DNA from: a virus
Direction: 5' to 3' (one strand)
Virus record (IMG/VR): IMGVR_UViG_3300013132_000033
Coordinates: 1 to 64,000 of that record
DNA length: 64,000 nucleotides
The position numbers and the translations under genes were made by a program. The notes under the pieces are model-generated. The model ran no database searches, was not told where the DNA came from, and saw only the letters and a list, made by a program, of their open reading frames with translations. This document shows, one piece after another, positions 1 through 64,000 of the stretch (positions are counted from its first letter, which is position 1; each line of letters begins with the position of its first letter).

Positions 1-1
1 A

Positions 2-151
2 GTTCCTGTTCAACCTGTATATGGTGTAGAGAATCGTTATGACGATGTTATAGGATTCTTTAATGGTGATGGTACTCTTACACCAGAAGGTATTGAATGG
101 GCTAAAAACCAAAAATTAAATGGTATTTCATTCGGAGATATTGTACTCTAA
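2..151 (+). CDS. 3' end of a hypothetical protein (truncated at window start)
   Basis: Open frame from nt 2 to TAA at 149-151 (VPVQPVYGVENRYDDVIGFF...GDIVL*). Confidence 0.6.
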   Translation, partial: VPVQPVYGVENRYDDVIGFFNGDGTLTPEGIEWAKNQKLNGISFGDIVL

Positions 152-177
152 TTTAAACTTTAAACAATTTTAAGACT

Positions 178-465
178 ATGTCACAACCTACATCTAAACG
201 TCAAATCGCTGTAAGCGAAACCCTTAAAAATCTTATTGTAACAACTAATACTGAAGTTCGTAAACTTGAAGAAGAAATTAAAATTAAAAGTCAACAAGTA
301 GTAAATTACGTAACTGGTGTTTGTATTAACGATGGTGTTGATCTTCAAAAAGAAGGTATTTACTTTAGCGAAGACTTTCAATCAATTCACGTTTACGACT
401 TACCTGTTAAAGAAGAAAAAGCTGAAGAAGTAAAAACTGAAAAAACTTCTAAAGCTAAACGGTAA
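178..465 (+). CDS. hypothetical protein (coiled-coil, 95 aa)
   Basis: ORF track; AT-rich leader; co-oriented with the late block. Confidence 0.7.
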   Translation: MSQPTSKRQIAVSETLKNLIVTTNTEVRKLEEEIKIKSQQVVNYVTGVCINDGVDLQKEGIYFSEDFQSIHVYDLPVKEEKAEEVKTEKTSKAKR

Positions 466-483
466 GTTTAACTTTAATTAATC

Positions 484-1110
484 ATGCAAAGAAAGACTCA
501 AGAAGAGGTCTGGAAAGAGTATGTACTTAGAACCCTGCGTCAGTTTAGGAGAATCCTTACTACGCAGGGTTCTCATATTGGAGAAGTAATTTCTACCGAT
601 GGTACTGATCTTATTTGGACTACAGCTTCAAGTGGATCATCATTACCAAATCAATCAGGTAATAATGGTAAATACTTGACAACTAACGGTAGCACTGCAT
701 CATGGGCTACCGTTACAATTCCTTCATTAACCTGGGGGTCTTTAACTGGAACGTTATCTAGTCAAACTGATTTACAAGCAGTTTTAGATTCTAAACAACC
801 TGTTAATAGTGTTAATCAACAAACTATAACTACGGTTAACACTACTATTAATTTATCAAACGGTAACATTATTGAACTTACTTTACAATCAAATACTAAT
901 ATTAATTTTACAGGTGGGGAACTAGGTACTTATGTTTTTAAATTAATTCAAGATAATGTTGGTGGTAGACTTATTACATCTTGGCCATCAACTGTAAAAT
1001 GGTCTGGAGGTATTGCTCCAACACTTAGCACAACTGCAAATAAAATTGATATTATTACTTTAGTTAGAACTAGTGATAATTTTTATGGTGCTTACATGTT
1101 AAATTTTTAA
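484..1110 (+). CDS. tail fibre-like / virion accessory protein
   Basis: Phage fibre-type motifs LPNQSGNNGKYLTTNG and WGSLTGTLSSQTDLQ; C-terminal QDxxGGRxITxWP...WSGGxAPTLST...DII module. Confidence 0.6.
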   Translation: MQRKTQEEVWKEYVLRTLRQFRRILTTQGSHIGEVISTDGTDLIWTTASSGSSLPNQSGNNGKYLTTNGSTASWATVTIPSLTWGSLTGTLSSQTDLQAVLDSKQPVNSVNQQTITTVNTTINLSNGNIIELTLQSNTNINFTGGELGTYVFKLIQDNVGGRLITSWPSTVKWSGGIAPTLSTTANKIDIITLVRTSDNFYGAYMLNF

Positions 1111-1113
1111 ACT

Positions 1114-2619
1114 ATGATGGCACCATTACAATACAACCCACAAGTTTATATAAGTAGTATTAATGCTAATCTTAAAAATGGAGTTTTAGAAAGTCCTGAA
1201 CAATTACATTACGATATTGAAAAAACTAAAAGTATTCTTAGTGGATTAAATCCAACTTTTTTAGTACCATCTGCTTATACTTATGTTAATTTACAATTAT
1301 TAAATAATATTCGTACTTATGATATTACATTTTCAAGAAGTTCTGGCGGAGATTCAAGAATTAATAATCAAAATCAAATAGAACGATTACCATATATTAT
1401 TAATAATAATGGTTATACATTATTAAATGGTACAACTGAAACTTCTAATTATACGTTAAGTCCTATAGGTATAACTAATGCTACTAGATTTTTTAACAAC
1501 TCACAATATGTTTCTTTACGCCCAATATTTACAGGAGTTACCGGTAAATACTATACATTTTCTTTTTGGGTAAAATCAAACACTTCTGATACATATAATG
1601 TAACAAATTTAAATAGTAGTGTTTCTATAGGAACTGCTACAAATAATTGGAGTAAAGTATCATTTACAGTTTTATCTCAAAGTATAGCTTCTGAATTTAA
1701 TATATATGTATATAGAGTAAATAATATATGTGATGTTTCAATATGGGGGCTTCAAATAAACGAAGGTACAATTCCTTTACCTACTTTACCTACTTTAGGT
1801 ATTTCAAATAACGCACATTATCCTAGAATTAATTATATTAATAACAGGCCTGTTTTAAACATATTACCTCAAAGAACAAATTTTATATTAAATTCAGAAA
1901 ATCCAGTTACACAAAATATTTCTGTAACAGCACAAGATTATACTATTTCTTTTTATGGTTCTGGAACTATAACATTAAGTGGAGTAGTATCTGCTACATT
2001 AAATGGTACTAATGATACTACTAGAACTGTATATTCATTTACACCTGGTTCAGGAACATTAACTTTAACTATTACAGGAACAGTTAAGTACGCTCAATTA
2101 GAAACTGGTTCTTATGTAACAAGTTATTTTTTATCAACAGGAACAGCAAATACAAGAATTTCTGATACTTTTAGTAAATCTAATATGGTTACAGATGGTA
2201 TTATAGGGACTACTTCAGGATCTTTTTTTATACATATTGTTAATAATATTCCTATAAAAAGAACTTTAACTTTTAATTTTATTTTTGGATTAACTTCTGG
2301 ACCTAATGTTGACGGTTCAGGTATTAAAATAAGACCTGGAGCATCTGATTCTACACAACAACGTTTAGGATTAACTTTTGAAAATGGAGCTTATACTACT
2401 TCAGCAAATGAAGTAAAAATTTTAGCTACCTGGAATGGAAGTGTAATGAATGTGTTTGAAAATGGCGTTAAAGTATATACAGATAATGCTATAACAATTA
2501 CTAATTTTCAATATTTTTCAACGGTATCTCCAACATTACATCCTGTAAATATAGCTGGACTATGGTTTTTACCTAATGTATTATCAGATGCTCAATGCAT
2601 AGAATTAACTAAAATATAA
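1114..2619 (+). CDS. putative tail fibre / receptor-binding protein with beta-sandwich carbohydrate-binding-like domains
   Basis: Thr/Ser/Asn-rich; YTFSFWVK...WGLQIxEG, AQLETGSYVTSY and C-terminal LamG-like 'LSDAQCIELT' motifs. Confidence 0.6.
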   Translation: MMAPLQYNPQVYISSINANLKNGVLESPEQLHYDIEKTKSILSGLNPTFLVPSAYTYVNLQLLNNIRTYDITFSRSSGGDSRINNQNQIERLPYIINNNGYTLLNGTTETSNYTLSPIGITNATRFFNNSQYVSLRPIFTGVTGKYYTFSFWVKSNTSDTYNVTNLNSSVSIGTATNNWSKVSFTVLSQSIASEFNIYVYRVNNICDVSIWGLQINEGTIPLPTLPTLGISNNAHYPRINYINNRPVLNILPQRTNFILNSENPVTQNISVTAQDYTISFYGSGTITLSGVVSATLNGTNDTTRTVYSFTPGSGTLTLTITGTVKYAQLETGSYVTSYFLSTGTANTRISDTFSKSNMVTDGIIGTTSGSFFIHIVNNIPIKRTLTFNFIFGLTSGPNVDGSGIKIRPGASDSTQQRLGLTFENGAYTTSANEVKILATWNGSVMNVFENGVKVYTDNAITITNFQYFSTVSPTLHPVNIAGLWFLPNVLSDAQCIELTKI

Positions 2620-2624
2620 AAATA

Positions 2625-3122
2625 ATGTTTAAAACATATTTAGTATCTTTAATCGCAACTTTAAAAAATTGGTTTGTGCTGCTAGCTAGTATAATTTCAG
2701 CGTTCTTTGCGCCTATAGGTGATTTATTGTATTTTGTTTCTTTAATAGTATTAGTAGATTTTGTCACTGGAGTTATTGCAGCTAAATACAGAAATCAAAA
2801 AAGAAAGTCTAGTAAAATGATGCGTAGTGTATATAAAATTGTATTTTATATGTCAGCATTAATTTTAGCTCAACTGTTTGACAATCAGTTTCAAAAATTG
2901 TTTCATCCCCATATGTTAGCTGTTTTAGTTGATACTGAGTCTTCATCATCATTATTGCAGTTTAAATTCCTTGCTGGATTATCTTTTGTAATTATAGTAC
3001 GAGAATTAAAATCTATTGATGAAAACTGGGAATCTATTTTTAACTGGGGATTTGGTCAAACTATCAGTAATATATATGACAATGTTATGTCTATCGTTTC
3101 ACTTATAAAAATTAAAAAATGA
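2625..3122 (+). CDS. phage holin (Phage_holin_4-like)
   Basis: Several hydrophobic helices; DFVTGVIAA...SSKM...K and ELKSIDEN motifs typical of this holin family. Confidence 0.75.
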   Translation: MFKTYLVSLIATLKNWFVLLASIISAFFAPIGDLLYFVSLIVLVDFVTGVIAAKYRNQKRKSSKMMRSVYKIVFYMSALILAQLFDNQFQKLFHPHMLAVLVDTESSSSLLQFKFLAGLSFVIIVRELKSIDENWESIFNWGFGQTISNIYDNVMSIVSLIKIKK

Positions 3123-3634
3123 AATCATTTGCCATTAAAGTTCTTATCTCAGCATTGAAAATGTTTGACAATGCTATTGTTAGTAAAATCAATAGTGAAT
3201 GGGTTAAGCGTATTGTAGTTCTTTCTATGAAACGTCTTACTCTGTTTGGTGAAGCTCTTGTTGATAATGATCCTAACAACAAAGAACAAATTGAACGTAT
3301 TGCTCGTGAAACATTAGTATCTCCTGAGTTTAGAGATCTTCAAAAACAACTTACTGCAGAAATAGTATCTAAAATTCCTAATCCTAAAGTAGCTGCTTTA
3401 CTTATTGCTACTGAAAATTTACGTGAACAATTCTTTGCTGTATTAGGTGATGATAATACTGCTAACGCTGAACAAATTAAAGACCTTTTTGAGTCTTATC
3501 TTAAATCAGAAGAGTTTGATACTTTAGCTATTAACTTTGCAGAATTACTTGCTGAAAAATATGCTAAAAATGAAATGGCGCGTGAATTTATTGTAAATAT
3601 AGTTCAAAGTCTTGTAGACTCTGACGATAAATAA
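3119..3634 (+). CDS. hypothetical alpha-helical protein
   Basis: ORF track; ATGA overlap with the holin; weak internal duplication (DNDPNNKEQIE / DDNTANAEQIK). Confidence 0.7.
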   Translation: MKSFAIKVLISALKMFDNAIVSKINSEWVKRIVVLSMKRLTLFGEALVDNDPNNKEQIERIARETLVSPEFRDLQKQLTAEIVSKIPNPKVAALLIATENLREQFFAVLGDDNTANAEQIKDLFESYLKSEEFDTLAINFAELLAEKYAKNEMAREFIVNIVQSLVDSDDK

Positions 3635-3640
3635 ATTATT

Positions 3641-3676
3641 AGGGGAGGTTCCAATATGGAATACTCCCCTTTTTTA
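3641..3676 (+). terminator. intrinsic terminator
   Basis: AGGGGAG...CTCCCCT stem followed by a T run, just after the stop at 3634. Confidence 0.75.
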
Positions 3677-3701
3677 TTATACTCAAATTAACAACTTACC
3701 A

Positions 3702-4223
3702 ATGAATATTTCCGTATCTTTAGATTACGATCAGATTACATTTTCATCGACGTCATTAACTGGTTTTACAGCTACGTCAATGAAATTAAATTATAAAAAA
3801 ACATGTAGCACTTTAAGTGCAGATATACCGTTAACATCTAAAATACCAACTATTAGTAATAATAGTCTCACATTAGCCGTAACAGATTTATTTCCTAACG
3901 ATACTGTATTTCCTGATGGTGTATACTATTTTATACTTACTGTAGCAGGTACTAATTCAAATACTGTAGATGGTACACTTACATTAAGAGGTTGTATTTA
4001 TATAGGTACAACATCAAGATGTAAAGCAGTACTTAAATATAATGAAACAAAAGATGAATTACTACCAATGTTAATTAAAGCACTTGATTTTGCTAATGAA
4101 TGTGATTCATGTGACTGTTCTAAAATGTGTGACATTTATAACAGTTTAATTAGCAAATTAACAACTTCAACTTCAACTTCAAATTCTACTTCAAATGTGT
4201 ATTCTCCCTGCGGATGTGACTAA
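3702..4223 (+). CDS. hypothetical virion protein with Cys-rich C-terminus
   Basis: ORF track; FPDGVYYF motif; CxxCxC cluster and terminal CGC. Confidence 0.65.
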   Translation: MNISVSLDYDQITFSSTSLTGFTATSMKLNYKKTCSTLSADIPLTSKIPTISNNSLTLAVTDLFPNDTVFPDGVYYFILTVAGTNSNTVDGTLTLRGCIYIGTTSRCKAVLKYNETKDELLPMLIKALDFANECDSCDCSKMCDIYNSLISKLTTSTSTSNSTSNVYSPCGCD

Positions 4224-4449
4224 AGTAAAGTGTTTATTCTTTAATAAACTATTAGATTTATTAGCTGATGGTTTATATGGAATTGAATGCGATTCAACAG
4301 CATCCTTAGATATGGTTAAAAATATAATTAACCATTATGATTTTGGATGTTTTTCGGATGACTTTATTCGTAACTTAGTTATTGATGAAGGATCTACCGT
4401 AACACTTTGTGTCAATAAAGATTACTTTACTGCTGCAGAAACGGATTAA
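4195..4449 (+). CDS. hypothetical protein
   Basis: ORF track; fills the gap between co-oriented genes. Confidence 0.5.
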   Translation: MCILPADVTKVKCLFFNKLLDLLADGLYGIECDSTASLDMVKNIINHYDFGCFSDDFIRNLVIDEGSTVTLCVNKDYFTAAETD

Positions 4450-4489
4450 AATTAATCTTTTATCTTTGCGGTAAACTTAACTTAAAATT

Positions 4490-5380
4490 ATGACAAACAT
4501 ACAATCACTTACAGAATATCTACTTGCTAATGGTAAAACGCATAGTTGGCGTGAACTTGCCGAAAAGTTTCAAATTTATTCAGATCTTCCTGTTAATCGT
4601 ATAACTAATAAAAAGAAAGCTGATTTTGTTAGAAGGTTATATGACAAATTACAACCTCCTCCAGGAGTATCAAATTTAATGGAAGAGTTTAAATCATTTG
4701 TTAAAACTAAAAATATAGCTGCTGATATACAACCATATCAAGGAGATCCTAATAATATATTAGTATTGGGAGATAGTCATATTCCTTACAATCATCCTGA
4801 ATATTTTGAATTTGCAAGACATATTCAACGTAAATGGAATTGTGGTAAAATAATTCATATTGGAGATGTTCTTGATTTTCACGCTACTACATATCATCAA
4901 CCACATCCTGATGCTTTATCACCTTATTACGAAATGGAACTTGCTAAAATTGAAATTGAAAAATGGAAAGCAGCGTTTCCCGAAATTGTTGTTACTACAG
5001 GAAATCATGATCGTCGAGTATCTCGTAAAATGTATGATAGTCAAATTAGTAGTCAATGGCAAAAATCTATAGCAGATGTATTAGAAGTTAATTGGCAATT
5101 TGTTAATGATTATGTATATAATAATATTTATTTTTGTCATGGTGAAGGAGTGACTGCAAGAGTAACTGCAGTACAAAAACAAATGTCTGCTGTTCAAGGA
5201 CATCGTCATAGTGAAAGTTATATTGATTTTCCAGCTAAAGGTTTATTTGCTGTACAAACACCAATAGGTGTTAACAGAAATAGTTTAGCGTTTAATTATG
5301 GACGTATGGACCCTAGAGAATGGTTGATTGGTGTAACTGTAATACTTGATTCTAAAACACCTATAATTGAAAGATTATGA
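4490..5380 (+). CDS. calcineurin-like metallophosphoesterase
   Basis: GDSH, GDVLD, GNHD, HG and GHRH motifs. Confidence 0.9.
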   Translation: MTNIQSLTEYLLANGKTHSWRELAEKFQIYSDLPVNRITNKKKADFVRRLYDKLQPPPGVSNLMEEFKSFVKTKNIAADIQPYQGDPNNILVLGDSHIPYNHPEYFEFARHIQRKWNCGKIIHIGDVLDFHATTYHQPHPDALSPYYEMELAKIEIEKWKAAFPEIVVTTGNHDRRVSRKMYDSQISSQWQKSIADVLEVNWQFVNDYVYNNIYFCHGEGVTARVTAVQKQMSAVQGHRHSESYIDFPAKGLFAVQTPIGVNRNSLAFNYGRMDPREWLIGVTVILDSKTPIIERL

Positions 5381-6291
5381 TACTGGAATTGAATAACGGA
5401 TTTAAACATATTGTATTTACAGAACATAATCATACATATGTAGATACAACTACAGGTGAACAAATCATATCAGTTACAACTTTACTTAAAAAATTAAAAC
5501 CTGAATATAATTCAAAGTTTTGGAGTTTATATATAGCATTAAAACGTAATAATATTAAAGTAGCACCAAGATTTCCAGATCATATTTTAGTTGAAGGTAA
5601 ATTATTTACACTTGACGATATTAATATTTTATATAAAGATTTAAACCCTTCAGTTGAAGATATAAAACAAGAGTGGGCAATAGCTAATTTAATAGGTACA
5701 ACATTAGGTACATATTTACATAATAATATGGAATATAAGTTTTTACGTAAAAATATAGATCAATCGTTACCTGAATTTGTTACTGGATTAAATGTTAAAG
5801 ATGCTGTTCGATATATTAAAGCAAGAGAAACATTAAATCAATTAGCAGATAATTTTTACAATGAATTTATTAAAATATATACACCTATTACTACAGAGTT
5901 TATTGTAGGCGATACAGACTTAAAAATAGCTGGTACATTTGATTTACTTGTATATAACAATGAAACTAATGAAATAGAATTATGGGATTACAAAACAGAT
6001 AAAGAAATAAAGTTTAGTTCTGAATACGGTAATAAAATATCTGTTTTTAATATAGATGATTGTGAGTATAATAAATATAGTTTGCAACTATCTATATACA
6101 AATATTTAATTGAAAAAAATACTAATTTAAAAATAAGTAAATGTAATATAGCACATTTTTCATACAGAAAAGAAGAATTTGAAATAATTCCTGTTTTAGA
6201 TTTAACCGAATCTGTAAAAGAATTTTTCAACAATGAACACAATAAATCAATATATTTCGGATCTACGACAGTTAATAAAAGAAAACGGTAG
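5377..6291 (+). CDS. PD-(D/E)xK exonuclease
   Basis: SVTT...GTxLH...E...AGTFDLL...DYKT...YSLQLSIY motifs. Confidence 0.85.
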   Translation: MILELNNGFKHIVFTEHNHTYVDTTTGEQIISVTTLLKKLKPEYNSKFWSLYIALKRNNIKVAPRFPDHILVEGKLFTLDDINILYKDLNPSVEDIKQEWAIANLIGTTLGTYLHNNMEYKFLRKNIDQSLPEFVTGLNVKDAVRYIKARETLNQLADNFYNEFIKIYTPITTEFIVGDTDLKIAGTFDLLVYNNETNEIELWDYKTDKEIKFSSEYGNKISVFNIDDCEYNKYSLQLSIYKYLIEKNTNLKISKCNIAHFSYRKEEFEIIPVLDLTESVKEFFNNEHNKSIYFGSTTVNKRKR

Positions 6292-6913
6292 AGACGATAA
6301 TATTTATACAGATCCTTTTTTATATTCTTTGTTAAATGGTGCAAGGAATATGCTTATTGAACAAACTTTTAATAAAATAAACCATATATCAGAATGGGAA
6401 TGGCAACAATTTCCAGTTAAGCTGGTAAAAGATAAATCACATATGATTGGTTGTGTAACAGTGGGTTGTGATATTTTAAGATCAGAATATAAATTACCAC
6501 GCCCACTGTTAACTAATTTAAAAAGTTTATTAACAGTAACTACATTTAGTTATCATACAATTGATTTTGGTACTGAACAAGATGTAGATTTAAATAAGTA
6601 TAATGATTTTAAAGCTAATAAGCCAGTTGCTACTATTGTAAATGATTATTTGGTTATCTGGAATAATCTTAATCTTAAAATGGTATTAGTATCTGGTGTA
6701 TGGGAAAACATAGTTCAATGGGCAGATATACCACAATGTGATGGTAATGGTGAATATGAACAAACACCGTGTTTTGATATTAAATCTTCACCATTTAAAA
6801 TAAGTGAAACTATGAAATTACCTGTTTATAAAATTGTATTAGATCAATTAAATATTAGTTTTAAACTTAATGAAGATTTAACTAACGATTCTAATTCTGA
6901 AATTAGATCATAA
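6233..6913 (+). CDS. putative crAss-like tail/neck ring protein
   Basis: Position ahead of the IHF-like/ring/muzzle genes as in Crassvirales; synteny-based inference. Confidence 0.5.
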   Translation: MNTINQYISDLRQLIKENGRDDNIYTDPFLYSLLNGARNMLIEQTFNKINHISEWEWQQFPVKLVKDKSHMIGCVTVGCDILRSEYKLPRPLLTNLKSLLTVTTFSYHTIDFGTEQDVDLNKYNDFKANKPVATIVNDYLVIWNNLNLKMVLVSGVWENIVQWADIPQCDGNGEYEQTPCFDIKSSPFKISETMKLPVYKIVLDQLNISFKLNEDLTNDSNSEIRS

Positions 6914-7401
6914 TGAAAAGAGACAAGATGATTACGGAAAAAGATATTTATTATTTTTATCCGTATAAAAAAAATCCTCCACTTACAGGTAAAACCGTAC
7001 CACAACCATACGTCAAAAAAAATGATGTTTCAGATCATAAATATGCTATTACATATGACGTATGGTTGTCTATTATTAATGATTATATTGATGAAGTATC
7101 ACAACTTTTATTTAAAGGTAAAATAGTAAAAACACCTAATTTCTTAGGTACATTTCAACTTAAAAAATATCAACTTAAAAAACTGGTACATTGGGGGAAA
7201 ACTAGACAAGAAGGTAAAATGGTATATATACAAGATTCTGATTTATATAGGATTATTATAAAGTGGAATCGTAATTATAAAATATGTAAATTTAAAAATG
7301 CAGAACATTGGAAGATTAGAATGAACTCTGCGTTTGCTGCTAAAATATATCAAAAAAGTTTAGAAGATCCTGATTATCAGTATAGTATAATAGATGTATG
7401 A
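6913..7401 (+). CDS. crAss-like IHF/HU-like protein
   Basis: Basic; 'GKIVKTPNFLGTFQLKK' resembles the IHF/HU beta-arm entry; conserved position in the crAss tail module. Confidence 0.5.
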   Translation: MKRDKMITEKDIYYFYPYKKNPPLTGKTVPQPYVKKNDVSDHKYAITYDVWLSIINDYIDEVSQLLFKGKIVKTPNFLGTFQLKKYQLKKLVHWGKTRQEGKMVYIQDSDLYRIIIKWNRNYKICKFKNAEHWKIRMNSAFAAKIYQKSLEDPDYQYSIIDV

Positions 7402-8216
7402 CTAGATATACTTCAATTCGTTCAGCATTGAGGTTTATACCTCGCAATTTATATGATAGGTCTACAGATCTTGATTTTCTAACATGGATGTTAGATGGAT
7501 TTAGACAATTAGACTTACCTGTTACTTATGATTCTAAAATTAAATTTATTGAAATTATTAATAATAGAGCAGAATTACCAAAAGATATAAAAGAAATAAA
7601 ACTATTAACATACATGTTTAAAAATCCTAATCAAGAAGATGTAGATGATTTATCAGGTTGTATTACAAATCCTGTAGAAACTACAACAACAGAATCAGAT
7701 ACTAATAATATATGTCAATATACATTAGCATATAAACAGTTTTTAGATTCAAAATATTATAATAATAATTTCATGCCTTTACAATATAAAGGTAATTATG
7801 CTGATAGTATCTTGTGTACTAAATGCCCCAATAGATTTTCACCATGTCAAAATTACTTTTCGGTAGATAAAAATAATATACTACATACTAATATAAAAGA
7901 TGGTTTTTTATGTGTAGATTATTTTACTGAAATGAAAGATGATACTGGTGATTTTTTAATTCCTGATCTTACAGAATTAAAACAATATTTAGCGTACTAT
8001 GCTATGGCTAAACATTGGGAAGAAAGAGCTATGGTTAAAGAACAATCAGCAGATAGAATTGCTCAAGATATGTATATAAAAGCTGAAATATTCTTTAAAA
8101 AAATTCGGGGTATACTTATAATGAGAGGTATTAACCCGAACGATATTACAAATATGCAATTTGATGGATTTAATCAATGGATAAAAATACCTGAAAGATA
8201 TGTCTTTGCTAGATAA
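7398..8216 (+). CDS. putative tail tubular / ring protein
   Basis: Immediately upstream of the stabilisation protein; typical size; synteny. Confidence 0.55.
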   Translation: MTRYTSIRSALRFIPRNLYDRSTDLDFLTWMLDGFRQLDLPVTYDSKIKFIEIINNRAELPKDIKEIKLLTYMFKNPNQEDVDDLSGCITNPVETTTTESDTNNICQYTLAYKQFLDSKYYNNNFMPLQYKGNYADSILCTKCPNRFSPCQNYFSVDKNNILHTNIKDGFLCVDYFTEMKDDTGDFLIPDLTELKQYLAYYAMAKHWEERAMVKEQSADRIAQDMYIKAEIFFKKIRGILIMRGINPNDITNMQFDGFNQWIKIPERYVFAR

Positions 8217-11200
8217 ACAATCAGCCACTCAATTACAAAATGGTTTAAATAAAGATTTAACATTTCAACGTGAAGGAGATGTTACTTATGCTTTAAACGC
8301 AATTCGAGATAGTCATGATGGTGGTAAGTATGATTATCAATCAGAACCAGGTAATGAATTTGCAGCAGTAATTCCTGGTAGTACTATAGTAGGTATAGTA
8401 TATGGTCAAGATGACGAAGTATATTTATTTGCTACAGACGGTAATGATTGTACAATAGGTATATTTAGAAAAAATAAATATACAGAACATGTACGATCCA
8501 GCTTTTTTAATTGGAGTGTAGATAATCCTATTACAGGGCAATCACGAGTTAAAAATGGATGCGAGAGATTAGTATATTGGTGTGATGCTTTAAATAATGA
8601 TTATTTTTATAATTTTGATAAACCTGAAGAATTTAAAACAGGTAATGCATTTGATGTAAACAAGTTTAAACTTGTACCATCTATACTTCCTATAAAAATG
8701 GATTTATTATCTGTTAATAATGGTGGTGGTTTATTACCATTAGGTTCTTATTATTTTCAAGCTGAAATACTTGATGAAAATCAAAATTCATTATACACAA
8801 GTGATGTATCACCTCAAGTAGTTATTTATGATAACTCGACGGCTGAAGATTACAATCGTATAAACGGCGGATTAAATATAGCTCAATATTCAGCAGAATC
8901 TGGGGGGGTACCATTAACTACTAAATCTATATCTTTAAAGTTTTATAATTTAAACCCGGCGTTTAAATTTATTAGAGTCAATGTATTTAGGAAAATTGCA
9001 GGTTCTAATCAATTAGATGGTCATACGGTAGCTGAATTAATATCTATTGGTAACGGTACAGTTAACTGGACGTATAGAGGTTTAAATACAGCGGCTGGAG
9101 ATTTTCCTATTGATGTAAACGAAAAATTTATAGATAATGCTAGATATGATTCTGCTTATGTAATGGAACAAGTGCAAGGTAGATTATTAAGAGCTAACTT
9201 AAAACAAGATGTAAGGGATTATTCTGAATATCAAAACTATGTTAGTAAAATTACAGCTAAATGGGTAGCTAAAGAAGTTGAAGCTAATAATATAGAATCT
9301 GTAGGTAATCCTAAAAATCCTGAAACATATTGGGTAGGTCGTGGATTCCAAGGTGATGAAGTATATATGTTTGGTGTTCAGTTTGTACACAAAGATGGTT
9401 CTATATCACCAGTATTTCCATTAATAGGTAAAACAAGTATTCCAAGTGATACATTTTTATATACAGTAGTTGCTAATACAGTTACATTACCACAATTCAA
9501 TGAAGTATGGTTATCTGATGTTGAACATTTAGGTTATCAAATAGGAAATCAAGTACCATCATGGAAATTTAAAAATGGAGCTATTATCACATCATCTCAA
9601 ACAGTAACACATCCTTATTCTTACGAAGGTGATTTTGGTTTTTATGAAACTGAAGAAACATATCCTGATATTCGAGATTGTAATAATAATTTAATATGGG
9701 GTACTGATGCAGATGATAATGTTATTACAACATCTACTAAAGTTAGATTGTTTCAATTTCCTGATAGACGTATTGTAAGTCATACAAGTATAGACGCTAA
9801 ATATTTAATACCATTAGGTGTAAAATTTAGTGATATAACATATCCTAACAGTGATGTTGTAGGTCATAAATTTGTTTATGCAGAACGTACAGAATTTGAT
9901 AAGACTGTAGTAGATTCTGGATGGGCAGTTAAACCAGAAGTATTAGAAATTGGTATTAAATTAGGTCAATATAGAGTAGGTGGTTCAGCAGAATTTACAA
10001 AAGCTGACCCTTTTAAAAATAGTACTATTGATAGTACTTTTTTACGATACATATCTTCTAACGTATTATATAAACAAAGATTAGGAGCATTTGATTATTA
10101 TAAATTAAATCGTGCTCATAGATTTGATTCTGGGTTAATATCTACTAACGGTGATTTAGATTATGCAAGAACACCATTAAAAGATGGTGGGTTCTTAGCA
10201 TCTGTTATTATGTATATGAAACAAACCAATCATGTACTTACAAGTAGATTAAATCATAAACAATTACAATCTATATTAGTAAAACCAAATACTATAACAG
10301 AAGCTCAAGGATACTTTCCTAAAATACTTGGTGAAGATTTATATACAGGTGATAGTGTTTCTAAAATAAACTATACTTTAGAAAACTCTATTTTACCAGC
10401 TCAAATTACAGATGATTGGCATCTTGGAAATAATACTCAATATGCAGTTAATAACTTTTATGCTTATAAGAAAGCTTTAGTTAACCCATACTCTAATTTT
10501 TTAGTTCGTAAGTATAAATCAATTCATCATAATTATACTACAAGTGTATTTGCGCAAGATAATGTTTATTATGGTGGTGATACTTTAATTACTGAAAATG
10601 CTAATTTTAGAGTAGCTTTTTTTTATAGGACTGCTCAAACTGCTGGTAGTTATATAATGACACCTCTATTTTGTCATCATTATGAAGAACATGATATTAA
10701 TACAGCATTACGTCATGAAGGTACTGGTGAAAACTTTAAGTATTTTAAAATGGGTGATACTGATGAAATTAATTATAATAGGTTAACTTATTATGATGGT
10801 ACAGATAGAGTATTAAATCAACGCAATAATATACAAACACTAAATGTAGAAACTGAATACTATGCTTATAATGATGATTATACAGTTGATAATGTAGAAA
10901 AAAGTAAAGTACCAATACCATCTTCATTTGATTATTGCTCAGATTGTTTATATAACTATCCTAACAGAATTATATTTAGTCCTAAATCATTTGATGAAGA
11001 AGCGTATGATTTATATCGAATATCAAAAATAAACGATTATATAGATATACCTGCTAGTAAAGGTAAAATAACAGGATTAAAATATATTAATAATTATTTA
11101 TTAGTACATACTGAAAATGGATTATTTATATTACAACCTAATCCTCAATCATTTGTTACTGATATTAATAATGTATATATTAGTACAGGAGATTTCTTAG

Positions 11201-12408
11201 GAATACCTCCACAAGAAATAAACGAAAATGATTCTGGTTATGCTGGCATGCAAACTAAACTTGATTGTGTTAGTACACCATACGGACATATTTGGGTAGA
11301 TCAAAAACGCGGTCAAATATTTAACTTTAATACTAAAATAGAAGAACTTACTAATCCTGCAAGTGGAATGTCATCTTGGTTTAAACACGAATTACCATCT
11401 AAATTAGATGCTGAATTTTATAGAGTTCATGGCATTCCGTATCCATATCATTCAGTTTATAATGGTCAATTAGGTATAGGATTAAATCTTGTTTATGATC
11501 CTAGATATAAACGATTGTTAATTACCAAAACTGATTATGGATTTAGATCTATTGGCTATCAAGGATTTAAAACAAAAGCACAATTTGATGCTGAGTATCA
11601 AGGTATATATTTTGATTTTGAAGAAGAAAAATTTAAATACAGACAATCATCTGATGTAGTATCTAGTTATTTATATGGTGTTTATCCTATAGTTAATGAA
11701 TCATGGAATTTATCATTTTCATTTGAAACTAATTCATGGGCATCATTTCATTCATATATTCCCAGAGTTTCTTTTTTTGACAGTACCCATTATTATACTT
11801 TTGAAAATAGTTTAACTGAAAGTATTGATAGTATGATATTTAATACAATATGGCGACATAGACATATTAGTAATTATCAAAAGTATTATGATATTAAACA
11901 TCAATTTGCAGTTGAATGGCAAGTATATAAACCAACTACTGAACAATTATCAACTGTACATTATGTAGGTAATACTTGGGTATGGGATGAAGTAAACTTT
12001 CAATGGATACCTTTAAATCGTACATTTGATTATGGTTTATTTTATAGTATTGATCAAAGTACTGGTAAAATACCATTAACTTTAATAGATCAAAATCAAA
12101 ATCCATATCAAAATGTAAGTTTTAACAATTCTTCAAAATATGTAATTCGCACAGATGATAATTATAAAATATCTGGTTTATATGATATGTCTACAGGAAC
12201 TCCTGTCACAATTAAACTTAAATCAAATGCTAGAACTTTTTGGGATGATATAAATGATTCAAATATAGATTTTACTAAAAGTAGTTATAACACCCAATTA
12301 TTAAAAGGTAAAGTTGTAAACTGTAGATTATACTTTTATAACTATGATGTAGACGCTAAAAAAGTTATCAATATAGTTCAAACAAATAAACTTCAATCAA
12401 TACGATGA
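8200..12408 (+). CDS. tail stabilisation / muzzle protein (crAss Tstab-like)
   Basis: 1402 aa; N-terminal GLNKD...YALNA and later 'GDEVYMFGVQFV..DGS.SPVF' and 'WASFHSY.P' motifs typical of crAss-like muzzle proteins. Confidence 0.7.
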   Translation: MSLLDKQSATQLQNGLNKDLTFQREGDVTYALNAIRDSHDGGKYDYQSEPGNEFAAVIPGSTIVGIVYGQDDEVYLFATDGNDCTIGIFRKNKYTEHVRSSFFNWSVDNPITGQSRVKNGCERLVYWCDALNNDYFYNFDKPEEFKTGNAFDVNKFKLVPSILPIKMDLLSVNNGGGLLPLGSYYFQAEILDENQNSLYTSDVSPQVVIYDNSTAEDYNRINGGLNIAQYSAESGGVPLTTKSISLKFYNLNPAFKFIRVNVFRKIAGSNQLDGHTVAELISIGNGTVNWTYRGLNTAAGDFPIDVNEKFIDNARYDSAYVMEQVQGRLLRANLKQDVRDYSEYQNYVSKITAKWVAKEVEANNIESVGNPKNPETYWVGRGFQGDEVYMFGVQFVHKDGSISPVFPLIGKTSIPSDTFLYTVVANTVTLPQFNEVWLSDVEHLGYQIGNQVPSWKFKNGAIITSSQTVTHPYSYEGDFGFYETEETYPDIRDCNNNLIWGTDADDNVITTSTKVRLFQFPDRRIVSHTSIDAKYLIPLGVKFSDITYPNSDVVGHKFVYAERTEFDKTVVDSGWAVKPEVLEIGIKLGQYRVGGSAEFTKADPFKNSTIDSTFLRYISSNVLYKQRLGAFDYYKLNRAHRFDSGLISTNGDLDYARTPLKDGGFLASVIMYMKQTNHVLTSRLNHKQLQSILVKPNTITEAQGYFPKILGEDLYTGDSVSKINYTLENSILPAQITDDWHLGNNTQYAVNNFYAYKKALVNPYSNFLVRKYKSIHHNYTTSVFAQDNVYYGGDTLITENANFRVAFFYRTAQTAGSYIMTPLFCHHYEEHDINTALRHEGTGENFKYFKMGDTDEINYNRLTYYDGTDRVLNQRNNIQTLNVETEYYAYNDDYTVDNVEKSKVPIPSSFDYCSDCLYNYPNRIIFSPKSFDEEAYDLYRISKINDYIDIPASKGKITGLKYINNYLLVHTENGLFILQPNPQSFVTDINNVYISTGDFLGIPPQEINENDSGYAGMQTKLDCVSTPYGHIWVDQKRGQIFNFNTKIEELTNPASGMSSWFKHELPSKLDAEFYRVHGIPYPYHSVYNGQLGIGLNLVYDPRYKRLLITKTDYGFRSIGYQGFKTKAQFDAEYQGIYFDFEEEKFKYRQSSDVVSSYLYGVYPIVNESWNLSFSFETNSWASFHSYIPRVSFFDSTHYYTFENSLTESIDSMIFNTIWRHRHISNYQKYYDIKHQFAVEWQVYKPTTEQLSTVHYVGNTWVWDEVNFQWIPLNRTFDYGLFYSIDQSTGKIPLTLIDQNQNPYQNVSFNNSSKYVIRTDDNYKISGLYDMSTGTPVTIKLKSNARTFWDDINDSNIDFTKSSYNTQLLKGKVVNCRLYFYNYDVDAKKVINIVQTNKLQSIR

Positions 12409-14822
12409 AAAAGCAAGAAGCAAATTTAAAAAAAGCTTTGCAATCTTTATGGGCAGAACCTACTGCAGATGTATATCCTAAAAAATATAGTACTGGTGGT
12501 CAGATTCTTTCCACAATGGCTTCATTAATTCCTGGATATGGTGCTGTTATATCACCACTTATCTCAATAGCAGATCAGTATCGAGATAAAACAATAGCTG
12601 ATAAAAAAGCTAAACAAGATATGTTAAATTCAAGACCTGTTCAAATGAATACTGATATATATGGTCAAATGGCATCAGGTGGTTATACTACATCTAAATT
12701 TAAACAATATCGTACTGGTGGTCATGCTAGTGGTAACGATCAATTAATTTCTGAAAATGGTGTGCCATCTAATAATAATGCAGTCGCTTCTGTACAGAAT
12801 AATGAAAATGCTTATACTAATAATAAACAAACTTACATTTATTCTGATGTATTAGTTAATCCTGAAACTGGAAATACATTTAATGTAGATTCTGCAAAAG
12901 CTGTTAAAAAATATAAATATGCTGATACAGATCCTGAACAAAAACGTGCATTAGATTTTACAATGAATAGGTTGTCAATGTTAAATGATACTATGCGTAA
13001 TATGAAAGATTCTGTTCAAAAAGCATTTGGTGGTCCACCGGATCCTGGTAAATCATTAATACCTACAGCTAAAATTAGTCAAGAAAGTATTTATTATCCT
13101 ATTAATATTTTTGAAAAACCTCGTGATACAACTGATCGATTGATTAGTACAATGCCTTTAGGTATAGATCCTAATGGTCTTCCATATCCTAGTATGGATG
13201 CTGATCCTAGATCTTCTTTACCTAAAACAAAATCAATAGATGAAGTAATAGCTATAGCCGCTAGTGGTACAACAAATGTTGGAGGTTGGGATGGTTCTGG
13301 TTCTAAATTCAAATCTAAAGAACGATTCAGAGAAAAAGCTGGCGGAGGACTTACTAGTGAAGATAGAGGTTCTGATAAAAAACCATATCCTTCAGTAGCA
13401 TCTAATAATTTTGCTGGAGGTAATAGGTCTTATCCTATACCAACTAAAGCAGATGCTATCGACGCTCTTAGGTTAGCTGGATTACATGGTAGGAGTGATG
13501 TACGTGCTAATGTATATGAAAAATATCCTGAACTTAAAAAAGCGTATGGTGGCAATCCATTATCTAAAATGACTAATATGGCAACAACATCTGTTGCCGA
13601 TGCGTTAGCTTTTCAAGGTCAACATAACCCTGATACTCCATTACAAGAAGCACTTGATAAAGCTGATTTATATTATCATAGTACAGATTTTAATTTATTT
13701 TCTAACGGAGAAAGAGGTTGGCAAATCCCACCTGGTATATCAACATTTCCATTAATACAACCTTGGTCAAACGTAATAACATATGGTTCAGATAATAATC
13801 AATATAAATATCAGCCTCCAGCAACGCCTTCAGCAACACAACCTGCAACACCAGTAGCAAATGTTACAACTCCAACAGTAGCTCCAACAACAAGTACAAA
13901 GACACCTGTTCTTAGTAAATCAGCTATGCCAAAATATGACGAGATATCTCCTGAAGATGCATTAAATGTAGATTTAACTAAAGAGCTAGGTTATGCTACA
14001 GTATTAGATAATCCTGTATCTGATAGATCTATTACAATGGATGAACGAGCAGGTATGGTAACTAATCCATATAAAAATGATAATGCTAAAGTTAACACGC
14101 CTTATACAGCACCGCCGGATAAAAAAAATCCGTTTAATTACAATGCTGTAGCTATGGGTTTAAAAGCTGTAGCATTAGGTAAATCAGTAGCAGATGCTTT
14201 AGAAAAACCTGTTGTAGAAAAACCAATGTTTACAGATTATAATGCTTCTGATAGACAAATGTATGGTACTAATGTAGATTATACTCAAGCACGTCAAGAT
14301 GCTATGGCAGCATCTAATTTAGCAGCTAATGTTAATAGAGCAGCTTCTTCAGGGTTTAATCAATATCAAGGAAGAATGCAATCTACATATGGCAACTTGG
14401 CAGATCAATTAGGTCAAATTAGTATGAATGAAAATCTGCAACGTAATCAACAAGCAATGCAACGTGGACAATATGAAACTGCTAAAGCAATAGATGTTAA
14501 AAATACTATGTATCAAAATAGGATTGATAACATGCAAAATATGGCTAATGCTAAACTTGCAGATCAAAAGTTATTTTCTGAACTTAGTCAAATTGGTACA
14601 GAGTTTAATCAATATCAAGGTTATAAAGAAATGTTGCAGAATAATAAAGAACTTAGTCAAGCAACTATTAATCAAGGTTTAGCTTTGATTGGTTCCAATT
14701 ATGCTAATTTTGGATTTACAAAAGATTTTATAGATAAAATTAAAAGTGGTCAAGCTACTCAAAACGAATTAATTCAGTTTATAGCAACTACTGATAAAGT
14801 TAAACAAAATCAATCTGGATAA
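12405..14822 (+). CDS. putative virion cargo (ejection) protein
   Basis: 805 aa; low-complexity P/T/A segments, Q/N-rich helical C-terminus, repeated KxxGG motifs; follows the muzzle gene. Confidence 0.55.
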   Translation: MKKQEANLKKALQSLWAEPTADVYPKKYSTGGQILSTMASLIPGYGAVISPLISIADQYRDKTIADKKAKQDMLNSRPVQMNTDIYGQMASGGYTTSKFKQYRTGGHASGNDQLISENGVPSNNNAVASVQNNENAYTNNKQTYIYSDVLVNPETGNTFNVDSAKAVKKYKYADTDPEQKRALDFTMNRLSMLNDTMRNMKDSVQKAFGGPPDPGKSLIPTAKISQESIYYPINIFEKPRDTTDRLISTMPLGIDPNGLPYPSMDADPRSSLPKTKSIDEVIAIAASGTTNVGGWDGSGSKFKSKERFREKAGGGLTSEDRGSDKKPYPSVASNNFAGGNRSYPIPTKADAIDALRLAGLHGRSDVRANVYEKYPELKKAYGGNPLSKMTNMATTSVADALAFQGQHNPDTPLQEALDKADLYYHSTDFNLFSNGERGWQIPPGISTFPLIQPWSNVITYGSDNNQYKYQPPATPSATQPATPVANVTTPTVAPTTSTKTPVLSKSAMPKYDEISPEDALNVDLTKELGYATVLDNPVSDRSITMDERAGMVTNPYKNDNAKVNTPYTAPPDKKNPFNYNAVAMGLKAVALGKSVADALEKPVVEKPMFTDYNASDRQMYGTNVDYTQARQDAMAASNLAANVNRAASSGFNQYQGRMQSTYGNLADQLGQISMNENLQRNQQAMQRGQYETAKAIDVKNTMYQNRIDNMQNMANAKLADQKLFSELSQIGTEFNQYQGYKEMLQNNKELSQATINQGLALIGSNYANFGFTKDFIDKIKSGQATQNELIQFIATTDKVKQNQSG

Positions 14823-14824
14823 TT

Positions 14825-17488
14825 ATGGCTATAAGTAGATTTGATAAATTTACACCACGCGATTATAATATGGAGTGGTACATGCCAAAAGAGTTCATAC
14901 CGGACTTTGAAGCATGGAATACAATGTTAGCTGGTAAACAATCTAAATATGATACTGCTGTTGCACTATCTCAAAAGTTACCTAAACATTTAGCACATCG
15001 TGTAGACCTAGCTGGTCAATATAAACAAAAAACTGATCAAGCTATTAATGATATTTCATCAGCTTATACTAAAGATATTTCTGCAGGAGATAGAATGCTT
15101 CGTGATTATGGGTTAAATATGAATCGAGATTGGCAAGCTGGAGGTTTGGCATATGAGTTAGAACAAGAAGCTGCTGAGTATGCTAAAGCTCAAGAAGAAA
15201 TATCAAAATATTATAAAGACGCTAAAGCTGAACATAGTGCTAATAAAAACTTGGCAATGTATAAATTGCAAGAAGCTGCTAAAAAAGATTTTGGTTACGA
15301 TCCTAATACAGGATTATATACACGAGCAAGTATTTCAGCAGATACTACATCATTTGTAGATATTATGGAAGAAGCTCAGAAAGTTATAAAAGAAATTAAA
15401 GATTCCGGTAATACAACTATTACAAATTTAAGTCCTGCATGGTTATTGAAAATTAAACAAGAAGGTGTAAGTCCAGAAACTATTAAAGGTGTTGCTCAAG
15501 AATTATTAAAACAACCAAAGTATGCTCAACAATTAGCTATTGAACAATGGGATAAAAAACGTAGATATACACCGGACCAGTTAACTGAAATGGAAACTAA
15601 TTATAGAAAAAATGCTAATGATCAATTAACGACAGAAGGTGATGAGTTACTTAAAACTACAAAGAATAAAAAAGATGCTATAGCTATTCAAGAGATGTTA
15701 ACTAAAGAAGGTTTTTATACAGCTACTATTGATGGTAAATTTGGAAATCAAAGTAAAAAAGCTTTTAACGAATGGCTACAAAGTAAACGTGATAGTATTA
15801 ATGAAGTAGATGCTGATACTATTATTAGTAAACAATTAATTAATAGTTACGTAGATCCTTTAGTTAAGACATATACTAGAATGAACATAGATAAAACTCC
15901 TATATTTAATAAACAATGGGGAGTTGAAAGACAGATTCAAGGTCAAGCTCAAAACAATGCTATATTTGCACAAACACTAATGCGTCCTGAACCTGGTGAA
16001 TATTTGGTAAGTCCCGGTGCTGCAAGACCTATGGATAAAATAGATAAAATGACAGCTACTGCAAAAACTACTTATGAAGATGCTAAAAAAACATTTAATA
16101 TGGTAGTTAGTAAATCTCCTATAGCCGGTCAAAATTATGCTCCTCATGAAATTAATATGATTACAATGGCTAGAATGGAATCTAAAACTCCTCAAGAATT
16201 TCAAAGTAAATTAGCATCGTACGGAGTTATGGTTCCAAATGTTCAAGCAACATATGATTGGTATTCAAGTCCTGAAGCTGTAAATTTAAATACTGCTTAT
16301 AAAGCAATGTCTTCTGCAGGACATCAGTTACAAACTTATACTAACTCTCAAGAAGCAATGTTAAATCAGTTTATTAAAACTGAAGAAGGTAAAAAATATT
16401 TTAATAATTTAAAAAAGAAAAAAGATTTTAGTACACTTAGTGATGCAGATCTTATTAAAATGATTGCTACAAATAATTTAAAAGCAAATGATAATACAGG
16501 TGGTGTAAGATATATTGCTACACCTTCTGGTATGATACCAACTCAAAGTGATATATCAGGCGCAGTAAGTGATTTAAAAAGAGGAATTGATAAATGGGTG
16601 CAAAACAATCCCGATGCGTTACCTGTATCTTTACGTGGGTATGCTATAACTGCAACTAAAGGTGTAGGTGCAACATTAACTAAAGATATTATAACAGATT
16701 TACAATCAGGTAATACTGCAGGATATTCTTACGGAGATATGCCGTTACAATTTACAACTGCTGATGGTAAAAAAATAAATACTTCTGATTTAGATGCTAA
16801 TAGTTTAAATGTTAGAATAACTAGTGATGCTAAAGGTGTAACATATTATATCAGTGGTAAAGATAATGATAAAAATTCTGTTACAGGTGTTGCAACTGCA
16901 CCAGTTCAACATAATGGTAGACTAGCCAATATTTCAAAAGATATGTTATTAAATGCTAAACAAACTGGAGATAAGTATTTAGAAAACTTAGCGGCTCAAA
17001 TTTATAATAATACTAAAGGTGATAATGCTTCAAGATATGCTTCAGAAAATATGTTAATACTTGATAATAAAAATTCAGGTAGTTTAAATGAAGTTATCAA
17101 CCCTGCTGTTAAAGATCGAATAGTTACGTTTGGAGGAAATCCAAATGTAAAAGGTCGTAAGGTTGGTGGTGAGATAAGTATGAATGGTGAAACTTTTCAA
17201 AAATATAAAATTAAAAATGAAGTTGGTAAAGATGTATTTATGATGACGCGTCAAGTTGCAGATAAAAATGGTAATATATATTACGCACCTATATTAAATG
17301 AAAGTGGAGGTTTGTATTATGATAACTCTTCTGATGCAGAAATGCCATTAATAAAAAGTGAAATGATGAGTCAATTAAATGTTGAATATAAAACTGGTAG
17401 TTTTAAAACACCAAATATGACTGAACAACAAGCTGCAGCTTTATTAGCGCATATGAATTCAAATGATATTCTTAACCAAAATGATTAA
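14825..17488 (+). CDS. putative virion cargo protein with internal peptidoglycan-binding domain
   Basis: 887 aa; IQEMLTKEGFYTATIDGKFGNQSKKAF matches the PG_binding_1 consensus (LQxxL...G..DGxFGxxT..A). Confidence 0.6.
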   Translation: MAISRFDKFTPRDYNMEWYMPKEFIPDFEAWNTMLAGKQSKYDTAVALSQKLPKHLAHRVDLAGQYKQKTDQAINDISSAYTKDISAGDRMLRDYGLNMNRDWQAGGLAYELEQEAAEYAKAQEEISKYYKDAKAEHSANKNLAMYKLQEAAKKDFGYDPNTGLYTRASISADTTSFVDIMEEAQKVIKEIKDSGNTTITNLSPAWLLKIKQEGVSPETIKGVAQELLKQPKYAQQLAIEQWDKKRRYTPDQLTEMETNYRKNANDQLTTEGDELLKTTKNKKDAIAIQEMLTKEGFYTATIDGKFGNQSKKAFNEWLQSKRDSINEVDADTIISKQLINSYVDPLVKTYTRMNIDKTPIFNKQWGVERQIQGQAQNNAIFAQTLMRPEPGEYLVSPGAARPMDKIDKMTATAKTTYEDAKKTFNMVVSKSPIAGQNYAPHEINMITMARMESKTPQEFQSKLASYGVMVPNVQATYDWYSSPEAVNLNTAYKAMSSAGHQLQTYTNSQEAMLNQFIKTEEGKKYFNNLKKKKDFSTLSDADLIKMIATNNLKANDNTGGVRYIATPSGMIPTQSDISGAVSDLKRGIDKWVQNNPDALPVSLRGYAITATKGVGATLTKDIITDLQSGNTAGYSYGDMPLQFTTADGKKINTSDLDANSLNVRITSDAKGVTYYISGKDNDKNSVTGVATAPVQHNGRLANISKDMLLNAKQTGDKYLENLAAQIYNNTKGDNASRYASENMLILDNKNSGSLNEVINPAVKDRIVTFGGNPNVKGRKVGGEISMNGETFQKYKIKNEVGKDVFMMTRQVADKNGNIYYAPILNESGGLYYDNSSDAEMPLIKSEMMSQLNVEYKTGSFKTPNMTEQQAAALLAHMNSNDILNQND

Positions 17489-17491
17489 TAT

Positions 17492-20400
17492 ATGGCTAAA
17501 GTAGTAGGTACTGCTGCAGGAACATCTTATGATCCATTAGCAGCTTCACAACAAGAATTACAAAATTTAGGGTTAGCTCCTACAAAACATAATACTGAAT
17601 TTTCATTGACATCTGAAACAACAGGTTTAAATGAATTTAATAATATTGATTTAGGTCAATACGATAAACCACCATCTTTATATAGTAACGATGCTCAAGC
17701 GTCTAGTATATTAAATGAAATGCGTGCTCAAAATCAAGGTGCTGGAGAACAATTTTTAAAAGGTGTAGGTCGTGTTGCAAGTACAGCAATAACAGAATTA
17801 TTTAAAGTTCCTGGTTATTTAGGTGGAGCTTTAGGCTCTAGTTTAATGGAAGGAGACTTTATTGAAAATACTGTAGATAATGCTTGGGTAAATGCTTTTC
17901 AAAGTTTAGATGAAAACATTAAAGAAAGTATTCCAATATATCTTACAAAAGAAGTTGAAGAAGGTGGTATAGGTAGAAAGCTTATGTCATCTGCATGGTG
18001 GTCTACTACTGGTGCAGACGGGATAGGCTTTTTACTATCCATGTATGCTCCGGGTAAAGTAATTGGTGCTTTAGGATCAGGATTAAAATTAGCTAGAGGT
18101 GTTGAAGCCATTGCTAATAGTTCTAAACTAGGATCTAAACTTGCAAGACTTTCTGGATTAGTAGATAATGCTGCAACATTTACAGAACAAGGTTTAAAAG
18201 TAACTGGTAAAGGTGTAGGTAAATTAGAATCGTTAGCTACTGTAGCTACTAATACTTTTGTAGAATCTGCTGCTGAAGCTGCTAATACATTTGATAATGT
18301 AAAAGAAGCTTACATGCGCAACAATCCTAATGCTACTGAAGAAGAAGCTAAGAAAGTTGCTGGAGATCAAGCTGCTGCTGTAATGAAAGCAAATATTGCA
18401 GTATTAGCAATATCTAATTATTTTGATGAACTTACTTTATTTAACGGATTTGGTAAAGGAGATGCAGCTATTAAAAATAGTATATTTGGTAAACTTACTA
18501 AAGATGGTATAATTGATTTTACAGATTTGAGTAAGATTGAAAAATACGGATTTAGACAATGGGCATCTAAAGAATTACCAGCTAAAGTAGCAGCATCTTT
18601 TGCTAAAGAAGGTTTCTTTGAAGAAGGACTTCAAACTAAAATTCAACAACATTATGAAAAGAAAGCTGCTGGAGAAACTAGTGAAAATTTCTTTGATGAT
18701 GTAATTGGTAATTATTTCCATTCTTTATTAAGTGATATTGAAATGCAAGAAGCAGTTGTTCTTGGGGGTATACTTGGAGGAGGTGCTGGTGTTATAGGTT
18801 CTTATTCAGATATGAAAAATACTGAGAGATTTCTCAGAGGTGGTGAAGCTTATACACCTAACTTCTTTGGTAAAATGTTAGGTCGTAAACCTAGAGAAGC
18901 TACAAAAGGATTTTTAGATTTAGCTAATGAAAACTTTATACAATCCACAAGAAGTTTAAAAGATATAGCTGAACTTGAAGATGATGGCAGGATTAAATTT
19001 CAAACTAAACAAAAAGAAATAATAGATCCTGTTACTGGTAAAACAGTAATTCAAGATGTTCAAGTACCAGTAATTAATCAAGATAAACTTAAAAACTTAA
19101 TGGAAGAGAAAAGTAGTATGTTACAATTAGTAACTCTACATAGTATTCTTTCACAAGCTGGTGAAGTTGAACAAGCTGAAGTATATAAACAATTAATTGA
19201 CTACGCAAGATTTACACCGTTTATTCAACAAGAAGGTGGGTATGAAGTATTAGAAGCTTTTATTAAATCAGGTAAATTAACTGAATTAGAAGCTAATCAA
19301 ATATTAGAAAATGAAAATAGAACAATAACTGATGCTGAAAAACAAGATATAACTAATGGTATGTTAAAGCAAGCTAAGTTATTTAAAGATGTTTATGATG
19401 AAGTTAACAGAACATTTATTCCTGAAAAGTATGTTAAACCTGATGATAAAGAACAATATAATGCCTGGAAACAAACTGCATTTAATCGTAAACTACAAAA
19501 CTTGTTAGCGTCAAAGAACTTGACACAACAAATGTTTAATATTAAAAATAAGTATGGAGATTTTGAATTAACAGAAGATGATTATAATACATTAACTCCA
19601 GACGAAGCTTTAAATAAAAAACGTTCTAAAGATGTTTATGATAATCTTGCTAAACAATGGCAAGATGCTAAAGAAACTTATTTAAAACTTTCTGATGCAA
19701 ATGGTTTACGAAATGATTACGAAGAATTTAAAAAAGAGAAAGAAGAAGAGTTAACAAAAGTAGGTAAAGAGTTAAAAGACTCTACACAAGAAGCTTTAGA
19801 TGATAATACAGCTACAAGTAAATTTAAAGAAACGCTTCAATATTCTGGTTATAATGTAACAGATTCTACTAATGGTTTTAATGCTGCTGGCTTAGATGGT
19901 AATCAAATTGTACTAGAAAGAAATAGCGATAATAAAAATGTTATATTAACACCTATTAATAATAATGGTGTTATTGATTATGTGATGGTAAATGATGACG
20001 GCACATCAACATTAGTAACTAAAAATGGTATATTTAGTAAATCATTTTTAGATAGCATGTCTGTTGTAATTGCAGATAATGCTAAAGAACAAATAGAAAA
20101 AGCTAAAATACAACAGTTAAAAAATGAAAAACTTAGGACATTAGAACTGTTACAAGAATTTCAAAAACAAAATTACAAAGAAGGTAAAGAAAGATTACAA
20201 GAATTAGATAAATTGTTTGCTAGTACTTATGAAGAAATTTCAAAATATAACGATCAGTTAAACGATGCTGTAAATGGTGTTAATGCAAGAAAAGCTGGAA
20301 ATAGTACCGCTACTAATCAAGCAGTAGATAGAGCAGTAATTGAAGGACTTCTTAATCAAGCTTTTGAACGATATAATGCTTTAAATAATGAAAGACAATT

Positions 20401-23400
20401 TTTAGTTACTACATTAGCTAATATTACAAAACTTACAGTAGAATATGAAAATATTGCAAATAACATTCGTGAAAATCCTGAATACGATTTAGAAAAAGAA
20501 TTAAAAGATATAACTAAAAATATTGAAGAGTTTACAAAAGACGGTAAAGAATTATTAGATGGGATTAATCTTATTGAAACACAAACAGAAGCTCTTGAAA
20601 AACATATTGGTTTTTTAAATTTTACCTTAGATGCTTTTAAGGGTTTTTCAGGATTAATGAAAGTTAACCGTAAAGAATGGAAAAAAGCTTTTGCAGAAAT
20701 ATCTAAAATTATTCAAGATAAAACTATACTTGAAGATCTTTCAATGGTTAAAAATCAAATTGATAAAAATAGAAATAATGTTTCAATATATAATAAATAT
20801 AGTAAAATAATAACAGATATTAATACTTTAAATCCTGATTTATTACCTTTATTTATTAATAAGTTAAAAGAATATGAAATATCAGATGACGAATTAATTA
20901 ACACATATGGTTTAGGTGCTGAAACATTAGATTTAATTAACAATAAAATTTTATTATCAAATCAAAGAGTAATAGAATTACGTCAAGCATTAACTAAACT
21001 TTTAAATACTAATTTTACAGATCTTAAAGAATATATTGCATTAGCATCATTAGTTTCACAAAAGTTATTTACTTTATATTACAATGCAGAACATGATTTT
21101 ATAAGCAATAGTATTGATAGATCTCAACAAGCTCCATTAATTAGTACTGAAGTTAATATTGTACCAGATGTAAATGATATATTTGCGCAAGGTAATTTAC
21201 CTGAAACTATGTATAGTACTACAGGAGTATCTGTTAAATATGATGACAATGGTAATGACCAAATTACTGCAGAAGGTTTTCCAGCGTTAACTGATTTTAA
21301 ACATCAACGAAATTGGTTTTATACTATTGATAAATTAGCTAATAGTATTACTGATTATCAATTAAAAGTTGTAAAAGCTGTTTGGGATAGTAATGATGAA
21401 ATTCAAAGAGTACTTCAAGAAAATAATCCTAATCCACAAAATAGAGGCGATAATGATTTATTTGTAGTACTAGTAGATAAAGACGGTAAATATGTACGTA
21501 TTGATGATGATAATAATATAGGTGATAAAGGAAGTCCTGTATTTACATCTATCAGCAGGCCTGAAAGAATGTTTCCTCCAGGTAGTAAAGCTAAGGTACA
21601 AACTAGATATTTATTAAATTTTTATTTAAAATCTAAAGGTGTTAATCGTATTAGATATGATTCAGATTTAGCTGATAAAGCCGTTAATGTACAATTATCT
21701 GAAATATTTAATTCTGCAGAATTAAAACAGTTAGGTTTAGATGTTGATAATACTTTAAATGATTTATTAAATGCATCTATTATACTAGCTGAAAAAACTT
21801 ATAAAGATCAGTATGAAACATATAGTAAAAAACAACCTACTTTACAAATTCAAGGTATAAGTAAAGGATATCGTGTTTATCAACTTGATGAAAACGGTGT
21901 AAAAAAACAATTTAAACCTTTAGATAATATTTCAGAAATATCTTTAAAGTCTGATAATTTTACATCTGGTCAATTACAAGGAGGTAGATTAGCAATAGCT
22001 ACAGAAGCTTCTGTAAAAGGCCCAAATAACACTCGTATAAAATTACCTCCGGGTACAGTTTATTTAACGTTAACTAATAATGAAGTTATACCATTAACTC
22101 AACGTAAAATAAATGATAATGAAGCTAAAGTAATAATGTATTTATTATCTCAATCTGCTGGTAAATCTTTAAAAGAATTTAAAGTAGATATAAAAAATTC
22201 AGATGGCTCCGATTTTAATTACACTATTGGTACTAATACACTAAGTTCTCCATTTAATGTATTTTATACTAAAGCATTTAATGCACCTTCATTTTCATTA
22301 TTAAATACATTTATACATTACGGATTAAAACCTAAAGGTCAATCACCTAATGGTCAATTATATATTAATTCGAATAAAATATATTATACTACTTTTGCAG
22401 GAGAAAATAAAGTTTTAGAAATTAGTGATTTAACTAAAGCATTAACTTTAGACAATCCTCAAGAATTTAATTCAGATGTACAAGAGTTTTATGACTTTTT
22501 ATTAAGTAAAAATTTTAACATTGATTCTTCACTTTTAAACAATAACGGTAAGTTTGCTTACCCAACTTATACAAAAAATGGTTTATCTTTTGACACTTCT
22601 CAAACGTATTATTCCTTTCTTTTTGACAACGTTGTTACCACAACTATTACAAAGAAAGAAGGATACCCAAATAGACTCCAAAGAAACCTTAGTTTCGGAA
22701 ACCAATCCAACCAAAATAAAAATCGTAGTAAAAAACCGGCGGCAAGTGCGCAAACAAACCCGACAACAAAACAAGCGCCAACGCCCCCTGTAATATCTGT
22801 AGAAAATCAACCAACGTCTTTAGAAGGTAGTAAACCTGTTGATAAGAAAGCTGATATAAAAAAAGATAGATATTATAATAGTCCAGCTAACCGAATGGTT
22901 AGAGTACAAAAAGAATCTCAAAATACTAATGTAACTCAAGAAGAAATAGATGAAATAGAAGCTGTTATAGAAAAGGCTAAAGAACTTGGATGGGATAAAA
23001 ATAGATTGTTTACACAGCTTTCAAAAATGGGTTATAGTTATGCGTTGGGAGTAAATCCTGAAGCTTTTAGAAACTATCTTGAAGATAGACTTTCTGGTAA
23101 GACAAATATTAAAGTAACTTCCGAGTATAACTTTTTTGAACAACTTGATGCAGAACTAGCTGCTTTAGAAAATAGTACATCTCAATCTCAACCTGTAACA
23201 TCTGTAGTAAATAAACCGTTAACAGATGAATCAACAATTGATATTCATATTAATGGTTTGTTTTATGGCGGATTTATGCCCGATAATGCTTATAGATTTA
23301 AAGGATCTAGTGTAACATCTGCTGAAAAAATTCAAGCTAATGTAAACAGAGATTTAAGATCTCATTTTAGTTTTCAAAATTTTAATGGACCACCAGCTAA

Positions 23401-23953
23401 AAAAAATGCTCAAGTAGATGAAGATGGTTTTATAATTGATATTATAGATGATAATTTTACAATGTATACTTATGGTTTAAGAGGAGTCGATGCTGTTGAT
23501 CGCGATGGTTATTTTAGCGTTAGTATAACTATTCCTAATACAATACCTGTTGCAACAGTTAAAAATGTAATGAAAAATACAATTGATGGTTTTGCTAAAG
23601 AAATGATTTTAAAGTATATACCAGATTTATCAAGAGATATGAATATAGGGTTAAGCGCTTTAAATTTAGCAAAACAAGTTACTAAAAAAGAATTTAATGA
23701 TTTATTAGAAACTGTTAAAACTAATTTTACAACAGTTACTACAAATGAATCTTTATCTCAGCAAAATGTTGCAACAAAACCTAAATCAAAAAAATTAACA
23801 CCTGCTGAAATTAAAGCTAATTTAAAATCAATTAATGAATCAAGTGCTCCAATAATAAGTAAAAAGCCAACTAAAATTAATAAAACTATAGATCCAGAAG
23901 TATTACTAGAGAGATACGTAAACAATAACATAATTCAAAAGAATTGTAAATGA
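17492..23953 (+). CDS. giant virion cargo protein (RNAP-associated ejection protein)
   Basis: 2153 aa; Gly/Ala-rich hydrophobic N-terminal region with EGxxEEGxQ motif, long coiled coils; adjacent to the vRNAP. Confidence 0.6.
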   Translation: MAKVVGTAAGTSYDPLAASQQELQNLGLAPTKHNTEFSLTSETTGLNEFNNIDLGQYDKPPSLYSNDAQASSILNEMRAQNQGAGEQFLKGVGRVASTAITELFKVPGYLGGALGSSLMEGDFIENTVDNAWVNAFQSLDENIKESIPIYLTKEVEEGGIGRKLMSSAWWSTTGADGIGFLLSMYAPGKVIGALGSGLKLARGVEAIANSSKLGSKLARLSGLVDNAATFTEQGLKVTGKGVGKLESLATVATNTFVESAAEAANTFDNVKEAYMRNNPNATEEEAKKVAGDQAAAVMKANIAVLAISNYFDELTLFNGFGKGDAAIKNSIFGKLTKDGIIDFTDLSKIEKYGFRQWASKELPAKVAASFAKEGFFEEGLQTKIQQHYEKKAAGETSENFFDDVIGNYFHSLLSDIEMQEAVVLGGILGGGAGVIGSYSDMKNTERFLRGGEAYTPNFFGKMLGRKPREATKGFLDLANENFIQSTRSLKDIAELEDDGRIKFQTKQKEIIDPVTGKTVIQDVQVPVINQDKLKNLMEEKSSMLQLVTLHSILSQAGEVEQAEVYKQLIDYARFTPFIQQEGGYEVLEAFIKSGKLTELEANQILENENRTITDAEKQDITNGMLKQAKLFKDVYDEVNRTFIPEKYVKPDDKEQYNAWKQTAFNRKLQNLLASKNLTQQMFNIKNKYGDFELTEDDYNTLTPDEALNKKRSKDVYDNLAKQWQDAKETYLKLSDANGLRNDYEEFKKEKEEELTKVGKELKDSTQEALDDNTATSKFKETLQYSGYNVTDSTNGFNAAGLDGNQIVLERNSDNKNVILTPINNNGVIDYVMVNDDGTSTLVTKNGIFSKSFLDSMSVVIADNAKEQIEKAKIQQLKNEKLRTLELLQEFQKQNYKEGKERLQELDKLFASTYEEISKYNDQLNDAVNGVNARKAGNSTATNQAVDRAVIEGLLNQAFERYNALNNERQFLVTTLANITKLTVEYENIANNIRENPEYDLEKELKDITKNIEEFTKDGKELLDGINLIETQTEALEKHIGFLNFTLDAFKGFSGLMKVNRKEWKKAFAEISKIIQDKTILEDLSMVKNQIDKNRNNVSIYNKYSKIITDINTLNPDLLPLFINKLKEYEISDDELINTYGLGAETLDLINNKILLSNQRVIELRQALTKLLNTNFTDLKEYIALASLVSQKLFTLYYNAEHDFISNSIDRSQQAPLISTEVNIVPDVNDIFAQGNLPETMYSTTGVSVKYDDNGNDQITAEGFPALTDFKHQRNWFYTIDKLANSITDYQLKVVKAVWDSNDEIQRVLQENNPNPQNRGDNDLFVVLVDKDGKYVRIDDDNNIGDKGSPVFTSISRPERMFPPGSKAKVQTRYLLNFYLKSKGVNRIRYDSDLADKAVNVQLSEIFNSAELKQLGLDVDNTLNDLLNASIILAEKTYKDQYETYSKKQPTLQIQGISKGYRVYQLDENGVKKQFKPLDNISEISLKSDNFTSGQLQGGRLAIATEASVKGPNNTRIKLPPGTVYLTLTNNEVIPLTQRKINDNEAKVIMYLLSQSAGKSLKEFKVDIKNSDGSDFNYTIGTNTLSSPFNVFYTKAFNAPSFSLLNTFIHYGLKPKGQSPNGQLYINSNKIYYTTFAGENKVLEISDLTKALTLDNPQEFNSDVQEFYDFLLSKNFNIDSSLLNNNGKFAYPTYTKNGLSFDTSQTYYSFLFDNVVTTTITKKEGYPNRLQRNLSFGNQSNQNKNRSKKPAASAQTNPTTKQAPTPPVISVENQPTSLEGSKPVDKKADIKKDRYYNSPANRMVRVQKESQNTNVTQEEIDEIEAVIEKAKELGWDKNRLFTQLSKMGYSYALGVNPEAFRNYLEDRLSGKTNIKVTSEYNFFEQLDAELAALENSTSQSQPVTSVVNKPLTDESTIDIHINGLFYGGFMPDNAYRFKGSSVTSAEKIQANVNRDLRSHFSFQNFNGPPAKKNAQVDEDGFIIDIIDDNFTMYTYGLRGVDAVDRDGYFSVSITIPNTIPVATVKNVMKNTIDGFAKEMILKYIPDLSRDMNIGLSALNLAKQVTKKEFNDLLETVKTNFTTVTTNESLSQQNVATKPKSKKLTPAEIKANLKSINESSAPIISKKPTKINKTIDPEVLLERYVNNNIIQKNCK

Positions 23954-26900
23954 GTTGTACCTACATATACAACGGTAGAGAATATAGTCGCACAGGGGTC
24001 TTGAGAGCATTATCTCAAGGCCCTTCGGCTATGTCAAAATCCGCAATGGATTTTTTAACAACTAAACTTGGGATGTCGCCATCTGAAGTAGAAGTTGTAA
24101 CAGGACTTATTGATAATAAAGCTTTAGGTCAATTTACTGAAGACGGTCGTATTCTTTTAAGTACTATGGCTGACGATTCTGTAGCTTATCATGAAGCTTT
24201 TCACAGAGTATTTAGAATGTATTTAACTCCTGAAGAAAGAGAATCTTATTATAAAGAATTTAGAAAAAAATCTAATTATAAACAATTGTTAGATAAGTAT
24301 CGTAAAGATTACGGTAACAATGAAGAAGAATTAATTGAAGAGTATTTTGCAGATGAATTTGCAGATTATGTATTAAATAACGGTAATGTTAAAGTAGATC
24401 CTGAAGCTAAATCTTTATTTGAAAAATTAATAATGTTTTTAAAAAAATTATTTGGTTTAAATAAAAAAGATGTTCGCAAATTATATTCTCAAATCGAACG
24501 TGGAGATTTTGCAAGAAAGTATAATAAATATGATTATGTCAAACCTGCTTATAAAGTAGTAATTGATAATCAAGAATTTGACTACATTCAGAAAAATGAT
24601 TTTGTAGAATTTGCATCTTCGATTTTTGTTGAAAGTTTAATTAATCAAGATAGTATTTATGGATTAATTAATAATAACTTTTCAAAAGATAGTATTAAAT
24701 CATTATTAGATTATTCTGTAAATACAGCTTTACAATTTATTCAAAATGATGATTTATTAACTGCTATTTACAATGATTACAATAGTGCTGATAGTTATAT
24801 ATTAGATCAAATTCAAGGTCATCTTAGTGGATTAATAGGTAAGATAAATATTAAAACAACAGCTAAAGTTAGCGATGAAATAGATGTATTAGATATAGTT
24901 GCTGATAATATTGCTGAACAAGAAGGTGACGTAAATACAGAATTAGGTAGAGCTAATGACGATGCTAATAATGAATTTACAAGATCTGTTGAAATAGATA
25001 TTAGATTATCTATGTCAAGAGCAGTTAAGTTGTTATTGTCAACATTAGATACAAATGAAACATCTTCAATAGGAACTTTTAGAAAATTAAAATGGTCACA
25101 AGCATTTAATAAATTATCTCAAGAATTATCAGGAGTTCCTTCTCAAGACTTAATTAAACATTTAAGTACATTACAGTATCCTTGGGTAAATGATTTAGTA
25201 AATCAATTAGGAGGTGTTGAAATAGATTCTAATATATCAGATGATGTTTTAAGATTAAGAAATGATTTTATTAAAACTTTTAATCTTACTACTACTACAT
25301 ACTTAATGTCTGAAATTACTTCAGATAATATTAAATTATTTGACGCTAACCAAAACACATATCAGAAAAGAAAACTTAACGAGTGGTCAACAGCAATGCA
25401 AAAAGTTATTGCAAATACTCCTCAAGGATTTTCTGAATGGGTAAATAATTTAAGAGCTTTAAAAAATAATTCAAAATCTACTATACAACAATATGAAAAT
25501 ATATTAGGTATAAATATAAATGATAATTTAAAAGAATTTGATGTATTATTAAATGATCATGATTGGCAAGGTACATTAGAAAGTATTGCTATATACATAC
25601 TCAGATCTGTTGATACAAATAACTTTTCAAATGAAAACCCGCCAAATTATACAAATTTGTTTGGAGATAAAAATTTTGATATAGAAGGTATATTAAAACA
25701 ACTTGCCGATAAACAAAAGTTTTATGAAGATGCTGTTGATAATATGGTAACAGCTAGAGGAAAGAATTTTTATAGTATTACTCAAAATACATTAACTACT
25801 AATACTATTAATTCATTGAATTATGTTGCTCGTAAAATACAAGCTAACAGAACTATGACAATGAATGAAAAGTTAAGTTTAGTAGACAAGTATCTTCCAG
25901 GAATATTAAACTATCAAACTATAAATCAAGTAGGTGATAAAATTGAAATCAATTCAATTTGGTTAGATCATATTCTTAAGGGTAATGAAATTAAACTAAG
26001 TGTAATGCTTGGTATTAAAAATTCAAAAAATGAAGAATCTGATTTAAGTGATATAGATGAATTAGATTTACAGTCTACTACATTAAATATGGCTTTAAGA
26101 GGTGTTAATATTTCTATGAAACACTCTGACAGAAGTATTTTTTATGCTTATCAATTAGTTGGTAAAAATATGTTATTTGATGATGCTAAATATTCAACTA
26201 AAGATGCAATTTTAAATTACTTAACTTCTTATTTTAGTGCACAATTAGCTGCTGAAATAAGACGTGCTAAGTTACCTACTCATAATATACAATACGCAAA
26301 AAATAATTATAATAGGTCAATGTTGTTTCCTGAATTTGGAGCATTGACTGAATTGCAAATTAACGATAAAACTAATGCTGCTATAAAAGAAAAGTTATCA
26401 AATGCTTTTAATAATTACATGAAAGATTTAAATTATTGGGGAGTATTAGATAAAGCCTCTAAAAATAAAGTATTAGGTTTAAGTGATGAATATCAAGGTA
26501 ATATTGAAAATGAAGTTGTAAAAGCATTTGCTAATCAGTTATTATCTCACTTAGAAGAGATGAAAATTTTTCTTGGTGATTTTGTAGGTTTTAAATCTGC
26601 TGATGACTTTTATAAAAGAATGTCTACTACTAGTGGTACTGGTAATAATATGGTAATGGAAGATAGTTTAAATGAAATTATTGCTAGTAAAAATAATGTT
26701 GAATTTACAATTGTAAATCCTAGAACAGGTAAAAGTCAAACAATAAAATATACTCGTCCTGTAGATGGTACTTTTAATGCAATGACATTAGAAGAAGAGT
26801 CTAATTATCAATCGCCTTTAGCTACAGAATTAAAATATAAATCACCTATTGATAATAGTGATGTATCTACAATTCAGTATGTATTTGAGAAAAACTTTTT

Positions 26901-29900
26901 AGAAGATAATCCTAACCCTACTCAAGAACAATTAGACCAAGTTAAAAAACTATCTGAAAGTTATAACGATGTTTATAAAAATATTAATGAAAATGATGGA
27001 CAATCTTGGGTAAATATGTTTTTCTATCGTGAGTACATGATTCGTCAATCTTTATGGACTCCTGAAATGGAAAACTTGTTTACAGTAGAATTAAAATTAT
27101 TAACTGCTAAATCTTACGATGATATTATAGATTTAACTGTTACTGTTGACGGTAAAGAAATTAAAGTATTTGATTGGGATAACTGGAAAGAAACTAAAGA
27201 TAGTTTACCTTTATTTGAATCGGTACATACTTTAAAACCACAATACGCAGGATTTTCTAAAACATATTTAGATTACGCTAACGAAACAGCGTTATCATTT
27301 AATCAGCGCGTTAGTCCATATACTATTTTTAAAACATCTTACCATGTATTATGGCCATCTACTGTAGTAAATACTAACTTGAGTCAGATGCATCATTTTA
27401 TGTTAACTAATAATGTAGATGTAATTCATATGGGTTCAGCAAATAAATCTGGAGCCATTGATATTAAATCTGTATTTAAACAACAAGAATCTAACTTAAA
27501 TGATCGTCAAAAAAATGTAATTAGTAAAGGTTTTACATTTTATGATGAAGATGGTTATTTTAATGATACTATATTTGAAAATACTGTTGGACAACAATTA
27601 TTACAGCAATCTATGACTAAAGCTTATTTTAACTATCTTAAAGATCAGGTTAAAATAGGCAATCATGAAAAAACAACTATTAAAGGTTCTACACAAAGTT
27701 TAAAAATTCTTATTTCCAATTTATATGATGATGGTAAACCAAGGTTTCAAATTGCTCAAACAATGCTATCTCATTATAAAGAAGTTATATCAGCATTAGT
27801 AAATAATGCAATTAACGAATTAAAAAAAGAATTAACTGATGAACAAGGTAAAATTGAATTACAAAAACTTGTAGATGTTGTAAAACAATCTGCAGAAGAT
27901 CGTAGTAGTCCAATAAATATTATAGATGCTATTGAAGCATTTATAGATACTGAGTATATTGAAACATTACCTAATAAAAATAAAGTTGAAAATATTATTT
28001 ATTCTATTGTTACTAATAATGCTATTTCATTTAAACGTCCGGGTAATGCTTATCCATTAGTAGCATCAACTGGTTTTGAACCATTAGGTAGTCGTAAAAC
28101 AATGACTACAAATAATAATTTAAAATTTTATGAATTTGATATTAATAACGATGGTAAAATTAATAACTTAAAACCAGCTGATATTGCAATACCAATTCCT
28201 AAAGAATGGATTGAAAGCTTATTAAAAGCAGCTAATACAAAAAATATAGCACAAGCTATTAAATGGGCTAATAATAGAATAGCAAATGGTAAGCTAACAG
28301 TAACTGTTAAAGGATTACGTATTCCCAATCAAGGTTTATCATCAAATGATATATTTAACATTAAAGAATTTAAATTACCAACCAATGTATCATATGCAAT
28401 AGTACCTTCTGAAATTGTAGTTAAAGTGGGATCGGATTACGATATTGACAAGGAATCAGTTTATTGGGCAGATAGTGAAGACTTGTTTAACAATAATATT
28501 GATTCATTTATTTATAGTTTAAATGAATTTAATAATTACTCTCCAACAGATTTAAATAAAGTATTATTAAAATTAGAAAAACAAATTCTTACGCATCCAA
28601 GAAACGCTCACTTTTTACTATTACCTGTTATTGACGACTTGTTAAAAAAAGATGCTTTCGATGCTGTTGTAAGTAGTGATGCTAAAAAACCAACTACATT
28701 TTTTGATGCATTGACACCAAGTAAAAATGTTGAAAAAGCAATTCACTTCATCAAATCTAAATTAGGTGTTGGTGTTGTAGCATTAGATATTACAGGTCAC
28801 TCTATATTTACTTCAGAAAATATTAAAACAGCTTTACAAGTATATGATAAAAATGGAGAATTAATAGGTGATAGACATTTAATGTTTGATGGAATGTATA
28901 ATAACGATAGTTTAAGTTCTATTTATGATGCATCTAATCGTTTAATATCAGAAATACAATCTCAAACAATGACATCTCAAGTAGATGCTGGTAAAGATCC
29001 GTATGCTGTATTATTAGGTATTAATAGTCAAACTCTTGGACCTGTTATGTATCTTGTACGTAGAGGTGTGCCTATTATTCAAATTTTAAAATTTGTAAGT
29101 CATCCTATAGTAAAAAGATATTTAGAGTTACAACGTATTAATGAATCCATTACAAATAAACAACGGGGTAAAGAATTAACTAAACAAGAGTTAATTAAAA
29201 AATTATATAAAGAATTTGGTATACAAGAACCAGATCCAAAAACATTTTATTTAAATAAAGAACTAGGATTTACTGATGAAGATTTAGACCCTAAAAACAA
29301 AACAAGACAATACGAAATATTTAAATACTTTTTAGAAGTAGTTGATGAAACAACTCAATTTAATAGACTTAAAAATGCATTAACTGCTGATACTAAAGGT
29401 AGAAAAGATAGAGCTGCTGTTATTCAATTTGATTTATTATGGAAAACTGTAGTAAATGATCAGTTAATACCGTTAAGTGATTTAATTAAATTATACAAAA
29501 AAAGTGTAATAGCACCTTTCTTTAAAAGTCAAGCATTATATAAGGAATTTTACGGTTCTTTATATGCTATTAAAAATCAATTAGATAATATTATAGAACG
29601 TACAGAGTCAGGTTTAAAAGCAGATAAACGCGAAAAGTTTATTAGTACATTACATAATGATTTTATGCTGTACTTAATACAAAATTACGATTCTGATTTT
29701 AATAAACAAGACTTTGATACTTTATTAGGTTATACTAACGAACCATCTTTAGCAATGGAACTTAAAAGTGAAGAAGGATTTTTATTTAATCAATTGTACG
29801 CTTTAATGTCTGTTGAAAAAGATTCTTATTCTGGTAAAATGACTGATATTGTAAGACTGTTTGAAAGATCTTTAAATAGCATGGATACTAATGATTTGAT

Positions 29901-30981
29901 AGATGCTATGTTAGATCTTAAAACTGAAAATAAAGAATTGTATGAAAAACTAATTAGGATTAGTTTATATCAAGCTGGTTTTAATAACTCACCTTTTTCT
30001 TTAACAAAAATTATACCTGCTGTTAAAAGTAGTAAACGTAAAAATAATAAACTTGAAGAAATTGAGTTAGATTATTTATATGAAATTCAGAAAAAAGCTG
30101 TAAATATTTTAAACACCATATCATCAGAACAATTAAAAACTGATATAGAAATATTTGAACAACTATTTTTTAGAAATAATCCTACATATTTAAGAACTAA
30201 ACCTAACAAGAATGTACAAAACAGATTATTTTATGTATATGATGAAGTTCAAAATAAATTTGTTATTAAATATATTCCTGTAGATACTAGACAATCACAA
30301 AGAGAACTTGTTCAATTAGGTAATGCTTATAAGAAAAGATATTTTAGAGATGAGTATGTAGATATTTTTAGTACTGTAATTGAAGATGAAAAATCTGTTT
30401 TAAATAATGTATTTGAAGATGCTTTTATGACAGATACACAGATTGCTAATAATAAAGCTGTTATAGATTCTGATATTGCTAAGATAAAATCTACTGGTAA
30501 AACTGTAGTATTTCCTAAAGATGGTTTGGGTACAGGTTTAGCTGCTCTTAAAACTAAAGCTCCGCAAACTTATGCCTATTTAAAACAAAGATTGCTAGAA
30601 GAGTTTGGTTTTAATAATGATACCGGCACAATAACTACTCAACCTACTGCGCCAGTAGAAGAAAATGAAGATTTTGTTAATAGTATGTTTCAAACACAAC
30701 CTACGCAAGAAGAAATAGATGAATTTGTTAAAGAATGTAAAAAAGGAACAATGTCAGCAAATTTAGGTTTTAAACCATTAGCCAAACGAGGTTTAAATTT
30801 AGATTTTACTCCAGGTGGTAGTTGGACTTTAGAAAAAGATTTGAAAGGTTATCCAACACACGCTCAAGGTGGAGTTGATTTAAGATTTGATAGTGATGGT
30901 GTAGCATTCCACAATGGTACACATCATGTAAAAGCTAGTTGTGGATTATGTTTACCATCTTTAAATAAAATGAAACAATGA
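23950..30981 (+). CDS. virion-packaged DNA-dependent RNA polymerase (crAss-like) with N-terminal zincin-like domain
   Basis: 2343 aa; LRIPNQ...GSDYDIDK (crAss DFDID-type catalytic motif, ~28429-28452); NDGQ motif; N-terminal HEAFH...EExxADxF. Confidence 0.85.
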   Translation: MSCTYIYNGREYSRTGVLRALSQGPSAMSKSAMDFLTTKLGMSPSEVEVVTGLIDNKALGQFTEDGRILLSTMADDSVAYHEAFHRVFRMYLTPEERESYYKEFRKKSNYKQLLDKYRKDYGNNEEELIEEYFADEFADYVLNNGNVKVDPEAKSLFEKLIMFLKKLFGLNKKDVRKLYSQIERGDFARKYNKYDYVKPAYKVVIDNQEFDYIQKNDFVEFASSIFVESLINQDSIYGLINNNFSKDSIKSLLDYSVNTALQFIQNDDLLTAIYNDYNSADSYILDQIQGHLSGLIGKINIKTTAKVSDEIDVLDIVADNIAEQEGDVNTELGRANDDANNEFTRSVEIDIRLSMSRAVKLLLSTLDTNETSSIGTFRKLKWSQAFNKLSQELSGVPSQDLIKHLSTLQYPWVNDLVNQLGGVEIDSNISDDVLRLRNDFIKTFNLTTTTYLMSEITSDNIKLFDANQNTYQKRKLNEWSTAMQKVIANTPQGFSEWVNNLRALKNNSKSTIQQYENILGININDNLKEFDVLLNDHDWQGTLESIAIYILRSVDTNNFSNENPPNYTNLFGDKNFDIEGILKQLADKQKFYEDAVDNMVTARGKNFYSITQNTLTTNTINSLNYVARKIQANRTMTMNEKLSLVDKYLPGILNYQTINQVGDKIEINSIWLDHILKGNEIKLSVMLGIKNSKNEESDLSDIDELDLQSTTLNMALRGVNISMKHSDRSIFYAYQLVGKNMLFDDAKYSTKDAILNYLTSYFSAQLAAEIRRAKLPTHNIQYAKNNYNRSMLFPEFGALTELQINDKTNAAIKEKLSNAFNNYMKDLNYWGVLDKASKNKVLGLSDEYQGNIENEVVKAFANQLLSHLEEMKIFLGDFVGFKSADDFYKRMSTTSGTGNNMVMEDSLNEIIASKNNVEFTIVNPRTGKSQTIKYTRPVDGTFNAMTLEEESNYQSPLATELKYKSPIDNSDVSTIQYVFEKNFLEDNPNPTQEQLDQVKKLSESYNDVYKNINENDGQSWVNMFFYREYMIRQSLWTPEMENLFTVELKLLTAKSYDDIIDLTVTVDGKEIKVFDWDNWKETKDSLPLFESVHTLKPQYAGFSKTYLDYANETALSFNQRVSPYTIFKTSYHVLWPSTVVNTNLSQMHHFMLTNNVDVIHMGSANKSGAIDIKSVFKQQESNLNDRQKNVISKGFTFYDEDGYFNDTIFENTVGQQLLQQSMTKAYFNYLKDQVKIGNHEKTTIKGSTQSLKILISNLYDDGKPRFQIAQTMLSHYKEVISALVNNAINELKKELTDEQGKIELQKLVDVVKQSAEDRSSPINIIDAIEAFIDTEYIETLPNKNKVENIIYSIVTNNAISFKRPGNAYPLVASTGFEPLGSRKTMTTNNNLKFYEFDINNDGKINNLKPADIAIPIPKEWIESLLKAANTKNIAQAIKWANNRIANGKLTVTVKGLRIPNQGLSSNDIFNIKEFKLPTNVSYAIVPSEIVVKVGSDYDIDKESVYWADSEDLFNNNIDSFIYSLNEFNNYSPTDLNKVLLKLEKQILTHPRNAHFLLLPVIDDLLKKDAFDAVVSSDAKKPTTFFDALTPSKNVEKAIHFIKSKLGVGVVALDITGHSIFTSENIKTALQVYDKNGELIGDRHLMFDGMYNNDSLSSIYDASNRLISEIQSQTMTSQVDAGKDPYAVLLGINSQTLGPVMYLVRRGVPIIQILKFVSHPIVKRYLELQRINESITNKQRGKELTKQELIKKLYKEFGIQEPDPKTFYLNKELGFTDEDLDPKNKTRQYEIFKYFLEVVDETTQFNRLKNALTADTKGRKDRAAVIQFDLLWKTVVNDQLIPLSDLIKLYKKSVIAPFFKSQALYKEFYGSLYAIKNQLDNIIERTESGLKADKREKFISTLHNDFMLYLIQNYDSDFNKQDFDTLLGYTNEPSLAMELKSEEGFLFNQLYALMSVEKDSYSGKMTDIVRLFERSLNSMDTNDLIDAMLDLKTENKELYEKLIRISLYQAGFNNSPFSLTKIIPAVKSSKRKNNKLEEIELDYLYEIQKKAVNILNTISSEQLKTDIEIFEQLFFRNNPTYLRTKPNKNVQNRLFYVYDEVQNKFVIKYIPVDTRQSQRELVQLGNAYKKRYFRDEYVDIFSTVIEDEKSVLNNVFEDAFMTDTQIANNKAVIDSDIAKIKSTGKTVVFPKDGLGTGLAALKTKAPQTYAYLKQRLLEEFGFNNDTGTITTQPTAPVEENEDFVNSMFQTQPTQEEIDEFVKECKKGTMSANLGFKPLAKRGLNLDFTPGGSWTLEKDLKGYPTHAQGGVDLRFDSDGVAFHNGTHHVKASCGLCLPSLNKMKQ

Positions 30982-33200
30982 AAAATATAAATGTAGAAGC
31001 TGAAGGTTCAGAATTGATTTTAAAAAATTCAAATGGAGATTATGCTATTATTCCGGTTAAAGATCGTAATCGTGTAAAACAATTATTAAATGCAAAACGT
31101 TATAGTGAAATTGATAATTATGTTAGTAGTTTACCTAAAACTGCAGATTATGCTTCAGACGGTACACTTTTATTAAAACCATCTGAAAAAATAGAATCAC
31201 CACTTACAAGATCCGATCCTTTTAATCCTTACAGTGGTAAAGTATTAAAATCTAGAATGCCTTATAAAGAAGCACCTACAATTCAAACTGGAACTCCTGT
31301 ATTAGATACTAGAAAAAATTATCAAGAAGTTAGTGTAAAACCTGAAACAAGTAACCCAGTTACTAATACTGTAAATGTATTAAAAACTAATTTAAATCAA
31401 AATATTATAGATAGTTCTATACAAATTACTAAAGCTCAAGAATTGTATCAAAAACAAAAAGAAACTATAGAATTAGAAAAAAAGAATAAAGCTAATGAAC
31501 CTAAACCAATACCTAAATATTCAGGTTGTGTTGAAGGAATGTGTAGGGATATGGCAGAATCCAATAAAAAAGTATATGAAGATATGCGCAAGTTAAATAA
31601 CTTATATGGAGATGCTTGGGAAGTAAGTGATAATATGTATGGTAAAGAATTATATAATTCTTTAAAAGGAGGTAGTATACCTAACAATTTAGCTGTAAAT
31701 GATATTGTTATAATGTCTAGAAATTCATTTAGTACAGATAAAGCTCGAGGAATTCCTGAAAAAAATCAACATATTGGACGCATATCAAAAATAGAAAATG
31801 GTGTAGCATACGTCAAACATTATGTAGGCGCTAATAATGGAGGTTATTTAGAAGAACCTATTAATAATATTAGTAAATTTACTAAATATACACCTAGCAT
31901 TATTAAACGTAGTAGAGAGTTTGATGAAACAATTGTACCAACAAAAGGTAATTTTAAACTTGATAATTTATATGAACCAACAACAGTAGAAGCAGATGTA
32001 GTTAATTCTATGAATAACAATAAAGAAATTATTCAAAGTAAATTAAAATTAACTTCAGATGAATATGATCGTTTGGCTAAATTAGCGTATGGAGTTATTG
32101 GAGCAGAATCTAAATTTGGAGCTAGTAAACGAGCATTATATAGAATGGCTGTTCCAGATATTATTCAAAAAGGAGTTAAAGTAGTTGTAGACGCTAATAA
32201 ATTATCGGATTCATATGATGATAACTTAAATAATTTATCACAAGGTTACGGTTCTAACAAAGAATCTTCTCAATTTAATGTTGGTAGAATAGACGGTAAA
32301 AAAATGACTTTTGGTGAAATGAATAAAGATATTAAATCTAATACACTTTCTTTTGATAAATATGATCGAAATACTAACTATGCCTATCACGCATTTAATG
32401 TATTAGGGATTGATCCTGATAAATTAGAAAATGGTGATACTTCTTTTAAAGCTGTTATAGCTACATTATCTCAACATATTAAAAAGAATCCAAACATTAC
32501 TGATGAACAATTGCTTTCTAAATATACTGGTAAAAAAGGAGATGGATTAAAAGTTTATAAGAATGAAGTTGATCGTTATCAACGTAATATGAATGATAAA
32601 TCTAGTGATAATGTATCAAGATCTGGTATGGAAGATTTTTATGCTTGGGCTTCTGATTTAGCTAATAAAGGTAATGCTGGTATGAAAAAATTTAAAAATG
32701 AAGTGTTAGCTAAAGTTAGAGATGCTTCTCCATTGTCTGATAACGTAGATCAAATGGTTTATGATTTATTAGCTGGAGATGAAGATTTTACTGAAAAATC
32801 ATTAAATCAATCTACATATGCTGCATTAAAAGAAGTTGTTAAAAATAATTTAGCAAAAGGTAAAACTAATATTGAATATGGTGATTATAATACATCTAAA
32901 AATAAAAATTCAGATGTAGGAGCAGGTGGAGTCAGTATGACTAAAATTTTAGGTGATGATAAGTATGCTTTAAAAACATTATTAGGTCAGGCTACAATTA
33001 TTGATAAAGGTAATGGTATAGTTGAAGTAGTAGATCAATATAACTTTAATGATAAAGGTAAATCATTTGGTGTTGTAGATGATTTAATTAAACGTGGTGT
33101 AGGACCTTATCAAATCGCTAGAGCTTTATCACGTAATTACGGTGCAAGAGAAGGTCAAGGATCTAAAGTAAGAATTAGAATTAATCTTAATGAAGAATAA
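30978..33200 (+). CDS. putative virion-associated cell-wall hydrolase (CHAP/NlpC-P60-like plus lysozyme-like region)
   Basis: GCVEG...GDAW...DIVI...HIG pattern (Cys/His dyad); 'AYGVIGAESKFG' resembles a lytic transglycosylase catalytic helix. Confidence 0.5.
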   Translation: MKNINVEAEGSELILKNSNGDYAIIPVKDRNRVKQLLNAKRYSEIDNYVSSLPKTADYASDGTLLLKPSEKIESPLTRSDPFNPYSGKVLKSRMPYKEAPTIQTGTPVLDTRKNYQEVSVKPETSNPVTNTVNVLKTNLNQNIIDSSIQITKAQELYQKQKETIELEKKNKANEPKPIPKYSGCVEGMCRDMAESNKKVYEDMRKLNNLYGDAWEVSDNMYGKELYNSLKGGSIPNNLAVNDIVIMSRNSFSTDKARGIPEKNQHIGRISKIENGVAYVKHYVGANNGGYLEEPINNISKFTKYTPSIIKRSREFDETIVPTKGNFKLDNLYEPTTVEADVVNSMNNNKEIIQSKLKLTSDEYDRLAKLAYGVIGAESKFGASKRALYRMAVPDIIQKGVKVVVDANKLSDSYDDNLNNLSQGYGSNKESSQFNVGRIDGKKMTFGEMNKDIKSNTLSFDKYDRNTNYAYHAFNVLGIDPDKLENGDTSFKAVIATLSQHIKKNPNITDEQLLSKYTGKKGDGLKVYKNEVDRYQRNMNDKSSDNVSRSGMEDFYAWASDLANKGNAGMKKFKNEVLAKVRDASPLSDNVDQMVYDLLAGDEDFTEKSLNQSTYAALKEVVKNNLAKGKTNIEYGDYNTSKNKNSDVGAGGVSMTKILGDDKYALKTLLGQATIIDKGNGIVEVVDQYNFNDKGKSFGVVDDLIKRGVGPYQIARALSRNYGAREGQGSKVRIRINLNEE

Positions 33201-33203
33201 ACA

Positions 33204-33710
33204 ATGCAAAAATTTAAACGTAACATTTCAGATAGACTTATAACATTAATGCAATATCGAATTGCACAAGAAGAAGCTAGTTCACGATTGTATAAATCAA
33301 TGTCAGTATTTCTTGATTTTAAAGGATATTCAGGAGCTTCCAAGTTGTTTGCTAAATACTCGGAAGAAGAACTTAAACATGCTCAATGGGCATATCAATA
33401 TTTATTAGACTTGGATATTCTTCCTAATGTACCATCATTAGAAGCTCCTAGAAAAGATTTTACAGATCTTGTAGATATTATATATGCTACTTATGAACAT
33501 GAACAACTTATTACAGAGCAATGTGAAAGATTAGCTGAAGAAGCTATGAAAGAAAATGATTTTATGACAATGCATTTAGCTCAACATTACTTAGATGAAC
33601 AAGTTGAAGAATTAGCTAAATCAAATTATTGGGTAAATCGTATAGAAACATTTGGTACTGATAAAGTTATTCTTATGGAAATTGATGAAGAAATGGCAGA
33701 TAAAGCATGA
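33204..33710 (+). CDS. ftnA: ferritin
   Basis: E..SxxLYxxMS, EELKHA, HEQLIT, EQVEE ferroxidase motifs; 168 aa. Confidence 0.85.
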   Translation: MQKFKRNISDRLITLMQYRIAQEEASSRLYKSMSVFLDFKGYSGASKLFAKYSEEELKHAQWAYQYLLDLDILPNVPSLEAPRKDFTDLVDIIYATYEHEQLITEQCERLAEEAMKENDFMTMHLAQHYLDEQVEELAKSNYWVNRIETFGTDKVILMEIDEEMADKA

Positions 33711-34321
33711 CATGTCCTAACTTTAAACTAGAATCAGTCAGAAAAGAGTTTGCAGAATTAAAAGATGCACTCGGAGAAGATCTGGCTTATTTAGCTTGGG
33801 GTAAAAATAATGGTCAGCCTATATATAAAGCTGCTAACGGTCAGGAGAGTAAACTGTTTTCTGGTTTACTCTCTTTGACTGATAAACCTCAAGCTATTAA
33901 AATTAAAACAGCAACGCTTACAAAATCGTTTCAAGAATGGTTTGGTGACAGTAAACAAGTTGATGAAAATAAAGAACCATTAATTAAATTTGTACATGAT
34001 AATAAATTTCTTCAGTTAGAAAATTTAAATTCATTATCTGGAGTGTATGCTGTATTTAGTAAAGAAGCTAATTATAATAAATCAGCAATTAAACTAATTT
34101 TTAATTCCGATATTAAAAGTAATCGAAGTGATTACGATGATGATCTAAGTATTAAAATTGAAAATCGGGCTCAAACACAAGTGGATGGATCTATGGCTAC
34201 GGAAATTGTATCGAACTTTGACTATTATTTTCCTGACTATAGTTATTTTAATGAGCAGCAGCGCAATGTCATCGCCGATATGGTTGAACGAGGTAAAATT
34301 CAAATCACCTGCAAATTCTAA
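33707..34321 (+). CDS. hypothetical protein (large polyvalent protein-associated-like)
   Basis: ORF track; 'SFQEWFGDSKQVDENKEPL' motif common in phage polyvalent proteins. Confidence 0.6.
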   Translation: MTCPNFKLESVRKEFAELKDALGEDLAYLAWGKNNGQPIYKAANGQESKLFSGLLSLTDKPQAIKIKTATLTKSFQEWFGDSKQVDENKEPLIKFVHDNKFLQLENLNSLSGVYAVFSKEANYNKSAIKLIFNSDIKSNRSDYDDDLSIKIENRAQTQVDGSMATEIVSNFDYYFPDYSYFNEQQRNVIADMVERGKIQITCKF

Positions 34322-34322
34322 C

Positions 34323-34757
34323 ATGGAACTAAAAGTTATAAGAAAAACATTTACACCGTTATATACAATGGGGGAACTCTATGTAAACGGTCAATTTTTT
34401 TGCTATACAATGGAAGATCGCGACAGAAATCTTTCTGAATCAGATAGTAAAGCAAAAATTAAATCGGTAAAAGTAGCAAAACAAACAGCTATTCCTTATG
34501 GTGAATATAGATTAATATTATCTTATTCAAAAAAACTTAAAAGATTTTTACCTTTAATATTAGATGTACCTGGATTTCAAGGTATTCGTTTACATAAAGG
34601 ATCTACTCAAGAATGGTCTAGTGGATGTATATTATTAGGTATGAAAAAAGAACAAGATAAATTAACTCATATAGTTGAAGCTGAAACTAAACTAGTAGCA
34701 CTATTAAAAACTGTTAATGAAACTGAAGCCAGCTATATTAAAATCATAAAACAATAA
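34323..34757 (+). CDS. DUF5675 family protein (putative endolysin / L,D-transpeptidase-like)
   Basis: TxGxLY...CYTMED...TAIPxGxY...VPGFxGIRLHxG...SSGCILLG; start re-assigned to ATG 34323 (track start 34158 overlaps the upstream gene). Confidence 0.75.
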   Translation: MELKVIRKTFTPLYTMGELYVNGQFFCYTMEDRDRNLSESDSKAKIKSVKVAKQTAIPYGEYRLILSYSKKLKRFLPLILDVPGFQGIRLHKGSTQEWSSGCILLGMKKEQDKLTHIVEAETKLVALLKTVNETEASYIKIIKQ

Positions 34758-34759
34758 CT

Positions 34760-37700
34760 ATGAGTTGTAATGCAAGTACACCTGAAGAGTTAATTAATAT
34801 TGTAAAAAATGGTAAAGCTGTTTATAATACTAAAAAGAATCAAACTCAAGCAGAATCAGTAGCTAATCTTAAACATACTCAAAATAACTTTATAAAATCT
34901 GATGGTAAATATACTATAATAAACACACCTGTTCAATTAGCTACTACTATTACTACAAGAATTTCTGAGCAATATAACAAAAAAAGCAATACTAAAGAAA
35001 CCGCTCAATCATTAGCTAATTTAAAAACAAGAGCTAGTATTGGTACATTAGTACATAGTATTCAAGAAAAAATAACGTCTGTTATTTACAATGATATTAA
35101 AGATATGTCATTAGACGCTGCATTAAATTATTTAGCAAATGTTGAATATATAACTTATGAAAATACTGTAAAAAATCAAATTAAAACTATCAAAGCTAGT
35201 AATCCAGATTTAGCTGAAGTTACTATTATAGCTAATCAATTAGAAAATTTATTTGCAGGAGGTCGTGATATTTTATTACAAATATATAATCAACAAAAAG
35301 CTATTACTAAGCTTACAGGTATTGAAGGTACACCTCAGTTATTTTTTGAACAAATTATTATTGATCCTAAAAATGATATAGGTGGTACTGCAGATTTAAT
35401 TGCTATTTATAGTGATAATACTGCTGCAGTATATGATTATAAAACTAAAATACCATATAAAAAATATGTTGATAATGATGGTAATCTTATTAGTTATGAT
35501 TACATATCTTATAACGATAAAGAAAAATATAAAAAACAATTAGGTACTATTGCCAGAATACTTGAACGTAATTATGGTATATCTAAAGTAATTAAAAGTC
35601 GTATTGTACCAATTCAAATTACAGCAGCATTTGATCCTGATACTAGTCTTATTAGTAGTCATATATCACAAATTAAAATTGGTGTTAAACAAAGTGAATT
35701 TTTAAATCAATACGCACCTATTCCTGAATTAACCGGGTTTAAAGGATTGGATGAGTTTTTAAAAGCTATTGATAAAAATATTAAAAACTTGGAAAATAAA
35801 CTAAGATCTGATCCAACAAATAGAACATCTTTAAAAGAACAATTAATAACTTTAGAGCATGCTCGTCAAGCAGTATTAACTAAACATAGTTTTAATGAAT
35901 TAATGGATTATGCTCAAACATTATTTAATAAAGCGTCTTCAGATAATCTTAGTAAAATGACTATTGAAGAATTGAGGTTTTTAAAAGAACAACTTCATAC
36001 TTTAATGTTGTTATCAAGATCTACTTATGAATATCGTAATGCATTAGATCCTGTAGTGCATGCTGATATTATTAAACAACTTGAAGATACTATTAAAGAA
36101 ATGACAGCTATTGTAAATGATAAATATCAAGATGTAGAAAATGAATTATATTTTAATCGTGTAGCTAAATTAGTACAAGATCTTACAGGATATAGTATTG
36201 TAGATCAATCAGGACGATTGATACCATTTAACGAAGAAGGTTTTGCAGGTAAGAATTTTTATCAACTTAGTAACTTTGAAAATCCAATTTTTAAAACATA
36301 TCGTAAACTTTTAGATGATGCTCAATATGAAACTAAACGTAATACATTAGATAGTATTGAAGAAATTACTAAAATAGATAATGATCTTAGAAATTGGATG
36401 AAAGCTAATGGTAAAGATGAAGCTTGGTTTGTAGCTACTTTCATTGATACTAATAAAGATTCTAGTAATGTAGATAATCTTCATAATAAATTATCTAAAG
36501 AGTTTAGAACTAAACTAAAAGAATTAAAATCATCTAAAAATATTAATGAAATTATTAAAATGTACGAACCTGTTAGTGGTTATCAAAAATATTATGATAA
36601 TGCTTTTCAAAATGAAAAAAATCGTCTTGAAGTAATTTATAAAGGTGATCAAAACAAAATAAATAACTTTTTAAATAAATGGGTATCTGAGCATAGTCTT
36701 GAATTAAAAAATGGTACACCAGTATATCCTGACGCTTGGATAAATTCATTTTTAAAAGATAAACTCAAACTTAAAGACAATGTAAAATCAGATAATTATT
36801 CTAAAGAATATCAATATATTTTAAGCATACCTCAAGCAAAAGCTTATTATGATATGTTTGAAAGATATAATGATAAATTTAGAGATATTCTTGGAGTAGA
36901 GTATTTTAAATTACCTAATAACTTTTTACCTAATGTTCGTAAAAGTAATATTGATAGACTAATGGATAATGGTATGATTGAAGGTACTAAAGATGTATTA
37001 AACAATTTCTTGGAAGAACTTAATGTTAGAGAAGATGATATGATGTATGGGGAATTAGATGAGAACCTAGAAGGTCTAAAAAAAACCATCCCGCGTTTTT
37101 ATTTGAATCCTTTCAAAGACGCTGATGGTAATGTTATAGTAGGTGAGAAAAGTTATGACTTAACTAAGTCATTAATTTTGTTTAGTAAAATGGCTTACAA
37201 TTACGAACAAATGAATCGTATTGAAGGTGCTGTATTAGCTATGCGAGATTTTATGTCTGATAAAGCAGAACAGTTTATTAAACGTGGTGGTAATGTACTT
37301 AGAGATGATTTAGTAGGTACAGAATTAGCAGCTAAAGTTAAAGGTAAAAGTATTGAAAAAATATTTGATACTTTTATTGATATGTATTTATATGGTGTAA
37401 GTATTCAACCTATCAGCGAAGATTCATCTGGTCAGTTGGAAAAGTTAATAATGGAAGCTAAGCAATATTATACTTTAAAAGCTTTAGGTTTAGGATTTAT
37501 TCCTGCTGCTGGTTCGTTTATATCTGCTAAAATACAATCTGCTATTGAAGGATTTAAAGGTCAAATATATACTAAAGATCAGTATAAAAAAGCTATGACA
37601 TATTCATATAAAGAACGTGAAAAGTTTTTAGCTTTAACTGCTTTCTTTGATCCAATGGATGTTAAATATGAATTTTTTAGTATTGGAGATAAACCTAAAT

Positions 37701-38836
37701 TTGGTCTTGGTGATTCTAGAGAACGTAATCCTATTAAACGTTATGTAAGTAGTAGAATGTTAATGCGTGTATTTAGTGCTGGTGATGAATTTATTGATGA
37801 AGTAATTCTTGCATCTATGGCTCAGAATTATTATATTGATAATGACGGTGCTGTACGACGTATGCGAAGTGAAGAAGATAGAGTTAAATATGCTGAAAGA
37901 TCTGTATGGAATTTATTTAATTACAAAGATGGTGAAGCTAAATTAAACATTCCTGATGAACAAGTTAAAGAAGTTGTTAAAACCATTCGTAATGCAGCTC
38001 AAGCAGCTCAAAGTAAAATTAAAGGTGTAATTCCTGAAACTGATAAAGCTTATTGGCAATCTCAAATTGTAGGTCAAGTAGTAATGCATTTTAAATCATG
38101 GATGCCTGGATTATTACGTGAGCGATTTGGTAAAGAAAAGTATAACGATGCTTTACAAATAATGGAAATGGGTAGGTTTATAGCTCTTAAACGTGAAATG
38201 TATACTGACGATAAACTTGGAGCAATGGAGTTTATGAAAAGTATTGCTATACCTAAACTATTAGATTTATCTAAACAGTTAGTTTGGTTTAGTGGTACTA
38301 AAGGTAATCCTCGAGTAAGACTTGCTTATGAAAATTGGCTAATGAATAATCCTCAATATAAAGATAAAGTAAGTTTTGAAGAATATCAAGAATCACAACA
38401 AGCTCAAATGAAAGCTTTAATTATAGAGCTTAGAATTATTCTTACATTTGCTCTTATGATAGCATTACTTGGATCTGATTTTGATGATGATGGTAAAAAA
38501 ATGTATCAAGAAATGTGGGCAACTAGAAAACTTGCTGCAGTTATTGTTAAAGTAAATCAAGAATTAAGTTTTAGTTATAATCCTAAAGAGTTTGCTAAAA
38601 TGATTGCTAACCCCATTCCTACTGCAAGTTTATTAGTTGATGCAACTAAAGCTATTGGTAATACATATGATACTGCTATTGATATTACACTTGGTCAAAA
38701 GTTTCCATTACCATTTCATAAACCTGAAAAAAATGATAAAACTCCATTTATGTATTATAGTTCAAGATTTATTCCTGGAGGTTATCATTTAACTAAATTG
38801 TTTGAAATATTTGATCAACCCGATCCATTAAAATAA
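34760..38836 (+). CDS. large virion cargo-like protein with N-terminal PD-(D/E)xK nuclease domain
   Basis: 1358 aa; GTLVH...E...GGTADLI...DYKT...QL motif in the first ~280 aa. Confidence 0.65.
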   Translation: MSCNASTPEELINIVKNGKAVYNTKKNQTQAESVANLKHTQNNFIKSDGKYTIINTPVQLATTITTRISEQYNKKSNTKETAQSLANLKTRASIGTLVHSIQEKITSVIYNDIKDMSLDAALNYLANVEYITYENTVKNQIKTIKASNPDLAEVTIIANQLENLFAGGRDILLQIYNQQKAITKLTGIEGTPQLFFEQIIIDPKNDIGGTADLIAIYSDNTAAVYDYKTKIPYKKYVDNDGNLISYDYISYNDKEKYKKQLGTIARILERNYGISKVIKSRIVPIQITAAFDPDTSLISSHISQIKIGVKQSEFLNQYAPIPELTGFKGLDEFLKAIDKNIKNLENKLRSDPTNRTSLKEQLITLEHARQAVLTKHSFNELMDYAQTLFNKASSDNLSKMTIEELRFLKEQLHTLMLLSRSTYEYRNALDPVVHADIIKQLEDTIKEMTAIVNDKYQDVENELYFNRVAKLVQDLTGYSIVDQSGRLIPFNEEGFAGKNFYQLSNFENPIFKTYRKLLDDAQYETKRNTLDSIEEITKIDNDLRNWMKANGKDEAWFVATFIDTNKDSSNVDNLHNKLSKEFRTKLKELKSSKNINEIIKMYEPVSGYQKYYDNAFQNEKNRLEVIYKGDQNKINNFLNKWVSEHSLELKNGTPVYPDAWINSFLKDKLKLKDNVKSDNYSKEYQYILSIPQAKAYYDMFERYNDKFRDILGVEYFKLPNNFLPNVRKSNIDRLMDNGMIEGTKDVLNNFLEELNVREDDMMYGELDENLEGLKKTIPRFYLNPFKDADGNVIVGEKSYDLTKSLILFSKMAYNYEQMNRIEGAVLAMRDFMSDKAEQFIKRGGNVLRDDLVGTELAAKVKGKSIEKIFDTFIDMYLYGVSIQPISEDSSGQLEKLIMEAKQYYTLKALGLGFIPAAGSFISAKIQSAIEGFKGQIYTKDQYKKAMTYSYKEREKFLALTAFFDPMDVKYEFFSIGDKPKFGLGDSRERNPIKRYVSSRMLMRVFSAGDEFIDEVILASMAQNYYIDNDGAVRRMRSEEDRVKYAERSVWNLFNYKDGEAKLNIPDEQVKEVVKTIRNAAQAAQSKIKGVIPETDKAYWQSQIVGQVVMHFKSWMPGLLRERFGKEKYNDALQIMEMGRFIALKREMYTDDKLGAMEFMKSIAIPKLLDLSKQLVWFSGTKGNPRVRLAYENWLMNNPQYKDKVSFEEYQESQQAQMKALIIELRIILTFALMIALLGSDFDDDGKKMYQEMWATRKLAAVIVKVNQELSFSYNPKEFAKMIANPIPTASLLVDATKAIGNTYDTAIDITLGQKFPLPFHKPEKNDKTPFMYYSSRFIPGGYHLTKLFEIFDQPDPLK

Positions 38837-38851
38837 TACAAAAGGTAAAAT

Positions 38852-38888
38852 AAAAAGCCCGGCCACTATTACAGTGACTGGGCTTTTT
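38852..38888. terminator. bidirectional intrinsic terminator
   Basis: AAAAAGCCCGGCCACT-ATTAC-AGTGACTGGGCTTTTT at the convergence of the + and - gene blocks. Confidence 0.85.
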
Positions 38889-38892
38889 GTGT

Positions 38893-38979
38893 TTATAACC
38901 AAATTATAATAATAAGACCTCCTATTATTATTACAGCGAACATTAGTTCAGCTAAAAAACTTTTATTTTTATACTCCAT
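38893..38979 (-). CDS. small single-TM protein (28 aa)
   Basis: Hand translation MEYKNKSFLAELMFAVIIIGGLIIIIWL*; not in the ORF track. Confidence 0.5.
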   Translation of the reverse strand: MEYKNKSFLAELMFAVIIIGGLIIIIWL

Positions 38980-38981
38980 AA

Positions 38982-39077
38982 TTAACAGTTTATGTAAATC
39001 ATAGCTACAGCTAAAAATATTAGTATGATACCTGTACCAATATCGTATTTATCAATATCTGAATAATTATTTTCCAT
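38982..39077 (-). CDS. small single-TM protein (31 aa)
   Basis: Hand translation MENNYSDIDKYDIGTGIILIFLAVAMIYINC*; start overlaps the end of the upstream gene. Confidence 0.5.
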   Translation of the reverse strand: MENNYSDIDKYDIGTGIILIFLAVAMIYINC

Positions 39078-39390
39078 ATTTTTTAATTTGATATGTGATC
39101 ATCATTGCGTTTAAGGCAATTGAATATAAATGCCCTAGTTCTTCATCACCATCTTTGTAATTTCCTTTTAATACTTCCATTGTATGCCTTATCAATGATT
39201 GCTTTAAACGATCTACACCATCTGACATTGGTTTTTGCCAATTCCATTTAGGGTAAATAGTTTTATTATTAGACATTGTTTTAGCCATACCTTCAACAAA
39301 TTCCCAATCTACTTCATAATACAATTTAGCTTTATCATCTTTAACACCTTCGACAGTTTGAACAGTTTCATTTAGGGATTTCCCCGCCAT
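39067..39390 (-). CDS. dATP/dGTP diphosphohydrolase-domain protein (DUF5664-like)
   Basis: GVKDDxxK...Y..WNWQK...SLIRH...HLxxIAxNAMM; start probably ATG 39390. Confidence 0.7.
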   Translation of the reverse strand: MAGKSLNETVQTVEGVKDDKAKLYYEVDWEFVEGMAKTMSNNKTIYPKWNWQKPMSDGVDRLKQSLIRHTMEVLKGNYKDGDEELGHLYSIALNAMMITYQIKKYGK

Positions 39391-39553
39391 CGGGCCTATC
39401 GGTTGGTTTGTAATCTGCAACGGTACCGGGGTGTTTGTTGTCATTACGTTTCCAGTTGTCATTAAATTGTTTATTTAATTGAGTAATGGTTGCTCTAACA
39501 TCTTCTTCTTTAAGATCTTCTAAATCGCGAATGTCTTTATAGTCTTTACTCAT
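39368..39553 (-). CDS. hypothetical protein
   Basis: Track ORF 39368-39604, probable start MSKDY at 39553. Confidence 0.5.
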   Translation of the reverse strand: MSKDYKDIRDLEDLKEEDVRATITQLNKQFNDNWKRNDNKHPGTVADYKPTDRPDGGEIPK

Positions 39554-40085
39554 AACGATTGTTTGCAAGATAATCAGTGTATTGATCAGGATAACGACCA
39601 GCAAGTTTTTCGATGTTTAGTCGCATAACGTTTTCAATTTTAAAAGGTTTAGCGGCAATCCAGTTAATAATTGTATATACTGCTTTTTGAATATGATCTA
39701 AAGGTACATAACCTTTATGATTTACAGTTTCTAAATCTCGATTGTAAACCCAATGAGCTTTAAATTCTGATGTTAGTGTTTCAATTGCTTTTTCAATATT
39801 AGCATTACCGGGATCGTTATCAGATTCAAATCGCAAATTAGCAAAATGACAAAGTCCTGCAAGATACCATAAAATATCTCCAAGCTCTTTCTCAAATTCT
39901 GCAACTAAAGCAATTGATTCATCAATACTTACTGTAGATGCGTTTTTAAAAGATCGCAAATCTGCTTCTTTAGCTTCAAAATATTCTGAGACAATTCCCA
40001 GAAGCATGTGATTAACATTATCCATTAATGTTGGCATTTGTTTGCATGTCCGCAAAGCTGCCGACTGATAAAGTTGGAAATCCAT
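39546..40085 (-). CDS. MazG-like nucleotide pyrophosphohydrolase
   Basis: LGIVSEYFE, KELGDILWY and NIEKLxxRYP motifs; probable start MDFQ at 40085. Confidence 0.8.
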   Translation of the reverse strand: MDFQLYQSAALRTCKQMPTLMDNVNHMLLGIVSEYFEAKEADLRSFKNASTVSIDESIALVAEFEKELGDILWYLAGLCHFANLRFESDNDPGNANIEKAIETLTSEFKAHWVYNRDLETVNHKGYVPLDHIQKAVYTIINWIAAKPFKIENVMRLNIEKLAGRYPDQYTDYLANNRYE

Positions 40086-40755
40086 ATCGTAAGATTTCTT
40101 GATTGAGTGATGGTTTAAAATCGTATTCCATAGCAGTAACATCTGCATTTGTTAAAGTAGTATTAAATTCATCTTTGACTTGATCTATAAAAGTACTTAT
40201 GTAAGATGGATCTTTAGTTAAAACTGACCATTGAACAGTTAATTTTTTACTTGTTTTAATAGATTCTCCATCTACAACTTTTACTTGTATTTCTTTTATA
40301 AACCAATCTTCAAGTTGTTTTTTAGTGTACATTTGAGAATATGTACCTTTAAGAAATAAATCTATTTTTTCAGGAAATGGTAATTTTAATACAACTACAT
40401 GATAATGACCTGTACGATTACTATCATAACAATAATCTGTAACATAAGCAGAATGTGATTGAAAGTACATTAAAGATTGACTAAACACAATTCTGCTTGA
40501 TGCTACATCTGTATAATTACCTGCTTTACGTCTACCATTTGTATCGAATAACATGTATACATTTGACTCTAGCTTTCTAGAATCTTCTGTAACATTAAAT
40601 CCGAAATCTTGTAAAGCAAATGCTATAATAGAATTTTTCGATAAGTGACTTATAAAATCTTCACCGTAATGTTGTAGTTGTTGAACAAGGTATAATCTAC
40701 ATTTATTCATTACAACTCCATTATCAGGATCAATTTGTTTATTTGTATAATACAT
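40018..40755 (-). CDS. hypothetical protein
   Basis: Track ORF 40018-40806, probable start MYYT at 40755. Confidence 0.65.
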   Translation of the reverse strand: MYYTNKQIDPDNGVVMNKCRLYLVQQLQHYGEDFISHLSKNSIIAFALQDFGFNVTEDSRKLESNVYMLFDTNGRRKAGNYTDVASSRIVFSQSLMYFQSHSAYVTDYCYDSNRTGHYHVVVLKLPFPEKIDLFLKGTYSQMYTKKQLEDWFIKEIQVKVVDGESIKTSKKLTVQWSVLTKDPSYISTFIDQVKDEFNTTLTNADVTAMEYDFKPSLNQEILRYGFPTLSVGSFADMQTNANING

Positions 40756-40792
40756 TAGGATTATATGATTAAGCAGTTTGATTTGCAGAATC

Positions 40793-41191
40793 TCAAAGAA
40801 TGTCAAGAATATCTTGCTGTTGATGTAACATTAATTTAATAAAATCATCTAGCGTCATTGTTATTTGAGTATGTTGTGGACCTCTTTTATGTCCAGCACC
40901 TACGTTTAATTCATACGCTAAAACTACAGGGTAAGATTGAATTATATGATCTTTTTTAAAGTTTTTTAATAAGTTATCTTTAATATATTCATACTCTTCT
41001 TCAAATCTAGGTCTACGAGTAGCATAACCTGATTTACATTGCCACAATACATTAGTACCAATCAAATCAATACCACAAGCGTCTAACATTCTGCTAGAAG
41101 ATCTTGTAGTTCTACACTTCTCGTGACCTAGACTTTCTCGAACTATTTTAGCAATTTTTCTTTCAAAGTTATGACCTTTTTTTCGGCTCAT
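40793..41191 (-). CDS. Holliday junction resolvase (Hjc-like PD-(D/E)xK)
   Basis: KGxxFERxIA...D...QCK motif. Confidence 0.75.
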   Translation of the reverse strand: MSRKKGHNFERKIAKIVRESLGHEKCRTTRSSSRMLDACGIDLIGTNVLWQCKSGYATRRPRFEEEYEYIKDNLLKNFKKDHIIQSYPVVLAYELNVGAGHKRGPQHTQITMTLDDFIKLMLHQQQDILDIL

Positions 41192-42722
41192 TTAAAATTG
41201 CGTTAGGGATCGCAAAATTATTATCTGAGCGGAATTCATTGCCATAAACATTACCATCATGACGAATTACTTTTTGAACATTGTCATTTATACGTAATTG
41301 AATATAAGTTTTCAGAAAATCGTAAATTATTTTACCATCGTTATCATTAGCTGGATCATATACTACATTAAAGATTTCATCAAGATCGATTTTGTCTTTA
41401 GTGTATAAAATTCTATCTGCATGTAATTCTACAAATTTAGTAATAGCTGAAGTTATAAAAATCCAGGCTAATGCTTTATGTTTATTTACAGTGCCAGAAT
41501 GTACACGATATTCTATGCGAGAAAACGATAGATTACCAAAATACAAAGGTATCAAGTTAAGAGCGTAATAGCGACTATGCCATTCCCACTTAGGATGATT
41601 ATGTTTTTGATGTCGACGAGTTTCTATGTTATAAGTATTATTGTAAACACCTTCGTTTAACCATGTAAATATAAGTTTATCAGATTCATTAATATCTGAA
41701 GTATTGTCAAGATTATAACGTTTAACAATACCCAAACTTTCTAAAGGTTTACAATGATCTTTTGCACCACCAGTTTTAGACAAGAAGTAACTTAAATCAC
41801 GTTTGTACAACGGTATAAATTGATTAATTTCTTGTTGTAAACGATAGTACAATACATATAATGCAACTCTAAATTTAGGCGTATTTTCAAATCCACTCAT
41901 ATTTACATGAAGTGAATTATTCTGTTGAGCCATAGTATAGGTTGAAAGATCATTAAACAATTGTCGAATATAATCTACAGATAATTTTGATGGTAACGTA
42001 GTAATTTCTGTACCAAGTATAGAACCATCTTTTAATGGTAATGCGCCATACTTATAATACAGTTTTTCTGGAAACCATCCGCCATCAGTTTCTATTTCTA
42101 ATCCGAATGTATAATCAAATAAAAACTTATCAAAATTACTTTTAGCATATTTAACACTTTCAGATTGAGTTTTAATATTTCCAACAATTTCTGAAGGATA
42201 TTCAGCCATACCATATATATTATTAGGTAATGTCCGATATGTAGGTTTTTGTCTAAGTACTATTGGAGCATTAAATACAGGATTGAAACTATAAGCACCT
42301 CTTGAAAAATCATACTTCATATTAAGATATGATGCAGTTTCTTCATTCATAATAAGTTCATCATCTGCAGAAATAATACAATCATCTGTTTTTGTAAAAT
42401 AACCTTTATTGTTGGATCTATCTGGTACTAAACCTTGTACCATATTATCAATAAAATTATATTGCTTTAGGTTATAATCCCAAGCAATTTTTTTACTTAC
42501 CAATCTGTAATATGTATCATTTATTTGATAACAATCCCCAGAGTCTTTTTGATTAATATTACCAATCTTGTAATATTTACCATTAATTAAACGGCATTCA
42601 TTACGAGGATAAGTTTTACCATTATATGTAATAACTGTATTTACAGTTGGTTCTACTTCTTTTGTTGCTTGTTGGATAATAGGTTCTTCAATAACTATTG
42701 GCTTTTTTCTTGATTTACTCAT
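41169..42722 (-). CDS. putative amidoligase (Amidoligase_2-like, COOH-NH2 ligase fold)
   Basis: FGLEIET, KDGS, EITT, SLHVN, RYYALN, IEYRxHSGT motifs. Confidence 0.8.
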   Translation of the reverse strand: MSKSRKKPIVIEEPIIQQATKEVEPTVNTVITYNGKTYPRNECRLINGKYYKIGNINQKDSGDCYQINDTYYRLVSKKIAWDYNLKQYNFIDNMVQGLVPDRSNNKGYFTKTDDCIISADDELIMNEETASYLNMKYDFSRGAYSFNPVFNAPIVLRQKPTYRTLPNNIYGMAEYPSEIVGNIKTQSESVKYAKSNFDKFLFDYTFGLEIETDGGWFPEKLYYKYGALPLKDGSILGTEITTLPSKLSVDYIRQLFNDLSTYTMAQQNNSLHVNMSGFENTPKFRVALYVLYYRLQQEINQFIPLYKRDLSYFLSKTGGAKDHCKPLESLGIVKRYNLDNTSDINESDKLIFTWLNEGVYNNTYNIETRRHQKHNHPKWEWHSRYYALNLIPLYFGNLSFSRIEYRVHSGTVNKHKALAWIFITSAITKFVELHADRILYTKDKIDLDEIFNVVYDPANDNDGKIIYDFLKTYIQLRINDNVQKVIRHDGNVYGNEFRSDNNFAIPNAILNEPKKRS

Positions 42723-44124
42723 TTGCTGGTTGTGTTTGGTAACTTAATGTTTTAGATACATATACAATACCATTTTTGCAATAATAATAAACATCGCAAA
42801 ACATTGGTTTTATATAATAATTGTCATCTACGACTCCGCTATGTTTTGTAATAACAGTTGACATTGATCCATACCAAGGAGAACCTACTATAATTGTAGA
42901 TCTATGAATATACTGTTGTTTAGATTGTATACTCCAACTATGAAAATTAACAGCAGCTTCTAGTTTTAAATAATGTTCTTTATCTTTAATCATATAACCC
43001 TCTTTAAAGAAATAAACATTATTAAAATCAAAATTAGTAGCATCCCAATCTTGACGAAATAATTGTGTAACTTTAGATAGTTCGTGACTATGCCGCCAAA
43101 CACCATTAACAATATGACCATTGTGATAATATCTACCTTTCCAAAAGTAAATACCATTAGCTTGTTGTTGGGGCGAAAGTTGTTTAGTATATTCTAAATT
43201 TACATTTAGATCGTTTTTTGTCTTTTTTTCGCTTTCGACCCCATTTGACTTTTTTTCATCATCAACAGTAGGATCATATTTTGCAGAAGGGATAGTATGT
43301 TTTGGATTGTTAGTATTTTTATACAAAGGATACCCCCAGTCATCTCCCCAAGCACCACTTCCAAAGATACTTTTTGGCTTTGGTTTATATTCAATAGCAC
43401 TTCTATCATAGAATGTTTTTGAAACTATTTTACCTTCTTTAATTTTATAAAGATAATTAGGTTCAAATTCTTGAATATCTTCAACAGGTACATTTAAAGC
43501 AGTAGCCAATGTCATAGCTTCTGATGAATAATATAATTGTGTTTTGGTTTTGTTTTGCCAAAATGACAATGGTCTTTCAACAGTTGGTGTAACAGAATCA
43601 CATTGTGATAAGCCCTTCCATATATAAAGAGCATCTTCTTCGTAATCTAAATACGAGAATGCTGCATAACCAACATATTCTTTTAATACATCAAAACCAT
43701 GTTCATATATAATATTACCCAATATTTTACTATCTACTTCTCCAGTATAAGTTTTAATATTGTATATTTTAGCAAGATCTTCAATATTCTGTATTGTGCC
43801 ATTATGCGCAAAAAATACTGTATTACCCTTGCTATTATATTCAAATGGATGTGTATTATTTATATTTACATTACCTACACTTCTAGCACGATTATGTGCT
43901 ATAATTGTATGACGATATTTAGTAGTATTAAATAGTTTACCATATACTACATTTTCTGAATTAGAATTGTCAGTACCTTTTTCGTAACCGCAATATTTAA
44001 ACGCTTGTTTACCAATAACTACTCCAAAACCATCTTTACCTCGGCGATTACCATAAATAAATAATAGTTTCATTTTATCAACGTTAACAGGAGTTTTTCC
44101 TGAGTAACCAGTAAGATTGCACAT
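42715..44124 (-). CDS. class II (Ntn) glutamine amidotransferase
   Basis: Start MC (catalytic Cys1) at 44124; RGxDGxG, HNRxxS, NTHPF, HNGTI, VDS motifs. Confidence 0.85.
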   Translation of the reverse strand: MCNLTGYSGKTPVNVDKMKLLFIYGNRRGKDGFGVVIGKQAFKYCGYEKGTDNSNSENVVYGKLFNTTKYRHTIIAHNRARSVGNVNINNTHPFEYNSKGNTVFFAHNGTIQNIEDLAKIYNIKTYTGEVDSKILGNIIYEHGFDVLKEYVGYAAFSYLDYEEDALYIWKGLSQCDSVTPTVERPLSFWQNKTKTQLYYSSEAMTLATALNVPVEDIQEFEPNYLYKIKEGKIVSKTFYDRSAIEYKPKPKSIFGSGAWGDDWGYPLYKNTNNPKHTIPSAKYDPTVDDEKKSNGVESEKKTKNDLNVNLEYTKQLSPQQQANGIYFWKGRYYHNGHIVNGVWRHSHELSKVTQLFRQDWDATNFDFNNVYFFKEGYMIKDKEHYLKLEAAVNFHSWSIQSKQQYIHRSTIIVGSPWYGSMSTVITKHSGVVDDNYYIKPMFCDVYYYCKNGIVYVSKTLSYQTQPANE

Positions 44125-44125
44125 A

Positions 44126-45685
44126 TTAATCAAGTTGTTGAATTAAACGATTTAACTCTGCTTCATAACGCTGAGCAGTAATTTCACCAAAAGATGGTGC
44201 TGAATTAATTTCACAAATAATAAAATCATTTGTACTGCTAGCAACTCGTACATCACACGCGCCAATATCCAATCCTACAGCTTTTAATGCTTTTACACAT
44301 TCTTCTACAATAACATCCCAGTTTGTAGGTTTGTTAAATTTAGGATTTGTTTCAAGAATCCATGTGCAATTATTGTCATTTCTATACCAACGTTCTTGAG
44401 CATCTTCACGAAGCATTTTACGATTAGTATAAAAACAACCATTTTTACTTATATGAAGTCTATACTCTCGATTGTAATTATAATATTTTTCAATAATATG
44501 ATTGCCATATCCATGAGATCTAAACCATTCAAGTGCTTCAGTTCCATTCTGAACAAGATATAAACCACGACCACGAGAACCAGTAAGAGATTTAATAATA
44601 AGTTTTTTATCTCCAAAATTATTATTTGAAATCCATTCTGTTAATTGAGCTTCATTAGTAGCAAATATATATTTTGCAGTACGTACATTATGTTCAGTAA
44701 ATTTAGCTTTCATTAAACCTTTATTAGCTGAATTTCGTACTGCTTCTGGAGTATTAATTTCATGTGTAGCACCTTCAACAATAGATGTTGAACCTAAGCG
44801 AAGAACTATTCTTTTATCGCCAGTTCTAATTTTGCGACGTAAAACAGCATGAGATGGGTGGCGACTTCTAATTTTAAGTAGCATACCAGTTGTTATTTTA
44901 GTGAAAGGATTATTTTTAATGTATTTTAATAATGGTTTAGCAAATTCAGCAATGCCGTAAGTATGGCTATTTGTTGCATAAAGATTTTGAGATAGTTCTG
45001 ATATATGTTTTAAATCAAACGTTTCAACATCAATTTCATTATCTCTATCTATAGCAGCTACATCTTCAACATTATATAATGTCAAATGCGGTACATTGGG
45101 GATTTGTAATTTAGATAATTCATAAAGTTGCGGTATGTGTTTAAAACCATCACCTTCAAAATTTTGTCTAGTTATAGTACCGCAATAACCAGCCCTATAC
45201 AAATGTAACAAAGCTTGAAGTTTCCATTTAGTATAAAACCACTTAGTAGTTTTACCTGTAAATATAAATGTACTATCAACATGAAACATCTCTTCAATTT
45301 CAAAATCCCAATTACAAGCAGCTTCAATTAACATGTCAACAGCTTTTTGATGATAAGCTATTGCAATTGATATATTGTAAGGAGTATTGAAACTATTATC
45401 TGTTACATCTAAACCGTTAATACCTGCATTAGGATAATACGCTGTATTAAATTTTAACATTGAGGCTATATCTAATGGATAACCCATACAACTCAAATAC
45501 CCTGAATATAATCTTAAATTATCACCATAAGATAGAGTTTTAGATGGAATTTCTGTAAAAATACCATATACAATAGTTATATTTTGAGTATTAGGTGCGT
45601 AAGTAAAATAACTAGAGTTTACTAATTTATTAAATTTACGAAGCCAGTGTTGTTCCGGTATACTGGTGGCTATTGGCATATTCAT
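44126..45685 (-). CDS. ATP-grasp (RimK-like) ligase with N-terminal unknown domain
   Basis: NK...IIKxxxGSRGRG, EYRLH, LDIGACDV, EINSAP motifs. Confidence 0.85.
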   Translation of the reverse strand: MNMPIATSIPEQHWLRKFNKLVNSSYFTYAPNTQNITIVYGIFTEIPSKTLSYGDNLRLYSGYLSCMGYPLDIASMLKFNTAYYPNAGINGLDVTDNSFNTPYNISIAIAYHQKAVDMLIEAACNWDFEIEEMFHVDSTFIFTGKTTKWFYTKWKLQALLHLYRAGYCGTITRQNFEGDGFKHIPQLYELSKLQIPNVPHLTLYNVEDVAAIDRDNEIDVETFDLKHISELSQNLYATNSHTYGIAEFAKPLLKYIKNNPFTKITTGMLLKIRSRHPSHAVLRRKIRTGDKRIVLRLGSTSIVEGATHEINTPEAVRNSANKGLMKAKFTEHNVRTAKYIFATNEAQLTEWISNNNFGDKKLIIKSLTGSRGRGLYLVQNGTEALEWFRSHGYGNHIIEKYYNYNREYRLHISKNGCFYTNRKMLREDAQERWYRNDNNCTWILETNPKFNKPTNWDVIVEECVKALKAVGLDIGACDVRVASSTNDFIICEINSAPSFGEITAQRYEAELNRLIQQLD

Positions 45686-46499
45686 AAGGATTATTGATAT
45701 TATATTTATTCATGATAGAAGCTGCAACTTCTACATTATTGTTACGAATAGCTTCAGCAGCTATTAACGTATCATTTTCAAGTTGACTACTCCAATTATT
45801 AGCTAATTCTACAGCTTGCATAACACCGTCATATACCCAACCAGTAATTATTTCATTCCTACTCATTGCACCACCAAGCGTTCTGTATTCAACAATATTA
45901 ATATTTTCAATTTGTCGAAAACGAAAATCACCTGGATTACCATAGATTTGCCTACGATCAGTATCAGTATCAAGAAATAAACTACCAAGACCTACTGTTA
46001 AGTCCATAGCTTTAATAATATTAATAGCCGCATCACGAGCATCACTACCTTCACATTCATAACCAATATGAATATGAAAACCAAAAGACCTTAAATTACC
46101 AACTTGTTCAGGAGTTGGACGAGGACTAATATCTAGTGTATAAGCATCATAAGAAGGTTCACAACCAAACAATTGAGCTATTTGTGAATTAAGTTCTTTA
46201 TTACTATATCTTGCAGAAGATACACATCGCAACTGCCATAATGGTTGTTGTTCTTGAAGCTTTTCTTGCGTAAGCTTTTTAATAATTTCTATATTATTAA
46301 CAAATTGTTCTTTAGTATATGCTGGTGGAATACAACCTTCTACACCAACATTATCAATTTGAATACTAAACTCACCATCATCTGTAAGAGGATACGGTTG
46401 ACGTTTAGTTCCAGGAATGAAACCTACAGCTGACTTAGGAGTTTCGTTTTCAAAGGCAGCAAATTCAGGATCGCTACCAACAGTGATATTTTTAATCAT
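45636..46499 (-). CDS. phiEco32-like COOH-NH2 ligase type 2
   Basis: GSDPEF, GTK, DNVxxE, GCEP, RSxGFHIHIG, RRxxYGxxG, EYRTL motifs. Confidence 0.85.
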   Translation of the reverse strand: MIKNITVGSDPEFAAFENETPKSAVGFIPGTKRQPYPLTDDGEFSIQIDNVGVEGCIPPAYTKEQFVNNIEIIKKLTQEKLQEQQPLWQLRCVSSARYSNKELNSQIAQLFGCEPSYDAYTLDISPRPTPEQVGNLRSFGFHIHIGYECEGSDARDAAINIIKAMDLTVGLGSLFLDTDTDRRQIYGNPGDFRFRQIENINIVEYRTLGGAMSRNEIITGWVYDGVMQAVELANNWSSQLENDTLIAAEAIRNNNVEVAASIMNKYNINNPYEYANSHQYTGTTLAS

Positions 46500-46503
46500 T
46501 GTA

Positions 46504-46923
46504 TTAATCGAAATTAAAATAATACAAACTAATTGTATTACCTGTTTTAAAATTGGTGAATGTACTCATAACTTGAAAACCATACTTTTTTAAAAGATGG
46601 TCCATTTCAGGACTATAACCATTTGTAGTAGCTTGCAATTGAGAACAATAATGAATTTTAAGTACTAACTGCAATAATAAATTACCGTAACCTTGATTAC
46701 GCATTTCTTCTATAACTACTACAGAATTTAAAACTTCAATACCACAACAACCGGGATAAGCATTAATGTTAAACATACCAATTTCTTGATATTTTTTACC
46801 ATAAATCAACCTTCGTTTCCAATTATTTTTAATATAAACTGTATAACGAGATTGATCAAATCCACGATTATAGTAAAGAGTTTTACCATTTATCATGTAT
46901 TTAGTTAAATCTTTTTCTTCCAT
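46504..46923 (-). CDS. GNAT-like acetyltransferase
   Basis: RNQGYGxxLL acetyl-CoA binding motif; LKKYGF. Confidence 0.7.
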   Translation of the reverse strand: MEEKDLTKYMINGKTLYYNRGFDQSRYTVYIKNNWKRRLIYGKKYQEIGMFNINAYPGCCGIEVLNSVVVIEEMRNQGYGNLLLQLVLKIHYCSQLQATTNGYSPEMDHLLKKYGFQVMSTFTNFKTGNTISLYYFNFD

Positions 46924-47593
46924 AAAGCATGCTGTTTATTATATTAATACTAAACTCATCATAGATTTCTTCTGGATGCCATTGTACTGCTACAATTGGT
47001 TTGTCTTTAACCCAAAATGCTTCTACATTATTAAATACTGAATTTGTATAAATAATTTTAATATTTTCACCTAAACGATCTTTATTAGTAATACCTTGAT
47101 GATGTAATGAATTAACTTTTAGTTTAAAAAGTTTAACTTCATTGTCAGTAAAATACTTAAAAGCATTTGTAAAATTATCAGCAGATCCAACTAAAGTATC
47201 AACAAGTTTATCACGAGGATCTGAATACTCTTGAGCAATATGTTGACTTAAAGTACCACCAAAATGAACATTAAGTGTTTGAAAACCACGGCAAATACCA
47301 AACATAGGAATACCTGCAGCGATATATTGTGGTAACATATATTTATCCCAATCTTCTAATTGAATATTAGGATTACCTGATTGAAATACTGGTCTTTCAC
47401 CATAACGAGAAGGATCGACATCCGCTCCGCCTGGAATAATCAACAAATCAATATCTGTATGTACTTTATTATCGTATGCAAAAATTGGTATTGGAATACC
47501 AAAATGTGCTGCAAATGTACTATACGTTGCGGGCAGATTCATCTGACCAGACTCTACTTTCGTTAATAATACTCCTATTCGCTGTTGTTTCAT
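46901..47593 (-). CDS. class I glutamine amidotransferase / peptidase C26
   Basis: PGGADVDP, GICRGFQ, VNSLHHQ, VQWHPE. Confidence 0.9.
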   Translation of the reverse strand: MKQQRIGVLLTKVESGQMNLPATYSTFAAHFGIPIPIFAYDNKVHTDIDLLIIPGGADVDPSRYGERPVFQSGNPNIQLEDWDKYMLPQYIAAGIPMFGICRGFQTLNVHFGGTLSQHIAQEYSDPRDKLVDTLVGSADNFTNAFKYFTDNEVKLFKLKVNSLHHQGITNKDRLGENIKIIYTNSVFNNVEAFWVKDKPIVAVQWHPEEIYDEFSINIINSMLYGRKRFN

Positions 47594-48434
47594 GCGTTGT
47601 AATTAATTTTGTAGTTGGTAATTCTAATGGTAAAGTTGGTTGAGGTGTGGGAGTAGTAATAATTGTTGGTATAGCCCTAACTTTATTAAGTGTTTCTTTT
47701 AAATAAGGATATACATCAGCAAAATTACTAAATCTTTTATCAATAAGGACATTGTGCGGATTTACACTATCTTTATGTTTATCAAACAATATTTTAAGAT
47801 ATTTATTAATAAACTCTAATGTTTTACTTGGCATTCTCAGTTCTGGGTGTCCTTGAATACCAAAACCTTTAATCAAACCTAAATAAAAGATTTCAGGTTC
47901 ACGGTAAGTTATACTGTTTAACGGTACAGTTTCATAATTAGCATTTGGAACTAATGTTTCATTATCAGTACCGTTAATATAACAATTACTAATAGAATCA
48001 GCCCATGCAAGTAATATATTTTTATGTTCTACTGATGATGCCAAAGAATACCAATTAACCATTTGATGGTGAATTGAATTAGTAGTTAACAAATCTTTTT
48101 TACCTATAATATTAATATTATGATCACCTCTCATGTGATTACTTACATGTTGAATAAGAACACCGCCATTAGCAATACCTAATAATTGCGCACCCCTGCA
48201 TATACCAATTAAAAATTTATTTTGATAATAAGCTTCAATCAAACATTTTAATTGATGTTTATCTACGTCTTCATAAAAATATGTTTGATGAGAAGTTTTT
48301 TCTCCATATAATGCTGGATACCAATCTGAACCTCCCGGAAATATTACTGCATCTGCATCTTCAATACTGTTAACTATTTCAACATTATCTATCCACGCCG
48401 CATCGCGATTTGAACCTACACAAAATACCTTCAT
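47520..48434 (-). CDS. class I glutamine amidotransferase / peptidase C26 (second copy)
   Basis: PGGSD, GICRGAQ, NSIHHQ, IQGHPE. Confidence 0.85.
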   Translation of the reverse strand: MKVFCVGSNRDAAWIDNVEIVNSIEDADAVIFPGGSDWYPALYGEKTSHQTYFYEDVDKHQLKCLIEAYYQNKFLIGICRGAQLLGIANGGVLIQHVSNHMRGDHNINIIGKKDLLTTNSIHHQMVNWYSLASSVEHKNILLAWADSISNCYINGTDNETLVPNANYETVPLNSITYREPEIFYLGLIKGFGIQGHPELRMPSKTLEFINKYLKILFDKHKDSVNPHNVLIDKRFSNFADVYPYLKETLNKVRAIPTIITTPTPQPTLPLELPTTKLITTHETTANRSIINESRVWSDESARNV

Positions 48435-48436
48435 AC

Positions 48437-49318
48437 TTATTCTTTGTTATATTGTTTTTTAATTATTTCATCTATAGACCTTTCAGCTTCTTCTATAAAT
48501 TTTTTGTCGTAAGCACCTCTTTTACTTTCCGATATAGCATTACGAAATCCTATATTAGTATTTGCAGAATACGTAGTGGAATTACCTATTGTAATATGTT
48601 CAGGATTGAATTCTGAATTAACTTTTGGATTAGCTTCTTCTATATTATCAACTATTTGCAACTCTTCTTTATCTTTGCGACGGTTTGGTCTTTTAGCAGG
48701 AGCTTTTTCAATTACTATATTAATAATATCAGTAATAACTTTGTATTTAACAGGATCTGATTCAATTACCCTAAGCGCTTCAAGATAGTCTTGAAAGTTT
48801 GAGAATGAACTTTCATGTGACCATTTTAATTTTAATTTTTCATATTCTGCTTGAATATCAATTTCAGATGTTTTATCTTCTTCATTTAATTGAAGTTCTG
48901 TAATAATCTGATTGTAATATTCATTTTGTAAACAAAGTTTTACAATAACTTGTGCCAAGTCACTAAGTTTATACTTAGAAGCAAGTTCGTCTTCTGTTAA
49001 ACCATTGACATTTTCTGCAGTAATTTCTTGATTGTATAAAGAACTAATTTCTTCAAAAGATGGTAATTCCAGCTTATTAATAATACTTTCAATTTTATGA
49101 TTTGTATTAGCATACCCTTTAAAAATACCACCTTTTTGAAGAGGATTTGTAAGAGCTATAATACCATCATATTGATAATCTGGAATCCATGCGTACAGTT
49201 GTGTAGTATTACCTTTAATATTTTTAAAAGCATATGCACGATAGTATTGATTACCACCAGATATTGAAAAAGCTTTTTTAGGTAAATCCCAAATTTCTAT
49301 TGTTCTAAGATCTGACAT
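48437..49318 (-). CDS. hypothetical protein
   Basis: ORF track, 293 aa. Confidence 0.7.
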   Translation of the reverse strand: MSDLRTIEIWDLPKKAFSISGGNQYYRAYAFKNIKGNTTQLYAWIPDYQYDGIIALTNPLQKGGIFKGYANTNHKIESIINKLELPSFEEISSLYNQEITAENVNGLTEDELASKYKLSDLAQVIVKLCLQNEYYNQIITELQLNEEDKTSEIDIQAEYEKLKLKWSHESSFSNFQDYLEALRVIESDPVKYKVITDIINIVIEKAPAKRPNRRKDKEELQIVDNIEEANPKVNSEFNPEHITIGNSTTYSANTNIGFRNAISESKRGAYDKKFIEEAERSIDEIIKKQYNKE

Positions 49319-50256
49319 AATTCGTCATTTAAATTATGATTATTAGACGCATCATATACGTCTTTTGCTAAAGTTAAAAATCTTATTTGACTATTAGGTA
49401 GTTTATCACTTAATAGTTTACTATATTTGATGCCAGTATCATCATTGTCAAATAATATAATTACTTTACGAAACTGATTAATAACATCCATGTATTTATA
49501 TGGAAAATTAATACTAGTTTCTGATTGCGGTGCTATACTATTATAACCATATTTATGAGTTAATAATAATCTGTCTTTTTGAGATTTAGTTATTACTAAT
49601 AATTCTGGATTGCATTCGTAATAATTTTCTAGTTCATTTCCACCATATACATCGTTTTCATTACAATTAGTAAAAAATTTAAATTGAGTATTAGGAAAAT
49701 AAAGTTTTACATTATTTGTATCTGGAAAGTAATAAGCGTACGTATCAACTTTAGTAGGGTTATAAATATTATTCATATCCCAACTACCATTGTTATATAT
49801 CCAATATTTAGATACTTTATATACATGTTCTGCTTGTAATATATTAGGTGCAATCTTAAAGTAATTATCGTTATCAAACGGTATGTGTTCAAATCTAATT
49901 TGAACTTTAGGTTTGTTAGATTCTACACGTTTAAGATTATAATTTAATTTTACATTACTTTCTTTAATAATTAAATGCAAAGCTTCTAGAAAACTACAAC
50001 CTTTTAATATAGCTAATGTATCAATTACTGTAAAATACAATTTATTATTGTAAGTAGCATTATCTTTAAAATAAAGAATACCGGAATGCCAGATAAACCG
50101 ACATCCCGGATTCTTATCGTTTCTAAATATTGAATGATACATCTTGTTTAAATCAACAGTCAATCCAGTATATTTAAAAAATAAATCTTCTTGATTTAAT
50201 TGTATTAATGCTGTATGAGCATCAATATATTCGTAAGATTGACTTGATTTGAACAT
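49297..50256 (-). CDS. DNA primase (TOPRIM)
   Basis: FRxDxNP N-terminal motif; ITKSxKD, APQSE, FDNDxTG, KD TOPRIM motifs as in crAss-like primases. Confidence 0.8.
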   Translation of the reverse strand: MFKSSQSYEYIDAHTALIQLNQEDLFFKYTGLTVDLNKMYHSIFRNDKNPGCRFIWHSGILYFKDNATYNNKLYFTVIDTLAILKGCSFLEALHLIIKESNVKLNYNLKRVESNKPKVQIRFEHIPFDNDNYFKIAPNILQAEHVYKVSKYWIYNNGSWDMNNIYNPTKVDTYAYYFPDTNNVKLYFPNTQFKFFTNCNENDVYGGNELENYYECNPELLVITKSQKDRLLLTHKYGYNSIAPQSETSINFPYKYMDVINQFRKVIILFDNDDTGIKYSKLLSDKLPNSQIRFLTLAKDVYDASNNHNLNDELCQILEQ

Positions 50257-51116
50257 TAAATCAAACTAGAGTAGTTAAATGAAGATGAAGAATTATTTAC
50301 TATTTCTGCTGGTACAGCATTTAGACATTCTTCTTTGACAAATGGTTGAAACTCTGCAGTAAACAAGTATTTAGTAATACGCTCACCTTTACTATAAGCA
50401 TTTTTAACTGCTTCAATAGCTTTTTGAGATACATCACCATTAGACCTGAAGAAGAAATCAGGATTTGTACAAATGTTTTGATTATAATAGATTTTTTCTT
50501 CATCATTAACAATTTTACTTGTACTACGTACACAAGTTAACAACGTAATGCTATTACTATTTGTATTACACCAATCAAAAAACTTTGTTAAACCATTTAG
50601 ATTGTTGTTATATAAATTAGAAATAGTAATTCCATTGCTTTCTGCATCTGCAATAAACGAAGCATTTTCTCCATTAGAAGAATACCTCATTAACTGTTGC
50701 ATAAATGTATACAATTCATATTCACCAATTAACGCTGGACGATACTTATGTTTTGTAAACCAAGTCATTTTTGGATTACTATCCAAAGTACTAAGATCTT
50801 TCACATAAGTAAATGTACCCACACTATTTACCATTCGAGCTGTACCTGATTGAGTAACTTCTGGCTCATTTGCCACAAGAAACCTCAAAGATAAAGCTTC
50901 AATGTTATTATTTACTTCTTGAACCCAAATTTCAATAGGTCGGTAAGACTTACCGTTTAGTTCAACAATATCATAATTAACATTAAGTTTGTATTCTCGA
51001 TTGATAAATTTTTCAATTTGATCTTTAGTTGGATTAACAGTCAATACTTTAAATGATGCTAAACCAGTAAAGAATTTAGGTGTTGCGGAAGAGGTAGAAT
51101 TGGATGAATTAAACAT
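50256..51116 (-). CDS. hypothetical replication protein (possible ssDNA-binding protein)
   Basis: Position between the AAA ATPase and the primase; function inferred only. Confidence 0.5.
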   Translation of the reverse strand: MFNSSNSTSSATPKFFTGLASFKVLTVNPTKDQIEKFINREYKLNVNYDIVELNGKSYRPIEIWVQEVNNNIEALSLRFLVANEPEVTQSGTARMVNSVGTFTYVKDLSTLDSNPKMTWFTKHKYRPALIGEYELYTFMQQLMRYSSNGENASFIADAESNGITISNLYNNNLNGLTKFFDWCNTNSNSITLLTCVRSTSKIVNDEEKIYYNQNICTNPDFFFRSNGDVSQKAIEAVKNAYSKGERITKYLFTAEFQPFVKEECLNAVPAEIVNNSSSSFNYSSLI

Positions 51117-51166
51117 GATAAGATAAGTTAAGATTAAATTAAAGATTATATTGTATAAGTTGATCT

Positions 51167-51967
51167 TTATTCTTTTATAAAGATTTCATTCCAGCCGTAT
51201 TCAAATTGACGGCTGCCTGGTTCTTTTTCAGAAATAATAACAAATTCTTTTTGTGCTAAATGTGGCGGCCTTGCACCTGTTACTTGGTCACGCTCATCAG
51301 TTTTAAATGATAACATTGTTTTGTTACCATCTTTCCGATACATATAACCAATAGCATCTGCATTAGCGCAAAGAATAAGTTTTAATTTACCGGGTAAATT
51401 TAAATCACGAGCTGAAATATCAGCACCATTTTTTTGAATACTAGAGTCTTTAACATGACCTATTTCTATAGAGCATATTTTTGCTGGTGCTTCCATAATT
51501 GATAACAGTTTTTCGTATGCTTGGCGAAGATAATCATAACCACCACCATTAGGTAAATCTGCAACTACATCTCTACCGGTGTAGTTTTTACCCATAGGTT
51601 TAGATTTATAAATTTCACCTGCAAGAAATGTTGCAATTTTCAATAAAGCTGTAACAGAATCGATAACTACAAAATCGTAATTATGTTTTTGTAATTCTGC
51701 AGCAAGCTCTTTAATTATTTCAATACATGTTGCAGGACCATCGGGATGATTTAATACTTCTTTAGGATTAACATTTAGTTTAATACTTGCAATTTTAAGC
51801 ACATTAACAATATCTCCTGTAACAAAATTAGTACCATCTTCAAAATCAATGATGATTGATTTAGGAAGTCCTGCTACAGCAGTAGTCTTCCCCACTTTAG
51901 GAGAAGCAAATAAAAGTAAACGACGTGGATTTACTGATACAGTCGTTTTAGTTTGAATTAAACTCAT
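51167..51967 (-). CDS. AAA_24 / Sak4-like ATPase
   Basis: Walker A PKVGKTT, DFEDG, VVIDSVT, IGH, ADAIGY. Confidence 0.8.
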   Translation of the reverse strand: MSLIQTKTTVSVNPRRLLLFASPKVGKTTAVAGLPKSIIIDFEDGTNFVTGDIVNVLKIASIKLNVNPKEVLNHPDGPATCIEIIKELAAELQKHNYDFVVIDSVTALLKIATFLAGEIYKSKPMGKNYTGRDVVADLPNGGGYDYLRQAYEKLLSIMEAPAKICSIEIGHVKDSSIQKNGADISARDLNLPGKLKLILCANADAIGYMYRKDGNKTMLSFKTDERDQVTGARPPHLAQKEFVIISEKEPGSRQFEYGWNEIFIKE

Positions 51968-51982
51968 ATTTAAATGTATAGA

Positions 51983-52702
51983 TTAAGATATAAAAATGGT
52001 AAAGTAAGTTTTTGCCAAGTCTGTAAAATATTCTGTTAATGTTTGATTAACAGCTATTTTAGTGTCATATGGCGCACCTTGGCTTTTGTAAAAATCCCAA
52101 TTAGAAATAGTAAAAGAACCACCAATACTGTTTTTTTGTTCATCATGAATAGCATCAAATTGCTTTATTACTTCTGGCTTAAATATTTGAATAGTATTTG
52201 GAGGTGTTAATATCATTGGTCTAATTGGTACCATATACGTATAAATAATATTACCTGAATTAGGATTGTATGCTGCAATTGGTTTAATAGGATTAACAAA
52301 TAATTTTTCATTTAAATAATCTATAGTTCTTATTAGTTTAACAGGATATGCATTATGCGCAAATGTTGCTATAGCAGCTCTGTATTGTCTTAATATTAAA
52401 AATGTTGTAATAATAGGTAAAAATTTTACATAAGTATTTTTTTTGTGTGGTGCAACTAAACTTAAATCAGATACTACTTTAATACCGCAACAATCTTGAT
52501 ATTTAGAAATAGACCATTGATATCTGCTTTCACCCCCTGATGCATTACAAATTATTAATTTAAATACAACTCTATCATTTTCATTTGTAAATTTTAAATA
52601 TACTTCATTTATAATTTTATTTAATTCAGGAGTATCTTTAATAAATTCATTTAATGAAAGTTGAATAGCATCATATTGTTCTTGAAATTCGTATTTTTTC
52701 AT
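51983..52702 (-). CDS. hypothetical protein, distantly similar to the GNAT-like gene at 46504
   Basis: Shares CCGIxV and NxxSGNxIxxY motifs with 46504-46923. Confidence 0.6.
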   Translation of the reverse strand: MKKYEFQEQYDAIQLSLNEFIKDTPELNKIINEVYLKFTNENDRVVFKLIICNASGGESRYQWSISKYQDCCGIKVVSDLSLVAPHKKNTYVKFLPIITTFLILRQYRAAIATFAHNAYPVKLIRTIDYLNEKLFVNPIKPIAAYNPNSGNIIYTYMVPIRPMILTPPNTIQIFKPEVIKQFDAIHDEQKNSIGGSFTISNWDFYKSQGAPYDTKIAVNQTLTEYFTDLAKTYFTIFIS

Positions 52703-53655
52703 AATTCTCTAAAATGTGAAACTGCACCGTCAAAATAAAGAGCAGTTTCTTTATTACCATTACTTTCTCGACCTCCTATAATATTGAGGATTCTAAGATT
52801 ATCTTCATATTTTGATACATTAATACCTCCATACATTGTCATTTTTGCATTGTGCGGAGAAAATATACCAAACGCTATATCAATATCTCTAGCTGTATCT
52901 TTGCTATCTGATAAACCGCCAAATGATGGTAGTAAATCACCAAGCTTTTTAGCATCTAACGATTCTTTATCATTAGATTGCTGTTGAATAACTACAGGAT
53001 TTAACCTAAAGTTATTACGAGCTTTAACAAAATGGGTAGCCGATAATTCATCAATAGCATTTTTTAAAGATTGCCCTTGACGAGGTGTTACTAAAGAAAT
53101 ATGATCTATAATTAATTCGTGTATTTGTTCTGATTTTGAATCAAACTTACTACATATATTAGCAGTATAATTTGCAATTTCAGTAACAGTACGGATATTA
53201 TCAACGTACTGGACTTTGTCCAAATACTTAATAAAAAATGGTTCATATTTTCTAATAGCTTCTAAAGTTTCGTTATCAAGAGCTTTGTTTTTTGATCGTA
53301 ATATTGAAGGTGAAATTTTTATAGTACCTTTAGAATCATGATGCAAAAAATAACACATAGCTTGCATCATTTTCTGTTCAGCAGTCATTTCTAAACAAAG
53401 ATAATCTATTTTAACATCTAGATCTGATTCAGTACTTATACTAAACATTACAGGATGATACACATACATGTAATCTGCAAATTGTGTTTTACCTGCTTTT
53501 TTATTAGCTGTTACTAATTCATATTTACCTTTTTCAATACCTGAATAATATTCAGATAGTTTAGGAAACGGACATGGTATAGAATTATATTTACCTTGTT
53601 CTACACGTCGTTTTCTATTTTCAATATTAGTTAATACTGAATTAAATAAACTCAT
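52699..53655 (-). CDS. DnaB-like replicative helicase
   Basis: Walker A AGKT, LEM, IIDHISL, IQQ, SKDTARD. Confidence 0.8.
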   Translation of the reverse strand: MSLFNSVLTNIENRKRRVEQGKYNSIPCPFPKLSEYYSGIEKGKYELVTANKKAGKTQFADYMYVYHPVMFSISTESDLDVKIDYLCLEMTAEQKMMQAMCYFLHHDSKGTIKISPSILRSKNKALDNETLEAIRKYEPFFIKYLDKVQYVDNIRTVTEIANYTANICSKFDSKSEQIHELIIDHISLVTPRQGQSLKNAIDELSATHFVKARNNFRLNPVVIQQQSNDKESLDAKKLGDLLPSFGGLSDSKDTARDIDIAFGIFSPHNAKMTMYGGINVSKYEDNLRILNIIGGRESNGNKETALYFDGAVSHFREL

Positions 53656-54179
53656 AGTAAATTAGATTTGTGTAAAGAATATTCTTCCAATACTGTTTCT
53701 AATTTAGAAACTGTAGATCCATTTACAATTTTGTAAATAAAATTTTCTGCATTCATAACATAAGTACTTTCTGTATTTTGTATATAATATGCTGTAGCAG
53801 CTAAAATTTCATCAAAAGTTACATCTTTATGAGAATGTAAAAATTGTTTTAATAAACTTACTACAGTTGCTTTAACACCCATGTTACCAACACGAGCATC
53901 TTTAAAAAGATGTCTATATTCATTAACACGATTTTCAATATTATTACTTGTATCCAAGATAATATCTGTAAGAATATCGTTTTCATAAAATGGTACATTA
54001 AGTATAAATGAAGATTTTATATAATCTCTTGTAATAACTCTGTCTTTTAATAATTTATTTAAATCTTCATCATCAATTGGAATATCCCAATTAAGTTCAT
54101 GTTTTATACTAAATAAATAACTAGCTACTAGATACGGTATTTTGAACTGGTTGAGGTATTGTAACATCATTGTGCTCAT
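53652..54179 (-). CDS. hypothetical protein (possible helicase loader/initiator)
   Basis: Track ORF 53652-54215; adjacent to DnaB; function inferred only. Confidence 0.55.
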   Translation of the reverse strand: MSTMMLQYLNQFKIPYLVASYLFSIKHELNWDIPIDDEDLNKLLKDRVITRDYIKSSFILNVPFYENDILTDIILDTSNNIENRVNEYRHLFKDARVGNMGVKATVVSLLKQFLHSHKDVTFDEILAATAYYIQNTESTYVMNAENFIYKIVNGSTVSKLETVLEEYSLHKSNLL

Positions 54180-54720
54180 AATAGTATTTTTTATTATTGT
54201 AATCAATCGCAACAATTACTCCAAGTTCGTCTTTACTCAATTTTTGAATACCTTGTAAATTACTAAATATTTTAAGTTGTGGATTATTATTTGCCATAAA
54301 AGAATTATACAAATATACTCTTTTATGAATAGTACTACATATACTAGTAGATAAATAGTTATAACGTTGTAATTCAGCTAATGCTATATACACATCTTGT
54401 AGTTTAATTTCTGGTCTATAGTGTATAGCAATCATAAATAAATCTACAACACTTCTAGAAGTATTATATTTTTTATCACTACCTCCGTGATTTACAGTTC
54501 GTTTAAATCTATGACTATATCTTTTTGTAAGATAACAAAAATTTAATTCTAAAATATATTTAATAAAATCAACAGTATTTTCAATTTCTAACAAATATTT
54601 TAAACGATCTTCAGGTAGATTTACAAAATAAATGGACGACAAATTTCGCAATTTATCGTCCATTTCATCAAATGAGTTAAATGTATATTTATTACAATTA
54701 ACTCGTAGTTGTTGGTACAT
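54121..54720 (-). CDS. hypothetical protein
   Basis: ORF track, 199 aa. Confidence 0.6.
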   Translation of the reverse strand: MYQQLRVNCNKYTFNSFDEMDDKLRNLSSIYFVNLPEDRLKYLLEIENTVDFIKYILELNFCYLTKRYSHRFKRTVNHGGSDKKYNTSRSVVDLFMIAIHYRPEIKLQDVYIALAELQRYNYLSTSICSTIHKRVYLYNSFMANNNPQLKIFSNLQGIQKLSKDELGVIVAIDYNNKKYYYEHNDVTIPQPVQNTVSSS

Positions 54721-55894
54721 ATTGGCTTATATTATTTATTCTTATATACTCAAGATCTAAAGACTCTAGCATTTTATTAAGCCATGTTTCTTCTTGCGTA
54801 TTTTTAGTTACAAATAGAAATACAACACCTGTTTGATTACTTTGACGCAATCTACCTACTCTTTGAATAAAATCTTTTTCTTTACTGTAATATGAATGAA
54901 ATATTACATAATTAAGATCTTTTAAATTAACGCCTTGTTTTAGCATTTTAAAAGAACCTATTGTGTTAATATTACCTTTATTAAATTCATCAATAAGGTG
55001 TTTATTTACAGATAGTGTATTTTTAGAAGAAACTGTTGGACATATTTTAATTAATTCATCTATACTATTACCAAATACTATAGTCCTGTCAAAATTATAC
55101 ATAGATAAAAGTTTGATTACTTGTCGAGTTTTAGACTTTAATCCATACAACAGATTATTACGTCTATTTCCCCAGTATCTAATTGTAAACTGATTTCCTG
55201 AAAATAAAGATTGTTTGTATCGCATATTAGCATACGTATATGCTTCATATTCTGTTTGATAAAATGTTTGCTCTTTACCATTTTTATCTTTATACGATAC
55301 AGCAATGTCTTTAGTTTTATTATCTAATTCGTGATCTACAATTATAATTTTTAATTTACGAGCTGTTTTATCTAATTGACCATCTTTAATTGAATATGTA
55401 GCACATATCGGTGCTATTGTATTTAACATGTCAAGTTTTGTATACTCGTTCCCTACTTCATCAGTATATGAAGTTTTTTTATCAATAGTTGCACTTAAAC
55501 CAAGTAAATGAGTATATCTATTATTAGTATAATACTTAAAATACTCAGGTGTAAGAGAGTCATGAATTTCATCCGCTACTACCATATCGTGATACAATCC
55601 TGCTTTTTTATAAGCAGATTGATAACATAGAAAACTAACTTTATGATGTGATCTAATATTATAACCAAACATCTCACGATATTTAGCCATATCTTCTTCT
55701 ATATTTTGTTCACGCATAGTTGTTTCTGCCAAAAACAATACAGACTTGGGTTTTAACAATTTTATCAAATGAAATGATATAAATGTTTTACCCAAGCCTG
55801 TTATTGCTTCAATTGTTACACGAAGACGTCCATGCTCGTCTAAAGAATTTATTGCTCTGTCTACGAGCATTTGTTGAACTTCGCTTTGATTCAT
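54698..55894 (-). CDS. superfamily 2 helicase
   Basis: TGLGKT, DEIH, SAT, QRVGRLR; start re-assigned to MNQSE at 55894. Confidence 0.85.
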   Translation of the reverse strand: MNQSEVQQMLVDRAINSLDEHGRLRVTIEAITGLGKTFISFHLIKLLKPKSVLFLAETTMREQNIEEDMAKYREMFGYNIRSHHKVSFLCYQSAYKKAGLYHDMVVADEIHDSLTPEYFKYYTNNRYTHLLGLSATIDKKTSYTDEVGNEYTKLDMLNTIAPICATYSIKDGQLDKTARKLKIIIVDHELDNKTKDIAVSYKDKNGKEQTFYQTEYEAYTYANMRYKQSLFSGNQFTIRYWGNRRNNLLYGLKSKTRQVIKLLSMYNFDRTIVFGNSIDELIKICPTVSSKNTLSVNKHLIDEFNKGNINTIGSFKMLKQGVNLKDLNYVIFHSYYSKEKDFIQRVGRLRQSNQTGVVFLFVTKNTQEETWLNKMLESLDLEYIRINNISQYVPTTTS

Positions 55895-55895
55895 T

Positions 55896-58424
55896 TTAAC
55901 CGCATTTAGAACTACCGCATTCTTTACACTTTTGACAACCTTCTTCATAAACGATAGCTTTACTACCACAATCTAAACATGTAGCTGTAGAAGTAGTACC
56001 ATCTGGAATATATTGTTTAAGTGTTCTTGCAATAGCTTTTGTAAAACTATTTAATTCGCCATCTGTTTTTAATAGTTGCTCTACAATAAATTTAATATCT
56101 GCACCATGTCGTAATGATGTAGAAATAAGTCTTGTAATAGCTTGTTGTTCATCCGACATTGATTTAGTAATATCATTAACAATACTAAATTCATTATCAA
56201 GTGTACAAGTTAAATTGTAAACTCCACGACTTTTCTTTTTTAAAAATCCTGTTTTATATCCTGAACATAAAATATTAGGAATACAGAATACTTCGTATGG
56301 TTTACGATCTAATAAACCTACTAAAATAGTGTAAGGTTCAGCTTTTGCTTTAATATGATAAATATCTACATGCAATTCTTCAGGACGTTTAGGAGCGTCT
56401 CGATATTCAAATACATCTGCTTTTTTAGCATCTATTTGAACTAGTACTCCTGTACGACATCCATCTCTATAAATAGTTGTACCTTTTAAACCTTTTTTCC
56501 ACGATTCAGTATAAATAGTTGCAACTTCATCTACTGTAACTTCGTTAGGTAAATTAATTGTACTACTTATACTATGTGTAGTATATTTTTGAATTATACC
56601 TTGAATTTCAACACGTTTAGTCCAATCTATATCATTAGCAGTTGATTCGTACCAAGGTGATAGTGCAAATAAACTTTGTATTTCATCATTAGACATTGCT
56701 TGAATTATTTCACAAGCAGTATCATAAGGAGTACTTGTAAATACACTATACCAATTAATAAATTTAGGATGCACTACAGGATATTCCATCCAAGTATCAC
56801 CATTTTGATCTGTAAAATCAACACGTACTCCAGAATCTCCTGGATTTACTTTTTTTCTCCTCATATAACCCCAATTAAACAATGGTTCTAATCCGCTAGT
56901 TGTTTGTGTGAGGATACTTACGGAACCTGTTGGGGCAACTGTTGAAAATGATACATTACGCCTGCCTTGTTCAATCATTCGTAATACTTCAGGATAAAAG
57001 TTATCAACTAACATTTGGTAAAATTGATTTTTACCTTTAATTGATGTTATTTTATCTTTGTTATCACGTACAATATCAAATTCAGCATTAGCATCAAATC
57101 CTATAAACGCACCATATTGCTCTGCCATATTAATAGAAGCATTTAACTCAGCTTTAAACTTAGTTTTCATTACTTCTTCAATAATTGATAGTGCTTCATT
57201 AGAATCGTATTTAATTCTTAAAGCGGCAAGCATATCACCTAAACCAGTAAATCCGCAACCTGTACGTCTACCAGATTTTGTAATGTACCTGATATTTTCC
57301 CATAGACTATATTCAGTATTATAGATAGACGGATCATCGCAATTAACACGATCATTATCAATTTTATCTAAAATTCTGTTTATATGTTCTACTTCAAGAT
57401 CAATTACACCATCAGCTAATACTTGTTGATTATACGACATTTCATATAATTTCTGATAGTCAATACGAGCATCTTTAGTAAAAGGATTATTTACAAATGA
57501 ATATAAATTTAACGCTATTAAACGACAAGCATCATATTTACCCATAAAGATTTCTCCGCATGGATTTGTAGTGATTCCTTTATATTCAGGATATACAGTA
57601 TCGGGAGAATAATCCCAATGCTTATCAATAAATATAATTCCTGGTTCGGCAGACGCCCAAGCTGCTTGAATAATTTGATCATAAATAGCTTTAGCGTTTA
57701 CTTTTTTTGTATAAACAGTTATGTTGTCTACATTAAATTGTTCATAATTGTCAGAAGCATTTTTTAATACTTCATCATTATCATAATCACACGGCCATCG
57801 AAGTACATAATCTTCATTATTAGTAACTGCTTTCATAAAATCATCGCGAAGCATTACACTAATATTAGCACCAGTTACTTTAGTAAGATCTTTTTTAATG
57901 TTTATAAAATGTTCAACATCAGGATGTCGTACATCTATTGAAATCATTAAAGCACCCCTACGTCCATTTTGAGCAACTTCTCTAGTACTATTAGAGTACC
58001 TATCCATAAAAGATACAGCTCCTGTCGATGATCCTGCAGCATTTGTAACTGGAGAATTAGCCGGCCTAAGTGTAGAAATATCAATACCTACACCACCACG
58101 TCGTTTCATTAACTGAACTAATTCTTCATCTTTACGCATAATACCTGAATAAGAATCATGAGGCTGACCAACTACAAAACAATTAGATAAACTAGCTATT
58201 TTGTAATTTTTACCTAATGTAGCCATTATACTACCTTGAGGAATAATGTATTTAAAATGATCAAACATAACCATTATTTCATCATATGAAAGTTTAGTAA
58301 CACGAGCAAATTCTCGTGCCATTCTTTCATGCATATCTTTAGGCGTAACATCCGCCTTATCAGAATATTTACCTTGCCATACTGACATGGCAAGTTCATC
58401 ATTATTAAAATATGCTTTTAACAT
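55896..58424 (-). CDS. nrdJ: class II (adenosylcobalamin-dependent) ribonucleotide reductase
   Basis: SNCF, TNPCGE, ACRL, TVAPTGS, TSGLEP, ISSTIN, YRDG; C-terminal Zn ribbon with CxxCGxSKCG; no NrdB gene in the window. Confidence 0.9.
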   Translation of the reverse strand: MLKAYFNNDELAMSVWQGKYSDKADVTPKDMHERMAREFARVTKLSYDEIMVMFDHFKYIIPQGSIMATLGKNYKIASLSNCFVVGQPHDSYSGIMRKDEELVQLMKRRGGVGIDISTLRPANSPVTNAAGSSTGAVSFMDRYSNSTREVAQNGRRGALMISIDVRHPDVEHFINIKKDLTKVTGANISVMLRDDFMKAVTNNEDYVLRWPCDYDNDEVLKNASDNYEQFNVDNITVYTKKVNAKAIYDQIIQAAWASAEPGIIFIDKHWDYSPDTVYPEYKGITTNPCGEIFMGKYDACRLIALNLYSFVNNPFTKDARIDYQKLYEMSYNQQVLADGVIDLEVEHINRILDKIDNDRVNCDDPSIYNTEYSLWENIRYITKSGRRTGCGFTGLGDMLAALRIKYDSNEALSIIEEVMKTKFKAELNASINMAEQYGAFIGFDANAEFDIVRDNKDKITSIKGKNQFYQMLVDNFYPEVLRMIEQGRRNVSFSTVAPTGSVSILTQTTSGLEPLFNWGYMRRKKVNPGDSGVRVDFTDQNGDTWMEYPVVHPKFINWYSVFTSTPYDTACEIIQAMSNDEIQSLFALSPWYESTANDIDWTKRVEIQGIIQKYTTHSISSTINLPNEVTVDEVATIYTESWKKGLKGTTIYRDGCRTGVLVQIDAKKADVFEYRDAPKRPEELHVDIYHIKAKAEPYTILVGLLDRKPYEVFCIPNILCSGYKTGFLKKKSRGVYNLTCTLDNEFSIVNDITKSMSDEQQAITRLISTSLRHGADIKFIVEQLLKTDGELNSFTKAIARTLKQYIPDGTTSTATCLDCGSKAIVYEEGCQKCKECGSSKCG

Positions 58425-58452
58425 ATTGAAAGGATTAAATGTGAATTTAAAT

Positions 58453-58590
58453 TTATTTTTTAAGTTTTTTAACTAAACGAAAGCCAAGAAAAGTAAAACG
58501 ATGATTTTTCTCATAGTAAACACGTACATTTATTTTACAAACTTCAATAACAGTACCATAAGAACCACCATAAATAAAAATATTATCCAT
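58453..58590 (-). CDS. array unit 12 (45 aa)
   Basis: MDNIFIYGGSYGTVIEVCKINVRVYYEKNHRFTFLGFRLVKKLKK*; 8-nt overlap with unit 11. Confidence 0.75.
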   Translation of the reverse strand: MDNIFIYGGSYGTVIEVCKINVRVYYEKNHRFTFLGFRLVKKLKK

Positions 58591-58723
58591 GTTTTAATGT
58601 TTTAATTAAACGGAACCCCAAGCCGCCGTAGCGGTAGTCGGGCGTGTCGCCGCTGCGATCCGCCACCCGGCAGTACTGCGGGTAGCCGTACCACGACCCG
58701 CCGCGAATATACTTATAATTCAT
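58583..58723 (-). CDS. array unit 11 (46 aa), very GC-rich core
   Basis: MNYKYIRGGSWYGYPQYCRVADRSGDTPDYRYGGLGFRLIKTLKHG*; TAATG overlap. Confidence 0.8.
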   Translation of the reverse strand: MNYKYIRGGSWYGYPQYCRVADRSGDTPDYRYGGLGFRLIKTLKHG

Positions 58724-58857
58724 TATTTCAGTTTTTTAATTAAACGAAATCCTAAGACTTTGTAGCGGTGATCCAGCTCGTCTAAGTACTGAAAATCGGG
58801 CAAGCAACCGATTGCTAGGCTACCATAGCTACCACCACGAATATACTTATAATTCAT
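58723..58857 (-). CDS. array unit 10 (44 aa)
   Basis: MNYKYIRGGSYGSLAIGCLPDFQYLDELDHRYKVLGFRLIKKLK*; ATGA overlap. Confidence 0.75.
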   Translation of the reverse strand: MNYKYIRGGSYGSLAIGCLPDFQYLDELDHRYKVLGFRLIKKLK

Positions 58858-58994
58858 GTTTTAACTGTTTTAATAAGTCTAAACCCAACATAATTACAAC
58901 AATATTGTTGATGACTCCACAATCGATCTGATGATTTACACGCTAGATTATTACTAATCCACGATCCACCATAATTAATAAGATAATTTTTCAT
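58854..58994 (-). CDS. array unit 9 (46 aa)
   Basis: MKNYLINYGGSWISNNLACKSSDRLWSHQQYCCNYVGFRLIKTVKT*; ATGA overlap. Confidence 0.75.
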   Translation of the reverse strand: MKNYLINYGGSWISNNLACKSSDRLWSHQQYCCNYVGFRLIKTVKT

Positions 58995-59131
58995 GATTTT
59001 AATGATTTAGTTAAACGAAAGCCAATGTATTGTGTCCTGAATGACGGTCGATAAGTTGTGCGAAAATCAGTACGGCAAAATTTTAGATTAAAATTATCCC
59101 AACAACCTCCAAAAATAATAAATGTATTCAT
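58991..59131 (-). CDS. array unit 8 (46 aa)
   Basis: MNTFIIFGGCWDNFNLKFCRTDFRTTYRPSFRTQYIGFRLTKSLKS*; ATGA overlap. Confidence 0.75.
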   Translation of the reverse strand: MNTFIIFGGCWDNFNLKFCRTDFRTTYRPSFRTQYIGFRLTKSLKS

Positions 59132-59271
59132 GATTTTAATATTTTAATTAATCGAAATCCAACATACAAATATTTGTAAATTGCTTTATTTCTAACATGT
59201 TCTGATGAACGATCAACTATTAAACAATTTTGATGATAAACACCTGTTCCTTTTATAGTTATTTGGTTCAT
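59128..59271 (-). CDS. array unit 7 (47 aa), AT-rich and diverged
   Basis: MNQITIKGTGVYHQNCLIVDRSSEHVRNKAIYKYLYVGFRLIKILKS*; ATGA overlap. Confidence 0.7.
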   Translation of the reverse strand: MNQITIKGTGVYHQNCLIVDRSSEHVRNKAIYKYLYVGFRLIKILKS

Positions 59272-59408
59272 AATTTTAATGATTTAGTTAAACGAAATCC
59301 TAAAGCGTTAGCATGATAATCCAATATACTAAGATTGCGATAAACTGTAAGACAACCGTAGTTAAAACTGCTACATCCACCGCCGCGAATGTTAAAATAT
59401 TTTTACAT
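59268..59408 (-). pseudogene. array unit 6 (ATG immediately followed by TAA)
   Basis: ATG(59408)-TAA then KYFNIRGGGCSSFNYGCLTVYRNLSILDYHANALGFRLTKSLKL*. Confidence 0.65.
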
Positions 59409-59539
59409 TTTAATGTTTTAATTAGACGAAAACCAACTATGTTGCTACGACACTCATGTACACCGATGTCACGATATAATACTCGACAACGCTCGGGAAC
59501 GTTAATCCAGCTACCGCTACAAAGAATAAAGGTATTCAT
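59300..59539 (-). CDS. array unit 5 (stop codon lost; reads through out of frame into unit 6)
   Basis: MNTFILCSGSWINVPERCRVLYRDIGVHECRSNIVGFRLIKTLK followed by a 35-aa extension. Confidence 0.65.
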   Translation of the reverse strand: MNTFILCSGSWINVPERCRVLYRDIGVHECRSNIVGFRLIKTLKCKNILTFAAVDVAVLTTVVLQFIAILVYWIIMLTL

Positions 59540-59673
59540 TATTTCAGTTTTTTAATTAAACGGAAGCCAATGCTGAAGTTGCGGAAGTCCGAATCGTCCC
59601 AGCCCCGAAACGCTACCCGGCAGTACTCCGGGGAGCGGTTCCAACTACCTCCAACAATATTAAAGTATTTCAT
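59539..59673 (-). CDS. array unit 4 (44 aa), GC-rich core
   Basis: MKYFNIVGGSWNRSPEYCRVAFRGWDDSDFRNFSIGFRLIKKLK*; TAATG overlap. Confidence 0.8.
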   Translation of the reverse strand: MKYFNIVGGSWNRSPEYCRVAFRGWDDSDFRNFSIGFRLIKKLK

Positions 59674-59807
59674 TATTTTAATGTTTTAATTAAGCGAAAG
59701 CCCAAAAAGTTGAAGCGGCGGTCCGGCCCGCTGATGAAGCGATCCGATGCGCGGCAGAACCTGGCAGTGTTGAGCCAGCCGCCGCTAAAAACTACAAATG
59801 TATTCAT
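59673..59807 (-). CDS. array unit 3 (44 aa), GC-rich core
   Basis: MNTFVVFSGGWLNTARFCRASDRFISGPDRRFNFLGFRLIKTLK*; TAATG overlap. Confidence 0.8.
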   Translation of the reverse strand: MNTFVVFSGGWLNTARFCRASDRFISGPDRRFNFLGFRLIKTLK

Positions 59808-59941
59808 TATTTTAATGTTTTAATTAAGCGAAAGCCGAGATGGCTGAAGCGGTAGTCCGGCCCGTAGAAGTTGCGATACGAAGCGCAGCAGTACACGGCA
59901 TTGATGACCCAGCTGCCGCCTTTTATAATAAAGTATTTCAT
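59807..59941 (-). CDS. array unit 2 (44 aa), GC-rich core
   Basis: MKYFIIKGGSWVINAVYCCASYRNFYGPDYRFSHLGFRLIKTLK*; TAATG overlap. Confidence 0.8.
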   Translation of the reverse strand: MKYFIIKGGSWVINAVYCCASYRNFYGPDYRFSHLGFRLIKTLK

Positions 59942-60072
59942 TATTTAAGTTTTTTGATTAATCGAAAACCAAGATATTTTTCGCAATATCTTAATTTATC
60001 ATAACTAGATATTGTTATACGGCAGTTTGTAATACTATTATAACTACCGCCTTTAATTATAATTTGTTTCAT
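59941..60072 (-). CDS. array unit 1 (43 aa)
   Basis: MKQIIIKGGSYNSITNCRITISSYDKLRYCEKYLGFRLIKKLK*. Confidence 0.75.
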   Translation of the reverse strand: MKQIIIKGGSYNSITNCRITISSYDKLRYCEKYLGFRLIKKLK

Positions 60073-60093
60073 TGTCAAGTAGTGTTAAAATTT

Positions 60094-60123
60094 AAAAAGG
60101 GGGCTGCTGTTAACAACCCCCTT
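60094..60123 (-). terminator. intrinsic terminator-like hairpin between the FGE gene and the array
   Basis: Minus strand AAGGGGGTTGTT-AAC-AGCAGCCCCCTTTTT. Confidence 0.7.
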
Positions 60124-60129
60124 AAAAAA

Positions 60130-60738
60130 TTATTTAGGTAGTGGCATGTTTTGATCTACGGACTGAGGAATTCGTTTGTTACGATAAAAATCAATAAAGT
60201 TTTGATTTGTAACGTTTGGAACAATAGGTCCATAGACACTATTAGTCCATTCCCACACGTTGCCGCTCATATCATACAGACCAATTGAATTTGGTTTTTT
60301 CAAACCAACAGGATGTGTTTCTCCGCCGGAATTTCCATAATACCATGCAACTTCGTCAATATTATCAGAACCTGCGTATTTATGTGAAGTCATTTCATGA
60401 CCTCCCCTTGCAGCATATTCCCACTGTTCTTCTGTTGGTAATTCATATTTATACTTAGGATCTAACTCATTAAGTTTTGCAATAAATTTTTTGATATCGT
60501 TGTAAGATATATTTTCAACAGGTCGATTTTCCCAATCAGGACGATTTTTAAAATACGATGGATTTTCACCCATCACATCTACCCATTGTTTTTGGGTAAC
60601 AAGAAATGTTGTCATTTCAAAATTTTCAGCAATCTCAACCATTTTGTTACGATTGGGACCGAAAAGAAATTTACCAGCAAGTACTTTTATAGTGCTGAAA
60701 TTTGGGAGTGTTGGTTTAAAACCTTTTGGTTTAGCCAT
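60130..60738 (-). CDS. FGE-sulfatase (SUMF1) / C-type-lectin-fold protein lacking the C-terminal RGGSW...GFR segment
   Basis: VTQxQW..VMGxNPSYF, PVENISY, LPTEEQWEYAARGG, HPVGxKKPNxxGLYDMSGNVWEW, then an unrelated ~36-aa tail. Confidence 0.9.
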   Translation of the reverse strand: MAKPKGFKPTLPNFSTIKVLAGKFLFGPNRNKMVEIAENFEMTTFLVTQKQWVDVMGENPSYFKNRPDWENRPVENISYNDIKKFIAKLNELDPKYKYELPTEEQWEYAARGGHEMTSHKYAGSDNIDEVAWYYGNSGGETHPVGLKKPNSIGLYDMSGNVWEWTNSVYGPIVPNVTNQNFIDFYRNKRIPQSVDQNMPLPK

Positions 60739-60750
60739 TTTGAAATTTTT

Positions 60751-61688
60751 TTAAAATAGTGAATGTTTTGGTTTAAATTTAACTACTTCGTTATTTGCTT
60801 GAACGATGTAGTATTGATAATTAATATTATAATCTTTTGGATTAGTACTTTGAACTTGATTTAATAATTGACTATAATATGATTTTCCTTTTTGAGGATG
60901 CGCATTGAGATATTCATACGATCCTTTTGAATATACTTTTTTAAATATCATACCTGTTTTAGATATGATATATCTTATTGTCTTTGGTAATTTAGTTACA
61001 GTATTATTATTTGTGATACCTATAAAAGAACTATCTTGTTTAGCCCTAACGCCTATACAATAATCAAAAATATTATCACCATTAATAATTGTATCTTCTA
61101 CAGGTGTGTTATACAAAAAATAATTATAAATAGCTTTTCTAACTATTAATTCAGATTTATTTTTATGTAACGGTAAATTTTCAAACTCAAAACTACCTTT
61201 ACATTTTGCTTTACCATTAGTATAAATTGCAATATAATTGTTGACATCTCGAATAATCATTTTACTATAATAAGCGTATTCTAATTGAAGTCTAGTTATA
61301 GACTCCCATTGTTTACAAATATTATAATATTCTGATTCATGTTGTTTTCTAAGTTTACAAGTTAAACCGTCTGTATTTATTTGAATAAGTGTCAAATCAG
61401 GTATTTCCATTAATTGTTCAGCTAACATTGTTAACATTAACTGACCATTAATAGTTGTAGATAATGTATATTTAAAATCACGTAACCAAGAAGTTTCTTC
61501 ATTACTTTTACCGTAGACACTATTAGCAGCTTCTTTATAACCGGCAACAATAACAAAATCTCCATTTTTACCTTTTGCTTTTTCACGTAATCTTACATCT
61601 ACAATATCTTCTTTGTAAACTCTACTAAATTCTTCTCCTAAATGTTCAGGATATAAATTATTTACTGTAGCTATACTTGGGTATAGTG
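60751..61688 (-). CDS. polB: family B DNA polymerase, exon 2
   Basis: Open frame upstream of track ORF 60751-61437 gives (S)LYPS, KEAANSVYGK (motif B) and NTDG (motif C). Confidence 0.9.
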
Positions 61689-61706
61689 CATACCCTCTGA
61701 ATATTT

Positions 61707-62501
61707 CTATTCAGTTTGGACTTTATCATCAATTAAAACCTTATTCCACCAATATCCATACATACTTGGTTTTTCACCACTACATACTGCATAAATATTG
61801 TGTCGTTTGTAATCAGGGTTTTGCTCTAACAATTCATAAACGGTATTCCATCTTTTTATTAAAGTTTGTTTATCTTTAGTATATTGATCTATATAATATT
61901 TAGTTATTTTTTGAGATTGCTTTAATATATCCTGTTTTTTAATTTCAGGATTATTTTCATATTTTTGTTTTCTAGTATATACACCTTTTACTTGAATTTC
62001 ATATGGAACTTTTTTTCTATTACCTTCTTTAAAAGTTTTTAATATCTTTTCTGACATTATTTTCTTTTGTTCTTCTGTCCATTTATTATTAAAATTTGGA
62101 TTGAGTTCTCCTTTCATTCTTTTTTTTAATAATTCTCTTGTTTTTTCATGAACAAAAGATTGGGAAGAAGAATCTTGTCTAAGATTATATCCATAATTTA
62201 AATCAGTAGTATTGTAATACTTCATCCAATATAATTCTCTGTCTTTAATATTATTTTGAAAATTTTCTGAATGAATATCTATTTCTTCTAAAATTTCATA
62301 TATAAAATTATTTTTTCCATATTTATGCCAAGAATTAATTAAATATCTATTACAATCTTTAGATTTACTAGTTAACCCGCAAATATGATTTGCAATTCTA
62401 TTATTAATATTAATTGATTTTCCAATATACCTTTTTCCGTTTATTATATTGATAATGCAATAAATTCCCGATTTGTTTTTAAGTTGTTTGTTTATCTTCA
62501 T
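61707..62501 (-). CDS. GIY-YIG homing endonuclease (intron-encoded)
   Basis: SGIYCI...YIGKS...R...E...GYN; C-terminal NUMOD-like DNA-binding region. Confidence 0.9.
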   Translation of the reverse strand: MKINKQLKNKSGIYCIINIINGKRYIGKSININNRIANHICGLTSKSKDCNRYLINSWHKYGKNNFIYEILEEIDIHSENFQNNIKDRELYWMKYYNTTDLNYGYNLRQDSSSQSFVHEKTRELLKKRMKGELNPNFNNKWTEEQKKIMSEKILKTFKEGNRKKVPYEIQVKGVYTRKQKYENNPEIKKQDILKQSQKITKYYIDQYTKDKQTLIKRWNTVYELLEQNPDYKRHNIYAVCSGEKPSMYGYWWNKVLIDDKVQTE

Positions 62502-62520
62502 ATCTTTTTTAAATTTATTA

Positions 62521-62552
62521 CAAAGATACGACGTTTCTTCTCTATATCCAAA
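62521..62552 (-). promoter_or_regulatory. Bacteroidota sigma-A type promoter for the homing endonuclease
   Basis: Minus strand TTTG-N20-TATCTTTG, about 20 nt upstream of the ATG at 62501. Confidence 0.65.
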
Positions 62553-62780
62553 TATTTTAACAACTTTAACAAAACTTTAACGTTTTAATGCTTCCTGTTA
62601 AGTCTCTGAACCTTATTCTCATATTTTTGTGAGAATCTTGGCTGCGGATTGACCAATACTTTCTCTTTTTACTATACTCAATTGATTAGATTGACCACTA
62701 TATACATCACTGTCATAGTTTAGTAAGAAAGTCTCTAAGGTTATTCCCGCAATTTAAGAAGTTTTAGTTGCGCCACTTTA

Positions 62781-63675
62781 ACGCAACATCGGCATCAAGA
62801 ATTATCCAATCATTGTCAGCATTTACAATTTCAGTATTTACACTACCATGTATACCGCCTTTACCATAATCAAATTGAAATCCTTTATAAATAAAAGATT
62901 TATTAAATTTTTCTGTTGGTTCAATATTTTTATCTTTAAACCAATTTAATAAACCTTGTAATTCTATATTTTTAAATTGTATATACGGAAAAAGTATATC
63001 TTTTACATATACATTTGTACGTATAGTTTGTTTTTTACTAATTTCTTTTTTATTAGCTTTAACTGCTTTACAGTATAAATCTAACATTAATTCTGATCCT
63101 ATTTTACTATTACTAGCATTTATAAAATTTATACCATATTTGCTAGTTAAACTTATTCTTAACTGTAATTCTTTTTCATACAGTTTAAATAATTGATCTG
63201 TAGCATTTACATCATTAATACAATATTTTATAGTAGCATCAGCTTCTTCTCTTGAATTAACATGACCATGATAAGGCATATCTTCAAGATTTGGCCAATC
63301 AACCATAAATTCACACCATTTTAAACTTACCATTCTGTTTTTATTATCAAGATGTAATATCTTGTAAATATCAACATTAAATATAGTTCGTTTGTATATA
63401 GGAACAATTATTTCTTCTTGTTCAATTATTCTTACTGTATATTCATGAATTTGTTTAGCAGTTAACTTTCTTAATTTTAACAGTTCGATAATTTGACCAT
63501 CAAAATTTAAATTGTTATATCCGCGTAAAGAATTAACAGTTTTTAAAAAAGCTACTAATTCATTATACTCATTTTTCCAATCACTTATTTCAAAGATTTT
63601 ATAATTATCTTCATTTTTAAATACAGCACAAAAGAAATTAGGTAGAGTTTCTACATCATAAGTCCAATTTGCCAT
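62781..63675 (-). CDS. polB: family B DNA polymerase, exon 1 (3'-5' exonuclease domain and start of motif A)
   Basis: YDVE (ExoI), GYNNLNFD (ExoII), YCINDV (ExoIII), GGIHG, DADVA; spliced product 610 aa. Confidence 0.9.
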
Positions 63676-64000
63676 AAGAAATATTGACTATCTTTAATTG
63701 CATTGCAAAATTATTTTTACAATATTGTTTCCAATATTTTGATGTATAATGATCTGGAGTTTCCAATCGTCTAAGAAATATTTGAATTCCTAACTTTAAC
63801 TTTTTGTCTTCAGTATTTTTAAATACTTCTTTTAGATTAGCAATTCTTAACCTTAATTTATTAGTTTCTAGATTTAATTGACGTTTATCAATTAAACCTG
63901 GAATACCAGTAGTATATGCTAATATACCATCAGTATGATAATTTGGAGGATCTTTGGGTTCATTTACTGATTGCTGATAAGGTTTATTACTAGCTTCCTC
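63656..64000 (-). CDS. 3' part of a hypothetical protein (truncated at window end)
   Basis: Open frame of 115 codons from 64000 to TGA at 63658-63656, overlapping the polB start. Confidence 0.6.
   Translation of the reverse strand, partial: EEASNKPYQQSVNEPKDPPNYHTDGILAYTTGIPGLIDKRQLNLETNKLRLRIANLKEVFKNTEDKKLKLGIQIFLRRLETPDHYTSKYWKQYCKNNFAMQLKIVNISYGKLDL

Follow-up and report, generated by a model that had tools for sequence, protein, structure and literature searches.

An FGE-type C-type-lectin (CLec) gene that lacks its C-terminal element lies beside an array of 12 short tandem units matching this very element, and on balance we read the two as a split binding protein with an interchangeable library of tips, seeded by DGR activity, whose pieces would complement each other in trans. 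The binding protein would be encoded as a 202-aa scaffold, devoid of the last two core strands and of the variable loops between them, and as a separate C-terminal element available in 11 live mini-proteins of 43–47 aa plus one dead copy. Each mini-protein would bring two docking strands (xGG(S)W and GFRLIKxLK) flanking a hypervariable middle. These strands would slot in next to the NVWEW strand of the scaffold core, and a single scaffold gene would thereby yield about a dozen binders differing in their tips.

Genomic context of the locus

We analysed a window of 64,000 nucleotides from an IMG/VR record of 99,040 bp that is ~90% complete, the absent ~10% lying in the tail module. The record is best explained as a divergent crAss-like phage of Bacteroidota. 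The locus occupies the minus strand throughout and lies between the genes for DNA polymerase and ribonucleotide reductase (RNR), with a GIY-YIG endonuclease gene also among its neighbours, just as the initial annotation had placed it among replication genes. Because FGE and reverse transcriptase (RT) are both absent from the complete relatives G001 and G002, and because the polymerase gene directly adjoins the RNR gene in G001, the locus is best explained as a 2.3-kb accessory module. The neighbouring genes offered no sulfatase context for the FGE-fold gene. Formylglycine-generating enzymes proper carry a catalytic cysteine pair in their C-terminal region (human FGE structures, e.g. 1Y1E); alignments of the units show a single, partly conserved cysteine column instead of such a pair.

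A truncated FGE-type scaffold

Residues 16–170 of the scaffold match PF03781 (102.8 bits, cut-off 23.3), and the match stops well short of the end of the family (Table 1), which bears out the earlier description of an FGE-fold gene deprived of its C-terminal segment. The polypeptide ends ~37 residues past GNVWEW and misses the C-terminal ~45 residues; it thus holds no complete FGE domain, the C-terminal RGGSW...GFR element being absent from it. We searched the entire 99,040-bp record in six frames and found neither a further FGE N-terminal part nor, in the other frames of the scaffold gene, a C-terminal part; the latter occurred only in the separate units.

Past the last family match, the scaffold continues for 32 aa as a clade-specific tail whose sequence is conserved among its orthologues (motif NVTNxNFIxxYRxKxIPxS), the latter being 202–206 aa long and 52–99% identical. 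The truncated scaffolds form three clades (identities of 99%, about 69% and about 52%), each within this range of length. Three other candidates were rejected as truncated scaffolds: L003 and L023 are both full-length with variant GLR/GAR ends, and MT836415 is an ordinary full-length lipoprotein-like gene.

An array of twelve units matching the missing element

Downstream of the scaffold ORF, 12 tandem units of ~45 codons lie between positions 58453 and 60078 with a period of 131–144 nt (Table 1). All 12 contain GFRL and share the orientation of the scaffold, and their layout comprises xGG(S)W near the start, a hypervariable middle and a GFRLIKxLK end. Seven of the nine units tested matched PF03781 positions 214–255, with 24.4 bits for unit 11 alone (cut-off 23.3) and 13–21 bits for the other units, in agreement with the proposal that the units are the segment that the scaffold lacks. 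Downstream of the variable region, where DGR targets have an initiation-of-mutagenic-homing sequence and a hairpin, only an 8-bp palindrome, TTAATTAA, was seen after GFRL.

Table 1. Features of the locus, with positions given in the window.
Feature	Position	Strand	Remarks
FGE/CLec scaffold gene, 202 aa	60130..60738	-	PF03781 positions 5-194 of 255, E 3e-29
Terminator-like hairpin + T run	60087..60123	-	between scaffold stop and unit 1
Unit 1, 43 aa	59941..60072	-	AT-rich, putatively old; orthologues P0007 and P0009 at 86-88% identity (sister strains)
Unit 2, 44 aa	59807..59941	-	core 61% GC; PF03781 positions 214-255
Unit 3, 44 aa	59673..59807	-	core 64% GC
Unit 4, 44 aa	59539..59673	-	core 61% GC
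Unit 5, first 45 codons	59300..59539	-	no stop; 79 aa, on through unit 6 out of frame
Unit 6	59271..59408	-	ATG-TAA (59408-59403), then open unit frame; no usable start
Unit 7, 47 aa	59128..59271	-	AT-rich; P0008 96% identical
Unit 8, 46 aa	58991..59131	-	
Unit 9, 46 aa	58854..58994	-	
Unit 10, 44 aa	58723..58857	-	intermediate GC, core 49%
Unit 11, 46 aa	58583..58723	-	core 72% GC, highest of any 80-nt stretch in the genome
Unit 12, 45 aa	58453..58590	-	AT-rich, last of the array; C-terminal end GFRLVKKLKK

Eleven of the 12 units are intact ORFs whose stop and start codons overlap. The count of eleven usable ATGs in the initial annotation stands, unit 6, which is probably the single dead copy, being the exception; the missing stop of unit 5 had gone unmentioned. 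Overlaps at nearly all junctions, as had been reported, comprise TAATG (n = 5), ATGA (n = 4) and one 8-nt ATGGATAA overlap, suggesting that the units are translated by coupling. Reassignment of a stop codon that would fuse the units was rejected, since the stops are a mixture of TAA and TGA and adjacent units lie in different frames.

An AT-rich frame of 44 codons is expected to be open with a chance of only ~0.027, so that 11 open frames out of 12 place the array beyond chance. The C-terminal nonapeptide GFRLIKxLK showed a pN of 0.09 and a pS of 0.51 (pN/pS 0.18), indicating that this end is under purifying selection acting on the protein rather than on the DNA. Since the frames are open and pN is low relative to pS, the units behave as real genes by sequence criteria. 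The framework residues C, R, P and R are relatively conserved across 30 mini-proteins from several contigs; in several mini-proteins of other contigs even they have drifted.

Truncated scaffolds and units recur together

Truncated scaffolds are encoded on contigs of 105,730, 5,388, 57,168, 6,672, 6,469 and 3,538 bp, and mini-ORF hits were obtained on contigs of equal bp; co-occurrence in these other phages was judged from this equality of contig bp rather than from their DNA. By the same matching, contigs of 99,895 bp carry a six-unit protein as well as a truncated scaffold of 177 aa. The expectation that a truncated FGE gene and an array would be found together in related phages was thus borne out in three clades, as matched by contig bp, but not by scans of IMG/VR with unit or framework patterns, which gave no match. 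Other searches returned little: the whole locus had no match at the DNA level among GenBank phages, tblastn with a mini-protein yielded only two weak hits, both in full-length genes, a metagenome scan with one narrow pattern found only two irrelevant full-length genes, and a scan of bacterial genome contigs recovered only full-length relatives of ≤56% identity.

Fused arrangements exist as well. P0269 combines one domain with 5 extra units, P0259 and P0408 each join a scaffold to about 10 units, and in P0274 a truncated scaffold comes after 5 units. In addition, unit-only proteins of 85–260 aa with 2–5 tandem units make up 72 of the 146 best representatives. Fused and unit-only forms are thus widespread; they, like the GC-rich, putatively young units of DGR type described below, had escaped the initial annotation.

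A predicted complex of the scaffold with unit 11

The initial annotation had proposed complex prediction of the scaffold with the peptides. When carried out with unit 11, three runs gave ipSAE values of 0.92, 0.91 and 0.92, compared to 0.00 for the best control, although this pass may come from the model's memory of a solved fold, of which this is a split gene. Of 80 solved complexes, 58 attain the ipSAE mark that we applied, compared to 2 of 110 mismatched pairs. At least 98% of the contacts agreed between the runs, the partner pLDDT was at least 88, and the pLDDT of the scaffold was 92 with unit 11 compared to 68–70 with unrelated partners. For the scaffold alone, with an alignment of 10 rows, it was 48, a low value that the shallow alignment may explain. 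In the predicted complex, residues G36–I40 of unit 11 contact scaffold residues 42–47, 74–75, 98–101 and 161–164. The models of this complex and of the fusion described below draw on alignments as well as on FGE structures already solved.

The initial annotation had also claimed that any one of the peptides complements the scaffold in trans, and this claim found partial support. Because scaffolds and units co-recur in three scaffold clades, because the unit ends are under protein-level selection and because the predicted complex passes its controls, we regard complementation in trans as probable.

The competitor that survives best, which we nevertheless hold to be unlikely, is that the mini-proteins work without the scaffold, either by self-association or as decoys and strand competitors directed against host FGE-domain sensors. 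The abundance of scaffold-free proteins of 2–5 units does suggest that a unit may be able to work alone, the core of unit 11 resembles the variable region of a caspase-FGE protein (see below), and the terminator-like hairpin uncouples the array from the scaffold. Such a function would leave unexplained why a scaffold of 202–206 aa that lacks exactly this element has been kept down to 52% identity. It also sits poorly with the joint recurrence of truncated scaffolds and mini-proteins in three clades (matched by contig bp), with the existence of fused scaffold-plus-units proteins, and with a predicted complex that is confident and specific relative to its controls.

DGR marks in the units

The GC content of the unit cores ranges from 27 to 72%, compared to 29% for the window. 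Units 2, 3, 4 and 11 are GC-rich and poor in A, and the sites at which they differ tend to be adenines in true, non-cognate template repeats. A gradient leads from these units down to AT-ameliorated ones. Our reading is that these four units are the youngest copies and that the AT-rich units are older, having decayed to the AT-rich composition of the phage with their frames still open. Between units 2 and 3, the first, second and third codon positions account for 10, 9 and 2 differing sites, respectively. At these differing sites, A stands in 74–78% of cases in heterologous true template repeats (TRs), which are non-cognate templates, compared to 18–22% at the other sites (Fisher 2e-7), a strong enrichment.

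The nearest template to unit 11 is the TR of a TR-HRDC-bAvd-RT cassette (L237) in a Saprospiraceae MAG; Saprospiraceae are the likely host group. Against this TR, again a non-cognate template, unit 11 had mismatches at 17 of 29 A sites and at 10 of 67 non-A sites (p 3e-5), the identity at non-A sites being 85% rather than ~100%. The adenine signal was absent from the eight AT-rich units. A 632-aa protein from a Lewinellaceae MAG, which comprises a signal peptide, a caspase-like domain and an FGE domain, has a variable region to which the core of unit 11 is also 74–79% identical in DNA. We read these marks as suggesting that the variable middles of the units began as DGR variable regions.

A DGR was sought in the phage itself. 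No RVT_1 (PF00078) match was obtained in the 99,040-bp record or in G001 and G002, while positive controls matched; no unit-like sequence occurred outside the array in the record (~90% of the genome; best E >0.01), and no TR-like, comparably GC-rich island occurred elsewhere in it. The absent ~10% of the genome, which lies in the tail module, could hold a DGR. The cognate template was also sought without success in the Lewinellaceae MAG, in 300 further genomes of the same order and in two additional Saprospiraceae MAGs. Since RT and template are both missing from the phage record, we propose that either an external DGR would have written the tips or they would date from a time when the phage lineage still had a DGR of its own.

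A more speculative version, to which we give rather little credence, is that the tips are rewritten during infection by the DGR of the Saprospiraceae host or of a co-resident element, in which case a split receptor would draw its diversity across genomes. If so, the unit-only proteins and the scaffold-plus-many-units proteins would be cellular versions of the same principle. The orphan DGR marks, and the fact that the nearest template belongs to a bacterial cassette, are relevant to whether DGRs can act across genomes, a question for which the locus is a suitable test because putatively young and old tips adjoin.

The gradient of units, from GC-rich to wholly AT-ameliorated, would also be expected if the array were non-functional, decaying debris, built up from repeated by-products of DGR retrohoming or of unequal recombination in the 3′ terminal part of a gene that was formerly full-length. 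Decay would further account for one dead unit and one unit without a stop, for unit contents that differ among strains with 99%-identical scaffolds (P0460), and for the ~10-fold higher rate at which the units evolve relative to the scaffold (86% identity of unit 1 to its orthologue, compared to 99% for the scaffold). We find this improbable, since the old AT-rich units remain open with start codons far beyond chance, the C-terminal motif shows a low pN/pS, the M..GG.W...GFRLIKxLK layout is retained on many independent contigs, and the truncated scaffold is conserved, its own tail included.

The junction between scaffold and array

The scaffold stop is followed by a hairpin with a stem at 60123–60097 of 12 pairs, 6 of them GC, and then by TTTAAATTTT; a hairpin with a T run is a standard terminator. 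This terminator-like structure may cause the scaffold and the array to be expressed at different levels or times.

In the bypassing of phage T4 gene 60, take-off and landing codons are matched, and the take-off codon is followed by a stop and a hairpin. The last scaffold codon is AAA, directly followed by TAA and the hairpin, which resembles T4 gene 60, and another in-frame AAA lies 60 nt downstream. Unit 1 is in frame with the scaffold (666 nt from the scaffold start to the ATG of unit 1), with two TAA codons in between. The read-through fusion of scaffold and unit 1 is predicted to fold as a complete FGE domain, its model superposing on TvpA (2Y3C) with a Z of 26.4 and an rmsd of 2.2 Å over 200 residues at 34% identity. 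These features raise a further explanation, namely that the units, instead of working in trans, become linked to the scaffold, either by such translational bypassing or as silent cassettes moved by recombination. We judge it very improbable: an in-frame position has a chance of one in three and concerns unit 1 only, AAA is very common at 29% GC, and the hairpin with its T run is accounted for by termination, whereas the units carry their own ATG and stop with coupling overlaps, are all in one orientation and have no recombinase nearby, the neighbours being polymerase and RNR.

Hypervariable DGR targets are known to confuse assemblers, but an artefact in which the assembler concatenated population variants of a single variable region is hardly credible here, given that the units differ in length, flanks and composition, that their junctions are ordered with overlapping stops and starts, that the identical unit proteins recur in 4 recorded contigs, with related proteins known from many independent assemblies, and that the truncation of the scaffold is conserved in other clades.

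Relation to known variable proteins

Outside vertebrate immunity, no case of programmed protein hypervariation is better known than that of DGR variable proteins. To our knowledge, in every described case the variable tip and the scaffold are on the same chain. The fusion model of our locus has the same FGE-type C-type-lectin fold as TvpA of Treponema denticola (PDB 2Y3C), the variable protein of an HRDC-type DGR. TvpA-type proteins and the units alike have their variable region between the RGGSW and GFR strands, and variation in the putatively young units appears to be adenine-directed as in TvpA-type DGRs, although for the units this was seen on non-cognate templates. The cassette holding the nearest template to unit 11 is likewise of the HRDC type. 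In known DGR variable proteins, however, the variable region is the C-terminus of a continuous protein, with TR and RT in the same genome, whereas here it is a separate gene in 12 copies, with no TR or RT in the phage record.

One DGR template can serve several variable repeats, and paralogous FGE targets can be in tandem, according to the accessible parts of the DiGReF survey (PMC3521204), the MetaCSST survey (PMC6642488) and the account of Thiohalocapsa PB-PSB1 (PMC10907252). In the multi-repeat DGRs that these parts describe, the repeats are whole genes or whole tandem CLec domains; an array of variable-region-only mini-genes beside a scaffold without its variable region is not reported there. 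Complete DGR cassettes diversify tail-fibre proteins in crAssphage LMMB (PMC7290462) and in Zeta crAss-like phages (PMC12386605). The present phage shares with them CLec domains with DGR-type variation in Crassvirales, but its module lies among replication genes, is split and comes without a cassette. Shufflons and invertible cassette systems (R64 Rci, Mu Gin type) differ in combining inverted alternative C-terminal segments with a site-specific recombinase, neither of which we found at the locus.

A split library of tips would make a natural split-protein display system. It would give the phage about a dozen binding specificities at ~140 bp each, compared to ~650 bp for each full paralogue; in related phages, up to seven full-length FGE paralogues are found in tandem (L067–L071).

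Anatomy of the split locus

The initial annotation described an FGE/C-type-lectin gene truncated at its 3′ end and twelve downstream mini-genes supplying the missing C-terminal segment. Both claims were borne out: the profile match of the gene product, hereafter the scaffold, stops short of the profile's end, and positions 214-255 of the FGE-sulfatase profile were matched by 7 of the 9 units tested. Each unit encodes the layout M-x(5-7)-GG(S)W-x(24)-GFRLIKxLK. As had been proposed, 11 of the 12 units have their own ATG and most adjoin through TAATG or ATGA; this description needed correction for unit 6, in which TAA immediately follows the ATG, for unit 5, which has no stop codon, and for one junction, an 8-nt overlap. 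A search of all 99,040 bp of the record revealed no further FGE sequence.

Coordinates of the scaffold, the unit array and neighboring genes
Feature	Position	Strand	Remark
Ribonucleotide reductase (RNR) gene	55896-58424	minus	other flank of module
Array of twelve units, 131-144 nt each	58453-60078	minus	directly follows scaffold
Scaffold ORF, 202 aa	60130-60738	minus	Pfam FGE-sulfatase match limited to profile positions 5-194 of 255
Last DNA polymerase fragment	60751-61437	minus	flanks scaffold side of module
GIY-YIG homing-endonuclease ORF, 264 aa	61707-62501		between polymerase pieces, non-coding flanks
Other DNA polymerase piece	62764-63675	minus	

A terminator-like hairpin lies between the stop of the scaffold and unit 1, which share a reading frame (60072-60132). 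The final codon of the scaffold, AAA, is followed by TAA and the hairpin, with an in-frame AAA (unit 1 codon 2) 60 nt downstream; the arrangement is reminiscent of bypassing in T4 gene 60 and may be coincidence.

The record, estimated to be about 90% complete, has a crAss-like layout, with matches to crAss-type families for terminase, portal and major head protein. Its portal shares 23% identity with those of Flavobacterium and Bacteroides phages, and 71% and 50% with those of two complete relatives (G001 and G002, respectively). Since neither relative carries an FGE gene and the polymerase gene directly abuts the RNR gene in G001, the scaffold and units form an accessory insertion. The polymerase gene, split in the studied phage (60751-63675), is a single intact 615-aa ORF in G001, and the interruption probably represents a mobile intron that encodes its own endonuclease. 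The RNR gene, intact here, matches the 108.7-kb G001 in four pieces (G001:C1:48747-53480; L221, L222) separated by intervening sequence and stops, which suggests introns or inteins. Two adjacent tRNA-Leu(TAA) genes lie elsewhere in the phage genome (G000:C1:68083-68257; L085 4083-4257).

Predicted completion of the scaffold by a unit

Modelled alone from a 10-row alignment, the scaffold folded poorly (pLDDT 48). A read-through model joining it to the in-frame unit 1, with two TAA codons read as Q (86-row alignment), reached a pLDDT of 77.6 (76-94 along the GFRLIKKLK strand), and its best solved match was TvpA, the variable protein of a diversity-generating retroelement (DGR) (2Y3C; Z 26.4, rmsd 2.2 Å, 200 residues). 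The complex prediction called for by the initial annotation was run for unit 11 and gave ipSAE values of 0.92, 0.91 and 0.92 versus 0.00 for the best control; of 80 solved complexes 58 attained the ipSAE mark, as did 2 of 110 mismatched pairs. Contact agreement between runs was at least 98%, partner pLDDT was at least 88, and scaffold pLDDT was 92 beside unit 11 versus 68-70 beside unrelated partners. In the predicted complex, the GFRLI residues of unit 11 pack on scaffold residues 42-47, 74-75, 98-101 and 161-164. The result shows that the pieces, each one half of a fold for which many structures have been solved, fit that known fold; it does not extend to binding in the cell.

The best-supported reading is a split lectin-fold binding protein, in which one scaffold would be completed in trans by variable tips drawn from a library of mini-proteins and tip diversity would be seeded by DGR-type mutagenesis. 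We infer that the tips physically complement the scaffold and that all could be used, conceivably with a role in infection. No account of a truncated scaffold beside such a unit array was found in the open-access text of the DGR papers searched.

Scaffold relatives, unit-only proteins and fusions

Orthologues of the scaffold (99%, about 69% and about 52% identical; 202-206 aa long) all end at the same point and have a clade-specific tail in common. Members of these scaffold clusters lie on contigs of 105,730, 5,388, 57,168, 6,672, 6,469 and 3,538 bp, and contigs with mini-ORF matches have exactly the same sizes, which indirectly suggests that the architecture recurs. Full-length FGE versions in other IMG/VR phages reach at most 55% identity. 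Some phages carry up to seven tandem full-length paralogues (L067-L071; about 185-265 aa), the unsplit counterpart of the studied array.

A unit profile was searched against 1.84 billion representatives. Among the 146 best matches examined, 72 proteins are made solely of 2-5 tandem units; units are thus able to exist without any scaffold. That the peptides of the studied array act alone or as decoys is nevertheless unlikely. The unit-only proteins (P0262, P0267, P0272, P0281, P0287, P0312 and about 65 more) are small and widespread, and what they repeat in tandem is the C-terminal element of FGE, RGGSW...GFR; their inter-unit variation looks DGR-like, and no description of them was found.

At 29% GC, the chance of an open 44-codon frame is about 0.027, and 11 of 12 units are open. 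Over the last nine codons (GFRLIKxLK) of the 11 intact units, mean pS is 0.51 and mean pN 0.09; constraint therefore acts on the protein, not the DNA, and it is highly improbable that the array is debris. In their middle portion the units are saturated (pS 0.81, pN 0.56). A profile of the units also detected ~45-aa proteins of the same layout from many other metagenome contigs; the least variable core columns among these minis are still the framework ones, namely Cys, Arg, Pro, Arg and a hydrophobic position just ahead of GFR.

Nineteen of the 146 matches have more units than scaffolds. Among them, P0269 has one domain and five extra units, P0259 and P0408 have a scaffold and about ten units, and in P0274 a truncated scaffold comes after five units. 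Contigs of one and the same length, 99,895 bp, carry P0260, which has six units, and P0224, a truncated scaffold of 177 aa. The combined proteins connect scaffold with multiple units in the manner of gene fusions. We see very little room for units of the studied phage being joined to the scaffold at the DNA level or by translation, and we give almost no credence to an assembly artefact.

Apparent turnover and DGR-type variation of the units

In a strain with a 99%-identical scaffold, the unit 1 orthologue is only 86% identical, a two-unit ORF (P0460) has no counterpart in the studied array, and a unit 12-like copy (P0006) occupies the unit 5 position. Another contig carries variants of the unit 11 lineage (P0005, P0013) whose variable residues differ. 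Because unit-core GC ranges from 27 to 72%, we suggest that units are repeatedly added or rewritten, then decay toward phage composition yet stay open.

A DGR-type pattern marks units 2, 3, 4 and 11, which have the highest GC content anywhere in the record. Between units 2 and 3, the differing sites number 10, 9 and 2 at first, second and third codon positions, respectively (dN 0.45, dS 0.14). Genuine pairs of template repeat (TR) and variable region (VR) with AAC-to-NNC changes were found in bacterial homologues (L103, L136, L112, L092, L105, L163). In these heterologous templates, A stands at 74-78% of the unit 2/3 differing sites versus 18-22% elsewhere (Fisher 2e-7 to 2e-5), and entropy among 30 minis is higher (3.25 versus 2.45 bits; p 0.002) at the columns where six templates have Asn.

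The unit 11 core resembles the VR of a 632-aa caspase-like/FGE protein from a Lewinellaceae MAG. One of three Saprospiraceae MAGs searched has a TR followed by HRDC, bAvd and reverse transcriptase (RT) genes; unit 11 mismatches this TR at 17 of 29 A sites versus 10 of 67 non-A sites (p 3e-5). The TR is closely related to the true template but is not that template. Neither an RT nor a template-like copy is present in the phage record, and neither complete relative has an RT. The tips may thus have been written by a DGR outside the phage; the assembly break of the record is in the tail module, so the missing 10% could hold a DGR.

In another IMG/VR phage (L001), the VRs of two full-length FGE paralogues (6507-6602 and 9929-10024) show 12, 6 and 2 differences at first, second and third codon positions, the same DGR-type mark; no RT occurs within the 56 kb examined of this phage, about 40% complete. 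The sole RT among five FGE-carrying phage contigs, in the 136-kb phage of L003 (G008:C1:88925-89440), has an in-frame TAG, a hint that the gene is broken or that the stop codon is reassigned there. Directly downstream of the Lewinellaceae caspase-like/FGE gene lies a long run of short repeats (L132 5670-7620), translation of which on both strands repeatedly yields the motifs MSPCGRHD and PAVDMT; the run may be a MITE-like repeat array.

Follow-up and report, generated by a model that had tools for sequence, protein, structure and literature searches.

A phage array of stand-alone mini-genes with GC-rich cores that fit the templates of bacterial DGRs

In Neisseria (pilE/pilS) and in Borrelia (vlsE), a tandem store of alternative variable segments lies beside a single constant part. 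DGRs have been regarded as closed systems that diversify genes of their own genome. Cellular DGRs have been described that diversify the sensors of "conflict systems" (Dore et al. 2024, PMC10907252). It has also been reported that DGR components act in trans on other replicons, and a model that involves ssDNA annealing and the replication fork has been proposed for this activity (PMC12875486; PMC5758913; PMC10907252); in the Bordetella phage BPP-1, GC14, the IMH and a stem-loop matter for efficient homing (PMC12875486). In the literature, we found no paper on arrays of mini-genes that carry variable regions (VRs) or on a virus with targets that fit a DGR of its host.

Here, we analyze a phage locus with targets that fit the templates of cellular DGRs. 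The locus belongs to the virus record IMGVR_UViG_3300013132_000033 (99,040 bp, linear, 30% GC, estimated to be ~90% complete), and the window, i.e., the whole stretch of DNA that was analyzed, comprises the first 64 kb of this record (64,000 nucleotides). A scaffold gene and an array of mini-genes are located on the minus strand within the replication module, between a split family-B DNA polymerase and the ribonucleotide reductase gene (Table 1). Immediately upstream of the scaffold gene, the polymerase and homing-endonuclease genes are arranged in a manner suggestive of an intron or a split gene. The size of the phage (99 kb), its AT-richness and the split family-B polymerase all fit a crAss-like phage, and we provisionally describe it as such; among core genes, the support for this assignment comes solely from the sequence comparison of the ribonucleotide reductase, the only gene that was compared (the capsid and RNAP were left out), which is 44-46% identical to the homologs from crAss001-group phages and has a cyanophage protein as the top match (50%). 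No DNA match to the phage was detected among the INPHARED phages, and no close relative was found in IMG/VR when it was queried with the scaffold, P0129, the ribonucleotide reductase, a pattern for the tandem junctions and patterns for the core classes; these queries returned only ordinary full-length FGE genes or nothing, and there was no match for the core-class patterns. A metagenome scan yielded only chance matches, among the matches listed, with L133 being an unrelated repeat. A search for a spacer-type link to a host, in which positions 1-20000 of the window were compared with 61 Saprospiraceae genomes, produced only short low-complexity or chance matches and no repeat arrays.

Table 1. 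Features of the scaffold-array locus and its surroundings (positions in the window)
Feature	Position	Strand	Remarks
Sak4-like single-strand annealing protein (SSAP), 266 aa	51167-51967	-	phrog_124, E 2e-21; ~7 kb from the array, same replication module
Unit 12, 45 aa, AT-rich, last unit	58453..58590	-	directly upstream of the ribonucleotide reductase gene; exact protein on 4 JGI + Logan contigs
Unit 11, 46 aa, GC-rich core 58610-58705	58583..58723	-	PF03781 match; fits the TR on G002:C476
Unit 10, 44 aa, intermediate GC	58723..58857	-	5' flank same as in unit 11, core unrelated
Unit 9, 46 aa, AT-rich	58854..58994	-	ORF
Unit 8, 46 aa, AT-rich	58991..59131	-	ORF
Unit 7, 47 aa, AT-rich, framework partly lost	59128..59271	-	exact protein on 3 contigs
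Unit 6, broken	59271..59407	-	stop right after the ATG; the unit 5 readthrough crosses in another frame
Unit 5, intermediate-GC core	59405..59539	-	stop lost, giving a 79-aa ORF, 59300-59539
Unit 4, 44 aa, GC-rich core 59560-59646	59539..59673	-	fits the TR on G001:C173
Unit 3, 44 aa, GC-rich core 59694-59786	59673..59807	-	82% identity over 92 nt to G001:C205:10939-11030
Unit 2, 44 aa, GC-rich core 59828-59920	59807..59941	-	PF03781 positions 214-255; fixed codons common to unit 3 and the G001:C205 VR
Unit 1, 43 aa, AT-rich core	59941..60072	-	ORF; exact protein called on independent Logan contigs
Terminator-like hairpin + T-run	60097..60123	-	12-bp stem, 6 GC pairs; between the scaffold gene and the array
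Scaffold gene, 202 aa	60130..60738	-	FGE-sulfatase/C-type-lectin fold without the last, VR-bearing segment
Family-B DNA polymerase, two ORFs with a GIY-YIG/NUMOD3 homing-endonuclease gene between them	60751-61437, 61707-62501, 62764-63675	-	both polymerase ORFs match phrog_1252

The scaffold protein matches the Pfam family PF03781 (102.8 bits, E = 3e-29) over profile positions 5-194 of 255 only. The array that lies directly downstream of the scaffold gene (58453-60078, minus strand) consists of 12 tandem units of 132-144 nt, which are ORFs of 43-47 aa, each with its own ATG and with a stop codon that overlaps the next start (unit 6 is broken). These mini-ORFs match positions 214-255 of the same profile, i.e., the GGSW...C...R...GFR segment that bears the VR in the DGR targets of this fold; unit 11 scores 24.4 bits, above the cut-off of 23.3 bits, and units 2, 3 and 4 score below the cut-off at the same profile positions. 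The PF03781 domain is not encoded here on one polypeptide: one part of it lies in the scaffold ORF and the other in the mini-ORFs, and the scaffold is the sole other FGE match in the 99-kb record besides the mini-genes. Truncated relatives of the scaffold (202-206 aa), with 99%, 67-69% and 52% identity, cover it over its full length, have the same end point and share a conserved substitute tail. The scaffold is 50% identical to the lectin domains of the Saprospiraceae genome G001 (see below), which is no closer than to many others.

The scaffold gene and unit 1 are in frame with each other. Readthrough from the former into the latter was considered and rejected because two in-frame stops and a terminator-like hairpin intervene; the fold energy of this hairpin is -20.2 kcal/mol (z = -3.35), and none of 200 shuffled sequences folds equally well. 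An AlphaFold model of the scaffold alone has a pLDDT below 50 at residues 113-176. Given that a full-length homolog folded with the same 14-sequence alignment is equally poor in the matching region, the low pLDDT reflects the shallow alignment and is uninformative with regard to an incomplete fold.

The frames of the mini-genes are maintained, considering that 11 of the 12 units are open and that AT-rich units remain open after shuffling in just 0.7-1.5% of the trials each (the product over all units is 9e-17). In 6-7 of the 12 units, a 10-nt AT palindrome is made up of the L-I-K codons right after GFR (e.g., 58597-58606). The L-I-K residues do not vary among more than 50 mini-ORFs, unlike those of ordinary FGE proteins at this site; whether the constraint acts on the DNA or on the protein is undecided.

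A preliminary description of this DNA, made from the sequence of the window alone, pointed to GC-rich cores in an AT-rich genome, and the complete record bears this out. The core of unit 11, which coincides exactly with the interval 58610-58705 given in that description (96 nt when read on the minus strand, starting at the Arg codon that precedes GGSW and ending with that of GFR), has a GC content of 0.73, compared with the record mean of 0.30 (sd 0.065, 96-nt windows over 99,040 bp), and together with units 3 (0.62), 4 (0.60) and 2 (0.59) it makes up the four top GC peaks of the record; the highest 96-nt window outside the array reaches 0.56. The only other windows of this length with a GC content of at least 0.55 are at genome positions of about 76033, 76143, 77356 and 98848, beyond the 64-kb window. 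GC3 amounts to 0.58-0.68 in units 11, 3, 4 and 2, and to 0.08-0.19 in units 1, 7, 8, 9 and 12. The flanks are AT-rich and common to the units, including a conserved AT-rich 3' flank in all of them, and the switch in composition coincides with the GG(S)W and GFR codons, exactly as originally described. The NNC/NNY pattern that had been noticed at the presumed AAY codons is real as well: units 2 and 3 differ from each other at 10, 9 and 2 sites in codon positions 1, 2 and 3, respectively.

No DGR machinery was identified in the phage. There is no PF00078 candidate for an RT in the whole 99 kb, and a tblastn search of the record with two host DGR RTs found none, the sole matches being those of the TR-coded tail to the cassettes. 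Similarly, the 99 kb contain no PF05635 match (Avd) at E<=1, and tblastn with a host Avd detected nothing. In an ungapped scan of both strands for a template repeat (TR), no window had fewer than 15 non-A mismatches except for other units of the array. The phage cassettes do not meet the criterion of IMH-type 3' homology to the TR, this homology ending at the Arg codon of GFR, and no stem-loop was found near the 3' ends of the cassettes beyond the 10-nt AT palindrome in the flank.

By contrast with the phage itself, bacterial genomes contain templates that fit the cores. A search of one genome per prokaryotic species with a pattern derived from the fixed bases of the cores yielded 45 loci, mostly from Bacteroidota plus Thiomargarita. 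Unit 11 fits the TR of a classical DGR (RT, Avd-like gene, TR and two VRs) in an uncultured Bacteroidetes MAG (G002:C476, locus L221): relative to this TR, it is changed at 18 of the 28 A sites and at 3 of the 68 non-A sites (Fisher p = 9e-10), and the host's own VRs are changed at 13-17 of the 28 A sites and at none of the 68 non-A sites. Unit 4 fits the TR at G001:C173:59494-59585 in the MAG of Saprospiraceae bacterium 49614_E9 (G001), which accounts for the odd codons of this unit, too. Changes affect 18/31 A sites and 3/56 non-A sites in unit 4 (Fisher p = 8e-8), and 17/31 and 1/56, respectively, in the host VR. Among the 45 bacterial loci, the TRs that rank next differ from unit 4 at 15 or more non-A sites and from unit 11 at 7 or more. 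Hence units 4 and 11, with TRs in bacterial MAGs, meet the criterion for VRs, namely, mismatches to the TR that are concentrated at adenines. Unit 5 has the P-E-x-C-R-V framework in common with unit 4 and the G001:C173 TR, and appears to belong to the unit 4 class but to have drifted toward AT.

For units 2 and 3, every fixed codon is common with the VR at G001:C205:10939-11030; in the 84-nt core, unit 3 is identical to this VR at 68 positions, and the differences number 7, 7 and 2 in codon positions 1, 2 and 3, respectively. A TR of this class was not found, the G001 assembly included, and only 2 of the 401 Saprospiraceae genomes contain the class at 3 mismatches or fewer, namely, G001 and one other, with 2 mismatches. 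The mutated codons that unit 3 has in common with the host VR were considered as evidence and set aside, being, by our own estimate, about as many as expected by chance. With the C173 TR fitting unit 4 and the C205 VR fitting units 2 and 3, a single bacterial genome, G001, covers two of the three template classes. The TRs in the databases are close relatives of the donors rather than the donors themselves because 2-3 non-adenine mismatches remain. Taken together, these comparisons establish that the four GC-rich cores are DGR VRs and that their templates are cellular (Saprospiraceae/Bacteroidota) and do not reside in the phage.

The preliminary description anticipated much of this. The template that it predicted for unit 11 is near-identical to the real TR in the Bacteroidota MAG, with 3 non-adenine mismatches in 96 nt, and its count of about three source templates agrees with the three classes found, two of them in one Saprospiraceae MAG. 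The lack of an RT, Avd or A-rich template, noted there for the window, extends to the entire 99-kb record. Two outcomes had been named that would refute a capture of the cores from host DGRs: a TR and RT encoded by the phage, which are absent from the 99-kb record, and a lack of DGR-associated donors, which did not materialize, a bacterial TR or VR having been found for each of the four GC-rich cores. As an interpretation, such capture is accordingly supported, whereas the route and the actual hosts remain unproven.

A conventional phage DGR with multiple targets, once acquired from Bacteroidota, might nevertheless escape detection if the RT, Avd and several TRs resided on a helper element or in the ~10% of the genome that was not sampled. 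This possibility cannot be dismissed outright for a linear, ~90% complete record, the more so as crAss-like phages with their own DGR exist (PMC7290462) and as the conserved AT-rich 3' flank of all units could serve as a lineage-specific IMH. Still, we consider it distinctly unlikely: the three classes would need three TRs, and neither a TR nor an RT or Avd is present in the 99 kb; a cellular DGR locus with STAND or caspase targets lies within 0-3 fixed-site mismatches of each class; and the class patterns have no match in IMG/VR.

The mini-genes are not confined to this phage. More than 40 stand-alone mini-ORFs of 43-49 aa that end with GFRLIK are encoded on other phage-size contigs, with several per contig on at least 12 contigs, including those of 57, 65 and 106 kb. 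On the 57-, 65- and 3.5-kb contigs, they apparently co-occur with relatives of the scaffold, as inferred from the equal contig sizes. P0005 and P0243, which represent a fresh core of the unit 11 class in a relative, are identical at 76 of 79 positions, and the 3 differences correspond to the three template-AAC codons that adjoin GFR. We read this difference as putative partial, 3'-anchored rewriting in nature, with the reservation that it is observed at the protein level only and in a relative. In other 90% clusters of mini-ORFs, the older cores are identical between strains, and the first 2-5 and the last 3-4 residues differ. The order of cassettes also differs between strains: P0006, from a close relative, contains the same fused product as the unit 5/6 readthrough preceded by a different upstream unit, such that a unit-12-like cassette is joined to unit 6. 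The combination of identical cores, differing junctions and the P0006 arrangement suggests that cassettes are reordered by recombination in the junctions.

Several additional architectures were observed in which tip units are fused. P0254 (335 aa) consists of a whole scaffold followed by 5-6 tandem tip units of 33 aa, fused in frame; P0253 (259 aa) contains ~6 fused tip units and is encoded on the same 99,895-bp contig as a truncated scaffold of 177 aa (P0224); P0255 (511 aa) encompasses ~8 tip units fused in frame; and P0256 represents a further related architecture.

The comparison with relatives bears on two skeptical explanations of the array. If the array were a relic of old gene-end transfers followed by tandem duplication and decay, with functionless mini-ORFs and no continuing process, the GC gradient among the units, the loss of framework residues in units 1, 7 and 12, and the broken unit 6 would be naturally explained. 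Such a relic appears highly improbable, however, in view of ORFs that are open far beyond chance, of scaffold and mini-gene families that are kept across relatives with scaffolds only 52% identical, and of fresh cores that are just 2-3 fixed-site changes from living TRs, with allelic change at AAC codons. We give hardly any credence to an assembly chimera, in which bacterial VR reads would have been misjoined into the phage contig. The GC-rich units indeed were not found as called proteins in a collection of 15 billion proteins in which the AT-rich units were found, but an artifact of this kind would have had to produce four separate in-frame cores, each exactly phage-flanked and each leaving the ORF open, and some relatives from other assemblies (P0005, P0012, P0013) carry cores of the same template classes.

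In all four GC-rich cores, the 3' limit of the homology with the host is the Arg codon of GFR, and the 5' limit varies, falling after GGT in unit 4; in units 2 and 11, it lies ahead of the GG codons or of the Arg codon that precedes them. Mutagenic (DGR) homing has this polarity, with the 3' limit fixed and the 5' limit variable. The homology between the phage and the host ends inside the TR-VR homology of the host, where the repeats extend ~7-23 nt further 3' (the IMH region) and ~20 nt further 5'. Because the cassettes contain neither a host-type IMH nor a GC-rich 3' extension, any homing must be non-canonical and homology-limited.

With respect to the route of transfer, we infer either cDNA acting in trans or recombination with host VR DNA, the latter being the less likely of the two. 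Under the latter scenario, phage DNA would recombine with the VRs of chromosomal target genes via the short conserved GG(S)W/GFR stretches, the cores would inherit their DGR signature from the alleles of the host, and the host RT would never act on the phage. The homology limits do fall within the most conserved codons, and the phage has an annealing protein. The 82% identity of unit 3 to a host VR allele, with some mutated codons in common, also would be compatible with direct copying, but the number of adenine-site states that the two share is about that given by chance, by our own estimate. Furthermore, the cores match the TRs at non-A sites and equal no host VR seen, the limits of homology have the polarity of DGR homing, and the P0005/P0243 pair, with its differences restricted to three template-AAC codons at the 3' end, is more readily accounted for by repeated partial homing than by the capture of whole alleles. 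We consider the copying of host DNA unlikely, albeit worth keeping in mind.

The explanation that we favor, with a probability of roughly 0.6, is that the locus encodes a split, cassette-type FGE/CLec binder with tip cores written by a host DGR that is not encoded in the phage; the tips seem to be written by a host DGR because the GC-rich ones match bacterial templates except at adenines. Under this model, the scaffold would be the constant body without the final strand-loop segment, and each mini-gene would supply one version of this segment, the part that serves as the ligand-binding variable region in targets of DGRs. During infection, adenine-mutagenized cDNA of the host DGR would replace the core of a cassette, an inferred step for which there are no read-level data, such activity not having been shown in this phage itself. 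The proposed homing would be non-canonical and homology-limited, with a 3' anchor in the GFR codons and a 5' return crossover, variable in position, near GG(S)W. The Sak4-like SSAP of the phage may help in this replacement and can be viewed, by inference only, as a candidate helper for the annealing of foreign ssDNA into the cassettes. Once written, the cores would drift toward the AT composition of the phage, such that units 5 and 10 could be regarded as intermediate, and units 1, 7, 8, 9 and 12 as old, and the cassettes would be duplicated and reshuffled via the shared junctions. The peptides are predicted to complete the scaffold non-covalently, giving rise to a panel of ~11 binders; this step, too, is inferred, in the absence of binding data.

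The donor loci are conflict-system sensors of the kind mentioned at the outset. In G001, the neighbor of the RT on contig C173, which is 105 kb long and carries ordinary bacterial genes, is an nSTAND1 NTPase of 1066 aa with an FGE domain at its C-terminus, and contig C205 encodes a caspase+FGE target of 933 aa. In G002, too, the targets are caspase+FGE proteins, with an EAD11 neighbor, and related loci of the same composition occur in Lewinellaceae and other Saprospiraceae. On G001:C173 (L302:9476-10723, minus strand), the TR is located inside the 3' end of the RT frame; the respective 415-aa ORF matches RVT_1, and FGE-sulfatase at residues 348-412. The donor DGRs diversify STAND-NTPase-CLec and caspase-CLec proteins, the immune role of which is an untested proposal. 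Because these DGRs serve lectin sensors linked to STAND and caspase modules, the phage cassettes provide a concrete handle on that role.

It is tempting to speculate that the cassette library is employed in counter-defence, in the form of soluble decoy receptors or of dominant-negative tips that mask a phage antigen or poison the sensors, although we rate this as rather improbable. STAND/caspase sensors may detect phage components, and the phage would have host templates written onto a scaffold devoid of effectors. In that case, the array would be a weapon and, at the same time, a readable archive of the host immune repertoires that the phage has met.

Should the favored explanation be confirmed, it would follow that an infecting phage is open to writing by a hypermutation machine of its host, or that the phage turns this machine to its own use. 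A repertoire of binders would be built in a new way, from one scaffold and many separately encoded tips. What is new is not the process, DGR diversification being known, but its reach from one genome into another, where the target is split. In addition, the core sequences could be used to connect uncultured phages with their hosts. The view of the array as a record of past hosts is plausible but not demonstrated, because both the route and the identity of the MAG species as actual hosts are unproven.

Among the known systems, pilE/pilS and vlsE resemble the phage locus in that it has a store of segments beside a constant gene, with cassettes reshuffled between strains; unlike in those systems, the phage cassettes have their own starts and stops and are probably all expressed, so that conversion at an expression site is not needed. 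In the TvpA DGR of Treponema denticola, likewise, the VR is located at the C-terminus of an FGE-type CLec fold, and one DGR acts on targets remote from the RT, but, as summarized by Wu et al. (2018, PMC5758913), all of these targets are whole proteins in the genome that carries the RT and TR. In the phage BPP-1 (Mtd) and in the crAssphage LMMB (PMC7290462), a phage ligand-binding protein is likewise diversified at template adenines; these phages carry the RT, Avd and TR beside the tail-fibre target, whereas the phage studied here has none of these and its locus lies in the replication module. The closest counterparts are the cellular DGRs that act on FGE-type STAND/caspase/EAD sensors (PMC10907252; PMC7159879), which have the same template classes as the phage cores and for which adenine-specific changes and action in trans on remote targets have likewise been described (PMC10907252). 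Unlike in these cellular systems, the recipient is a virus genome without an RT or TR, and the VRs are arrayed as stand-alone 45-aa genes without IMH-type 3' homology.

Follow-up and report, generated by a model that had tools for sequence, protein, structure and literature searches.

The cores of two neighbouring mini-ORFs in a phage genome, units 2 and 3 of a twelve-unit array, arose independently of each other as adenine-mutagenised copies of a single DGR template repeat (TR). Sequence comparison places this template, together with its HRDC accessory gene and its reverse transcriptase (RT), in bacteria of the Saprospiraceae type. In these bacteria, the C-terminal FGE/C-type-lectin tip of a sensor protein with a caspase domain is written from the same template. 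The core of unit 4 is a like copy that comes from a second DGR of the same bacterial lineage, one that serves a STAND-NTPase sensor. We conclude that the cores are products of bacterial DGRs that have been placed into cassettes of the phage. We consider it very probable indeed that the cores are of DGR origin and that their templates lie outside the phage; to the whole explanation, including the route that the copies took and their function, we assign a probability of roughly 0.5.

The scaffold gene and the array

The window, that is, the whole stretch of DNA that was analysed, comprises the first 64 kb of an IMG/VR virus record of 99,040 bp with 30% GC. The phage that carries the array is crAss-like. 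Both the array and its scaffold gene are situated in the replication block, outside the structural modules, in the neighbourhood of genes for a ribonucleotide reductase, a helicase and a DNA polymerase, the last of which is interrupted by a GIY-YIG ORF. The polymerase consists of two ORFs, which correspond to positions 54-357 and 437-654 of phrog_1252, with the GIY-YIG/NUMOD3 ORF between them (Table 1); this layout suggests an intron or an intein-free split bearing a homing endonuclease.

The scaffold gene encodes a truncated FGE/C-type-lectin domain, and its closest solved structure is the variable protein TvpA of T. denticola (2y3c_A, E = 5.6e-19). It is followed by 12 tandem mini-ORFs of 43-47 codons on the minus strand (60072..58453), which recur with a period of 132-144 nt (134 nt according to Tandem Repeats Finder). 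Each unit has its own ATG, which overlaps with the stop codon of its neighbour (TAATG or ATGA), and its product runs from a GGSW motif over a conserved Cys and Arg to GFRLIK, which corresponds to positions 214-255 of the Pfam FGE-sulfatase domain. Each unit encodes the last ~44 residues (GGSW to GFRLIK) that are missing from the truncated scaffold gene upstream. No single polypeptide of the locus contains a complete PF03781 domain, as the scaffold covers positions 5-194 and the units cover positions 214-255. The scaffold ORF stops with TAA just ahead of the strand that precedes the GGSW motif. Since the stretch from GGSW to GFR is continuous in all 18 aligned viral homologues, whereas the phage scaffold ends earlier, the phage domain is split exactly ahead of this strand. 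The DGR variable repeat thus lies at the C-terminal ligand-binding part of a protein with the CLec/FGE fold, the domain being divided over two genes. As far as we could find, an architecture of one truncated lectin scaffold with a translationally coupled library of alternative binding tips has not been described.

Table 1. Features of the scaffold gene, the mini-ORF array and the adjoining polymerase locus (positions in the window).
Feature	Position	Strand	Product	Remarks
DNA polymerase, two ORFs	60751..63675	-		interrupted
GIY-YIG/NUMOD3 ORF	61707..62501			between both polymerase ORFs
Truncated FGE/C-type-lectin scaffold gene	60130..60738	-	202 aa	Pfam FGE-sulfatase positions 5-194 of 255, E = 3e-29
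Terminator-like hairpin between scaffold gene and unit 1	60097..60123	-		12-pair stem with 6 GC pairs, then T-run
Unit 1 mini-ORF	59941..60072	-	43 aa	AT-rich core
Unit 2 mini-ORF	59807..59941	-	44 aa	core 59828-59920, DGR-type variable region; GC island; Pfam FGE 214-255
Unit 3 mini-ORF	59673..59807	-	44 aa	core 59694-59786, DGR-type variable region; same template as unit 2
Unit 4 mini-ORF	59539..59673	-	44 aa	core 59560-59652, DGR-type variable region; second template
Unit 5	59405..59539	-		intermediate GC; stop codon lost
Unit 6, broken	59268..59408	-		TAA at codon 2
Damaged junction of units 5 and 6	59268..59539			gives a spurious 79-aa ORF
Unit 7 mini-ORF	59128..59271	-	47 aa	AT-rich; GGSW motif degenerate
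Unit 8 mini-ORF	58991..59131	-	46 aa	
Unit 9 mini-ORF	58854..58994	-	46 aa	
Unit 10 mini-ORF	58723..58857	-	44 aa	intermediate GC
Unit 11 mini-ORF	58583..58723	-	46 aa	core 58610-58702, 72% GC, variable-region-like; Pfam FGE 214-255, 24.4 bits
Unit 12 mini-ORF, last of the array	58453..58590	-	45 aa	AT-rich

The reading frame is open in 11 of the 12 units. Only 5.5% of shuffled unit interiors are free of stop codons, which argues that the frames of the units are maintained. An 8-bp palindrome, TTAATTAA, occurs in the LIK codons right after GFR in 8 of the 12 units (window 58453-60072).

The 5' frames, the cores and the 3' frames of the units show discordant relationships, from which it follows that the cores were replaced independently of their frames. 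For example, the 5' frames of units 10 and 11 are 95% identical, and their cores are 45% identical. The 3' frames are 100% identical within the pairs of units 2/3 and units 4/10, and this suggests gene conversion between frames. In a scan of the whole 99 kb, the only 90-nt windows with at least 58% GC were the cores of units 11, 4, 3 and 2. By direct reading, unit 5 has the residue scaffold of unit 4 but is written in AT-rich synonymous codons, which suggests an older import.

We were not able to find this arrangement elsewhere. A blastn search of a phage GenBank collection with the locus gave no matches, and neither did scans of IMG/VR with the unit junction, the scaffold pattern of units 2 and 3, the scaffold pattern of unit 4 or a profile of the 12 units. 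No homologues of the small protein of unit 2 were found among 5.8 billion proteins, a weak result as ORFs of 44 codons are seldom called by gene callers.

Adenine-specific differences and their template

An earlier note on this DNA had counted 23 mismatches between the cores of units 2 and 3, nearly all of them at the first two codon positions, and had proposed that both cores descend from one template by adenine mutagenesis. An ungapped alignment of the 93-nt cores returns the same 23 differences, of which 12 affect the first codon position, 9 the second and 2 the third, and the codons that had been named as invariant (TGG and TGC, for example) are indeed identical. If all positions changed at equal rates, the probability of finding two or fewer of 23 differences at position 3 would be 0.0067; neutral drift is expected to produce a bias towards this position. 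The cores have 61-65% GC and 13-14% A and lie inside AT-rich frames, and a direct reading places all of their adenines, with the exception of a single GAC codon, in codons that vary between the two.

Taken alone, the bias towards positions 1 and 2 is also expected under positive selection. The differences could then have arisen with no DGR at all, if a binding surface under strong diversifying selection had accumulated ordinary mutations, or, the record being a metagenome assembly, the GC-rich cores could be chimeras of the assembly. What decides here is the template itself. We searched public collections for IUPAC patterns in which the bases that do not vary between units 2 and 3 were fixed. 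In the genome collection there was a single match, on a contig (L082) of the Saprospiraceae MAG 49614_E9, at the 3' end of a 933-aa gene with Peptidase_C14 and FGE-sulfatase domains. In the metagenome collection, the 3' half of the scaffold pattern had no match; the 5' half matched four unrelated GC-rich sequences and the metagenome contig Ga0172373_10111115 (L096). This contig of 2,040 bp carries an HRDC ORF, an RVT_1 ORF and a 93-nt AAC-rich repeat, which begins ~28 nt past the stop of the RT.

When the repeat is compared by eye with the template that had been predicted from the phage, 88 of the 91 specified bases are equal, the differences being at positions 26, 59 and 90. An RT adjoining the template had been named as one check of the proposal, and it is present on L096, outside the phage. 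The other check, whether mismatches fall on template adenines, gave a strongly adenine-specific result in both units: 16 of 29 adenines and 3 of 64 other bases are changed in unit 2 (p = 1e-7), and 18 of 29 adenines and 4 of 64 other bases in unit 3 (p = 2e-8). Furthermore, 18 of the 23 differences between the two units fall on template adenines. The variable region (VR) of the caspase-FGE gene of the MAG has changes at 12 of 29 adenines and at 0 of 64 other bases of the same template (p = 1.2e-7). As a positive control, we compared TR and VR on contig C164 of the MAG and found 17 of 28 adenines and 1 of 65 other bases changed (p = 1.9e-10). With the template found, the adenine bias and the adjacent RT, the origin of both cores from one template is supported as the earlier note had proposed it.

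The independently found template matches 93-95% of the non-adenine sites and 38-45% of the adenine sites, which effectively refutes an origin by selection on ordinary mutations. With respect to chimeras, the k-mers shared between bacterial and phage sequence are at most 12 nt long, too short as seeds, and each of the four cores keeps the frame of the phage-type flanks around it. We thus regard an explanation that dispenses with DGRs as having next to no chance.

A second template, the TR on contig C173 of the MAG, gives a similar picture for unit 4 (18 of 31 adenines and 5 of 62 other bases changed, p = 4e-7) and for unit 11 (20 of 31 and 12 of 62, p = 2e-5). The non-adenine changes of unit 11 are mostly G/C swaps, which implies a further, related template that was itself not found. 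No adenine-biased mismatch to any template tested was seen in the AT-rich units (unit 1, units 5 to 10 and unit 12). The four non-adenine mismatches of unit 3 all lie at the edges of the core (positions 1, 82, 84 and 90), with none in the interior, and so do 3 of the 5 in unit 4; this clustering at the edges is how recombination junctions would look.

Bacterial donor DGRs

The Saprospiraceae MAG contains two complete DGRs. On C164 the order is VR, RT and TR. The second lies on C173, a contig of 105 kb and 52% GC with housekeeping genes, in the order TIR-like gene, 1,066-aa STAND-NTPase-FGE target with VR, HRDC-RT and TR. In the region L136 (G001:C173:48000-66000), a conflict-type operon extends over 17605..11476 on the minus strand and begins with the TIR-like gene of 499 aa; the frame of its HRDC-RT ORF is open right through the template repeat. 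The RTs of L096, C164 and C173 are paralogues and 47-56% identical.

The third copy of the template of units 2 and 3 is the one at the 3' end of the caspase-FGE (Peptidase_C14 and FGE) sensor gene of the MAG. Of 301 genomes sampled from the family of this MAG, the MAG alone had the scaffold pattern of the unit 4 type. The phage scaffold protein resembles the FGE domains of both bacterial targets, with 50% identity over 132 aa for the caspase-linked and 66% over 67 aa for the STAND-linked protein. We also compared phage bases 1-60000 with the MAG and found significant DNA similarity at the cores of units 3 and 4 alone; besides the cores there was one marginal match of 48 nt. Within the same bases, no CRISPR spacer or other host link between phage and MAG was found beyond the cores.

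The phage record and the DGR machinery

We were not able to find the machinery of a DGR in the phage. In the 99,040-bp record, RVT_1 had no match at E <= 10 while the controls matched, and HRDC (PF00570) and Avd (PF05635) had none either. A sliding scan of both strands that allowed mismatches on adenines only found no template-like partner in the record. There is no IMH at the units, where the sequence 3' of the GFR codons is AT-rich, unlike the 3' flanks of the TRs, and the palindromes 3' of the units are AT palindromes only, with no GC-rich hairpin or cruciform. As the 99-kb record lacks both the template and the RT, which are bacterial, the phage locus is not itself a DGR.

One may object that the phage has, or recently had, a DGR of its own in the ~10% of the genome that was not sequenced, and that the cores are its ordinary remote targets. 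CheckV puts the completeness of the record at 90% and a terminal repeat is absent from it. Moreover, an ORF of 1,556 codons (genome positions 94372-99040, past the 64-kb window) is still open where the contig ends, so the record is truncated there. TR/VR repeats are able to break assemblies, and one of five large related viral contigs does contain an RT. Such a DGR would, however, have to fit at least two to three distinct GC-rich templates into less than ~10 kb of a phage with 30% GC, while the matching templates lie in bacterial contexts of 48-52% GC, one of them on the 105-kb housekeeping contig where it serves a STAND sensor. With at least two GC-rich templates in bacterial contexts, we find a DGR of the phage itself quite improbable.

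Related viral loci

The 79 related viral loci contain 64 distinct FGE cores, for which the median third-position GC is 0.68 as compared to 0.33 in the rest of the gene. They have NNC codons on an invariant adenine-free scaffold. The phage FGE family with variable-region-like 3' cores includes the IMG/VR contigs L099-L120, L039, L047 and L080 as well as G003, G004 and G006. No template-like partner was found within 6 kb of any of the 79 loci, nor did an RT turn up within this distance in the family, and three related genomes that are ~90% complete contain neither an RT nor a partner. A scan of IMG/VR for template-compatible sequences yielded 25 alleles of the variable type and no templates. Between related phage contigs whose 400-nt upstream flanks are 100% identical, 13 of 96 core bases differ, and it is in the core alone that contigs with identical flanks differ.

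The mini-ORF array occurs in none of the related viral loci. Several of them (L069-L073, L027 and L062) have 5-8 tandem full-length FGE paralogues, so that the whole gene is multiplied there as opposed to the tip only here. The sole RT among the five large related contigs, at L098 (G002:C1:87425-90940), has an in-frame TAG, and no template for the FGE core of that phage was found beside it. We also considered L025 as a homologue without the GFR motif and rejected it, as it is a full-length variant.

Route of the cores into the phage

We favour an arrival of the cores as cDNA of host DGRs, which we think has about an even chance of being correct, over a capture of host DNA. During infection of a DGR-bearing host, mutagenised cDNA would replace the core of a pre-existing AT-rich cassette and would be resolved through short identities at the GGSW and GFR codons. 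The reaction would be non-canonical, in trans and without an IMH, and the imported copies would drift afterwards towards the AT-rich composition of the phage. We prefer this route because the imported tracts stay within the span of the template, none of them reaching beyond it, because there is no other host-like island in the phage, and because of precedents from BPP-1: 8 bp of identity are enough there for 5' cDNA integration, and a plasmid-borne DGR rewrites a phage target in trans (PMC3240598). Among the related phages, the contigs with identical 400-nt flanks that differ in a variable-region-like segment and the near-complete genomes that lack RT and TR also count in favour of cDNA. Several observations count against this route. 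Canonical retrohoming needs features that the units lack, namely an IMH-like flank and a GC-rich hairpin; the 3' junction of unit 2 is unlike that of unit 3, which priming at a fixed IMH would not produce; and the array would need to have been a target of at least two to three different host DGRs.

As an alternative, finished variable regions of host DGR target genes may have recombined into the array at the conserved GGSW and GFR codons, with no reverse transcription onto phage DNA. An IMH or a hairpin would then be unnecessary, the 3' junctions do vary, and the host lineage has several VR-bearing genes per genome. In addition, unit 3 is nearer to the variable region on contig C205 of the MAG (75 of 93 bases, 82% identical in the DNA comparison) than to the template (71 of 93), and at 6 of 10 doubly mutated adenine sites the two agree (P = 0.08), although this surplus of shared substitutions falls short of significance once the A-to-T bias is taken into account. 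On the other hand, at least four independent in-frame double crossovers on 9-12 nt of imperfect identity would be needed, the 99 kb hold no other host-derived GC island, and no tract contains host sequence outside the TR span. We consider DNA capture a real possibility with the odds somewhat against it, and retain arrival as cDNA as the preferred route.

Comparison with known systems

To our knowledge, DGRs are regarded as self-contained, with RT, template and targets in one genome. The phage array shares with the BPP-1 DGR (mtd-avd-TR-brt) the adenine-specific transfer from an invariant template to the 3' end of a binding-protein gene with the C-type-lectin fold, whereby codons of the AAC type turn into NNC on a scaffold free of adenines. 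It differs in that RT, accessory gene, TR, IMH and hairpin are all missing from the phage, in that its templates lie in another genome, and in that the recipient consists of separate mini-ORFs and not, as in BPP-1, of the end of one gene. TvpA of T. denticola (PDB 2Y3C) is the best match of the scaffold family in sequence and fold, but is a single full-length lipoprotein, whereas the phage domain is split. The donor DGRs have the HRDC-RT-TR layout in common with HRDC-type DGRs that have remote FGE-type targets; all remote DGR targets that we know of so far are in the RT's own genome.

A tandem library of alternative variable segments adjoining a single scaffold or expression gene is a feature of Borrelia vls and Neisseria pilS. 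The cassettes of these systems are untranslated and are copied into the expression site, whereas the phage units have their own ATG and stop and the phage has no expression site bearing a fused tip.

The donor loci fit the class of DGR-diversified CLec/FGE antigen sensors in the conflict systems of multicellular bacteria (Kaur et al. 2020, PMC7159879; Dore et al. 2024, PMC10907252): the FGE tips are linked to caspase or STAND-NTPase domains, there are several paralogous DGRs per genome, and these act in trans on remote targets of the same genome. In contrast, neither an effector nor an NTPase domain accompanies the phage copy, which is split and resides in a virus. Copies of such sensors in phages are not described in the sections searched of the two papers. 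In laboratory trans-complementation (Guo et al. 2011, PMC3240598; PMC12875486), in which the target lies on a phage or a plasmid, an RT and a TR from another replicon can rewrite a target in phage DNA. However, the laboratory system requires an IMH and a hairpin adjacent to the target, and it is engineered, not a natural case of transfer from host to virus.

Possible function

The functional part of our explanation is tentative, and we would rather expect it to be wrong than right. The mini-ORFs may be translated separately and may complete the scaffold non-covalently, and the outcome would be a panel of effector-less intracellular binding domains built from the sensor repertoire of the host. 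The overlap between stops and starts suggests that separate peptides are made by coupled translation. A model of the scaffold by itself is confident for the first ~110 residues only; its pLDDT is below 50 from residue 119 onward, and the model (pLDDT 60) was too weak for a fold search. A full-length homologue modelled from the same 19-row alignment reached a pTM of 0.77 and a TvpA-like fold (TM 0.80 to 2y3c). These models are consistent with a scaffold that needs a C-terminal piece. We count the Pfam coverage of scaffold and units (5-194 and 214-255) in favour of split complementation, and the terminator-like hairpin that parts the scaffold gene from the array against the functional reading.

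A fusion of scaffold and unit by read-through, frameshift or an alternative code was considered and rejected, as the stops are TAA and TGA, the next start is in another frame and the terminator-like hairpin lies between. It is conceivable that ribosomes bypass the gap between the last AAA codon of the scaffold and the AAA that follows the ATG in unit 1, but nothing supports this.

The products of the scaffold gene and the array have no signal peptide and no effector domain. Together with the setting among replication genes and the origin of the tips from host sensors, this hints at an intracellular decoy or interference role, which we consider unlikely. Equally speculative is the idea that the array serves the phage in counter-defence, as an effector-less split copy of the DGR-diversified antigen-sensor domain of the host whose tips would be restocked from the output of the host DGRs. 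If this were true, soluble decoys or poisoning fragments would mask the phage component that the caspase and STAND sensors are tuned to detect, and the array would be the counterpart, in a bacterial virus, of captured decoy receptors, with the hypermutation machinery of the host as its supply.

Biological meaning

Products of at least two bacterial DGRs are present in a virus that has none of the machinery, and we conclude that hypermutated sequence of a sensor has crossed from a bacterium to its virus. The cores, and the cores alone, thereby provide a sequence-level host link between the phage and the Saprospiraceae lineage that is independent of CRISPR spacers. Since DGRs such as these donors have been proposed to diversify intracellular antigen sensors of multicellular bacteria, either host hypermutation writes on phage DNA or phages harvest the variable regions of sensors. 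By either route, an adaptive-like bacterial immune repertoire would be linked directly to viral genomes.
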